Made by a program: the position numbers and the translations under genes. Positions 1 through 64,000 of a DNA stretch of 64,000 bases are shown here, piece by piece (the first letter of the stretch is position 1; the number at the start of each line of letters is the position of its first letter). Location: assembly GCF_964355755.1 (NCBI RefSeq), contig NC_092675.1, positions 10,845,812-10,909,811 on the forward strand, in the 5' to 3' direction. This DNA is from Antedon mediterranea. Its lineage: Eukaryota; Animalia; Echinodermata. The notes under the pieces were generated by a model that was given only the letters and a program-made list of their open reading frames with translations, was not told the DNA's origin and did no database searches.

Positions 1-371
1 ACGGCCGGCCTTACTGACAACGAAGTTGTGGTATGTCAACAACAGAGTATCGCGTTTCATTCAATGTGACCCAAAAATCTAGGTCTGTATTAATTACGTT
101 CTTCTCTTTCTGCAGTCCCTTTGAGCGATCGATCGTTTTGATACTATATTTAGAATTAGTCAGTGGTAAATTAAATTCAACCGGTTGCAGTGTCTTGAAA
201 TTAGCTTTAGACTGGGCAGGAGGCTTTTAGGCAGCGCGGGACCGCCTGGCTCCGCCCTGCACAATTACATCCCTGCAGTGGGATCCTGAATAAATTTCTA
301 TAAATAGGTTCATCCAGGTAAAGCTAGGTATGAGTCACAGAAAGTACATTTATTTTGAATCCAATACTTAC

Positions 372-3300
372 AACACCACTATGCGCCAATACAAACGGGA
401 GAGCATAAGCTGACACCACTATTCCTGTTGTAAGGAAAAGACATATTTCATGTAGTGCATTGCTAGGCCCACCAGAACCATAATCAGATTCAGTAAGGCG
501 TTGAGATATCCACATTGGCATTGGAGATAGAAGGTAGAATACCAATACAAACATTGGCCACCATCTGTAATAGAAAAATCAATTTTATAAATCAACAGAA
601 ATGTGACAGAAAAGTAATAATTATACATAAAAACTGTGACTAGGATCATGCATTATGTTATAAGTATTTTACCCACTCTTCATAATGACTGCTCCCATCC
701 AAATCTCTAATTAAACAATCCCTCTAAATTAAATGACAACTTTACTGGTAACCATATTTTGACAACGTATTAGACGTGTACATGATATCAGAACAATTGC
801 GAAATTGTTCTGATTTTTCAATGCACACACGCTGTACAGCCATCGTTATAAATGTCTCTCTTGTGCATAAGAAAACCTACCCGATGAGTTTTCACTGTTG
901 TTAACATGTAAGTAGAAGCTATTATATAATGTCACTTCAATTGCTAATGTTTCGGTTTACAAGTCGCACCTGTGTATAAGACGCACCCATATGGATACTG
1001 AAATTTAGTATTTTATATGTAGTCGATGTACAAGACGCACTTATTTCTAGGCCAAAATTTAAATATTTTACAAATAAACCAATGGTTTTTTAATATTAAA
1101 ACTATTCATTTTACTATAATAGTATTATTTGCCTTTATTACATCGTAGTCAGTCTCTACTTCAAGTGAACGTTCCAAAAAAGGGAAATCCCCACATTTCT
1201 TCAGTTACGATGCACTGTGTGGTGGGCTAGCCTATGTCTATTTAAGTTACTTAAATTGCAAATTATTTAAATAATATATACCTTGTTATTGTATGTACAG
1301 TATAACCATTATATAAAATCAATCCAAATGATGCTCATTTTCTAGGGCCAATAATGAACCAGGAATATCATGTACGGTATATGAAAATCTTGCCTAGATT
1401 TCCATATGCATGCATACAAGGAGCACATGGTTAGTGTTCTCGCCTCATACAGACTAGCCTCTGTATGCATGCATATGGAAATAGGTCTTGCTTGGCCAGC
1501 ACTGTTGGCCATTTACATAATGAGATTTGGGGGAGCTTCTTGACATTTAACAACAAGCTCTTCTAGATGTCGCTTGGCATACAAACAATTGCCTACATAA
1601 TTATAAAAATATGTGATTGTTGACATAGAGATGTAATAAAATAAACCATGGTGATCAAGGGAAATAGTTATTCTACAATTAAAATGTGACACCACCGTAT
1701 TAATGGACTCTTCCATAAATGCGCGGATTGATAGTTTCATATTGTGATGTAATGCAGCCACTTTGACCGACCGCGTAAAAGGTAAACAAAGAAAAGAACC
1801 GTAACTTTTCAGAGAAAATACCAGGGGCCGGGCCGGATTTATCAAACTTGCTTAGCAAAAAAATCGTCTTAACTTTGCCTTAAATCCTTGATTTTGCCTA
1901 AGTCAGATTTATCAATATATCTAAGCAAACAAATTTGCTTAATTTTGTCTTAAATCTAAGACGAAAAACACCCTGCCTTAAGATGAAAAATTTCGTCTTA
2001 TCTCATTTCTGCAACAGAAACATTCTTTTTTGACAACGCGAGCGCGCTAGGCCGGAACATTGAACATTCGGAAAGGCTACGCTAGTGCGTTTTACGCTGT
2101 ACTACGGACGCTAAAATAATGATATCGATCTTCACAAAGATGGCCTAGAAATTGGACGAGCAAAACTAATATTTTCGGGATAGGTACGACCCAATTGACT
2201 AGCCTTTAGAAAACTGTATCGGCTGCCAAGGGTCGCTGTCATTGATAAAAATAAATAAATGTTGATTTGATTTAAGTTTAGAGCGAATGATTTTCGTATG
2301 TATTTCCGACTGTTGTGCTCTTTCTCTATTTCAAGTAATAAAAACAATAGTAGCCAGAATGCGCCCTCTCTTGTTGGGAGTGAAAATACGGAGATAAAAT
2401 GTTATAGCGCCGCCATCGCTAAGAGAAAAAAGCTAATACGCATGCGTAAGCAAGAATTTTTCGTCTTAAGACATAATTTGCTGCCCTCTAGAGTTTAATT
2501 TTGCGCATGTGCAAAGTAAAATTGACCTAAGACAATTTTTCTGCTAAGACATTGCTAAGACGGTTTGATAAATAAGATTAAGTTATTTGCTTAAGCACTT
2601 CTTAAATATTTCAGCTTAAGCAAAAATATAAGCAAATATTGATAAATGCCAACCCGGGTCTTTCCCAAATTTGTATTAATGGATTCTTCTAAATATGGAA
2701 AGAAAAATAATTCAGCAACAAGAATAAGTCAGGCTACGCAGATAGCTATTGTTCGTATGTTACCGCTCTTTACCAGCTAGGCCTACAAAACTTCCGAAAC
2801 AAGCTACTTAGGTAGTGCACTGTTTTTCTCTTTTTATAATAATTAACAAGAAATGACCTGATTTAATGTTTTTAAAGTTATATACAGTATATATGCAGTG
2901 GCGGATCTAGGGAGGGTGAATAGCAGTGGCGTATCCAGTAGGGGGCCGGGGGCCCGGGCCCCCCTGATTTCGTTTCCGTCGGCACATCATCGCGGCCGTC
3001 GCCAAACAAAGGTGCCGGGGAAAAAAATAAACTATATTTATTCTGACATTAATTGAACTGTAAACATAATTCTTTTGAGTGTTTGTTTATTTACATATCA
3101 TATCATCATTGATCCCTTCAGATCAACGATTTTTTATTTTCATTACATCTAACGAAACACGTAAAAAATGTGTAGCACGTACGTACGGCCGTACGCGGTA
3201 GATTGTTTACTCAAAAGTCTTTGACCTTACCCTAAACCTTGTTTTTGCATGCAGTTGAGCCTCTCATGACCTGGGATTTGTATGTCTTCCTAAAAGTACG

Positions 3301-6300
3301 CTAAGAGATTATATAGTTCCACATGCCATGTGCTTTTTTGTCCTAAGATATATTTATTATAAGTGCCAAAAACCCGGTTTTTTTTCTCGATATGAGGCCT
3401 TTATTATTCAAAATTTTTAAAGAAAAAGCACATATACCATAACAAATATCCATGTATTTCATTTTTGGAACAGAATATTCCGTGAGGCTCAACTACAAAA
3501 CCACCATTTTATGATATGATATGATGTAATCGTAAGCCAATCAAAGCTGAGCTTTCTCACGATTGGCATTGCTCACGGTTGAATGATTTAGGATTCTAGC
3601 TGATTTGATTGGTGGATGCGAATCACCCGCAGCGGAATGTTTTCTCTCGCGCGTGTACCATGAATCTCTCTCTGATCGTTACTACACAAAGTTAGAGCAA
3701 TGAATGTCCGAATTCCGTTAAGTAAACAACTTTATATATTTTATAAGCATTTAATAAAATGTTTTATTGATATTTCCAATGGTGATATATAAAATAAATT
3801 ACTAAAAAACGTAATTATATGTAATTATTTTAACCAAAAAGGATAATGTTGGTTTGGTTTTAATTTTGCATCGTTATCCCATATAAGACAATATGACTAT
3901 GTAATCCTAGAACATATATTGATCAGAGACGTCGTATATGTACAGATAATGACACCAATTTTGTCGGCAAATTGGCAATTCCCGCCCCCCCCCCCCCCCA
4001 ACTTAAAAAAAAAAGAAAAGAAAAAAAAAAGATGCAACATACCCGCGATCGACGCACCCGTTTTTTTTTTTTTTTTATCAAGAAGGGTAGGCCTAGAGCT
4101 AAGGTTAGCATTAGTTGTGTAAATAGGCCTACATAGTGAAAGAGGAGCTAAGAGTTTTTTTAATTAAAATTACTATTTATGAATTCAAGAGTTTAAAAAT
4201 CTTCGGAAAATACCCACAACTGAGTTTTTCAAAAACACACACACTCTCCTCCTACTACCAGCGTCACGTTTTCTAGCTCGCGCCTCGTGTGAATGCTGCT
4301 GACGTCATCAATCTCCAAAAATACACCATTTTACCATATTCCATTTCAGTTAATTACCGCCTTGGTCCTCCGTGTGTGCAAGCTTGGTATATTTACACCC
4401 CTGAGTGTAGTGTAATAACTTTTTTCTCGCGTTACAGTACAACTTCTATAAAATTGTTTTACTGTACACATAAATCTGTGGACATACTGTATATTTAAGC
4501 TCAGACTTATTCTTGATTGAATATGGGTACCTATAATGTAATTAACTGCATGTTGCCAAATTTTATCTGCAGAGAAACTATGTGGAGTTGGCAGATATTT
4601 TGTGGATAGTACAGTACCCTAAATGACCTAAATGGAGGCGAACTGTTAGTAATAACCACTAAATTTGATGCACGTTAATGAATAAGTCCAAGAAAATAAC
4701 TGAAGTTGGAAAGTAAACATCAAAATGTAGCTGAACGTGTTCTCAAATTTGGTAGTTCACATGAGGTCATAGGATATAAGTTAATGACAGTGGACATTTA
4801 AAACTCCCTAATAATAATTAATAATACCATTTTATGGCATACTTACGATCCAAAAGCTTGTAGAGCACATGCTAACACCACCAGAAGAAGGCCAATTGAT
4901 GCAGAGAATGATAACAGGATTAAACTACAGAATAAGAAATGAAATTAGCTACAGTAACAAAACATTCTGCCAAGTATGTGGATTTGTCTTAATTGGAATA
5001 GACATTGTTTTGTTGCCATTTTAAATTTAAAAAGTATTGCCTATCCAATAATTGTGCAGTTTTTAAGTTTAAGTTTATGACAAATTAGCTAACTATTAGA
5101 GAAACAGAAAGCTGAAATTGGAAATGTATTTGGTACTTACCCTAAAAATGATCAGGAATTAAGCAAATTCAGAATATGAAAAAGAAAGCAAATTGCAATA
5201 TTAACAAAGCAAGGATAAAATTTTACAGTACCTGTATGTAAAGTATATACCAGACACCTGACGGGGACAGACATTCCTATGCAATTGATTGATACATTTT
5301 TTTGTGGTATATAAGTTTTTAAACTGTTAGAACTACCATAAATACCATTACCATAATTTATTTATACAGTATTGCCAATGTTGATTTAATATATAAAAAT
5401 AAATTACTAAAAAAAAAGTAATTTTATATACAATTATTATTGTTGGGAAGCCAGAAAGGGTTTACCTGCACCCTCTAGCAAACTATGTTAACAACATTTT
5501 TTGCTTCCTTATCAATACAAATCAATTTTTTACTGTACTATTACTACAGGGGTCAAAAGGTCAAAGTTAAGACTTGGCGTAACTTGGTAACTACTGTATT
5601 GGAATAGTTTTTGTGACAAACTACTCAGAAGACCCATATTTCTATTCACCCTTTCTCTGACCACTGGTTGAGAAATTGGCCATATGATCTGACCCTTAGA
5701 GAGCACACACTTTTCATATCTCAGAAATTGTTGGGTGGATATGGTCGTAATTGGTGTCAAAATACTCAGAAGATACTATTTCTATTCACTCTAATGGACA
5801 ACTTTTGCCAAAAACGACCGTAAAACTTTATTTTTGACCATTGGTCAAGAAAATGGCCGATATCAATATCTCAGCAACCACTAGTCAGGAAGTAATAATT
5901 TTTGCCTCAAATTACTCGCAAAGTATATATTGCCATATTAATGGTACTCTCGCACATAAAATTCATGATAAATGGCACCTCTAATTTGCAGGCTCTCTCA
6001 TATGTAGCATGCTACCAATGAGTAAAACGATCACACCTTTTCATACACGTAATTAAAGGACGATAACATTTTGTTGCCGATGATATCATTCACTCAGTAT
6101 TTTATTTTGATTGCGTTGCGTTCAAGTTTAATGCGAACATACGTAATATTAACATATCCTCCATGATGATCAATACACTATACTTCATAGCCACACATAC
6201 TGTAGGTATATACACTTTATGCTTACTGACTGCCAGTGATCTAAATAATAGGATGTCCTTTGTATGAATCATTCGTGCCCCAGCCAACGCACTGTATGAG

Positions 6301-9300
6301 TATGATACGCGCGTCAATGTCATGTTACATCCAGGGACCAAAATGCATTTATTTTTCAGGTGAAAATAGGCAATTCATTCGCAACTCTTAGAAATTTACA
6401 GATTGTCACTTTGTTGCACCAATAAGGTTTATCGCAAAGAGCTTGATTTGGCGAGGAACGTCATTTGACAATGCATGATGGGAAGGGTTTGGGAGAAAAT
6501 GTCACGACGCGTACATACAAACAACGAATCATGCACGTACATGGAGTAAGAATAAGAGGAGGCACAACACGGCCTAGCTATCCAGTTAATCCAATTAGTA
6601 TCACGCTGTGCGGTAGTGCTTAAGCATAGGGTAATAAACTTCCCATAACGATCCTTTGAAGAACCCTGTTTACCCGTGCAGCTCACTGCAGAGTCGGCTC
6701 TAATTACGTAACACCCTAATTAAGGAAGAAGCCGGGCATGACATCGGTGACAAGAAAAGTAAACAGAGGCTGCGCAGTAGTTTCTAATACATCATAGTGA
6801 AGCATGACCTTTGTGCAGTTGTTCATTGTTCTTTGAGATTTTTTCTCGAAAAAAACGTTTAAAAATCGAGTAAATTTTCACGGAGATATCGCAGTTTTTA
6901 TACCAGCTAACAAATTAATCATATTTTTTATCAAGCCATAGACCTATCATTTGGTAAATCGAAATTTTACCGTTTAAGCAACTTTTTAATTTACGAACCC
7001 TAGTGCATTTTGTAGCATATTAAAGACTCCAACTTATTTTAAAATCAAATTTTAGTGCACGCAAATGCGCGCATGAAAAAAATTATATAATTTGTTCTCA
7101 TGAATATTCAAAAATATACGTATATTACAATTCCAAAGACACAATTTCTTATTTTTATTACTGTATATGACATTTAATTTATGTTTCAGTCTATATTATG
7201 ACCGTTTAGCAAAACTAAAATTCTTCTATTTTAGTCTGATATTGTATAATTAAATTATTTATGATATTAATATCATAAAATATGATTTTTACGATCACAT
7301 AGTACTACTATGTGATCGTAAAAAATACTTAGAGTTCAGTGAAATTGTAGGACTTAAATTATATATCGTTTAACGATTTGTGGCTACACATAGGCCTACT
7401 ACATAGTAGGCCTCAGTTCGTAATATATTATTATTTAATAAAAAGCCTAAATAAGGATAATATTAATCCCATAATGATGGACATATTTAGTGCATACCGT
7501 AACCGGTAGGCCTAATAGGTTCAGGCATAGGCGCACCTATAGTAATAATAAACAATATCAATAATAATAGCAATAGGTTTTTTATGTAGGTCTATATTAA
7601 TATATTAATAATTGTAATAACGTTAGAAATAGTAGTAATATTTTATTAAAGAAGAAATTACATCAATTAGTCGTTATTATAAAATACGGTATTTAAAATG
7701 GTACTACGAGAATATTCGTTTAGTATCAACCCGTAACAACAACTACAAATTATATGTGTTGGTTAAAAATTCAATTACAAATATAGTCTATATGCTCTTT
7801 TGTAATTATAAGCCATTGTTTAAAAGGATTATGTACAGTTCGGTACATAGCGGTTAATCGTAAAATTAAAAAATCGGAATACGAACAATAGATCGCCAAC
7901 ATTATTCGTACCCTTTTGCTGTATTGCGTACGTCGATACACAGTACACGACTGACGCGGCTGTAAACTTCGCCTGGAAAGTAACTAGTATAGTACACATT
8001 CTGGTCCCAGGATGGAACATGATATCACACGTAAACCGCAATGGAGCATGGATTAAAGAATAGATCCATGAATGGAGCAGGCCCAATGTTAAACAATTCG
8101 TACAAAGGGGAACCGCCAGACAAGCGCGTACCTATTCATTGTATATTAGATCGCTGGCAATAATGCATGCATATAAAGTGCAATAGCCCTCCGCTCCAAC
8201 GTACTAAAAAAAATGGAACGTCGCGGTTTTTCTAGGCGCTGAAGTTATACGAAGTGAACGCGAATGATTTTTACTGTATTCCCCGACGAAAAGTACTCGC
8301 ATTTCCCAGACGGGGAAGAGGGGGGGGAGGGGGGAGATAGGCTCTCCGACGAGGGGATACATCCCCCGTAGCTCCCCGCTGGCACCACCACTGGTCCTTA
8401 TTAAACCCATTAATCCATCATTATTCATGATAAGTTGTCTGGAGAAATTACCAACATTTAGTACACAGTAAACCATATAAATATAATTCCTTTATTGGTG
8501 CCATATAAAACTCGATCGTATTATTAATTTATTAATAAAAGATATCCAGTAGAATAGCGCTGCTTTTTATAAAAATTAATAAACAAGGTCGGAATACAAG
8601 TTCAGTAGGTCTACAAACAGTATAGTACACCTTTCACGCTTGAACGCACATCGCCTAGCAAGAGTTATTGTGACGTCTAATACGCATGTGTACGAACACC
8701 AAACTTGACCGCGGGCAGTAAACATTGTAATCTTTGCTAATTGGGTTATGTAACAGCAGTGTTTAGCACCTATTAAATACTCATTACAAGCATAGCCTTA
8801 AGCATAGCCTTAAGGAAGCGGTAAACACGGTGAACTGACTGAACTATTCAAGTTGTGTCTCCTCTTATTCTTTACTCCATGTCCCAACCCTTCCCATCAT
8901 GCGTCGCGTACGACGTACAGTAGTACGCTATTCGCGATAAATCTCGAACCCTAGGCCTATGTTATGTATGGTCTGCAACAAAAAAATATTGTTGTACCTA
9001 CCCTTATACATAAGGCAAATTTGGCATGCCATATACGCGACCGATTTTGAAAACCGACCGATTCGAAACGCGACCGATTTCAAACGCGACCGGCGGAATG
9101 ATCTGTTTGTGTAACCCTAGCTAGCTAGGCCTAGGGCCTAGCTAGGCCGACTAGCCTAGCTAGACCACTCTCTGTTCCGAGTTTATTCTAGCCTAAATAA
9201 ATACGGATTTAGGCTAGGCCTAGGCCCAGATGAAATTCTTTATTCTGTATTTGGCGCCCTGTATTTATGCCTTAGACCTAGGCTAGTCGTTTAATCAATA

Positions 9301-9353
9301 AATCACGTAAAAAAAGCGCATAATTAACATTACTCACTCCGTAATCCAGCCAT
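372..9353 (-). CDS. LEPROT: Leptin receptor gene-related protein / Vps55 family (LEPROT/LEPROTL1-like), 3' partial
   Basis: Minus-strand exons with GT/AG ends: 9353-9338 (ATG GCT GGA TTA CGG A|gtgagt), 5141 (1 nt, G), 4924-4847 and 564-372. Spliced product [55 protein letters not shown]...[24 protein letters not shown] matches the Vps55/OB-RGRP signature. The last exon lies left of the window. LEPROT versus LEPROTL1 orthology cannot be resolved. Confidence 0.93.
1398..1482. repeat. 21-bp perfect inverted repeat (small hairpin/MITE remnant)
   Basis: atttccatatgcatgcataca (1398-1418) and its exact reverse complement (1462-1482). Confidence 0.85.
1830..2655. mobile_element. Non-autonomous DNA transposon (MITE-like), imperfect TIRs
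   Basis: Left gggccggatttatcaa...cttagca and right ...ttgataaatgccaaccc, with mirrored subterminal cttaag/ctaagac motifs. No clear TSD. Confidence 0.55.
2896..2970 (+). mobile_element. Two adjacent hAT-like transposon left ends
   Basis: CAGTGGCGGATCTAG at 2896 and CAGTGGCGTATCCAG plus a GC-rich ggggcccgggccccc at 2924, typical CAG-start MITE termini. Confidence 0.45.
5141..5141 (-). CDS. LEPROT: Putative single-nucleotide coding microexon of the LEPROT/VPS55 gene
   Basis: Minus strand reads ...ttgctttctttttcatattctgaatttgcttaattcctgatcatttttag|G|gtaagtacca. It supplies the base needed between a phase-1 donor and a phase-2 acceptor (A+G+T = Ser). Confidence 0.75.
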
Positions 9354-9559
9354 ATTTAGACCTCGACGATTGTATCCAATCCAATATCAATTGCAAATAG
9401 ACTAAAATAAAAAAATAAACGACCAATATTTCGGAATTCTGTATGGCGCGCCACCACTCGGCCTAGACCTAATAACTGTGCTTTTGATCATCGTCACCAC
9501 CCGGCCCTCAGTCGCATTTCAAATCGATCAGATTTTTAATTGCGTCGTATTTTGTATTT

Positions 9560-9960
9560 TACGAAGCCTCGTTGGGGACATATGTAAAAAAAAAAGCCTC
9601 CACAACTCGTACGTACGACTTAGATATCTCGTACGTACGCGTTATTATCACGTACCGTCGGACGTACGACTTATTATCTCGTACGTACGTGTTATTTTCT
9701 CGTACGTACGACTTATTATCTCGTAGGCCTACGTACGTGTTATTTTCTCGTACCGTACCTACGAGTTATTAGAGAGCTTTCGCTATCTCGGATCGGGAAC
9801 GAGAACCAGCATTAATCTCGTACTCGAGATCGAGAACAGGTAATTAATGCTGGTTCTCGTTCCCGATCCGAGATAGCGAAAGCTCTCTATTATCTCGTAC
9901 GTACGAGTTATTATCTCGTACGTACGAGATAATAACTCGTACGTACGCGTTATCTTGTAT
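9560..9960 (+). repeat. Interspersed element end with 21-bp tandem array (cgtacgtacgacttattatct)n
   Basis: Terminus tacgaagcctcgttggggacat followed by degenerate 21-mers. The same terminus and array occur inverted at 14186-14402. Confidence 0.8.
9771..9888. mobile_element. 118-bp MITE, 46-bp perfect TIRs, 3-bp TSD (ATT), PIF/Harbinger-like
   Basis: agagagctttcgctatctcggatcgggaacgagaaccagcattaat (9771-9816) and its exact reverse complement (9843-9888). It splits a 21-mer unit with ATT duplicated. Confidence 0.85.
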
Positions 9961-10232
9961 ACGTCACACGTGTAATTGAACCATGAACCTCGTGTGCGCA
10001 CATTGACATGTGGCCTGCTTGTTGACAACTTGATGAGCTAGACTGGCTCTAGTCTATAGTACTACTCTATCAAATGGGATGGCCAGTCTGTGTATTCAGG
10101 AGGAGTGTATATGTGGTTGACAAACCTGTTTTTTTTTTGCCACTGTTAAGTGTAAGCTGACAGCGAATGTGATGTGAGAGAAGTTATAGAGATTTTAAAC
10201 CAGGCGCAAGTTTGTCTAATTAATTACAACAG

Positions 10233-10529
10233 TTCCTGTTAAAAACAACCTAGAATTCTCCACCCCTCTAACCATAAAGTCATCTCATCTTGATTGTGAT
10301 TACAAGAAGACTATTGCTCAGGGCTCATTTGGAGAAGTATTCAAGAGAATGTACCAATATGAGCATGTTGCCGTAAAGAAAGTGAAGTTGAGAAAGGGCA
10401 AGCGTCCGAAGAAGCGGATTATAAGGGAGGCTCAAATAGACCAACAACTCGCACACAAGAAAATTGAAAAGTTCATTGGAATTTGCCTCTGGAGCATCAT
10501 TTATGTCTATCATTACTGAGTTTATGGAG
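10233..10529 (+). pseudogene. Protein kinase N-lobe fragment (subdomains I-V) with a frameshift
   Basis: Translates as ...IKSSHLDCDYKKTIAQGSFGEVFKRMYQYEHVAVKKVK...IIREAQIDQQLAHKKIEKFIGICL, then after a frameshift SIITEFME. Glycine loop, VAVK lysine, alphaC Glu and gatekeeper region are recognisable. No C-lobe follows. Confidence 0.75.
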
Positions 10530-10851
10530 ACACACTGTTTTTCTTTTATGTTTGTGTTGCTTTCAAAGTTAGGTTAACCATTTAAATGGCTGCAGTCGCG
10601 TGCTCAAGTTAGTGTTTACCGACCAACCGACCGACATAGTGAGATGTAGAGTCGCGTTGTCACGCGACTAAAACGTATATATTGACTTGCTTGCCTTTTA
10701 TAATTTTGAAGACATTGAACTATCATCATTAAAGCAGGGAAGAATTGAAAATACAATTTCAATTTCACTCTTCTCTGATTAAAGTGATTTTAAAATATGT
10801 AGTAAAATATAACGAAAATTAAAAGGATAAGAGTGTAAGCTACAGTATGTA

Positions 10852-12136
10852 CCTACTATGTCTAAGATTTTTGAGCGCATTGTGCATGATGGTTTGTCAT
10901 CACATGTTGCTAATGCTTTAAGTCCTAGGCAGCATGGTTTTGTCTCTGGGAGATCATGTCAAACCAACCTCGCACTGCTTCTTGCTACATCATACGATGC
11001 AATTAACAGCAAGAAGCAGTGCGATGTGATTTAGACTGATTTCTCTAAGGCTTTTGATTCCGTTTCCCATGATTTGCTTATTTTTAAACTTTCAAAATTT
11101 GGTTTATCCGGTTCACTGTTAAGTTGGTTTAAAAGCTATTTAACTAATAGACAACAGCGTGTTGTCATTGGGGGAGAGACATCTGATTGGCTCCCTGTGT
11201 TATCGGGCGTTCCGCAGGGCTCGATCCTGGGCCCGCTTTTGTTTAATTTATTTATCAACGATCTTCCTTTAAAATTTAATCATTCCGAGTCTCTTTTATT
11301 TGCTGAAGATCTGAAATTGTTTAAAGTGATTACCACTCCACAGGATGCTTTTTCACTTCAGGAGGATCTGGATAGTCTCGTGGAATGGACGGAGAAGTGG
11401 GGGATAAAACTTAATGCTAATAAATGCAAATATTTATCTATAACACTTAAAAAAAGGCCTGTGCTCTTCAATTATAATCTGAGTGGACATGATCTTGAGA
11501 TGGTTTATGTTTGGAAAGATTTAGGTATTTTTATTGATAGTAAATTAAATTTTTGTTCACATATTAATCATGTGTTGTCAAAAGCTAATAGAATGATGGG
11601 CTTAATATGGAGAAATTGTAGGTTTATGAACGACGGCAGGGCACTTTTATCTTTATACAAATCTATTATACGTCCTCACCTTGAATATTGTTCTGCAATT
11701 TTCAATTCAATTTCTCCATGTCAGGCCCGTCGAATCGACACTGTTCAACGGAAGTTTGTTCGATTCCTGTCTTATAACTGTGTTAATTTTGCCTTTTCCA
11801 TTGATTCTGTCAGCAATCGTCGAACGATATCTGATATGGTTTTTTTATATAATATTTTAAATTCTAAATATGACTGTTCATTAATTTCACTATTTAGTTT
11901 AAATGTTCCTGGTCGTACACGAAATAGACATTTATTGCATATTCCTTTTAGCCGTGTCGACTGTACTAAGAGGGGACTTTTTCATAGACTACCTTATACA
12001 TTTAATAATCTAAATAGCAATCATATCGATATTTTTAATGATAGACTTTGTTATTTTAAGAGGACGATGATGTGTTCACTTCTTGAACAGCCTGCATAAC
12101 CTGTTTTAATTGAAATTATTTATGGCATGCCAATCT

Positions 12137-12178
<42 letters not shown>

Positions 12179-12302
12179 CTGTATTTTATTGTTAACCGTT
12201 TTTGATGTTGTATTGTTTTATGTTTCAAACCTGTTAGTGGCGGTATTTATCGCTGTTGGTTTTGATTGAATAAAATAAAATAAAATAAAATAAAATAAAA
12301 TA
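10852..12302 (+). mobile_element. 5'-truncated non-LTR retrotransposon (CR1/L2/Jockey group), RT and 3' end
   Basis: Motifs SKIFERIV, QHGF, DFSKAFD, GVPQGSILGPLLF and RPHLEYCS. In-frame TAG at 11032, catalytic FADD changed to FAED, ORF ends 12099, (TAAAA)n tail at 12269-12302. Confidence 0.93.
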
Positions 12303-12625
12303 TCAGTTTAGAAGTAGACACTGACTATCTACCATCGTTTGAGGCTAAAATTAGGATATTATAAATAATATTAAGAAGCACAGAGTAGGCTATGTGTCAA
12401 TTTAGGATTTTTCAAATAAAATAAAATCATCATAAAACTTATTTTTGATTTACTGAATGTTGACACATATACATACTGATATCTTCACAACTTTAGAAAT
12501 CTAAACGAATAGTGATAACATCTTTGACACTTTTTCTATTAATTAAGAGCTCTGTAAGGTGCTCTTTAATCTTTAAAGGCACGACGTATTCTGCCCAACC
12601 TTTAACATCATGGCACCAGTGGTTT

Positions 12626-12727
12626 TTTAATACCATACTTATGCCTATTACTAAGGTAACATTATATTGCTACATGTTTAATACCATACTTATGCCTATT
12701 ACTAAGGTAACATTATATTGCTACATG
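12626..12727 (+). repeat. 51-bp tandem duplication
   Basis: tttaataccatacttatgcctattactaaggtaacattatattgctacatg repeated twice. Confidence 0.85.
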
Positions 12728-12954
12728 TTTTAAGATTATTTTAAGTTTAAGTTTTTGTTCAACGTTTCTATGATTAGAATGAGAGAAAGTAATTGTCCTC
12801 TACTAAAATATCGGCATACAGATATGATTTACAATAAATTCATCAGGTTTTATAATTATTGTCTTGTTATTATTTTTCTATTATATTATAAGTCATTCAT
12901 CATCGTAATAATTGTTTTTCAAATTTTGATATTTGTGAACCTTATAATTTTGGA

Positions 12955-13260
12955 CATTTTGGAATCGAGATGGTGGTTATTCGGTCACACCCTCAGATTG
13001 CAAAAGGAAGTCCCAGCCAATAAAGCAAAACTATTATTTTGAAAAATGTAAGCAACAAAAGTATAGAGGACGACCACGATCCACACTAGAATGGTAACTC
13101 TATCGAACGACCTGATCACCCTTCATAAACATTCATCAACTGCACTATACCCTCTAGGATCAAAAGCATAAAAGAGCCTAGAAACGATTCGGAGAATAGC
13201 AGAGAAAAGACAGGACTGGAGGAAAGCAATCCGAGATATAAGCAAAGCAGCAACTAAATT
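12955..13260 (+). mobile_element. Degraded RTE-type LINE 3' fragment
   Basis: RWWLFGHTLRL...PANKA...RGRPR...DWR motif order of RTE ORF C-termini. A related fragment lies at 63040-63526. Confidence 0.6.
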
Positions 13261-14006
13261 TATAATGTTGTTGTTGCCACTATGTCACAAAAAAAGTAGT
13301 AGTAGTAGTCAATTTTCCTCGATCATTGAAACACTTTGAATAAACCAAGTTATATACAGGACCGCTGGTATGTTATTACTGCGAAACTATATCGCACCCA
13401 ATCTAATTACGTTTACAATATACATTTAGATTTGTAAACATTATTCAAATAATATATACAAAAGTTGCGAAAAACAATTAGACATAATAGATAGATATAA
13501 AATAATTTATAAATTGAAAAAGAAAATTGTAATGGACGCCCCAATTCATGTGATGTTACCCCCATTTATTTCAACCACTCTCTTCTTGACAATTCAAAGC
13601 AATTGATGGATTCAAAATCAATTATGTTTAGTTTAGGCTACATAATGTCAAAATGAATATAGTCAAATGCTTTTTTCACACATATAAATGTATAGGCTTT
13701 TATTCTCACTATAACTATAAAATCTTAGCTGTACTTAATATACTGATGCCTGTCTGTATTTGTTGTAAATCTTTCGGAATTGACATCATGCGGAGAGATT
13801 CATAAATGATCGGATGAATATTAAGATTCTAAGCCTTGAGTTAAGACTTCCTCATAGCCCGGTCGTTAGTGGATGGATGGTCGTTTTTTAGAAAGTTTGT
13901 CGCTTACGAGAGAGGTGGATAGACTGATAGCTATACATCTACATTAGCGGTGGATTGTTCTACATTAACGGTTGTTTCGACATTTTAGCTTGCGTTTTCT
14001 ACATTA

Positions 14007-14149
14007 AGCTTGGTTCCCACTAGAACGTAACGCAAGGATGTAAACGCAACGCAACCAATGACAAGCGGCAGTTCGGATAATCCATCGCTTGTGATTGGTC
14101 AATTCACTCACGTTGCGTTACGTGTTGCGTCTCTAGTGGGAACCAAGCA
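14007..14149. mobile_element. Tourist/PIF-Harbinger MITE with TTA TSD
   Basis: TIRs agcttggttcccactaga / tctagtgggaaccaagca, with TTA on both sides (14004-14006, 14150-14152). Confidence 0.85.
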
Positions 14150-14185
14150 TTAGCGGTTGTACACGTACGCACAAGAGTACAATAT

Positions 14186-14402
14186 AATAAGTCGTACGTA
14201 CGAGATAATAAGTCGTACGTACGAGATAATAAGTCGTACGTACGAGATAATAAGTCGTACGTACGAGATAATAACTCGTACGTACGAGATAATAAGTCGT
14301 ACGTACGAGATAATAAGTCGTACGTACGAGATAATAAGTCGTACGTACAAGACAGTGGTGGCAATTTTTTTTTAACGGATGTCCCTAATGGGGCTACGTA
14401 GT
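14186..14402 (-). repeat. 21-bp tandem array (about 8 units) plus element terminus
   Basis: (ataataagtcgtacgtacgag)n followed by atgtccctaatggggctacgta, the inverted copy of the 9560 terminus. Confidence 0.85.
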
Positions 14403-14529
14403 ATTTTGGCGCAATCGAATATGTTTATATGCCTATATATAAAACATCAGAAGCAATTGATTGACGATATAAAGAAATACTGGCACTCTGGGGCTAGATG
14501 TCTCTATTTCTCCAAATGGGATAGATCCT

Positions 14530-15135
14530 CTCCTTGAAAAATGATCATTTTAAACAGTTATGGTCCTTCGTTAAAAGTTCCAGGGCTAAATCTGGCACTG
14601 ATTCGTCATCACGAGGGTATTGTGTAGGCCTACAATCCCAAGATCATAGTGAGGCCTTCACTAAAAGATTTTCAGCTAATTTTACTCACGACGACTCTGA
14701 CTACCTTTTGGATAACCGTCTTGTATTTTATCATGCTGGCTATATCCTCATTTCACTGATATTCAAACCACTGGTGGCGCTGAGATATTATCTATTATCC
14801 CCTCCTGCATTGAATCACAGATACAACAATATGCTGATGATACTCTTACATACAGAGAGCCATCAGAAACAAAGATAACCATAACGATGATTTTACAGTC
14901 GGATCTTCATGCTATCAACAACTGGTGTGTGACAAACAAAATGCTATTAAATACAGATAAATGTTTGGTGATGCATAACTAGAACAGTCGATCGTCCTGA
15001 ACAAGCATGTGATTATTTTATTGAGATGATAGATTGCCCGTTACGAATTCCATTAAATATCTTAGAATAACCTGAATCGTAAACTCACTTGGGGTGGCCA
15101 TGTCCAATATGTTAAATCTAAATCTAATCGCATGT
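14530..15135 (+). mobile_element. Highly degraded LINE RT remnant
   Basis: Fragments KQLWSFVK, QYADDT and LQSDLHAINNWCVTNKMLLNTDKC, broken by stops and indels. Confidence 0.7.
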
Positions 15136-15169
15136 ATGTCGTGATAAAGTTATTATTATATTGCGGCTA

Positions 15170-15425
15170 TACTTTACTGGCTGTTTACTTTATCGTTTTG
15201 ATTTAGCTTTTCGCTTTTTATTTTTGTATCTCCATTGAGATCCAGCCACTGATACCCACAGCATTGTCATTTTTTTCAGTAATTTGCCTTTGGATTTATA
15301 TATATATATAAATCCAAAGGCAAATTACTGAAAAAAAAAGCGAAAAGCTAAATCAAAACGATAAAGTAAACAGCCAGAAAAGTTAGCAGAGCTTTCGGGC
15401 AACACTAGCCCTTCATCAGTGCAAG
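15170..15425 (-). mobile_element. Penelope-like element end with inverted duplication
   Basis: 15170-15228 is the reverse complement of 15338-15385, and 15270-15338 is a palindrome centred on (TA)n. A hammerhead motif is adjacent. Confidence 0.6.
15386..15423 (-). ncRNA. Minimal type I hammerhead ribozyme
   Basis: Minus strand: gca CTGATGA a gggc tagtgtt gccc GAAA gc TC tgc. It has the core boxes, stem II gggc/gccc, stem I gca/tgc and a palindromic AGCT in place of stem III. Confidence 0.75.
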
Positions 15426-15559
15426 TGAAGGAATTTGGATAACGTCAGAGTATAAAGCTGGCAAGTGCTGCCTGGGTGGACAGGAATAATAGAAATATAA
15501 CAAAGGGAGCCAGGGTGGAGTCTGAATAAGAGTGGAAAACAAAGAAGGTAGCTTGGTAG

Positions 15560-15590
<31 letters not shown>

Positions 15591-15896
15591 GGTTGAAATT
15601 TTCAGACCGTTTGGATAGAGTGCTCAATACCAAGGTAGAGCATAAATAAATAAAATAACAGCAGAAAACTTATTAAATTTATGTATATATGAAAATATGT
15701 TATTATATGTCAACCAGAGCTATGCTCACTGAACCGTAAGAACGAGTTAGTCTCTACTTGTAGACATAGGAAAAAATTCTTACTAAATTGCAGATCCAAA
15801 CAGTTTATCTAAAACAATAGGCTATTGTATACGACTTCCTGATGACTCACTTTTATTAAGCACTATGAGACAACTGTGTAGCTTATGTTTTATATT

Positions 15897-15952
15897 TCAC
15901 CTGAAGAGTGCGGCCAGCTACATGCTGGTCGTACGAAACAAATTTGTAGTGA
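15897..15952 (+). ncRNA. Type I hammerhead ribozyme
   Basis: tcac CTGAAGA gtgcggccagc tacat gctggtcgtac GAAAC aaattt GTA gtga. Stem I tcac/gtga, 11-bp stem II, palindromic acaaatttgt stem III region, GUA cleavage triplet. Confidence 0.88.
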
Positions 15953-16270
15953 TTAAAACAATGAAGTAACCAAGTTTTCTGCTGTTATTTTATTTATATA
16001 TATATATATATATACAAATCAGGCAAAGAACATTAATTCTAAACCGCCCGGTGTATAAACACATCAGGCAATGAACATTAATTCTAAACCGCCCGGTGAT
16101 ATACTGAAATTTAATTAATTAATTTGAAACGATAAAGATGTGTATATATATATATATAAATCATACTGTAAATTATAGAAACAGTGCTCATATTCGGAAC
16201 ATGATCTCATAATCGCGTCGAGCATAGCTCATTGGCGAAAGTTCCGTATTTTTTAGTTGTATGAAAAAAT

Positions 16271-16341
16271 GTCTCTGGCTGGATTCGAACCTGCAACCTC
16301 TCGCTTACAGGGCGAGTATCATACCACTAGACCACAGAGCC
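16271..16341 (-). pseudogene. tRNA-like module (tRNA-Pro-like body, TGT anticodon), copy 1
   Basis: GGCTCTGTGGTCTAGTGGTATGATACTCGCCCTGTAAGCGAGAGGTTGCAGGTTCGAATCCAGCCAGAGAC then a T-run. A and B boxes are intact; one mismatch each in the acceptor and T stems. Confidence 0.7.
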
Positions 16342-16640
16342 ATGCATGGTATTATTACAGATTTTCACCCACCAGATACATTCTCTCATACAACAATTAA
16401 CGCCCTCACAATCAGTGGAGGCTTAACAAGTCAGAATAAATTCCAACTTTAATTCGCAACGGTTTTTTAAATAATATTGTGTATATGTAAATCAATGATG
16501 TTGCTTAGCACTGTGTAAATTATATATAAATCATACTGTAAATTATAGAAACAGTGCTCATATTCGGAACATGATCTCATAATCGCGTCGAGCATAGCTC
16601 ATTGGCGAAAGTTCCGTATTTTTTAGTTGTATGAAAAAAT

Positions 16641-16711
16641 GTCTCTGGCTGGATTCGAACCTGCAACCTCTCGCTTACAGGGCGAGTATCATACCACTAG
16701 ACCACAGAGCC
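16641..16711 (-). pseudogene. tRNA-like module, copy 2
   Basis: Identical to 16271-16341. Confidence 0.7.
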
Positions 16712-18920
16712 ATGTATGGTATTATCACAGATTTAACAAGATTCTGACTTGTTAAGCCTCCACTGATTGTGAGGGCGTTTGTTGTATGAGAGAATGTATC
16801 TGGTGGGTGAAAATCTGTGATAATACCATACATGGCTCTGTGAAAGATTAATCTTATGTGGTTGTAGCATCCAATTTTCCAATACAGGTGCGTGGTCAGG
16901 TTTGTGCGTTTGCGGTACATCAATGTGCGCAACCAAACGTAACCGCGCCTATAACTATATTATCTTAAAACAGGGACATTTAAATCGTGGATTGTCGGGA
17001 ACCAAACTTGGTATTAACGTAAAACTCAAGCTTTGCTCGAAATTTTAATGTCAAAATTAGCGCGTGAATCGCCGTGAATCTAAACTATCTTAATGGTTTT
17101 ATTAAAAAATTTGTTTGATATTTTTGGCCTTTATTTGGTGACATTTACCTAAAATCAAGCAATAAATGGAAATTTTATTTTTTACTGCCTAATATGGTTA
17201 ATAACAGATAAAAATTCCATACAGTATCAAATCCATTGCTTTTTTCTAGACAGCGAAATTATCAAAACTGTTGTTTTTGCTCTTTTAAAATTTACTAATA
17301 TAAAATTATTTGTATTTATATAATTTAAGATGTCTTCTTCTTAATACAATATTAAAAAGTCTAATCAAATAGCTAAGTTAAACGTATGCGACTTAAGTCT
17401 AAATATGTAGTTGCGACCCTTAAAATGGTAGAGTGTATCTTGGCACAACCGCCGCATCCCTTATTTTAGAATACGAATTTCTCCCATCATTAGTCCGTAT
17501 TAGATCTCTTTACACTCAAACTGGCAGATATAGAAAGTCATTTATTCCGAACTCCATAACTATATATAACAGTAAAACATCTAGATAAAAGATGGATCAA
17601 CTGCCGTTTTGGCTCCGGAGTTTTTTTTTAGGGTTATTCTATTATTAAAGTGGGGGTGTGTGGTTATGAATATTGTGTGCAGGTACGTCAATAGAAATGA
17701 CATTGAGAGCCCTCTTCTGTCAGTTGACTGGTTCCCGGTCTACTGCCTTGTAATTGACTTAATCATGATCGAATTCCAACAACTTAAGAATACACAAAAT
17801 GTTTACATAATTATATAACAATGTAGATCTATCTAATAATGTTTTTATTTTTTTGCAGATAAAGGAGGATCATCAATAAAATAAAATGATAAAAATTCCA
17901 GGCATTTAATATACGGTTTACTGATAAAATATAATGTACCAATGAAATAAACCTGGTGTTCTGAAACATATTTTAATAACTTTTGCCGGCCTAGCGCCTT
18001 TGTGTATCTAAATCTATCTAAATAATTAAGTTAGTACAGTATTAACAAATAAAGGGTTAGGGTTATGTATAATAAAATGATAGAAATGAGGCATTATCTA
18101 ATAATGTTTTTATTGATTTTTTTTCCAGTTTTTTATAGTTTTAAAATTCAAGTACCGTTTTTATAGCGTTATGTATCCTGTAAATGCTAACCTAAAAACG
18201 TTATCTGAATGTTTCTTTTTACGTTATAGAAATGTAATAAAATAACGGTTATTAGTGAACCTAAACATTAACCAAACACTAACGTTAGAAAACCACTGTG
18301 ATTGCTGGACTGCCACAATGGAACAATAGACCTAGGTATGTTAAACAAAGAAATCACGTCAAAGCAGGGTGGAGACGGAATTTTAAGACAAAGGCGTTCT
18401 ATACAAATGCAAATCTGGTGGTGGAATACAACATGATCAATGCTGACAGAAATTCACGTAAACTCTGCAGTAAAAAAAATGTAGAAACATTATTTGCGTA
18501 TTAAATCACTATATAAAATGTTCAGCTTGTTTAATTAATATACTGTACAATAATAACCGTACTATGATTTTCTTTTTTAACCTGTTTTGAACGTCTCTTT
18601 TATCTACTACAAGTACAAGGAATAATTTCGCCAGTGTGGCATAGCAAAAAGCTATACAAAACAACCTTATTGCTACACATTTCGAAAATTGTGTAGCAAA
18701 AAATACAATACAAAACTATCTTTCTCGACTAAATCAGTTTGATTATCAATTTTGCTAAAATTTTTCACTGTACTACAGACTCCCACTTGTAATTTTAATG
18801 CTAGTCGATATATGATTTCTATACTGTACTTACTGTTTATTACAGCTCATACATAGTTGCTATTCTCTTGAGGCTCAAGACGACCAAATAGACAGTTTGA
18901 TATCCAAGTACAACTTGTAA

Positions 18921-19661
18921 CTAGAATTTAATTCGTCACTTTGACGAATTATAGGTGATCATTTTTATCATTTTATTGACATTCATATTTTTTAAACATG
19001 CACCTACGTTAACATACAATCGGAAAATGTTGATGTATGCCATCCTATTATACGCTTATAGTGCTGAGTTGTGCCTATTTATTATGCCATATACAATATG
19101 TACAGTATATACTGTACTGTGTATATCTATATACAGTGTAGCATAGGTGAAATTACGGGACCCACATCATGTTCTAATTTTTTGGTATGATGACGTTGTC
19201 AAAATAAACTTGAAGATAACAATATCGAAAGATAATGAATTGAGTAATAAAATATAACAATTGGAAGAAAATTTGGCACGTAGAAGGGCGGTGCGCGCTA
19301 TTTAAAAATTGTATAACTTTTACGAAAGCGATGAAAAAAATACTTTTTAACTTCAACTGGCCATACGGTAACGTCACAACATCCGATAGGCTTAATTTTT
19401 ATATGAATTAATATAAGCTTCGCTTGACGACGTTACATAAATTTCAAAATGTTAACATAGTTCACAAAATGTTATGTTTGCAAGTTTCAGAGAAAAGCGT
19501 TGCACAAAAATCATACAGAAAGAAAGAAGAGAAATAAAAAGTTGATGTTGATGATGATTTCGTACAATCACAAGAGGTTATCAGCAACTTCGTTGCGGAT
19601 AACCAATAAAGATTTGATACAATAACAATAGGTGATCATTTTATTCTAAATGATCACCTAA
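18921..19661 (-). mobile_element. Non-autonomous Helitron/Helentron-type element
   Basis: Minus-strand 3' end has hairpin aattcgtca-NNN-tgacgaatt then CTAG|T. The other end has the palindrome taggtgatcattt...aaatgatcaccta, and taggtgatc recurs subterminally. Confidence 0.7.
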
Positions 19662-20794
19662 TTATGAATATTAAATTCCTGCTTCCAGACGACGTCACAC
19701 TTGGGTTTAATCAGACCTTAAAAAACCTAGTATTCGATTTTCTTTACCAAAATGATTATATATTGTACCGTTACTACTGTATTATTCCAACACGTAATTG
19801 CTATTCTCTCTCTCTCTTTTATTTCTAGGCGTTTTTTAAAGATAAATCAGTCCTTAAAAACCTAGCTATTTTGGTTTGAAATAATCATAACCTATTGTAC
19901 CGTTATGTTGATTTGTTAAACAGTACAGTACATAAAATTTCATTAAATTCAATCTTCAATTTGAATGAAAAAGCTAAACGGTAGTGTTTCAAATTTTGAG
20001 TTTAAAAAAAAATGGTTGGGAAGAATAAATATTAATAAAATATATGTAATCAGGTTAAGAAACAAAAACCGCTGTAGCATAGTTTTACTTTTTTTTATCG
20101 CTGCACAAAGGTGTCTCATTGAAGCTTACAATATTACATAATAAAGCATATAACAATATCACTCATGTCGACATGGAGCTATGTATACAAACTAAAATAT
20201 GGCACATGTATATAAACCAAGATCAGTTGTCTTCAAATCACTCATTTTTCGAAAAACTTTCAACTATATTATACAACTCCGATATTTTACTGCGTTCTCG
20301 ATTTGATTTTACTGCGATTTAAACCAAGGACCATGCTGCCGAAGATAGGACCACATTTGTTTAATGGATTTGATGACTACCTGGACTTTTTCCAACGAAG
20401 GGGTTTTTATCCAACTGCCAAGGATTGCTCGTACTGTAATGTAGGCCCCTACATAATTGTGCTGGCAACTTTTATATGGCGGTTTTAGCGTTCCATAGAT
20501 ATTATAGTGGATATTTTTCGATGTAGCCGAAGTGTTGTGAATTTATTTAGGCATTTGTTTTAATGTGGCCTATTTTTGGAAAAAATAAAGAGAAGAGAGT
20601 TGTTTATTTATTTATAATAGGCACAGGCCCACATACAAGGCTTCCATGATGTAAGTAAATATTTGTTTTCTGGTGTGGTATCCTTTTTGTCAACATAAAG
20701 GCTAGTAGGCTAGCTCTAGGCTAGGCCTAGACTAGTAGAGGCTAGGAGGTAGGCTAGGCTACCTAGCTAGGCCAAGCAAGTAGACCACCGTTAG

Positions 20795-21470
20795 GTTAGA
20801 GAATCCGACACGATATTGCGCATGCCCAGAGCTCTGGGAAGTGAATTATAGCTTGCACTAATAGTGCCACACACCACACCACCGAGAGTCGGAGTGTTAT
20901 AGGGATTTACTGTAGCCTAGATTGTCGAGTCGTTGCGCGAGCGAGAGATGGATGAAACTTGGCCTATGCCATACATGAATTAATAATTAAAATACGACTA
21001 CGCCACGCGTTAAAATAATTATAATGATATTAATAAGAATCAGTATCTACTAAGAATCGTAATGCTGTTTTTAACGTTACGACCCCGAATTCCCGAACAG
21101 TTTTTTCACATCCACGCGGTGGCTGCCGTCAACAAATCAACTTGTGATTGCATGTTATGTACAGTATATTAAATGCGTTATGAAAAATCATAAAACTAGT
21201 CATGTAATTATATAATTCATAATGATATGAAGTTTATATATGAATGAAGCAACCACTTTTTAATTACAAAATAAATAGGCCCACTGGTCACGTCTAACTG
21301 GTAGCCCTAGCCTAGATTAGTGGATCCCGTATTAGTAGGCATCTAGGCTAGTTCGCCGTGTGGCGCAGCTATGAAATGATCCATCGCTGTATAGTCAAAG
21401 AATTGGTATAGTATAGAGTCGCCGATTACCTCGCTCTGGGCATGCGCAATAGCGTGTCGGATTCCCTAAC
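20795..21470. mobile_element. MITE with about 38-bp imperfect TIRs
   Basis: gttagagaatccgacacgatattgcgcatgcccagagc / gctctgggcatgcgcaatagcgtgtcggattccctaac. Confidence 0.75.
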
Positions 21471-21544
21471 ACTGGGCAGTTGAGTTCTGGTGCCGGAATC
21501 CTAACCACGGCGATTATTAAAACCCAGTTTTATTACATTATAAA

Positions 21545-21760
21545 TACCAATCGTTATGATCTCGCTTACGATTTTATTCCTGCTAACAAAGACTGTTAGT
21601 TATTGCCACTCATTATATCCCAAATCGATCCTTGAATGGAACAATTTGCCTTTCAAAGTCCGCGATGCTCCAAATACCAAGACCTTCAAATCCGAACTTG
21701 AACAAGTAAACATTAACGACCTGATATCCACCGCCCACTATTTAAAATAACTGCTGCACA
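21545..21760 (+). mobile_element. LINE 3'-terminal ORF fragment
   Basis: SLYPKSILEWNNLP...FK resembles the conserved SFFPRTI-x-WN-x-LP C-terminus of CR1/L2/Jockey-group ORF2. Confidence 0.55.
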
Positions 21761-22286
21761 TTAGACCCCGAACTGCGTGCAACGACAACCTAGGAAGGTG
21801 TTTGTACGAGTCGCATACTAAATGGAAAAAACTATGGTGCTAGTTCCGTTTAACACTTTTGGTTTTTTTTTATAAAATTTAAATTACATTGTGTGATTTT
21901 ATCAATGTTGCTGTTGGAATAATATTTCTTTTCTGGAAATTTCAGAAAAGATTAAACTGTTCGAATATATTTAATAAGTATTTTAAAATCTCTATTATGG
22001 CGGATACCAGCCTCATTTTTGCTGCTAAGTGAGCAAAAGTTTTAGAATAATAGACATTTGCATTTCATAATGGTTATTACTGTATTATTATGACTAAAAA
22101 ATGACATTTAATAATACTAACTAAAAAGCATCTTATCGCTGATGATACATAAGTACTCAAACACGTGCAGGTAGGCCTTTCAGAACGTTTTATTATTTTA
22201 GTAAATAAGACGACATCCGTAGCCATGGAAAATTATCGTACATCAATCATTTGTCTAATATTGACACACTATAAAACTTGTAATTT

Positions 22287-22625
22287 TACTCGGGGTACCC
22301 GAGTCTAGGACTTACTCATTTTCTCCTCCTCTTTCTCCATCTGCACATTATTGAGTAAAAAGTGCGATTTTTAAAGTACTACTCCTCCCTTATTCGTTGT
22401 AGTATTGAGCTGGGATTTGGCATGAATATACTACAGGCACATGTCCTCAAAGCTATAGAGCCGGATTTTTTATTTTTATACCGGATGCAGCAATATGACA
22501 TCTCGAAGATGGTACCATATAGCCGTATTTGGTAGATTATTGATGTGTATGTGACGTCACATCCCGTCTTATGACGTCATTACAGCTTCATTTGCAGCAG
22601 TACCCCGAGTATCGCACATTCATGC
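22287..22625 (+). mobile_element. Helentron-associated (HINE/DINE-like) element
   Basis: Subterminal inverted repeats tactcggggtac / gtaccccgagta, short 3' hairpin, T-rich flanks. The 3' part is repeated at about 23630-23735. Confidence 0.6.
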
Positions 22626-22710
22626 TTTTTCTTTTGGTAATTAATTTGTTTAATTAAGAACCCACAGTGTGTGACACACACCACAGCGTCATGTAGTTAC
22701 CTGTATATGT

Positions 22711-22782
22711 GGAATCTTGGCGTAGTGGTTATCACGTTTGCTTAACACGCAGAAGGTACCCGGTTCGAGCCCGGGTGAAACC
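22711..22782 (+). tRNA. tRNA-Val(AAC)-like gene, acceptor stem mismatched (probable pseudogene)
   Basis: GGAATCTTGGCGTAGTGGTTATCACGTTTGCTTAACACGCAGAAGGTACCCGGTTCGAGCCCGGGTGAAACC then a T-run. D, anticodon (AAC) and T arms pair; 3 of 7 acceptor pairs fail. Confidence 0.75.
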
Positions 22783-22847
22783 TTTTTTTTTTAAACTTTA
22801 TGGTGAAAAGTACTGTATACGCAATATGATATACACAGTATATCTCA

Positions 22848-23480
22848 TTACCTCCGCCAACCTCCGCCAAGGAGGTTATATTTTCACCCCTGTATGTTTG
22901 TGTGTTTGTGAGTTTGTATGTTTGTGTGTTTGTGTGTGTCTGTGAACAGCCTGGAGGCCACAGTTTTTATCCGATTCTCACCAAATTTGGACACAATGAT
23001 CTATGCCTCAAAAGCTCGGACGAGTTCGAATTTGAGTGGAAAAGGTCATAGGTCAAGGTCACAACTAACAAAAAACTATATTACTGCCTAGAGACCACAG
23101 TTTTTATCCAATTCTCACCAAACTTAGCCACAATGATCAATGACTCATCATATAATTGTGGTTAAATTTTGAAGGGTCAGGGTCAAAGATCAAGGTCCAC
23201 AAAAAACAAAACAAAAATAAATAATAAAAAATAATAATAAAAAAAAACAAAAAAAAACCTCAGTGGGACTTGAACCACCGATCTCAACTGTGAGAGGCTG
23301 GATACATAACCATTACACCAAACTCTCATCCACAACTTTGTATGGTGTAGTTAGCCTATTTACACTTAGAACTCATAAAAAAAATTAAAACAAATATATA
23401 TTGTATATATTTTCTGGGGACATTTCATGTAGAGGAATTTTACAGTAGCCGGAGGTTTGTACTCTCGGAGTACCCTCTAG
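22848..23480 (+). mobile_element. Helitron/Helentron-type non-autonomous element, copy 1
   Basis: Starts ttacctccgccaaggaggtt with a TG-rich microsatellite and ends ggaggtttgtactctcggagtaccctCTAG|tt. Highly similar to 48422-48993. Confidence 0.8.
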
Positions 23481-24006
23481 TTTTTATTATTTTTTTACAT
23501 ACTTATTTTGTGTAATCGGTAATTATAACTTTTACACAATGTTTATTTTGCTTTGTGCTTATTACCATATTTATTTGTAATGTAAATGCATTAAAAAACT
23601 TTGTGTAACCCACATTTTTTGTGTAAGAGGTATTTGGTACCGAGGTTATTGATGTGTATGTGACATCACATCCCGTCTTATGACGTCATTACAGATTCTT
23701 TTTCTGTACCCCGAGTATCGCACATTCGTGCTTGTTTTTTTTAAAGAAATCTCCGGTTAGACAGATCATTTTACTGAATTATTTAAGAAAAAAATAAATG
23801 GAAAACGATCATACGTGACATCATTGTTTATTTGACACCCTATAAATGTTTTTTTTTTTTTTTATAAAAGTGGAATCCTGGTAAGAAATCTAAGAGTAAT
23901 TCGACCCCACAGCCGTTTTTTTTCTAAAAACATGGAGTTCTTAATTCAATCAATCTTATATACCAATAAAATGTACGTTTTTAATGGTTATTAAATCTAA
24001 TATTAA

Positions 24007-25480
24007 CTAGATTTAATTCGTCACTATGACGAATTATAGGTTATATGCATTGATTTAAATAAAGATAATTGATTTTTAAAAGATATATTGATTGATTGAT
24101 TTTCTCAGAATCTTTAATTATTTATAATATATGATAGGACCTTGCTAACGCGAACACCATAGCCGGTATCACAATCCGATCAAAGATCCCTCTGCGTATA
24201 ATGTCATAAACCACATTTGTTGTTACATATAATAAAGACATAAGTTACTTTTTATCTAGATTTCATTATAAATCATGTGTATAATCTATACACTAAGAAA
24301 TAAATTTGAACAAACAATACAGATAATAAAAAAAAAATCTTATTTCGTTTCCCAAGGTGAGACTCGATCTCGGTACCTTGAATGCCATAGACACGAGCAA
24401 AGACCATCGAGCCATACACAACTGACTAAAGTTATGGAAAGATTCCTCCGTGTATTTACTATGCAGTAACCACTTTGGTGCAGATAGATTATTACATACC
24501 GCAATGAATTATAATGTTTTACTATGATGACATCTTTAAAAATTAAAAAAAAATGATGCACTGTCAAACTATATACTTTTAACTTTAATATATAAACTTC
24601 TTAAGGAAGAAAGTTAATGTTAAGTTTGTTATTTCGGCCTAAGAAAATGTTATAATTTGATTGATTGTCATAATTAATTTTTTTAAATTTAATATGCCAT
24701 TAATGATGACTTAATCAACTTTTTTTCTCCTAATTTCATAATAAATCATACATATGATACATACACTTCAAGAAAATGAAATAAAAAATAGGTGTTCCCG
24801 AGCATTCTAACGATATATATTAATTTTAAAATTTAGCATATTTTCACCATTTTGTTAACTTACACGTGCGTAGACTGTCACTTTAGACGTGCTCGTATAA
24901 CGCTGTTTCGCGTTGAAAAGTGAATAAAATATGATGATATTATTAAAGAAAGGTTATACAACAGTAATCGGACAAAAAAAGTGCGCATTAACGTTTGACG
25001 CGCAGTGCGCGTGCAAAAATCTGCGCACTCATGGTAATTTTTTAAACGCTTAAAATTGCCTGAAACGTACTCTAATTTCATCGAAAATAAATTCTGACAA
25101 TTTTGAACATTTTAAGCGCGTGTACGCATGCGTTATATGCGCTACGCACGTAATTGTATTGCCATATTATGATGAAATATGACCTGAAATTTATGAGTAC
25201 CAAATTTTGTTTAAAAATGATTCATGCTTGTGAAGATATGATTACAAACGTGATTTCATTAAATCGCGCGTAGACCACGTAATGTTTGATTGCGCACCGT
25301 GAAAACATAACCACATCGATTCCTGGCCATAAGGAATATACTCTGAAAAATTGACTTAGCTAGATGAAACTGATATCAAGATAATTCACGGACAAAATAG
25401 TGCTAAGGAAAGAATAAATAAACAAATAAAGATTTTTACAGAATCAAGAGGTTATATGCATGATAATGCATATAACCTAA
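24007..25480 (-). mobile_element. Non-autonomous Helitron/Helentron-type element
   Basis: Same architecture as 18921-19661: CTAG plus hairpin aattcgtca-cta-tgacgaatt plus aggttatatgc, and far-end palindrome aggttatatgcat...atgcatataacct. Confidence 0.7.
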
Positions 25481-26919
25481 TAATAGAAATAATCTATATG
25501 TAAATTTACGTAAGGGCAAAATTCGGTAAATCGCGCCTTACTTTTAGAATTTTTACTCGATGGTATATAAAGTTGGTTCGTACTTTCGGTACTGATTTTA
25601 ACCACCTGATTTAACCCTTTTTCCTAATTAAATTAAGTTAGATAATTAGTTATTGACGATTAAAACGAATTTAGGTTCAACGATTTGCCCCAAAGAGAGG
25701 TGTTTTCCGATCGTGGTATACACTGTCTAATGGATGTCCATCTTGAAAAATACCCGCCACAAAAATGCGAGAAGGCTTCGCATTTTCCTATCTCCTCCTA
25801 CGATAATTGTTTTTAATAGCTGAAAACCGGTTGAACAGCTAGAGTACAGCATCATAATGTTGAAGACAGGCCGATTTTCTTTAAAAAATACTATTTTGGT
25901 AGATTTAATATACGATTCTACAAATGTATTGATTTGCGATGAATGGAACATCCCAATCTCTCAGTCTGCCAGAGTTTAACACAAGTAGATAAATTTATGA
26001 GCCCTTTGTTTAACACTGCGGTAGGTTAATATATGGGCCCTTTGAGAATAAACTTCGACAATACTGTAAATACCTATTAACTATTGTTGGTCCTCATTTG
26101 AATTGAACATTTCTTACTGTGAATGTTCGTACTGTTAGATGTAATATAAAAATATATACAAATAAACTTTATTACTGAGATTGTGGATAGGCTCTACTGT
26201 TAGATATATAAACACATTATTATATACAAATAAACTTTATACTGACAGTTCCTTCTCAACGTTTGTATTTATTAATAATTACCAAAAATATGAACGTCGT
26301 AGTGGTGTATCGTGTACGGTACTTTAATATTTCAATCGATTATGACAGTGACAGTTTTAACAAAGTATTAAATCGCAAATGTTTTACTGTATTTAGATGT
26401 AGGCCTATATTATTTATAGGCCTATAAAACATGAAAGAAATATTTCGTTACTGAGTGGATAAAGAATATATTTAAAAATTGTTCTTCTTTGTACCTATCC
26501 GCTTTCCCATCCCTCAACCCTAATGTTACATACAAAACACAAATTGGGTTTCTTTAAATGAGTCCAAATCAAAAATTTGGACTCATTTTGTGATAAGTTT
26601 CTCCTTCAGAAGTAATTCCCAGGGTGCTAATTTTAGTTGACTACATAAATCATCGTGTCTATTTATTCGTTTCTGTAAACGACAATGTATTATAGTCCTG
26701 CGGTACGTACATTTGAAATCGCCAGTTTTGTTACGCTGAAATTACTGTGTATTCGAGAACCATTTGTGGGTACGACCTAGATGGTACGCTCGCTTCGCTC
26801 GGGTACCATCTAGTATTAATAATTATTTGATCGAAGATAATTAGGTGATAAGAATAAAACCTGGGCTTAATTGAAATGTAATACTATACAGTAAAATGAA
26901 ATTTTTTTTTTAATGTTCT

Positions 26920-28576
26920 CAGTGTTCTCCCCAGGATTCTCATCAAGCGTCACGCTTAGGGGGGTCATGGCGACTCTAAGTACTTGAGTCACAGCCCCAC
27001 CATGGTTGGGGCTGTGGCGAAGCGATTTTTGGTAATTTACACCCTAGATGGCCGGAAATGGTACTCTCGCACATAACATTTATGTTGAATGACACCTCTA
27101 GTTTGGCCGGAAATAACACTTATAGCGCGCTAGCAAACAGCAAAACAATCGTAGCCTACTTTTCCGCCGGTAAACATACGCGAAGAAACATTTTTTGCGT
27201 TCATTACGAACGTCAGGGGGAAGTCCTCAATGAAAAAAAATAGGCATAAGCCTACTCATCAGTAGGACTAACTCCAGTTGGTCGGAAACGAAACTTTATA
27301 GCGCACTAGCAAACAGTAAAACCATCGTAGCATACTTTTTCCGCCAGTAAACATACGCGATAAAAATTGTTTTTGCGTTCAATACGAACGTCAAGGGGAA
27401 TTCCCCGATGAAATAAAACTAGGCCTACTCATCAGTAGGACAACTCTGTAGTTGGCCGGAAAGGACACTTCATAGCGCGCTAGCAAACATCACGATCGTA
27501 GCCTACTTTTTCCGCCGGTAAACATACGCGATAAGAAACATTTTTTTGCGTTCATTACGAACGTCAAGGGGAATTCCCCGATGAAATATAAAATGCCTAC
27601 TCATCAGTAGGACTGGCCGGAAAGGACACTTCATAGCGCGCTAGCAAACAACCCGATCGGTGCCTACTTTTCCGCAGGTAAACATACGCGATAAATGAAA
27701 AAATATGCCTACTCGACTCATCAGTAGGCAACTGTAGTTGGCCGGAAACGACACTTCATAGCGCGTTAGCAAACAAAACGATCGTAGCCTACTTTTTTTT
27801 TCGCCGGCGGGTAAACATATGCGATAAAAAACATTTTTTTTGGCGTTCAATTAACATTGGGTGCAAGTCCCGATGAAATAAAACTAGGCCTACTCATTAG
27901 TAAGACACCTCTAGTTGCCCGGAAATAAGACTTCATAGCGCACTAGCAAATAGGAAAACGATCGTAGCCTTCTTGAATGTATTATACGATCAAAGCAGCT
28001 AGCATTGAATTGCGCCTAGAAAATCAATCACGCCTTTGTCATTTGATGATGTGCGTATGTTACCGACGAAAGAGTAAATCCCACCGATAGAGTCGATTAA
28101 TCCAGTGTGATATTGAAAATAATAATATCATTGATATTTATTTTTAATACACATAACATTTTTACAAGAAAAACAATACAATCAATCATTTACTTTATTT
28201 ACAATATACAAGTTACCACATTTTAGACAACCAATACAGTACTAGAGATCGAAAGAGAGACATGGCAGTAACAAAACACGTGTTTACATCTCTCGGCGGC
28301 GGCCGGTGAAAGCGAGTCTCAGTTGTTTAACACTTTGTTACGCTAACACTTTGTTACGCAGTCTTTTGTTTCTTTGGCTTGTGTATCGTCTAGTGGTCAT
28401 GTCATGTGTCGCGTATGCATTAGGCTCTTTATGCATGCCGCGCCTCAGCTCCAGAGAAAGTACCTGCCTGTTAATCTATTTTTAGATTGGTTGTGGTTGA
28501 TATTTTTAAGCGTCACGGATAAGGTTTTAAGCGTCACGGCCGACCGTGACGCTTCAAAGGCCTGGGGAGAACACTG
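26920..28576. mobile_element. Non-autonomous hAT-type element, 16-bp TIRs, 6-bp TSD, internal tandem array
   Basis: CAGTGTTCTCCCCAGG ... CCTGGGGAGAACACTG, flanked by TGTTCT on both sides (26914-26919, 28577-28582). Confidence 0.88.
27090..27970 (+). repeat. Tandem array of about 130-185-bp units (5-6 copies) inside the hAT element
   Basis: Recurrent gttggccggaaa...atagcgcgctagcaaac...cgtagcctacttttccgccggtaaacatacgcg...cctactcatcagtagg. Confidence 0.85.
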
Positions 28577-29542
28577 TGTTCTCTTAAAAGACACAAACGT
28601 ATGTTAATATATATTACATTTAAATGAATGTTAACAAATATGCCTAATTAAATGATGTTTACAATCAATGGTCATTTTAATTGGCGAGCAAAAGAAACAT
28701 TTTGAATATAAAAATATTCACACGGCAAAAGCATACCTCTAGTTTTGCTGTGTGAATTGCTAAGTAAGTAAGCCAATGGGTACGAGTAAGCCAACAAATG
28801 GGTACAAATAAGCCAAATAATGGGTACGGGTTGACCAGCACCCTTTTTATTTAGGGTTAGGCCTAGTTAAAGCCTAGTTAAGCCGTTAAGCCTACCCGGG
28901 GCTACTGCTGTTTGCACCCACCATTTATTTCGAATCCAAGTATGTTAACTAAAACTTCATACACGATTTTTGCTTTGCTATGGAAGCCATCATTTTTAGA
29001 GATGAACAAACAGAGCAGACCAGCTGATCGTAAAAAACAAAAATAAAAAAATAATAGAGTTTTCAGGACACCATCCAGGGTACGGTCACGGTGGTGTGGA
29101 GAGAGGCAAACATGAATGATCTGCAAACACAAGTAAAGTGTCTTGCCTATACAGTATGAAGAACACAAGAAATGCGACAAGCGTTTGATTTGAACTCATG
29201 ATTTCACATGGCCAATGAATGTTAATGCACTTGTCAATTGTATGACCCACTACTGTATATGATCCCTGAGAGAGATGCATCATGGGTGCGTCATTTACGA
29301 ATAATTTCCCGAATGATTGTACAAAATAGTACTGGGTATTATCAACTAGCATCCACTATAGAATGGACCCGAGACATTACTACATTCTTTGACTTTTAGA
29401 TGATAGAAGTTTTGCTTTATTTGTTAGGATTTAATGTACAAAATATACGTTAATAACTTGATTTTTTAATAAATACAGCCTCTACCTTTTTAATAAATTG
29501 GTGTATAAATTGTTAAGAGACAACAGTTTATTTGATCATTAA

Positions 29543-30091
29543 AGATGTATTGTCCCTTTGACTAATTCCCAAAAAAAATTTTTTTTTTAAATTTTGAAAA
29601 AAAGTGGGTCATTTTGAAGTATCATAATAGTTATTAACTTTCACCAAAAATTAGTCGAAAAAAAAAAATAATTTAACCGAAACACAGATGTCTTTTTGTT
29701 CAAAAAATAACTTTGACTTCCAGTCAAAGTTTTCAATCAAAACATATCTCATAATGCAACACGCTTGTTTGGCTACTCTGTATGCATAATCATAAAACTT
29801 CCTCGCAATCTGTGTGAAAACACCTTCTTAACCATGACGAGTTGTAAACAATCCTAAGTAGCATCATGCATAATGCATACTCATGGTTTGAAATCTTTGT
29901 TTACTTTCGCTTGCGACGATTTCCCAGACGAAATGTAATCTAATTAATTTACCTGTTAATTACGTAAACTTGTTGTTTTTGGCTCAAATTTTTGACTTAA
30001 AGTGAATAACTTTAATATTACTTTGATATGGCCAATTTAAATTTAGAATATTTTTTTTTTCATTTTTTGTGTTTCAAGGGAAAATACATCT
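29543..30091. mobile_element. Kolobok-like non-autonomous element
   Basis: TTAA|AGATGTATTGTCCCTT ... AAGGGAAAATACATCT|TTAA: 16-bp TIR with one mismatch, TTAA TSD, RR...YY termini. Confidence 0.8.
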
Positions 30092-30956
30092 TTAAAATAA
30101 TACTTTTAATGGGAGTAAAGATATAAGGAAGAAAAGCAAAGAGACAACCACACAACTAAATGATAATGAGTATAAATTATACAGTATAGGATGCCTTAAA
30201 AATATTCAGAAATACATATAAACACAGAAAATACAATATGTAACATACAAAAAATGGCAAAATTGAATAGGTTTAAAGAACTTTAATAATGTCATAATTG
30301 GCGAAAACTATACACCATAGGGGAAGGAAGATGTCATACTATATTCAACCATCCATGACCAACAGAATTAGCCTACTGTTGGAGGATCTACGAAAAGTGT
30401 CTTAAGCCACCAACAAATTCAGTCCCCAGCAAAAATTAAACAATCCCTAATTCAATTCAATTCAAGAAACATTTATTGACCAAAAATATTATATCATAAC
30501 ATTAACAATGGTTGGCATATAATATATATAATTACAAATAAAATACAAATAATAATAATACAAATCTAATCTAAATTTAATCTCTTCAACTCAACAAAGA
30601 ATTGTTTGGCCTATATCGTTAGCAGCCATAAATGATAGCCCTCGGTCTACTAAGCTATATTCTACAAGTGGCCGTTGTTAAATGTTATTTTCCAAAAATG
30701 TTTTTCTGTTTTTTAACCTTTTTTTTGGTTTGTCACATGATGCAAGGTACCATTGGCAACTGGTCAATCTAAACACAGTAGTTCATGAAACCGTCGCACC
30801 TGCAGAAAACCAGTAAATGGTGGCTACTAGGTTTTGGTAAGGGCAACTGAAATTTATTTTGGGTAACCCTGTTGGATCCTGTAAGCTTTGGTGGTTAATT
30901 TTTAACCCTGTTAAAACAATTGTTTTCTAGTCAATTCAGAAGCTATTGACGTCAAC

Positions 30957-33900
30957 ATGTTCATGTCTGGAGCTAGAAATGCCAAGATTGTGGGCTTATG
31001 TGCTCTTGCTAACTTCATCAATGCTGCAGATCGTGTAATCATGCCTATAGCAGTTGTACCGATGAGTGAGGCTTTCAATTGGAATTTACAAGTGCAAGGA
31101 TGGCTATTGAGTGCATTTGCATGGGGCTATATAAGTAGCCAGGTATAAATTGATTTTTTAAAATATTATAGTGTCAAGATATTCTTGATTTCAATTCTGG
31201 ATTGTTTAGTTGATTTATTCAATAAAAATTGAAAAGCTGGATATATTTATCAGTTCCATGGTCTCTGTTAACAATACATGTTGGCTAAAGCTGAGCAGGC
31301 TGAATGGCAACTACAGTACTAGGCCTTACAGTAAAAATAGCTTGGAAATCACATCAAACAATTGCATAATTTTTTACTCAACAGACTATTATTATGTGAC
31401 ATTAAAATAGGGCATATTTAACAAAAACATTTAAAAAAATGTTTCAGGACACTATATCTTTAAGATGTTTATAGAGTGAAATATAGAGTTTGCCATTTTG
31501 TTTATCAACAGGTAATTGGAGGTAAAGCGGCACAAAAGTTTCGTGGTAAAACAGTTTTGCTAGTTGCAGTAACAGTTTGGTCAGCAGCAACCTTTTTAAC
31601 ACCGATTTGTGCAGAAATTTTTGGTCTTCTTATTTTATCTCGAGCTGTTTTAGGATTTGCTGAGGGATTTTGCCTACCCACCATTTTTCACATTTTTGCA
31701 AACAATATTCACGAAAATGAGCGATCAAGGGCTTTTGGTTGGTTAGTGGCTCTTGGATCCGTCGGTCAAATGTTAGCATCAATAGTAAGTAATAATACAT
31801 CATTTTCTGTGTAATAATTTTATGCTTGATGGAAATATCCTATATTTATAACATCTAAATAGATTCCTGTTATCTGATTGGACGATTGTGTGTCACATGA
31901 TAAAAGATAAAGTGCACTATTTTTATGCTTATGAACCTAGTGTTTTTATATTCAATTGGCATAAGACCGGACAGCGTAACCTCCCAACAACAACATATAG
32001 CTACTTTTAAATTTAGCAAACATGAATAAACGTTTTTGTCTTTGTGTTGTTGTATTATTTAGACATACTATATTGTTCTATGTTTGTCTATATAACAAAA
32101 AAATTAAGGGTTTGCGATCAACCTTTTTTTCATATCATAGATTTTCAACTATGACGGGTGGTTCAATAAGTGACTTTCGAGTCACTAACATTTGCGGCCT
32201 TCTCTATTCAAATTTGAATTGTTTAGTGTATTTGGACGTGCACAAACTAAATATGAATATATTGCAAAATGATCAAATCAGAGTACTTGCAAGAAAATGA
32301 TAAAATCAGTAATGACTAATATCAGGTAAAAATGACTATAAATCAGTAAAATCAGATGAAAATTACATTACATCGAGAGAACTGGAGATTGTTTTTAAAA
32401 TCATTGACGTCCAAGTCTACAAAGTACACTCTCAGTCAATAAAATTTAGTGGAAATTATTTGATGAATTAAACATTATTAATTTGTTTTTGTATAGATAT
32501 GTCCACATTTAAGTTGGCCTATGATGTTCTATACATTTGGAGCACTTGGTTTTATGTGGGTAGCGGTTTGGATTGTGTTTTATAAGGATGACTTTGTAAG
32601 TAATCAACAAGAGGACTTGATCCCACCAAAAGTAAGTTTTTTAAAGGTTAGTAATGATATTAGAGCCCCTCTACTCCGACCAGATTTGGAGTGAAAAAAA
32701 AAGTGTGAGAGGTTATGGGAATAGAGAGAGTATCGCGTTTCATGGCATGTGTCACTTGTCCTGTTCTTCTTTTCTTATATATCTCTAAGATACTTTTATA
32801 ATTCTCTTAATGTTGCACAGATTTTTGTTATTAAATGTCAGGAAAATTATTGTTCTATGAACAAAGAACACACAAATTTTAAAAATATAAATTGAAATTA
32901 TAGTGAAAGCTAGCTTATATTTTTATGCATAACAAATCTATGCACTTTTATTTGCCAAAAAAACTAACAAATATTGTTTGGCATAAGTGTTGAATATGAA
33001 TTTTTATAACACACCTGATTGTATTCTTACAATTTGATTGATCAATACGTCTAACGTCTAAATGTGATATCTGAAGGCCGGTGCACACTGAACAATTTAC
33101 CTGTGAAGCACCATGAGTCAAGTATCAAATTAAACCTGTAATTTTGTTGTGACTAAAGATTTCAGTGTGAATATCAAATTGTAGGCGTCGTTTTAATTAT
33201 CAACTTAAATGAGGTGAATTCGAAATTAGCGAAGGCTCCGTGCGTGAATTCACTATAGTGCTCCATGGGCAACCTTTTTGCGTTCGCTTGCAAATTTGTT
33301 TCAATTTGACCAATCAAATACCAAGGATGTGTGATGTCATCAGTCAGATGAATATTGAAAATGTGTTCAACATGGATGTAAACGATGTAAATTCACTGCA
33401 TTTGAATATAAAAATCAACTTTACCAGATCGAACTGGAACTATTGTTGTCAGGCAAAAATGATATGTGACGCTGAAACTTTGATCGCGATGGTCTTTTTC
33501 AAGCTTCACAAGACTCGCTTTGATTTTACGCTTAACACGTGTGATTGTTCAGTGTGCACCGCCCTTAATGGTAATAATTAACATGCTCTAGTGAGCTCTT
33601 TGTAAACATTTTAAGAATTTTTGCCGCGCAACATTGACTGTCGGGAAATAAACTTGTTGTGTGTACCGTTGTATAACTGTTCTACTCCGCTTCTAAAGTT
33701 TGAGCACTGCCTTTTTTAATGGGCTAGCTAGTTAACTCAATGTTTACAATGGATAAGTTAATATAATTATAATGAATGTTTTTTATTCATTGAATGGAGA
33801 GAATATTTCACTCGATGAAAAGTTCATGAAATATTCTTACCATCAAACTCATTCAATAATTGTATACTATATTACAATGATCACTCTAAACTAATGCTAC

Positions 33901-36335
33901 TTTTTCACCAGGTAGACACGAGAGCTACAGTTAGATGGACCAGTTATATCTCCCACCGTGCTCTATGGGCTATTTACATGGCACATTTTGCAATGAACTG
34001 GTCCAATTATGTAATAATGACGTGGTTACCAACATATTTACAGCGTGAATTAGGAGCAGACCCTAAGGACATCAGCTTAACTGCTTTACCTTATGTCATG
34101 AATTCATTTATAGGAGTTTGTGAGTACTAAAGAATTATTTCTTCTTGTCATGTGTTTAATGGCACAGGACATGGTGTATGTAACATAGGAAGACTGTTTT
34201 GAAATTGCTTTTTGTTCTTTATACCCTACATGATACATTGGATTCTGATAATGAAAAATATCAACATGCATGTCAAACTTTTGGAATTTTGCACTTAAAA
34301 ATTGGACAATAATGGTTCTCCCAAATTTCAATGTTTGGTACCTCTCTGAACCACTGCTGCAAATACTCATTCCAACGAAGGCAATCTAAAAACAGGGTGC
34401 TAAGCTCTAGATATCAAAAGGTTTATCTGTGGCTGCGACACGATCAGTTCTACGCCCCTTAACAGACACCATGCACCACAGAGAATATGTACATAGTACA
34501 GTACTGTTGGTATTTGTTGCAGCCAGACATAAGATCAAAGAACTGTTACAAGTTCTTATCTTGGCAAGGCAAGCTCAGTGCCCTGTTGTTAGATTGCCTT
34601 GTTCCTACCATACTACGAAAGAAACTCACTTAGCAACTATTTGTGCATTATTAATCTTGCTAGATCTGTTTACAACCAATGGGTGCAGTGAGTTGTGTCT
34701 AAAATAGACACACTTCATCGGCACTAGAAAATATATTGGACCAGACTGCACTGAGTCATACCTTCTCAGTAAAAATAATTTCTGGAGCATTATCATCATC
34801 TAGAATGATAATACAAGAGTATAGTATTTTGAAAAAAGTAGTTGATGTTAGTATTACTTGACCAAGTTGGACCTTAAATGTATGAAATGCTGACTAATAC
34901 TAACGCTAACTAACACTGACGTCAAAAACCTTATTATGGCAAGTTCAGATAAAGGTCTAAATGCTTCCAATGTTACACAATGTTCTGTTTTCAAGTTTTA
35001 CAGAAACGCTCTGCACAAAAATAGTAGAAAGAAATAATCCTTAAAATCTGCAGTGCAGATCAATAATGATAACAATAGGTGATACTTCAACAGAACCTAT
35101 AAAGATTCTGAATAATGATAGGTGATCTTTTACAATAAAAAAAAAAGAATAATTTGTACACGATCCCTGAAATCTACGATTAATCTTCTAACCATCCATA
35201 ATAATTATTGTTTTTCTTTAGTGGCAGGATACTATGCAGACTCTTTAATATCTAGGAAGCAGTGGACGGTACTCTCAGTTCGTCGTCTTATGACCAGTAT
35301 TGGCCTACTTGGTCCAGCTTTATTTATTCTTCTATTCTGTTATGTAGATAATATTGGTTTAGCTGTATGGTGAGTAGATACAAAATGCTAGAATACAAAA
35401 TGTAAACAAAATAAAGTTGTATTTATTTTCTTTCATTTGTTGTAATAATAAAATTGTGTTAATTTTTTTTTATAGTTTTGTGTCGATATCACTAGGTCTG
35501 TGTGCTTGTAATTCATCTGGTCACATCAGTAACCATGCTGATGTCGCACCAAGTCAAGCTGGTGTTACTTTTGCCGTTTCAAATACTTTGGTAAGATTTG
35601 AAAAATCAAGTTGTAATGATGTAATTCCCAAGTTGACAATTTTATTTGACTACATTATTTACCATGATGTCTGTATTTATCCATTTTGTGTAGGTATTTC
35701 CAGTACCCATTACTTTAAATAACATAAGCTGATCAACCCCACCCCTCTTCCCCATTTTTCAAATAATAGTATTTTTATACACCCCAAGTATTAAATAGTA
35801 ACCTCCTTAATGAGAGATTTAAAAAAAAATGTTGTTTCAACAGTACTTGTGGTAAGTAATTGACACAGGATGTTATACCCTTTTCACACCTGCCAGATGT
35901 AACAGTTTGTATTCAGGTTTGCATAGTGCGAAGAAAATTTTGTGGAAATCACACTAATGAGAGGCCTGTTTTTTTGTTTCAAGGTGTTACTGCATGTATT
36001 GTCCTAGTAATAAACTGAAAAATCATAGTAATCAAATAACGCACAACTATGCTTTATCCCAAAATTTCTCATGTATATGCGTATATGAAAACATGTAATA
36101 AATTGGGAGATCAAAAACTGGTTACAACTTGTAACAATTTATGCAAATGTAAAATGGTTATTTTTTTTTTTTCACTCATTAGGCTACAATTCCTGGTCTC
36201 ACAGCTGGACCGTTGACTGCTGCTATCGTTGAATACTCATCTACATGGTACCCTGTATTCATCACAGCATCAGGCGTTAATATTGTTGGTGCCCTCATTT
36301 ACTACAGTCAAAGTTCAGCCAGCCAAATTTTGTGA
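30957..36335 (+). CDS. SLC17/ACS-family MFS anion transporter, 405 aa, complete CDS
   Basis: Exons 30957-31142, 31512-31784, 32497-32631, 33912-34119, 35222-35369, 35476-35590 and 36183-36335, all GT-AG and phase-consistent. Motifs ADRVIMPI, SAFAWGYISSQVIGG, RAVLGFAEG, WPMMFY, WLPTYL, DVAPSQAG..FAVSNT. An acceptor at 30930 implies an upstream non-coding exon. Confidence 0.93.
33075..33565. mobile_element. Harbinger-like MITE in SLC17 intron 3
   Basis: TIRs aggccggtgcacactgaacaat / attgttcagtgtgcaccgccct, with TGA/TAA flanks. Confidence 0.7.
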
Positions 36336-38984
36336 GCTGCAAAGTATATGTTCACTTGTAGGTTTTTACACAAATTTTAAAAGCCATATTGGGGTCTTTA
36401 GAAAGTAATTCCATTTTACAGGAAGCACATTATTAGACTAACAATGGATAAGTCAATGCTAGGCAATGGTATAAAAATAATTATGTAGCATTGATTTTTA
36501 CAAGTTTAAAGACCCATTCCCTACAATTTGTGACGTTTTGTGAAAATATTGCATATATTATTACTTTAAAAACATTAAACCAGGTCATTCCTTGTCTTAA
36601 TTGTACGTTTTATGGTAAATTATGATAAAAAGAGAGAAACAATGCACTACAAGTAGCTCGCAGTGAATGTCCTCTCGTGGGCGGTTTTTAGGCCTAGCCT
36701 AGCTAGGCATAGTTTTTTAGGCCTAGCTGGGAAACATCGGTAAGGTACGGACATCGTACGCTAGCTATATGCCTAGGCTGACGTTGTATAGTTGCTGCAT
36801 TAATTATCTTTCTGTTTTTGCCAGACTCCGTTGATACAAATTGGGGGAACCCAGTATTTTTGCTGAGAAGTTAGGAGTCTCCCATTTGTTTTGGCCTCAT
36901 GATCAATCGAAAAGTGGGTGAATTACAGAAGAAAAACAAAAATATCAATCCGGACGCAATGCATCTTGGGATTTTTTGCGGCTAACATTATAAAATTCGC
37001 CTTATTTTTCACATTTTTAACCATTTAAAGACGAAAAAAGTTATCTCAATACGACCATATAGTATTTATTTTTACATTAAATGTAATTTGTGACCTTAAA
37101 TTAGATCTAAAAAAAAAAAAATGTTATTCCAGGTATCATTTCTCTATCTAGCTTTAATATCACACCTAAGTATCCTTGCCATTTGATTGGTTTATTTTGA
37201 ATCAATTCTCTACAATTGGAAGTACTATTGCACGCTTTTTGTAAACATTCACTGTGCAATGTGAATCTGTATACGTCTATGTCTATACCTGCTCTACAGC
37301 CAAAATCTTAGAGCCGCCTTATTGAATGGCCAAACCCTCGCAGTGGTGTAATGCTGTGGGAATAGGCCCCTGGTTTAGCCTTCCAATGCTGGGTAGTTGC
37401 ATTGGGGTTGCTATGTGGCCCCCTTATGAGATACCTTGGGTTTGCAAATGAGCGCTGGATATTCAGCTATTAATTCCTGATGGATACAACGGGATAAATG
37501 GATCAAATTTTATCTTTTAAAAGTTTTATTATAAAACAAAGGAATGTTTTGTGTTTTATTGAATGTGGAGAATGCTTTATTCAGCGAAAGTTTGAATGAG
37601 CCCTTGGTTCTAAATTCTTTGAATTTCTTGCTGATTAGACCACAATCTTTCAACTTTGTCATTATAGATAATATTTTTTTATGGATTTACATAAAAATCA
37701 CCATTTGTTTTCATACCATATACATGAGCTAGTGTGAAAATATTCTCAATCACATTTAATTAAAGGTCACATGCATGCATGTATACTTTTAAGATGATTT
37801 GTAATTCATTTAAAAAGACATTATCTCAAGATGTTTTTTTTATATAAAAGGATTTGTTTAAAATTCACAGTTTATTCATACTTAAATATGAGTATTGATT
37901 TTGAGTTGATTTTGAATGAGGTTTGGGTAGTCTATGTCTATTAAAATTTTGGCAAATTATGATGTTTTCTTATTTTAAAGTTGTGAATAATAGAATAATT
38001 GTGTTTCACACACACTATTTACCAGATTTGGCTAATGGTCTATAATATTCCAATAAATGAATACTCAGAAATATCAAGTTTTATGCACAAAAAAAATTAA
38101 CTCAAATCAAAAAATTAACTCAAATCGGCTGTTGTTAAACTGTTATACACAATTTACTTGTTTATTTTTATTGGTTTTTATTTTACATTACACACATCAA
38201 ATGTATTCTATAATATAATAGATATTATATTTTTTTAATTTAATCAATTAGGTATGTAGAACATTAATTTAACCATAAATTTGTATTTATATAAACCTTA
38301 ATTAAATACATTTAAACATTATTAATTTAGTATGATAATAAATATTATTTTGGTGGCAGTTTATTTTAATGTTATTACTGGAATAATTAAAAGTAATTTA
38401 TTTTACAAGTGCATAGCCAGAATGTTTTTCATTAGTTAAGGCCTACTTACTATGGCTTGTCTCTAGTTCAAAAGGGGTTGTTTTAGCCAGGGGGAAATAT
38501 TTTTTTTATTAGGTTAAATATAACTTAACATAACCCTCTCTTAATTCTCTCTCTCTCTTAGTCTTCTATTGAAAAAAAACATGGATGTTATTTATGTACA
38601 TCGCACCCAAGGTGCCTGAAGCCTATATACCTCTCGACCAACTCTTTGGCTTGGTATTTGATCTCTGTCCATGCTTATAATATAGCGCCCACTGAAATTT
38701 CCTTATTTATGTCGTAATTAATCTCATCAATTTTGCCTTCTTTATAGGAGAAAAAAATCATGCAGCTGCAGAGGGCTGAACCTCCCTTTTGCCTGAAGTT
38801 GCTACATAATAATCGTAAATGTTGCTGTTCAGTTTTAAAGAAAAAAGTAGTATATGAATTATAAACAATTTTATATAAAATTTTGACTGAAATGAATTTT
38901 TTTTATTTTGTGGTTTGGTAAGACATTGTACCGATTAAAATGTTGAACCATGGCAGACACCTCATTTGAACCATGGCAGACACC

Positions 38985-39468
38985 CAGTGATCCGAAGGCT
39001 GGATAGCAATCTATAATGTTATCGCAGTTCAAAAAGTTATTCTCCATGGAGAGGGAACCAACAAGATGGCGGCTGCAATTGACCAATCAGATATGCCTAT
39101 GCTGTACGCACTACTACGCCTGTGTTGAGCCTATCTGCATGAGAACGATACGCAATGCAGCGGCGTTAAGCGTATAAACGCGAACACATTCTATATGATC
39201 CTCGTTATACAAAAAATGCTAGCTAACCAAGAAATTATTCATTCCATTGCGATTAACAATATATTTAATTTTATAAAAACTTCACTGTGCTTTAGCAAGA
39301 ATGTGTTGTAATTTATGTGGTCTTAATGTATTATATTAGATTATTATTTTCTGTATTAAATAATGTTTTTGAACACATTTACGGCCGCCATCTTGTTGGT
39401 TTCCCCTCCTGTTGGAATCACTTTTCAGTCTGGAGTACGCCCTCTAGCCTTCGGCTTACAGCTCTCTG
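38985..39468. mobile_element. hAT-like MITE with 8-bp TSD inserted in a minisatellite
   Basis: CAG...CTG ends, CAGACACC duplicated (38977-38984, 39469-39476), internal inverted motifs ccgaaggct/agccttcgg and aaccaacaagatggcggc/gccgccatcttgttggtt. Confidence 0.75.
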
Positions 39469-40170
39469 CAGACACCTCATTTGAACCATGGCAGACACCT
39501 CATTTGAGCAATGGCAGACACCTTATTTGAACCATGGCAGACACCTCATTTGAACAATGGCAGACACCTCATTTGAACCATGGCAGACACCTCACTTGAA
39601 CCATGGCAGACACCTCATTTGAACCATGGCAAACACATCATTTGAACCATGATAGACACCTCATTTGAACCATGGCAGACACATCATTTGAACCATGACA
39701 GACACATCACTTGAACCATGGCAGACACCTCACTTGAACCATGGCAGACACCTTATTTAAACCATGACAGACACATCATTTGAACCATGATAGACACCTC
39801 ATTTTAACCATGGCAGACACCTCACTTGAACCATGGCAGACACATCATTTGAACCATGACAGACACATCATTTGAACCATGATAGACACCTTATTTGAAC
39901 CATGGCAGACACCTCACTTGAACCATGGCAGACACATCATTTGAACTATGACAGACACCTTATTTGAACCATGGCAGACACCTCACTTGAATCATGGCAG
40001 ACACATCATTTGAACCATGACAGACACCTCATTTTAACCATGGCAGACACCTCACTTGAACCATGGCAGACACATCATTTGAACCATGACAGACACATCA
40101 TTTGAACCATGATGGACACCTTATTTGAACCATGGCAGACACCTCACTTGAACCATGGCAGACACCTCAC
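39469..40170 (+). repeat. 23-bp minisatellite, about 30 copies
   Basis: (cagacacctcatttgaaccatgg)n with variants. Two more units lie at 38943-38984. Confidence 0.95.
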
Positions 40171-41619
40171 CATCATCAACAGCATTAAATAGTCAAAACA
40201 AGTGTTTACTATTTTAAATTTCTATGAGTTAAAAAGTACTTTGCACTCTATTAGTAGATAAAAACAATTGTGATTTACTTTTTGTGTGACCATTGAATTC
40301 AATATGTTTTTCTGTATGGTGTTGTCTTTCTGTAAATTAACACCTACTATTGTATTAAAAACATTAATTTAAAAAGGGAGATACTTAAAATAAAATATTT
40401 CTATCCACCTTAATGGACAACTTTTGCCAAAAGTAATATATTTTTTTACCACTGGACAGAAAAATAACAATATAAATACAGTATCTTAGCAACCATTGCT
40501 CAGAAATTGATCATTTTGTTCTCAAATTATTTGCTTATTAATTGTCTGACTATGCTGTAATCCTGGTGGGTGCTTTGGAAAACTTCAAAACTTATCTACA
40601 AGGTCCTGATCTGCAAAAAAAAAGAAAAAAATCCGAAATGTTCGAAGTTAAAACCCATTTAACCGATATGCAACGTTAGCTGCAATGCAACTAACTTATT
40701 TTCCTGGTAAATATTTACAATCAAATATCCCCTAGATATGAAAATATACAAAACAATTAATATCGAGAAGTAAAAATAGTATCAAAATGCTTAGTAAATT
40801 GTAGATTGTGACAATATTGAATTCTACTACAAATATACCGGTAAATGTACTGAGAGGGGTGTGGGGTGCATTTATTCAAAATTATGTTCTATGGGGGAGG
40901 GGGTTATTCAAATGAGGCATTTATTCAATTATTAGAATAAATACGGTAATAGCACCTCCTACTACAACAACACAAAAATTAACCCCTTCCTTGACATTTG
41001 AACCTAATTCCATGAACACCTTGAAGACACTGTATCATAACAATACATATGTAAAGGTCAAAACTTTCCTATGTTATTTGTGGGATAAGTAGTCTTTTCT
41101 TCTTTTATTTTTGAAATTAAGACCATACTCACCTCTATGTGACCTTTGAATTTGAAAACAGCGCCCAGAATCTGATAAGAATTTGAATCGCAAGGGTTAT
41201 CTGCCTTTAAGTGCGGGAAAACTATAAATATGACCAATTGAGCAAATCTAGGTGTGTCTATGTGAAGTATGACATTGTTACAGCGTGTACAAGTCAAAGT
41301 TCCCTTTGAAACAATTTCTTCTATATAGCATATTGAAACATGTGGAAATGATTTAAAATTATATGAAATGATCTCCATGTGTAATACAAGATATTGCGAC
41401 AGACACAGTTAAATTTGTCCATATAGGCTAACTTTGAAATTTAATATTGTGCTTTATGTTTGCAAAAAAACCTCACAAAAATCCTTTAAAAATAAAGAAC
41501 ATATGTTTGATATAAAAGAATTTATAAATTATTTCTCAATTTGGATTTAGAGAAAAACACACTACATCAACATTTTTTATATTGATTATATCAGCTTTAG
41601 ATAATACATATGCATACAA

Positions 41620-42020
41620 TTGCTATTTCTCAACCTTATGGAATTAGGGCCCAAAATGGTTTAGAAGTTACCTTTTTGATAATAAAAACTTTAAAAATCA
41701 ACCTGCAGGTCTGTTACATGTGGTCTTTCCCATGGTTCGATTCTGGGCCCACTTCTTAATTTATGCAAATGTTAATACTATATCTAAAGTTATGTTGTCA
41801 ATACTATTTGTGGATGATTCAAGTCTGTTTTATTCAAATGTTGATCCATACTGTCTGTGACATTGTTAATTCAGGTGTATATGCTGAAAATCAATTTTAT
41901 GTAACAGATTTAACATGTTAACAAAAGATATCATTTTCAATGTTCTTATATTCAGTACCCATACAAAATGTGTTGGTATATGTATTGACGACAGATTAGA
42001 CTGGAAAGCTCATGATAATA
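41620..42020 (+). mobile_element. Old LINE RT remnant
   Basis: Degenerate PHGSILGPLL and ILFVDDSSLF motifs. Confidence 0.55.
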
Positions 42021-44505
42021 ATGACTACCAATTACTGCTTTATCTATGTTCACTTTAATATCTTTTTTCTATTTTGTATATGTTCATTCATTATTATCTG
42101 AATAAATGTTATCTGAATGTAAATTACCATTGTAAATTACTATCTAAAATTGTATAAATTGAAATCAATATTTCCTAAGAAAATAATAAATACTTTTTTT
42201 ATTCCACTCTTAGTCTTATATCATCGTACTTAAATCCTGAAATAAACAGTAGAAAAAATTGATTTTATAGCATTATAGGGACTACATTTTTAGAACCATG
42301 CATTATAGTATTTTGTTCAAGGAAGAGAAAACATTTATTTTTTGTTTATGTTTAATTTACTTCATTTGACCTCTGTAATGTTTACAACATTTTAGAAAAT
42401 ATGACTAATCCAAATTTACTTTTGTTTACATTAACTTCCTTTATCTTGCATAAAAGTTTATAAGATAAGCTCTCCAATTAAATTACATTGTTAAAAAGAT
42501 AATCATCTCCAATTAAAGATAAAATTAGGTTAATGTGTATCAGTAATTGCAATAGTATCAGCTAATTGCTGATATTTTGTCACATTTATGTACATATTTA
42601 TGGTCAACGTCTGTCGCAAACAACATAGTTGTACATAAATCGGAACAATGGCAGAATCTAAGCTAAGTACCTTGGTTAGTCCTCCTATCATTGATTAATG
42701 GATGCTTTCAAACAGCTGTGTCCACCTTGACCAGAGGAAAGACAATACAGCCGAGGCAGATACTAGATGCAGGGGCTGACATAGGATTCAGCAGTGACTG
42801 ATATATAGCTCTATATATTATACAGCACACGATATTCCAGTCTCCCGACCTACCCACTTTTTAAAATTTACCCAGGTCAATTTAAAGCACACTAGCCATT
42901 GACCACCATCATGGAGCAAGTTAGTCATGAGATAAATTATAGCGCCCTGTCTTAAACGCTTGTCCATCAACTCAAACATTATTTTTACCCCTAGCCAATA
43001 TTTTTTGTTATGTTTCCATTTTGATTCCTTTTTTAATCTCCCGTTATACTTTAGTTAGTGTCATCTGGTGTACATTCAGTCACTCCAGTCTTGCTATAAA
43101 AATATGAAATACAATCTACAAAGATTCTACATCATCAGCATGTTTTGCCAGTTTTTTCCTGATATCATGGTAGCAATTCATGCACCATATTGAAAACATG
43201 TTTTTACAATCAGAGAAGATGACACAAATCAAACAGTGATAGTATTAATTAGTTTACTTTGGCTGTTTACAGATTGTTCTGATGTGAATGGGGTCAGGGA
43301 CAATTTAGTGGGTTATCAATAGGGTCAATAATCATTAAGTCACAAAATCATGTAAATAGAGCCTAAGCACCAGTAGGCCTATATTTATATTGTCATTGCT
43401 ATCTAAAAAACCCCAGGCAATTATAAATACATTATGACTGTAAACTGCAGATCACAAAAATGATGTATGCCAACATACCATATTTGGCTAGGATATGTAA
43501 ATATGCCATGGATTTCGAATTAAACCAATGAAAATGGACATCATTTAATGAGAAAACTACCAAATAAAAATCCGGGTACATATCACCAGCCAGCTACCAG
43601 GCCCGGCGCGGTCCAGGAATGATTAATATTATTATCTGCATATTATAAGATATATCATTCGTATTGTTTGCTAAGAAGCTAGCCTTAACCAAGAAGTGTT
43701 TACTGTTTTGAAAATCCCATCAAATGTTTACCAGTCTACTTTAGACTTAGATCATTCTTAGTCTTGAGAAACTGTCATTACCTCTTTGTGAGAATTAAGA
43801 AGTGTCATCTTGTTGGATCTGTGAAATGTCCAAACATGTATATTCAAATATTTTTGAGTGACAAGACAATCACATGCTTGATGTCAAAACATGTGACATT
43901 GATGTGTTTACCTAGACAGTGATTCCAACTACCATGTGTGCCGAAATATTAAGCTGAATCGCTGTGTAAAACCTAGACTAATACTGCATACAAAATAGGG
44001 CAATCTGTTGCAGCACTGAAACTTAACATAGTAACTAGCCAACCAACACTATTTTCGCTGATCCATTTGAAACCTTTACAGAATGCAAAAAGTTTCAGTA
44101 TTATTCATTGTCTTCATGTAATTAATATTTGCTGACCATCTACCACAGAAAAAAAACAGAATGAAATTTGTGTCTAACAAAGAAAATATAAACAAAATAT
44201 TGAATGTACCAATATACTGTAATTATGAATAATGAGGTTAAGGAGACAAGTGTATAATTAGTAAATAGGCCTATCAGTACCTGATTATGATACCCAAAGA
44301 ACGATTGGCCCAAAAATTCCCATCTCCTAAATACTTAATTAGAATGATGACACTATCACTGATCACCTCATATACCAGAAACCAATGGCATAAAGCCAAC
44401 ATACTTAATTTCTTACTTTCAACCAATCATAGTCAAGTATTTTAACATATTGTGTAGTTGTTTACATGGCATGATTTAGCACCCCTGGACAGGTTTACTG
44501 GAACC

Positions 44506-44512
44506 TATAAAG
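44506..44512 (+). promoter_or_regulatory. TATA box of the vitellogenin-like gene
   Basis: TATAAAG about 25-35 bp upstream of a pyrimidine-rich Inr-like tract and 70 bp upstream of the ATG. Confidence 0.65.
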
Positions 44513-44575
44513 AATCTAGACGAAGCTGCTAGTCTCACTTTCTCAGTATTTTTGCTGATGATAGACTACGTCAAC

Positions 44576-47500
44576 ATGAAAACTTTCATCCTAGCTTTGT
44601 GTGTAGCGCTGGTATGCGGTAAGTTTGCATTTAACCTTTTTAATATTAGTTTCGTTTTATATTATACTTTAGTTCCTATTTGTAATTGTACAGCTTTTGC
44701 ATCATTTTAATTAGAAAAAATACTTGCCCCACTCTGTTCAAATGTAGTTTAAAACCTTCCCAGTACAAATTATGGTCATTTTCATATTCCATTACTCCCA
44801 AGTCACAACCACTGTGTATTCACATTACAATTCTGGTCATTACTCTACTACTCTCCTAGTACTTGAGTAGGCCTACTTTGCAAGCGGAGTTAGCAACCTT
44901 GGCAGCCCTCTGGTCAGGGTTTTAAGAAAGCCCTGTAAGCTCTGCATTTTAGAACAACTTAAAACATACAGTCTTCCATTAACTTTCCTTGGGAAATTGG
45001 TCACTAAATACAATTAAGTCCATCTAAATTTAACTTTAAAAAATCCAATGGGCAAATTGTAGCATAGAAAATATGGATCTAGCTAATGGGTTTTTAAATT
45101 TAACTGTTTGAGACTATGTAATCTAATATAAATGAATAAAGATTCAATAGGTCATATGCATTATGTATTATTAATTGATGACGAATTAAAATCTAGTTCA
45201 TATTTAGAGTTAACTTTTCTCTTGAATTCTTTGATTTTGTATTCTCAAATAATTATCTGTTATGAAATTTGTTCTCAGCTGAAACCATTTACTTGGAGCG
45301 CCAGCAGTCAAACGGTAAGTTTCTATAATCTGTTCAAGAAATTGTACTATAAGTTATTGCCTAAATCTCCATCAAGAATATTTGTATTACTTTTATTACA
45401 CACATCCGTCTTGTTGAAAATTAGGATATATTTGAATGCACATAAATTGAAAAAAATGGTAATCTAATTGTGATTATAATATCACTAATGAATACTTAAT
45501 CTGTTTTCTATAGAGTACATAACTCGTTTTGAGGCTGGTAAGAGCTACCTGTACAAATATGAAACGACAGTACTCTCTGGTGTCCCCCAGACTGGCAAAG
45601 AATTCCAGGGACACAAGATTAACACCTTTGTCAACATTACCTTTATGATTGAAGGTAACAACAAACGTGCTTTCCTACAGGTAATATTTTGTAACTTTTC
45701 TGCTTTAATAGTATTTTATTTAAAATTTTGACATAACTTGTTTTCCATTTATTCCACTTAAAACAATTAAACTTTATTTGTCACCAGTTGATAGAACCAG
45801 AACTCTTTGAGGTGAATGGAACTGTCTTCCCAACTGAATTCACCATCAATGAATCAAGCACATCAGAAAACTTAAGACAACAACTGTGTAATCCTGTTGA
45901 ATTCCACTATTCTATGGGAAATGTAAGTGAAATATTTAATTATTTAATAGCTATATTTAGTTCTTCTATAGCACCAAATTCCAAACAATTGGATCATTGC
46001 TCATGCCACTGTGAACTCAGATGTGTACACAACTACATGACACAGTGGCTGTATGTCAACTAGTATACCGGGGTGACCCCCTATTCTTCTGGAAAGATGT
46101 ATTAGGTTCTTTAAAGTGCACACAAACAATGTGTGTTAACTGGACTCTTTATAGTGCTTGTCTAAGAAGACTTGTTCCGCTACCACCAGAACCATTGAGC
46201 CATTGAGTAAGCCCCAAACCCTTTGCCGATGTTATTACTAGATTTTATTTTATTTTTTTATTTTATTTCAAAACATACCGTATCAGCGAGAAGTCATTTA
46301 TGTAATGCCTTATAATATAAAACAAAGCAAAAATACAAAATAAAAGTACCAAAAAGCACACATGCTTACCGTTCCATTTAACCACTCAGCCATTCACTCA
46401 CTATATTGATATAGATATAATTTATAGTTTCATTTCTGCTTTGACTAAAGCAAAAATCTGAATAAATAGATATGTTTAAAAAATGAGACAATGAACAATA
46501 ACATTCGGTTTGTGTTTTTAAGAAGGACTTGTGTCATCAAAACTATGTTATAGATTTGTTTGCAGAACTCAATAGCACTTCACAATTTCTAGTATACATA
46601 AAATAATTGTGCATAAATAATTCATTTTCTGAGCTCTTTCTGGAATAGAAGGATATACCCGGGGTATATACCTTGCTACAGTAGATCTACATCCAACTAA
46701 TATTATTAGTCAGGATAATACATCATATCTATTTATAGGTTTTCTTAATTCTTGTGTAGCCTTATATAAACTAAAGTAGGGTCACCAAATTATCTAATGA
46801 TGATAGGGGTAGACCAACAACCATGCCCTATTATCAGTGTTCAAACAACTAGTATCATAATAATCTTTTAATTTAAATAAACAAGTGTGATTATCTTGAT
46901 GGCCATATAAGAGAGTTTATGGCCTTGAGATTAATAGCTGTATTGTGATATTTTATCATGATATTACTAATAATGTCTATGTGTCAATTACTTGTTTTTA
47001 GTGATAATTTATGTTCTTTGACAGGCTTTGAAATAGCCTTAAACTATACCATTTTAATCTTTCTCGTTGAACAATTAAATTTCAATTTATATATCCTATA
47101 CTTACCGAATAAAACTTAAAAACCAGATTCCCACGAAAAAAGCCTTTAACAATACCTGCAACTGCTTAAAAAACATTAATTCTAAACCGCCGGTGATATA
47201 CTGAAATTTAATTTTCTGTCAAATTATAGAAACAGTGCTCATATTTGGAACATGATCTTATAATCACGTCGAGCATAAATATTCTGTTTTGCGGATTTTT
47301 TCTTCTGTTCTGTTTTCTTGGTCAATTTGTTTGGTTAGTTAAGCTATTTTCTGGTTTACTATTTTTTCCTCCACTTCACTAAGCACATTGAGACAAAATT
47401 GTTTGTGGAACGCACTATATAAATATATTAACATAAACAATTAACAATATAACAATGCATTGTTTAAAACTTTAATTGAGACAGTAAAAACAAACTACCA

Positions 47501-50500
47501 TTAAATCTGTACCACAAGTACAATAATTACTACTTTTTATTTTATATTGTTGTATCTTGGAAGATCAGTATATTCTATATAAAACTAAATCGATCATTAT
47601 TTTTATTATTAGGTTACAGAGGTTATTGCTCCAACAAATGAATCTGATTGGATGATGAACTTCAAGAAGGGTATCTTGAACATGTTTATTCTTCGCTTGG
47701 AAGATTCTGAAGATTCAACTGTGTTTTCTCGATTTGAGGTAAGCAGTGTCAAGTATATGCAGCAGAAACAAGATATTCCATTATCACCCTAGATACCACA
47801 TCGTTTTTTGGCCAAGCCTTTTAAGATCTATTACATGAATCAAATACATGATTATTTGTTTTTGTCTTAATAATCAGTAAAATTAAAGAATTTGACATTA
47901 GTAGGTTTGTGGTACGTACACCATGTGCTTGAAATAAATTAAGGTCGCAAATGTCTCAACGTTTCAGTTGTTAACATGTATTTGTACAGTAAACCTTTAA
48001 ACAATAGGAGAATTAAACATATATTGAATTTGTTTGACAGGAAGGTATCTCTGGTATTTGTGACACCATGTACCAGATTGAGATGAGACGCAACATTGAT
48101 GATATCTCTGTGATGAACATCACCAAGGTACGCGACTTTACCAACTGCACCTACTCACCAATGAAGGTTGAGACTCGTGCCCAAACCAAAGAATGCATTG
48201 CTTGTGAAGATACCAAGGTAATTTATTTCATATTTTAAACAAACCAGTTCTTTAGAACTATGATTATTTGTGAGTATTTGCACCCAGCCACCTTAAAACC
48301 TATGGTGATCGAGCTTTCGCAGTTGCAGCTCCTAAACTGTGGAACAATCTTCCTGATCCTATTAAAAATGCATCCTCTATCATTCAAAACACTCTTAAAA
48401 ACCCATATTTTTTCTTTGTAATTACCTCCACCAAGGAGGTTATGTTTTCACCCCTGTATGGTTTGTGTGTGTGTCTGTGAACAGCCTGGAGGCCACAGTT
48501 TTTATCCGATTCTCACCAAATTTGGCCACAATGATCTATGCCTCAAAAGCTCGGACGAGTTTGAGGAGAAAAGGTTATAGGTCAAGGTCACAACTAACAA
48601 AAAACTGTTTTACTGCATTACTGCATAGAGACAACAGTTTTTATCCGATTCTCACCAAACTTAGCCACAATGATCAATGACTCATCATATAATTGTGGTT
48701 AAATGTTGAAGGGTCAGGGTCAAAGATCAAGGTCCACAAAAAACAAAACAAAAAACAAAAAAAAATATAATAAAAAAAAAAACTTCAGTGGGACTTGAAC
48801 CAGCGATCTAAACTGTGAGAGGCTGGATACATAACCATTACACCAAACTCTCATCCACAACTTAGTAGTGTGCAGTTAGCCTATTTACACTTAGACCTAA
48901 TAAAAAAATATATATATATATATTTTCCGGGGACATTTTATGTAGGGGAATTTTACAGTAGACGGATGTTTGTACTCTCGGAGTACACTCTAGTTTCTTT
49001 CTGTTTTTTCTCTTAGCGCTTGGGGACAATCTTTTGATTGTATAAGCGCTATATAAATTGAACAACATTACATTACATTTGAACAAACTGACCTCTAGAG
49101 GGCTAATTTCAATATATGTATTTGAAAGAAATGTTCATTTCAAATTTATGAAAATAAATGAGGCATTTTAATATTAGATAAGGGTTTTCTTAATGCTAAA
49201 AAAACAAGTACCGTAATAAAAGTTTATACAGAGTTTAAAACAAATAAATAAAATAGGTAAAAGTATTTAAAGAAAAACATAAAAATAGCATGTGGTACTA
49301 CACAGGAGACTACTTTCTTTTCTGAATTGTTAAATATGTAACTGTAACTTATTCCTGTGTGGTTAAATTTTATTTAGACTACTTCACTGAAATCGATGGC
49401 TACCTTCAAATACAATGTTACTGGATATCGCAACAACTTCTTGATTGAGTCAGTTACTGCTGAAGGTCTTTACGTCTTCTATCCATATTCAATTGAAGGT
49501 GGATCTGCTAGGACTCTTGTCAAGTAAGTTACTTATTTACAGGCCTGTCAATGAAGAGTAGCTAAAGGCAGTTTAACTGAAAGAAAACTGAAAATTTGTA
49601 TTAGGCTCTCTATGCAAGAATCATCTGTGTAGCACTTTATGAACAAATTCACACCAGGAGTACTACTCTTTGCAAATACACTCAAACTATGAGGAGTACT
49701 ACTCTTTTAGAATACACTAACACCAAGAGTACTACTCTTTTAGAATGCACTCACACCAAGAATACAACTCTTTGCAAATACACTCACACCAAGAGTACTA
49801 CTCTTTTAGAATACACTCACACCTAGAGTATTACTCTTTTAAATACACTCACACCAAAAGTACTACTCTTTTTAAATACACTCATACCAAGAGTACTACT
49901 CTTTTAGAATGCCCTCACACCAAGAATACCACTCTTTGCAAATACACTCACACCAAGTGTACTACTCTTTTAGAATACACTCACACCTAGAGTATTACTC
50001 TTTTAAATACACTCACACCAAAAGTACTACTCTTTTTAAATACACTCACACCAAGAGTACTATTCTTTTTAAATACACTCACACCAAAAGTGCTACTCTT
50101 TTTAAATACACTCACACCAAAAGTACTACTCTTTTAAATACACTCACACCAAGAGTACTACTCTTTTTAATTACACTCACACCAAGAGTACTACTCTTTT
50201 TAAATACACTCACACCAAGAGTACTACTCTTTTTAAATACACTCACACCAAGAGTACTCTTTTTAAATACACTCACACCAAAAGTACTACTCTTTTTAAA
50301 TACACTCACACCAAGAGTACTACTCTTTTTAAATACACTCACACCAAGAGTACTACTCTTTTTAAATACACTCACACCAAGAGTACTCTTTTTAAATACA
50401 CTCACACCAAAAGTACTACTCTTTTTAAATACACTCACACCATTAGTACTACTCTTTAAAATCACACCAGGAATATTACTCCTTTAGGAGTCCTTAGGAC

Positions 50501-53500
50501 TCACACCAACAATACTCCTTTGGATGCAACTGAAAACTTTTAATTAGGCTATCGCTCTATCGCTATCAGCCTATTGTTATTGTAGAAAAATTGTTATACG
50601 GCGAAAGCAGTTATTTTGTAACATGGCCAGCAGATGCATGTATATATGTAGTTGTGCAATAAACTTTGGTTTAATTAAAATATGGTTGTGTACCATAACT
50701 ACTCACAATTTTCTGAAATTCTTAAATTGACTATCGGCGAAAGCAGTTATTTTGTAACGTGGCCAGCAGATGCATGTATATATGTAGTTGTGCAATAAAC
50801 TTTGGGTTAATTAAAATATGGTTGTGTACCATAACTACTCACAATTTTCTGAAATTCTTAAATTGACTATAAAAACCTTTTTCAAATGAAACTTGAACAC
50901 ACATATGCTTCATGTCAAATGTCATCTTCCTGTATCATCAGCAAAATTTTGAACATTGAAAGTTAAAAATGCTCAAAATCAACTTCAAAGTTCAATCAAG
51001 TTCAATGAACTTTTTTTTTATTTGAAAAGGTCATTTTATTCAAATAATTAAATAAACGTGAGTGGTGTAAAATAAAAACTAAGCGTCAACTAAATCGTTT
51101 ACAATGCCAACATTGTCAACTGTTGACACTTGTTTAACGTTTTTGATCGATGCTATGCTGTTTGTACAATCATTGTGGTGCAGCCTACTATAGACTAAGC
51201 CTAATAAATAGCATGTGCATGTTACAATGCGTTGCGCGATAGCCTAACTCGTTCAAATCTAGTTGCTTCTTGCATGTGGTATGGGTACCTTCGACCAGTA
51301 CCAATCTGTTTGATGTTAAGCGCTTGTGCACACTGGTTTTTTATGTTGAGATGAGATGAGTTGCGTATAAAAATTGACCCTGGTAATTGCTGTTGAATAC
51401 ATTCAGTGACAGGTCACTAAAAGAGGGTATCTAGTTGGAGGTAGATTTCATATATCACTTGTTTGTTTTGTGTTTCCTAACAGCCAAAGCCTTGTGCTTG
51501 TCAATGTGACAGAAATCACAGAAGTTGTTCCTAATATTAAAATTGAAAAGAGCTTTGGTGGAATCTTCTACACTTTCCCCAAGATGGTAAAATCTTCAAG
51601 TGAAATTCTATCCAAGGTATGTGGATATGTTGTTAATTTTAATTCTTATTGCTTTTTTGTTTTAATCGTAGTTCTCTATTTCATTATTTTTTTTGACTAA
51701 TGATTGAATATCTTCAGTTTAAATCATTTTTGTGTCTTTCATTTTGTTTATTTCATTTCCATTCCAATATTTGTTGTCAACATAATAATTCATAATCTGT
51801 TTGTTTTTCCTCTCATGTAGGTTGAATTTTTCCTTGAGGAATTGAGGATCACTGTTGGGGAATCAATGACCATTGATGCCCCAAGCCACTTCCTTCACCT
51901 GGTGAACAACCTACGTCTTGCAAATTTTGATATGCTAAGTCAGATCTGGGAAATGTATGAGATGATTCAACAAAAAAGGTACAACATCTTTTTTTTAAAT
52001 TTGTAATTATCTGATTTGTCATCGGCACTGAATCAAGGGTTTTCACATTCTTGAATTGAACATTCTTTTCAAATTATACATATCTGGATTTTTTTACCTT
52101 TTTACTCAATATACTTTACATAGAGAGTGGCTTCTTGAAGCCCTTCCATTGATTGGCACTGAAGAAGTAACAAAATTGATGAAAAGCAAAATTCTTATGA
52201 AAGAGATTGAAATGAAGGAAGTCGAGAAGTTTTTGACAAAGCTAACATATTCCAAGCAGGCAACTGAGATTATGATTGATGATGTTATGGTAAGTAAATT
52301 TATATTCATTAATTTTAATTTCAACATGAGATCCCGTCTGCGCATGCGCAATAATACGTTTGTTGGTAAGCACAGATTTCGGTAACCGAATATAATATAG
52401 TAAAATTTATTTCTTTCTCCAAAAGAATAAGAAACACCTAGAGTACTGATGAGTTCAAAAAGTTTGAAAATGTCTGACTTAAAGGAAATAGGTTTTAAAA
52501 ATCCTATTCTAGACTCGAACGAGCCTTGCATTGATAATGATAGGCAGCCTTAAATTGCCTGGGATAGAAGAATGGTGGTCTCAAATGTCTTTTATGACGC
52601 TTTTAATATATTACTGCTTTTAAAGTAATTATACATTTTGGAAATTGGGTCATAAATTCCATATGTTGTACTTTTTTTTGTGCTATGATATAGACACTAA
52701 AACTAACAATTCTAAAAAAAATATATAACATTTTAAAGAATGATACTTTTAGTTGCAGGCTCATGTTTAGCAATGTTTAAATAACATGTTTTATAAATTA
52801 GGACATTTGCCGCAATGAAAAATGGAACCTGACAACAGAAATGACACGTGTTGAAATGATGGAGATGGTAAGAGCCAGACGGGCATGCTGGCTGACATTT
52901 GGCAATCTTGTTGGTGAATTCTGTAAGGAGAAGTCTTATTGCCCAACCAAATATGTTGTAGCTTTTGACCGATGCGAGGATATCTACACCGATATCGAAA
53001 ACCCAACTGAGTTTCAGATGTTTGATCGCTTTAACCAGGTAATTATAAAATAAACTACTAAACATTACTGTGTGTAATTTTGCAGTAATACTAACAGTAA
53101 CAGCTAGAGCTAGAACAATAGCAAAACATTTAAATTTTACATACATACATAGTTGTTTCATCATTTTTGTAATATATAAACTTATTATGGTTATCTATAG
53201 GCAACTGAAATAAATAGTTATTGATCAATCTATAATAATAAGATTTGTTAAGCGTTTAGGAAACTGATCTATGAACCTAAAAGCTACCAAAACCAGAACA
53301 AAACCCACATAACCCATTTTGACAAATATGCATTCATGCTTTAAATAAGTATGATCCTGTAATGAATTTCTCGCCAATGAACAGATCTAAGAACATTGCA
53401 TAAAGAACTACATAACAGTTTCTGTAAACACGTTTTGTTTTTTGTACACTAACGGTGATTACAAATTTTGAATTTTTTATTTCTTTCTTTTTCTTTAATA

Positions 53501-56500
53501 TCTAGAAAATCCTTTCTGTCAATGGTGAATTGAAGGAAGAGAGAAGGACAGATGATGAGATTGTGCAACGTATCAATGAATTCCGTCAAACCGAGATTAA
53601 ACTGATGTGTATCAATGCAATTGGTAATGCCGGCCTTTCAAATGGCCTGTTCGAGACGGTTAAAAATACTAACAACAGGCTTGGAATCCGTGTTGCATCT
53701 GTACATGCTATGCGAAAGATTGCTCCAAAACAACCAAAGAAGGTAACTCTTTTTAAAGGTTTTATAAATAGCATAGCATCAATTAACAGAATCCTTTCCA
53801 TTGTTTAGATGAATTTTTGTCTTGCTAAAAAAACTACTGCTGAGAAATAACAAGGGGTGCTTTATCTAATTCCGTCATGAATGAAATTTCAACTAACACA
53901 TTTTTAAGCTTAATTATTAAAAATAAATTGATAAGTAACATATTTTAGGCCTAAGTTGATATTAACAATTATTTATTTGATTGTTCTTTTTCAGGTTCTA
54001 TCAACACTACTCCCAATCATGAGAGATCCATTTACTGATGAAGAACTGAGAATTGTGTCATACCTTGTAGTGATTGAGTGCCAGCCAAGGCCAACAGTGA
54101 TGGTCTCAATTACAGAGAACCTAAGAAATGAGACTAGCAAACAATTCCGCACATTTGTTTCGACTCACCTTATGAATCTTGCTAAGAGCCAAGACCCATG
54201 CAAGAAGAAAGTGTAAGTGCTCTATAAACCTTGACCTTAAAGACACTTTCCCAGAAATTTTTGATATTTTGTGAAATTACTTTAAAAACTTTAAACCAGG
54301 TCATTGTTTGCCAGTAAATATTCTAGAAGTTATGCATGATTTACTAAAATTTGTCCATACGTAAATTTATTCATAGATATGTAATTGTTATAATATTTCA
54401 GGATTAAGTCAGCCAAGTATGCCATTGAAGTCAGCAAGCTGTTCCTTGATGGACCATTGTACTCACAGAACAGACAGATGAGTGTTTTTAATGGTATAGT
54501 GCATATTTTAATATATTACAACTTATAAAATAATAATGATTTAAGATTATAGTGTTTTAAGAGCTTCAATGTGCTGACCAAATAGAACAAAATTGTTAAA
54601 AAGTTGCCTAAAAATTAGCAATTGAAGTTGCCGTATGGATAGAAATAGGTAAACAATTCCAAAAGACAAGACAAGTACTGTTAAGACTTTGAGTCAACTC
54701 TTCTATGGCTTTGTTGTCTTGCCAACGTTATTAACATTAAATTTGCCATCCATCTCAAAAGTTTACACAGAAATCTTACGCTAATTAGAAATGATTAGTT
54801 GCAATAAATACGGATTTGGACATTATCTGTTGTCAAAGATCATTAAATCTTTGAAGTTGAGAATTTTCAATACAAGTTACCACACCAAATTTCATGCTAA
54901 ATTTGAAGTATCGTGGGTCTAGTTTAAACATATCAATTTAATTTGGTTTTAGATGAACTTCAGACTGGTGGTACGATTGAAATGAACACAATCTTTACTC
55001 CTGGTAGCCTGCTACCACGTTCATCAAACACCAAGCTCAACATCAACTTCCTTGGGAAATCTATGGATGTCTTTGAAGTAGGTAGTTTTCAATTTATATC
55101 TTTTACCTATTTTGTAATGGAATGGCCAAGATATAAATACTGTGAGCTCACACCAAAATTTGAATCAGGTCCAGTTTTTTATCCATGTTCATGCCCATGA
55201 CATAATCTTTTTGCCTACATTTAATAGGACAAGAACATTATTTTTGGTTTTAATTTTGCCATGAAGAACAAATATAAAATATATTAAATATATATAAAAT
55301 ATATATTAAATGATAGTATATAGTTATTATTTTATTTGTTTTAAGGTTTGAATGATATGTTGATAGGTTTGCGGTACACCACGTACATTAGTTCTGAAGA
55401 GAACTGTTGAGTTGTTGCCCGACTAGTTTCCTGGACTTTCTGCATTCTCACTCCTGAGGAAAATCAAAGTATATTGATTGAAACATCGAGAAACTCAACA
55501 GTTCTTTCCAGAACTTTAGTTATTTTTGTTTTAGAAAGGTATACAAATTGTGTAATTCAATTTTAGTTTGGTTACCGTGCAGAGGGTCTTAATAACGTTT
55601 TGGAAAAGATGTTTGCACCAAATGGATTCTGGTACAAGAGAACCAATATCATGAATTTCTTGAAGAGATCAACAAGAAGTGTCAGACAGGAGACAGACAA
55701 AGAATTGATTGACAAAAAGGTATATTTTTAAATTATGTAATTTTTTTGATAATAATAAAAATGTTTTTTTATAAATTTTTGTTCATTTTTTAAAACAAGA
55801 GGTTTTGGTTGCTATTTCCTCTTTTTGATTGTTTTACTGTTGTATTGGGTGCAGGTCAAGTCGGCCCCAAACCGTCTCGGCCAAAGTCAAGTCGGCACCA
55901 CGTCAAGTCGGCACCACGTCAAGTCGGCCCCAAGTCAACTCGGCCTCACGTCAACTCGGCCAAAAACTAATCGGTCAACTCGGCCACAATAAAGTATGGA
56001 ACGCAAAAAGTGCTTAATATTATTATGATTCTTACTATCCACGCTTTAAAAAAATGAAGAAATAAAAAATATAATATAATTAAATAATATCATAAAAAAA
56101 TGAACTCATTGCCGATATGAATATAAGTAGCCGCGTGTTACAAAAACACGTGCAGGTACCGCATTTTAGTAAATCGAAGACGGAGGCCTACGTTCCACAA
56201 TTTGGCCATAGAAAAAATGATCGTACATATCGTTTTTGTCCATAATTTGCGTTTTAAAAAAAGGGGAAACGAAAACACGTAGCAGTTGTAGATATCGAAA
56301 AAGCTGCCAAAGGCGCAGGGAGACGCAGCTACGAATTGTTTTCAATTGTGCAATTTGAAATTTTATTTAACATAAATAAAGGAAAGTTGGTGAAATCATT
56401 CCTATTTTTTTGCTAAATATATTATTGTCTAAATATTAATATTCATTAAAAGTCAGAATTATTCATAGTTAAAAAATTGTGAAGAAATATTATTTTATCA

Positions 56501-59500
56501 ATCCCCTTCATTTGCACTTTTTGCGTTCCATACTTTAACGGGGCCGAGTTGACCGATTATTTTTTGGCCGAGTTGATGTGAGGCCGAGTTGACTTGAGGC
56601 CGAGTTGACTTGAGGCCGAGTTGACTTGGGGCCGACTTGACTTGGGGCCGACTTGACTTTGGCCGAGACGGTTTAGGGCCGACTTGGATCGAAATCGTTG
56701 TATTAGATCATACTGTGTTCTGTTTAATATTCTGCCTTGTTCCGACTAGTTAACTGTTTTGATTTAGTGGATGTATGCCGTTCATTAGTTGAAAATGCAT
56801 GTGTGCTGCCAAAGGCACAAGTTGATACTGCTCCCATCATTGTATAAAATCTCAATTTTTATACAGTAGTCATACTGCCAATTTGTTTTCGGTACAAACA
56901 GATATTGTATATTCAGAAAGTTAAATTATAGTTACATAGCATACAGCTACATAGGCTTCTGCATCTATTCTAGAATAAGCAGAGGATTGGTTAATTGAAG
57001 AAGAAGAAGAAGCATTGTGCAGTGAAACAAAGGCTATTGTTACACTTTTTAGTCAGTTTCTAGGAATAGAATTACCCATATTGTTTGCATGATCTACTGT
57101 GCGTAAGAAGTGAGATGGTAGGTCTTAGCCTCCTCCTAGGCCGTAGACCCTATACACAAGGCTTTGTGGACATGTTTAAGAGGGTTCTGCGGTTGCCAGC
57201 CTAGGTCTTAGGTTAGCAAAGTTCAAAAGGATGAATTAAAACACTTAATGAAAACCAAAAGAGGGCTTGTAATGCAAGGATGCCACTTTCTTTTTTAATG
57301 AATCTAAAAGATTCAAATTATTACAATTAGATGGTGATGTCTCAAAGTCAAAAAAGCCTCGAACCCATGCTGATATAGGTACAGTAAATGGCACATCTGC
57401 CTTAACCGCTCAGCCATGTGACTTGCTCTTAACAAGCCATCTGGTAAGAACAACATTTGTTTAATCAGAAAAGGTGTGTATTTCAGGTTAACCCATTCAC
57501 TATTGAGCCAGAACCATCTCAGGGATTCACATGGATGAAGATCTTTGGACAAGAAATGACATATGAAGCTTTCAACAAGGAATTCTTCCAATCTATTTTG
57601 ACTGAGGGCAAGATCAGGACAAACTTTAAAGATCTTGAGAAGGGTCTACGTGAGCCAATCACCTTTAACTGGAACAAAGGTATGAAAATGGAGAATGGTT
57701 TCTTATTAAAATATAATCTCATATAAACTAAGAGCTGATATAAAAATTAACTGATGAGATAAAGGAACTCTTTACATCTAGTCTTATCATCTAGTCAAGC
57801 TTTGTCATAACTGATTTGCTGCTGTATATGAAACTTATGGATAGTATTGCTCTGAACATAATATTTAATGTTTCATATACAATTCAATATAAAACTCCTA
57901 GGCATGGACTGCACCATTTTTCAGAACATAGTTTTTAACACACCATGTTTAACTTTAAATGAAGTGAATGAAAATGAGTTAGGTAAAGCGATTCCGCGAG
58001 ACTAGTAATATTGTATATTTCCAAAGCGCATAACTTATTGTGGAACACTCAATTTTTTTTAGTGCGGATAAACAATTATCTGGCAAATGCGGATAACCAA
58101 TAAAAAAATGCATTCAAGTTTACTGGTAGGACATTCTGTCGTTTTTATATGCTTTTGTCTTTTACTTACTTTTTGTTTGTCATACTTCTTACGCAGGTAT
58201 GCTCCTCCTGGACTATCAACGTCAAGTACCAACCATCTGTGGTTTCCCATTGTCTCTCAACATGACCATGGCTTCCATCTTGTCCATTGATAGTGAAGTG
58301 ACAATGCGTGTAACTCCAACCATTCTAAGTAAGAACCCAACTGACATTGCAAGCAACATCAGAATAAAACCAAGGTTAGTAAAATGTTCGATGACATGCT
58401 TTTGTTGCATCATTTTCAGATAGTTCAGCCTTTCCAGGAATTGGAGATGTGTGGAGATGATGAATCAGGTTTAAATAAAAAAAATACATTTTTGTTCTTT
58501 TATGATTTGCTGGTCACAAATGTTTATCACCTCTGCAATATGGTTTCTGCATGTAGAACCACATGATGGATGTATGTGATTGAAATGCTTTTGTATTGAA
58601 TAGCAGATTATTTTTTTCTGTAATTCTACGCATTTCTTAATTATCTTTTCAATTATGTATGTATGCGTGTGGGATGTTGCATCATTGAGGCTCTTATATT
58701 TTCAGAATGTCCATGAATCTTCTAAGCAAAATGGGTGTAACCTGTCCCTTTATGAGTACTGGTGTGGCCATGAACAGTACCATGAACTTGACCCTTCCTG
58801 TACAGTCAGAGATTGTTTACAACTTTGAACAACAAAAGCTCAGGCTTGATATTGAAAACCAAAAAGAAGACTATTTCAGTGTTTTCAGCTTTAAGTAAGT
58901 ATTTTTTATATATTTTCTCTTAATATTTTTTTGCCAATTCTTTCTTCATAGTCTCAATGGAACAAGTAACAGAAACATCATGACGTTTGTGGTCAAGCAA
59001 ACAAAAAGAAAACAAATCAAATTAAAACACTGACAAAATAGAAACCATGCAGTTGAGATCTTCTAATACTACCTTATACAGTAAAAAAATAAAAATAAGC
59101 TGAGAAAATTATAACTGAGAAAAGTACAAAATTTAGTTTGAGAAGGAATTGTATAATTGTCATTTCGTGTGTTTTTTCAGCCTCCATCACAAGAAACAGT
59201 TTGAATCTGCTCAAATACACTAGTGTCTCCTTGACAGTAAATGCTTATGCTTCTAAATCAGTTTCCCAAAACTTACCAATACAGAGAATAATTACAACAA
59301 ACCCAAATTTGTATTAACTTCACATACTAATAGAAATCTCAGTCCTCAATGTTCTGGTGCTCAAGGGTCTGGTTTAAAGATTTTATTTGTGATTTTTTTT
59401 TAGCCATACTCTGTACACATTTAGCAGCAAGATGGATTCTGCATTTGACAACTACACCATTATCAATGGATCATTCATTAACAGGATCACCAATGTAAGT

Positions 59501-62500
59501 TAGAATTATTTTGCTTGTATTATTTGGAGTTGGAGAGACATGCCCTCCAGTGATAGTTATCTTTGACAGCTTTTGTCTCTCCTCAGCGCTCCCTTTTTTT
59601 TATGTATCACTGAAAGGAATAAATAATATCATGCAAAAGTTAGCTCCTGTGTGATCACATTATTGTTCAAATCATGTCAAAAAAGTGACAACAAAATGAA
59701 ACATTTTAATTTTATTTGGCCAACTGCCAAAGAGAAAACCATTGGCCAAGCATTACATATAAGGAACATGTATTTCATCTCACATCATTCAGTTCAGTAC
59801 AGCAAAATGTATGTTTCCAGTTTTTTATAGATACAATTTTGATCATAAAATTCTAAAACTATTCACACAGTACATGTTGGTTTTCCTTGATTTTTGTAAA
59901 ACAATGGTATACAACTTCAACTTTAGTTATTTCTGAATTGCACAATGTGAAAATATAATTGAATAGAAATTCAATATAAAGCAAAAATGGTAACTTAAGT
60001 TAAATAAAAAATGAAATAAGACATATTTTATGTTTTTATGTTTAAAAATATTAACACCGAGTATATTACTTTGCTTATCAAGTCCATTTAGTAATAGAGT
60101 GCCTTCTTGTATTTCTAGCAAGATCAGTATACATCCTTGTAACAGTAGTTAGTAACAATAGAACTTGCATTAAATAATATTGATACTAATAATATATGGT
60201 ATTTATAAATTTAATTTTTATTTTGTTTTTAAGACAAGCACATGCTTCAACCCATTTGAAGGTGGTATGCGTCTCTGCTCCAACATGTCATATGTACCTC
60301 GTCTTGGTGTGCGTAAGGCTCCATTTAACCCATTGCTGGGATCATGCATGTGGAATATATACAGTACTCGTGGTGAGAACAGCACTGACCGCATCATCTT
60401 TGAATACGAAGCCACAAACACCAGCATGAATATTACCGTAAGTTTTTTATTTCCACCAATTTCAATATTGAAAAATAATGCTCATAAAAAAAGAATATTT
60501 TCACTTTCCACGATACTCTTGTAATATTACAAATTGCAACTATTTTACACAGAACCGAATTCTTTCTGTACACACATTTGGAGGAATTGAACCTCAAACA
60601 ACATTCGTTTTCAACTTTACAATTGATCGAACAGAGCAGAAATTTAACCTGACCATCAACCGTACTGATATTTCTGATTGGTTCTGCAATATCACATGCA
60701 AGGTTATGGATATTGAGAGGTCAGAGGTCAGTAATACATTTATTTAGATTGCTAGAAAACTGTTTTTGTTTTTTATTATCAAAGCAAGCCTAATTTGTTA
60801 TGAAACTTTGATAGTGACAATCACCATACAGTCAGCTTGCCTTAATTGACTGCAAATTATATATTATTACAGTCAACTCTCCCAATACCATAGGTTATTA
60901 ATCCTGGCCAGAAGTAATTTGCCATTTCACAGTTAAAATATATTTAATTACTTCTACAGAAAAATATTTTCAAAACAAAATAAATGCCCATAAAAACCCT
61001 GACAGACAATTTAACTATTTTTTGCTTTAGATTATAATTTTTTTTATCAAATTTTTGTGACATTAAAATAGCATAAAAATACACAATAATTATATCTAAG
61101 GATGTAAAGGTAGTACATTTTAGAGGCTTTTGTATCATGTGTGGATACATCTCACACAAATTTTTAGTTTAGCTCAACGCTGATTGGTTATTGATTTTAA
61201 AAAAATAAATGGCTCTCAGATTCATCGCTCCCAATCTGTGCACCGGATAAAAATCTGTATGGAATCCAGTATGTGTTAAGCTACATTTACAGCCTTTTCC
61301 ATTATTTAAACAAACAGTGCCATCTTATATTCCAAGAAACGGAACAAGTGTGAATGGTTCTATTCTTCAACACTATATGGATAACACTTTATGATTTATT
61401 GCTTACATTATTTTAACAATATTTGATGATCTATTTTTTCTACCTTACAGGTTAACATGACTATGGAATGGGGTCTACCCATGAACTACACTTTCAATAT
61501 TACTGACAGTAAGATCTTGTACCCAAGCCACGAATTCTTTATCATGATCAACAGTGTACGCAACGTAACTCTTAGGAACAGAACTTATGAGTTTACATGG
61601 GCTGAGGTTCCAATGTGGCTACAAAACGTAATTAATTTTTTTCATAGTAAAAACATATCTTGTAGACTAATTAACTTTTCGGTTTTTTATAGTTAAAACA
61701 TATAGGTTATGTTCACACGTACAGCGTAAGACTGGCATGAATATCTTCTTTTTATATCAGTAATAACATTTACAATAATTATTTATAATAATTAGGTGTA
61801 CACCAGCCCTTTGTCGTATGTGAACACACCCATAGAACGTTTTTTTATTTGTATGTAGTTCACAAGAGATGTCCAGCTAAATCTGCCATTTTTGTTGTAC
61901 AAACTAAAATATGTTGAAGATGTCGACATCACACGATTTCCTCAATTGTTCAGCAGAAACCACACCATGAACATAACATTGCAAGTAAGTACTGTTACTT
62001 ATTCACTAATTACTATCTTTATGGTCTATTTACGCATAAAAATTATATAGATGTTAATTAAGATTAATTTATTCTTTTTGGCAGTTGATATGTTTAGTCT
62101 CTAGATTTAGGCATTTTATAAGCTGATTTATCCACATCCACATATCTTTTTCACTAATTTGCTTTTACCAATAAAAGAACCGGAACCGGAACCACCGGTA
62201 GGTGGCGCTTTACACGACTAAGGCATTAACGGAACACTCTCAATTACTTTCTTAGTGAAAATCAGGTAATAGAGAGGTTTCGAAATCTTAAGAATACGAT
62301 AACGAAAACGGATATGTCGCGCACACGTTTTCGTTGTCGTAAGCCAGTAAAAATCTGTTTCGCATGGCAACGAAATATTGAGGGCGCCGTCCAAAATATG
62401 ACTGCGGTAAATTTGAGCAAAGCGCAGGTACGTGTTGCTTGGCTGCCTAGGCCTAGTGTAACGTCAAAGCGAGTGAGGACTTTAAAAACTGCTATTTATC

Positions 62501-63950
62501 AAAATTGACCTGGTATTTTAGTAAATTACTTTAGTAAATTACTTTCAATAAATCTATAATTATATTATAATCATGAATCATTCCTGATTTAAATGCAAAA
62601 TGTGCAAAATAGATGAAAAACTATACTCTATAGAGAAAAGAAGTTCTTAGTTGATAAAACTAAGCCGTCAGACAGATAGATGCACTATCAGACTAAACAA
62701 TGATGCCACATACATGACCAATGCGAGTACAGACACTATCAAAACATTCACTTCCAACATCAATATCAGTAGGTGAGAGGATGCATTCCCTGTATGTGTA
62801 ATGCATCCTCTCACCACCAGAATCCTTCATCAATAACAGTAATTCTCCAAGCACAGGAACATAACACAAAAGTATGTTCAACATCAAAACAGTTCAAGAC
62901 ATGTCCCAATACATTTAAATCCATTCACCATGCCTTCAACAAGTAATAGTACCTGGTCAACCTTCATCTTTTTAATTATTGTGCGGCACCACATTATAAC
63001 ACTACACAAGAACAACAATATGGAAAGAATTACTAATCATCTAAAGTACCATAATCTATTCGTAAATGCGGAAAAAAACAGAATATACAGTTGTCAAACG
63101 CGATGAATCACAGTGGAAGGAAACAAAGAAGCTGGGTTCATTATAAGGAGATGCCGAACAACTAAACAGATGCAACTCACGACCCTTATCTTTAAAAATT
63201 GTTGAAGCACGATGGAAGCTTTTCGGACATAAATTGAAACATGATAGGAATACACCAGCAAATCTGGCCATAAAGTTCTACTTTACAAACACAAAACACA
63301 AAAAATACAGAGGTAGGTCTATATGCACACTTCCAGTTACAATGACATAAAAAAGGTGAACCCCTCTAGCATGATGAGGCTGGAGACAATGAAAGATGTT
63401 GACTATTTTAAAAAGTTGGCGAACAAACGAAAGGAATGGAGAAACCTGGTACAAAGAGTAAGCAAGGCATGCCCAGGCGGAGAAATCAGAAGATTACTCG
63501 GCGAAGAGGCACTAAATAAAAAATAACAACATCTATAAATGTACAGGTAACCTTTCATCTCGGCAGACGCAACACATGGCATCTATCTCTAGTTCCGAAA
63601 AACTCTGGATCTTGGCTGAAAATTTGAGTTGAAAGGAGTAGGATTTTAATCAATGATATAATAATTTTAAATAATGATGTGTATATATAATTTACACCTG
63701 TTCTCTTGCAGAGGATCAAATAGTAATATAGGCTAGGCTGTAGCTTGTTATGTATGCTGATATAAAAATATATTATATAATTTACTGCAGGCTAAGCAAG
63801 AACGCACTATTGATATCATTATGAACCTACCACTTCAGTATGTACAAATCTTCAACATGACTCTTCCAACCAGAAGTGACATCATTCAAAAGAGAGTCCC
63901 ATTGGTTTATGAACAATTCCAGAGGGAAGTCACTGATAAATTCTTCCAGC
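44576..63950 (+). CDS. Vtg: Vitellogenin-like large lipid transfer protein, 3' partial (about 1280 aa in window)
   Basis: 25 phase-consistent GT-AG exons: 44576-44618, 45279-45314, 45514-45680, 45788-45922, 47613-47738, 48041-48217, 49378-49523, 51484-51616, 51821-51978, 52124-52289, 52802-53038, 53506-53742, 53995-54212, 54402-54493, 54953-55077, 55567-55719, 57487-57679, 58197-58374, 58706-58894, 59404-59494, 60234-60437, 60553-60726, 61451-61627, 61859-61984, 63791-63950. Signal peptide MKTFILALCVALVCA. LLT motifs FEAGKSYLYKYE, NFKKGILNMF, EGISGICDTMY, WLLEALPLIGT, AIGNAG, EELRI, FGYRAEGL, KIFGQE, PTICGFPL. Vitellogenin versus apolipophorin subclass is not settled. Confidence 0.92.
48290..49080 (+). 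mobile_element. L2-type LINE 3' end interrupted by a Helitron-type insertion
   Basis: KTYGDRAFAVAAPKLWNNLP...LKTHIF at 48290-48415, and the L2-like tail agcgct...aagcgctatataaat...(catta)n at 49010-49080. Confidence 0.7.
48422..48993 (+). mobile_element. Helitron/Helentron-type non-autonomous element, copy 2
   Basis: Highly similar to 22848-23480, same termini. Confidence 0.8.
49650..50485 (+). repeat. About 33-bp minisatellite (about 25 copies) in vitellogenin intron 7
   Basis: (aaatacactcacaccaagagtactactcttttt)n. Confidence 0.95.
50599..50870 (+). repeat. 136-bp tandem duplication
   Basis: cggcgaaagcagttattttg...aattgactat at 50599-50734 and 50735-50870, near identical. Confidence 0.9.
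55451..55490 (+). ncRNA. Minimal hammerhead-like motif (Penelope-type) in vitellogenin intron 15
   Basis: ctc CTGAGGA a aatcaa agtata ttgatt GAAAC a TC gag, enclosed by inverted repeats 55391-55413 / 55492-55514. Confidence 0.55.
55847..56696. mobile_element. Foldback/MULE-like element, long repeat-containing TIRs, 8-bp TSD
   Basis: GTTGTATT duplicated (55839-55846, 56697-56704). Inverted arms of about 160-170 bp are built from caagtcggcc/caactcggcc units. Confidence 0.8.
63040..63526 (+). mobile_element. Degraded RTE-type LINE 3' fragment
   Basis: ARWKLFGH...PANLAIKFYF...KYRGR...LANKRKEWRNLV. Confidence 0.65.
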
Positions 63951-64000
63951 GTAAGTAATTTTTCGTCATTGAAATTTTAAAATACTTAACATAACAGAAC

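Follow-up and report, generated by a model that had tools for sequence, protein, structure and literature searches.

Here we report that a single G at position 5141 on the minus strand of a 64,000-nt stretch of the Antedon mediterranea genome (hereafter the window) is, with a probability of about 0.93, a real one-base exon of the LEPROT/VPS55 gene, which is surrounded by two ordinary GT-AG introns and supplies the middle base of codon 6. We found canonical splice sites on both sides of this base, a reading frame that needs it, an mRNA junction that contains it, and an equal layout in other invertebrates. The exon looks constitutive, since no exon-skipped form occurs among the three contig records of sample X1, a type of evidence from which rare forms drop out. 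Such a natural and essential one-base nuclear exon in animals, supported by mRNA and present in one deuterostome as well as in six or more other groups of invertebrates, would be a limiting case for the pairing of splice sites over long introns. It would also be an easily testable system, since this base can be C, A or G and success is reported by the reading frame.

Gene structure and the mRNA junction

The gene is encoded on the minus strand, and its last exon falls past the low end of the window. The boundaries of intron 1a given below are those of the one-base exon model, and the adenosines within the pyrimidine-rich zone are candidates.

9338..9353, minus strand, exon 1 of LEPROT/VPS55, coding part (16 nt, from the ATG to the first base of codon 6, ending in phase 1, donor GTGAGT)
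5142..9337, minus strand, intron 1a (4196 nt, GTGAGT...TTTTAG)
5144..5231, minus strand, AG-free pyrimidine-rich zone 5' of the one-base exon (88 nt)
5152, 5159 and 5201, minus strand, candidate branch-like YTRAY adenosines in the 88-nt zone
5141, minus strand, one-base exon G (middle base of codon 6, A-G-T, Ser)
4925..5140, minus strand, intron 1b (216 nt, GTAAGT...CTGTAG)
4847..4924, minus strand, exon 2, following the one-base exon (78 nt, phase 2, opening with the third base of codon 6)
565..4846, minus strand, intron 2 (removed in the spliced X1 contig)
372..564, minus strand, exon 3 (193 nt, Pfam Vps55)

Exon 3 matches the Pfam family Vps55 (PF04133) with an E value of 1.5e-18 and 67.2 bits against a cut-off of 24.6, which places the gene in this family, and is 100% identical to the Antedon mediterranea RefSeq protein XP_071952435.1. 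Exon 2 encodes the first predicted membrane helix and matches positions 1-22 of the Vps55 profile at an E value of 1.9e-4, below the curated cut-off. The placement of exon 1 is based on a loose end of the spliced contig described below and on its agreement with the RefSeq N-terminus, and that of the one-base exon on the G in the mRNA together with the layout of 20 out of 24 related loci.

An earlier note on this DNA had pointed out that exon 1 ends in phase 1 and the next clear exon begins in phase 2, and that a candidate single-base exon lies between them. The sequence agrees on both points: the stretch TAG-G-GTAAGT carries a canonical AG and GT around a single base and leaves introns of workable length (4196 and 216 nt). 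When exons 1 and 2 are joined directly, the translation runs MAGLRI and stops at codon 7, and the first Met after this stop is residue 36, beyond the first predicted helix. With the G at 5141 included, the frame is restored and the product reads MAGLRSLILLSF.

The mature junction CGGA-G-TTTAATC predicted by that note was read in a spliced contig of sample X1 (137 nt, depth 336), which aligns to 4847-4926 and whose two loose ends correspond to exon 1 and exon 3; its sequence, CGG-A-G-TTTAATC, passes from exon 1 through the G to exon 2 and on to exon 3. X1 comes from a different sample and study than X2-X5, and its RNA nature is a guess from the record, the contig itself being spliced. The RefSeq protein begins with MAGLRSLILL, without Asp, in agreement with the contig. 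The base is therefore both present in the mature mRNA and required for the frame. Just 5' of the ATG, at window positions 9354-9365, the same contig departs from the window by approximately one substitution and one missing base near its end, which may represent an allele or a contig error.

An intronic X1 contig with a depth of 6.9 covers 4918-5143 and so spans intron 1b; its letters all agree with the window, apart from a deletion of 3 nt at 5005. As it shows no letter change, there is no extra base at the acceptor in that sample. It opens with the genomic AG-G-GT instead of exon 1 followed by G, and is thus not a splicing intermediate; neither intermediates nor lariats of LEPROT/VPS55 occur among the three X1 contig records. 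The depth of the spliced and intronic contigs stands at about 48 to 1, contig depth being a poor measure. DNA contigs of X2, X4 and X5 span both 4924 and 5141 with no listed difference at either position, and an X3 contig equals the window over 9272-9570 with 0 differences, X2-X5 being possibly the source of the assembly. A second haplotype was also observed, with the 3-nt deletion at 5005 in intron 1b and a 5-nt insertion plus substitutions at 5222-5227, on the distal margin of the AG-free zone; its splice sites are the same.

Taken alone, the motif YAG-N-GTRAGT occurs in the 64-kb window about as often as chance predicts, twice against 1.51 expected, and 49 of 100 shuffles reached two. For the 4413-nt distance between exons 1 and 2 the expectation is 0.038 occurrences, and in a Markov simulation that also requires a pyrimidine tract matching the one observed (14 of 20) it drops to 0.0009 per intron. 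Five AG-(1-30 nt)-GTRAG candidates occur in this intron, and only the one at 5141 has a length of 1 nt; the earlier note had named a different intervening exon as a refuting outcome, and no other one-base candidate is present there. From 300 to 9400 the minus strand contains only four GTRAGT hexamers, and these are the donors of this gene (9337, 5140, 4846 and 371).

Related loci in invertebrates

The earlier note had proposed a search of orthologous introns for a conserved AG-N-GT. We compared the best 80 of 98 loci from one metagenome scan with an animal alignment, a set that is biased towards animals; 12 of them have no match to exon 2 and one is cut inside it. An acceptor lies exactly 5' of the third base of codon 6 in 28 loci, which were reduced to 24 by removal of the near-duplicates L062, L074, L076 and L078. 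Among these 24 non-redundant phase-2 loci, 20 carry AG-N-GTRAG upstream (one of them with GCAAG), compared with 4 on the opposite strand and 2.65 expected in shuffles; the loci are not independent, 7 of the 20 belonging to one clade, so that the p value given below is inflated, and in L043, L049 and L058 the site was chosen by hand between two candidates. The site is absent from the remaining 4 loci within the 234-968 nt of upstream sequence that was searched, where exon 1 is not in view. Together with the spliced X1 contig, this comparison supports the reading of 5141 as a one-base exon and extends it, since the exon is, judging from sequence, common to many invertebrates, a point beyond the earlier note.

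Of the 20 positive loci, 13 have exon 1 in view, ending in phase 1 and measuring 16 nt (25 nt in one locus), and in these 13 the conserved AG-N-GT falls at the same codon. Joining of exon 1, the single base and exon 2 gives an Ala codon (G-C-N) in 11 cases, Glu in one and Gly in one. The single base itself is C in 17 of the 20 loci, A in 2 and G in 1. Spliced close relatives keep the C (L016 beside L057, and L011 beside L014), and the Logan protein P0011, with Ala at position 6, is 96% identical to L053 and, in the tree, unchanged relative to L058 and L077. The positive loci were grouped by the named proteins nearest to them and by a weak tree of 72 rows and 85 columns, in which groups are resolved and their branching order is not. 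They comprise one rotifer-like, one insect-like, one crustacean-like and one unplaced arthropod-like group, two lophotrochozoan-like groups and several that are mite-like. In a rotifer-like locus (L071, position 159) the one-base exon is followed by a GC donor (GCAAGT), and its two introns measure 54 and 55 nt. The C-bearing orthologue L067 is likewise compact, its introns measuring 110 and 58 nt.

Four further loci, three crustacean-like (L035, L047, L063) and one nematode-like (L036), have a single phase-1 intron with the next exon opening with the C, the layout expected if the downstream intron had been lost. A phase-1 pattern is also found in a set of read-through protein models that end in Ala, which we take to be vertebrate proteins. 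In the models of Anneissia, Apostichopus, Candidula and Branchiostoma, Leu7 is preceded by Arg or Ser, an indirect sign that agrees with a phase-2 acceptor. Overall, deviations at codon 6 or close to it affect 18 of 23 named invertebrate gene models, whose N-terminus is missing, padded or shifted, and the one-base exon would explain this standing annotation error. Three sea cucumber proteins (P0007, P0004 and P0009) have Gly at codon 6, and hence also a G as its middle base; the change from C to G may be common to echinoderms. LEPROT/VPS55 loci were also sought in viral contigs and prokaryote genomes, and none was found there; the loci obtained include none from a plant, fungus or protist.

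In five cnidarian-like contigs (L001 at 1-67, L002 at 24-195, L003, L005 and L006), an intron stands just 5' of the C of codon 6 and no later intron follows; the AG-free zones extend over at least 64 nt in L001 and at least 111 nt in L002 and L003. It is possible that these contigs are splicing intermediates with intron 1a retained, or genes that have lost intron 1b. In the gene model of the coral Desmophyllum (P0159), exon 1 is followed directly by the next exon, so that codon 6 lacks its middle base and the frame is broken. The model contains two other frameshifts; it gives only a hint that corals need the one-base exon.

From this patchy and unrooted distribution, the one-base exon is likely to be ancestral in bilaterians and to have been lost in some lineages through loss of the downstream intron.

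Splice-site features, order of splicing and alternative readings

Counting the window, GTAAGT follows the single base in 18 of 21 sites, compared with 0 of 13 exon-1 donors. The AG-free zone before the one-base exon has a median length of 81 nt, and that of the acceptor which follows has one of 31 nt (20 pairs; the Wilcoxon p of 1.2e-4 is inflated by kinship). Pyrimidines make up 0.56 of the sequence adjoining the AG of the one-base exon and 0.58-0.63 at -30 to -60, in comparison with 0.66 and 0.46-0.49, respectively, at 12 control acceptors. In 16 of 20 sites a YTRAY lies at -50 or beyond, yet this motif is frequent at control acceptors too, and no branch-point position shared across the loci stands out. 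An alignment of the AG-free zones revealed no common motif other than the splice sites.

One base would be too small to hold two splicing complexes side by side, and its recognition is probably shifted into the introns. The near-invariant GTAAGT donor would serve on one side, and on the other the long AG-free zone, which likely houses a distant branch point and pyrimidine tract comparable to those of human MPC1; the distant branch point would separate the two complexes. The introns are likely to be removed stepwise, one and then the other. If the short downstream intron goes first, the base would come to stand at the head of exon 2, and the longer intron 1a would be removed last. On indirect hints, we somewhat favour this order: the cnidarian-like contigs and P0159 together may suggest early removal of the downstream intron and a slow upstream intron, as in plants. 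As a counterpoint, P0159 has its two further frameshifts, and the cnidarian-like species may merely have lost intron 1b.

The opposite order, which yields an equal product, has appreciable though lesser odds. Exon 1 would first join the G and thereby rebuild a better donor, as in recursive splicing; in the window this step converts the donor context AGG/GTAAGT to GAG/GTAAGT, and transcription reaches the upstream intron first. The rebuilt donor is not the conserved feature, however, since exon 1 joining in the C-bearing loci gives AGC/GTAAGT or TGC/GTAAGT with no improvement, and the cnidarian-like contigs and a mutant of MPC1 favour removal of the downstream intron first.

It is unlikely, in our estimate, that the exon is real but acts as a regulated switch, with skipping or retention of intron 1a lowering the gene in some tissues. 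The earlier note had suggested that skipping would switch the gene off, and the predicted stop at codon 7 gives this idea its basis; it is not supported, as a skipped form is missing from the three X1 records and the spliced contig far exceeds the intronic one, by the poor measure of contig depth. Plants form a second isoform by retention of the upstream intron (PMC8831610), and the five cnidarian-like contigs retain an intron 5' of the C and none downstream. Long AG-free zones and UGC motifs are reported as marks of neurally regulated fly microexons (PMC8797185), and the window has three TGC in the 60 nt upstream of the one-base exon. Of the features that accompany tissue-specific inclusion in neural eMIC/SRRM4 microexons, the long AG-free zone is present here, UGC is variable, with TGC lacking upstream in 5 of 21 sites, and the weak donor is absent, the donor being perfect in the window and weak in regulated fly exons.

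Far less probable is a single 4.4-kb intron with non-canonical ends, in which the G would belong to the donor at its start or the acceptor at its end, with 5141 as a bystander. The earlier note had warned that the G is easily misassigned, and rightly so: three single-intron alignments (TG..AG, GT..TA and AG..GT) fit the mRNA without a mismatch, the base being G, and the RefSeq model yields the correct protein through a junction that is not visible. Because the G can also be obtained from such ends, the mature mRNA does not fix its origin, and the comparison decides. A base that is C in 17 of 20 related loci and A in 2 cannot derive from GT or AG; moreover, the site recurs in 20 of 24 loci against the 2.65 expected, and one as good as that in the window is expected 0.0009 times per intron. 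The weakest alternatives, which we regard as barely credible, are use of the weaker donor at 9333, which would keep the frame and give MAGLRSDLILL but is excluded as the main form by the lack of the extra Asp, an outcome the earlier note had listed as refuting, in both the spliced contig and the RefSeq protein, and a junction base missing from the assembly, against which contigs of two samples equal the window at the acceptor and at 5141, and the X3 contig matches it throughout its aligned range. RNA editing by insertion of a G was set aside on general grounds.

Known one-base exons and neighbouring features

One-base spliceosomal exons are in print for Arabidopsis APC11 (PMC4674806), plant VPS55 (PMC8831610) and Fusarium CYP621A (PMC12940212). 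The plant VPS55 case, which the earlier note had named as a point to verify, is real: the exon of cluster 2 (Yu et al. 2022, PMC8831610) sits within the first 13 residues, was confirmed by RT-PCR in plants, and spans from Zygnema to flowering plants (PMC8831610, PMC11096116). Like the exon at 5141, it belongs to this gene family, lies near the N-terminus, has a GTRAGT donor and is missed by annotation, with loss of the N-terminus. The two are likened by family and N-terminal location, not by codon or base, and the exon described here is from an animal and follows a 4.2-kb upstream intron. The routes of loss also differ, plant VPS55 paralogues showing upstream intron retention and animal lineages seemingly downstream intron loss.

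In Arabidopsis APC11 (Guo and Liu 2015, PMC4674806), a constitutive single base likewise keeps the frame between canonical introns, in another gene and with proof by base substitution, whereas our case is made by comparison. Fusarium CYP621A (Nelson and Syed 2026, PMC12940212) shares the AG-G-GT, the mismatch from phase 1 to phase 2, and an argument from orthologues and mature reads. It is fungal, has a total intron of 139 nt, is confined to one genus and has G throughout, hence lacking the argument from C.

The 4-nt microexon of human MPC1 (PMC9929638) is also constitutive and frame-breaking, lies between long animal introns and has a distant pyrimidine region. Its branch points were mapped at about -68 and -64, whereas those in the window are candidates, and its natural length is 4 nt; shortened to 1 nt, it was still spliced in HeLa cells, and when its acceptor was mutated the downstream intron was nonetheless removed (PMC9929638). 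The authors report that their examination of the human genome yielded no exon with a natural length of 1 nt. Stwintrons (PMC5587772) and recursive splice sites resemble the site at 5141 in that an acceptor adjoins a donor and the intron is removed stepwise. A ratchet point is a zero-length exon, with AG directly followed by GT and no base left in the mRNA, whereas one coding base is kept here; in a stwintron, an internal intron lies within the donor or acceptor of the external one, or overlaps it by one G (PMC5587772), and the two introns here are complete and one base apart. The single-base exon of placozoan mitochondrial cox1 (PMC5436844) occurs in an animal, but is mitochondrial and flanked by group I introns, and is thus not spliceosomal. 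MicroExonator sets aside exons shorter than 3 nt unfiltered. Among the literature matches listed, with subscription papers outside the scope, none describes a one-base nuclear exon or a VPS55 microexon in animals.

We consider it a reasonable proposition, slightly better than an even bet, that one and the same coding base at codon 6 of VPS55 already formed a separate exon in the last common ancestor of plants, fungi and animals and has remained one since then, with piecemeal loss in vertebrates, a nematode and some crustaceans, and with the retained upstream intron as a shared control point. If the plant exon lies at the same codon, the exon would be a marker of very old gene structure, and if the shared origin is true, two introns one base apart would have survived for more than 1 billion years. 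From introns in this arrangement, an apparent sliding of introns by 1 nt could also arise in a simple way.

Several other features were observed in the window. A minus-strand open frame of 99 aa at 10220-10519, approximately 900 nt upstream of the LEPROT start, resembles by eye the start of a protein kinase domain. On the plus strand, a reverse-transcriptase fragment of a LINE-like element lies at 11035-12099 (RVT_1, E value 6.7e-21), exons of a major-facilitator transporter (MFS_1) at 31464-35722, and exons of a vitellogenin or large lipid-transfer protein gene (Vitellogenin_N, Vit_open_b-sht) at 45737-58423. Short tandem repeats at 9600-9770, just upstream of the LEPROT start, and at 14081-14424 have a common CGTACG-rich unit, and a third repeat at 49876-50487 has a unit unlike theirs.
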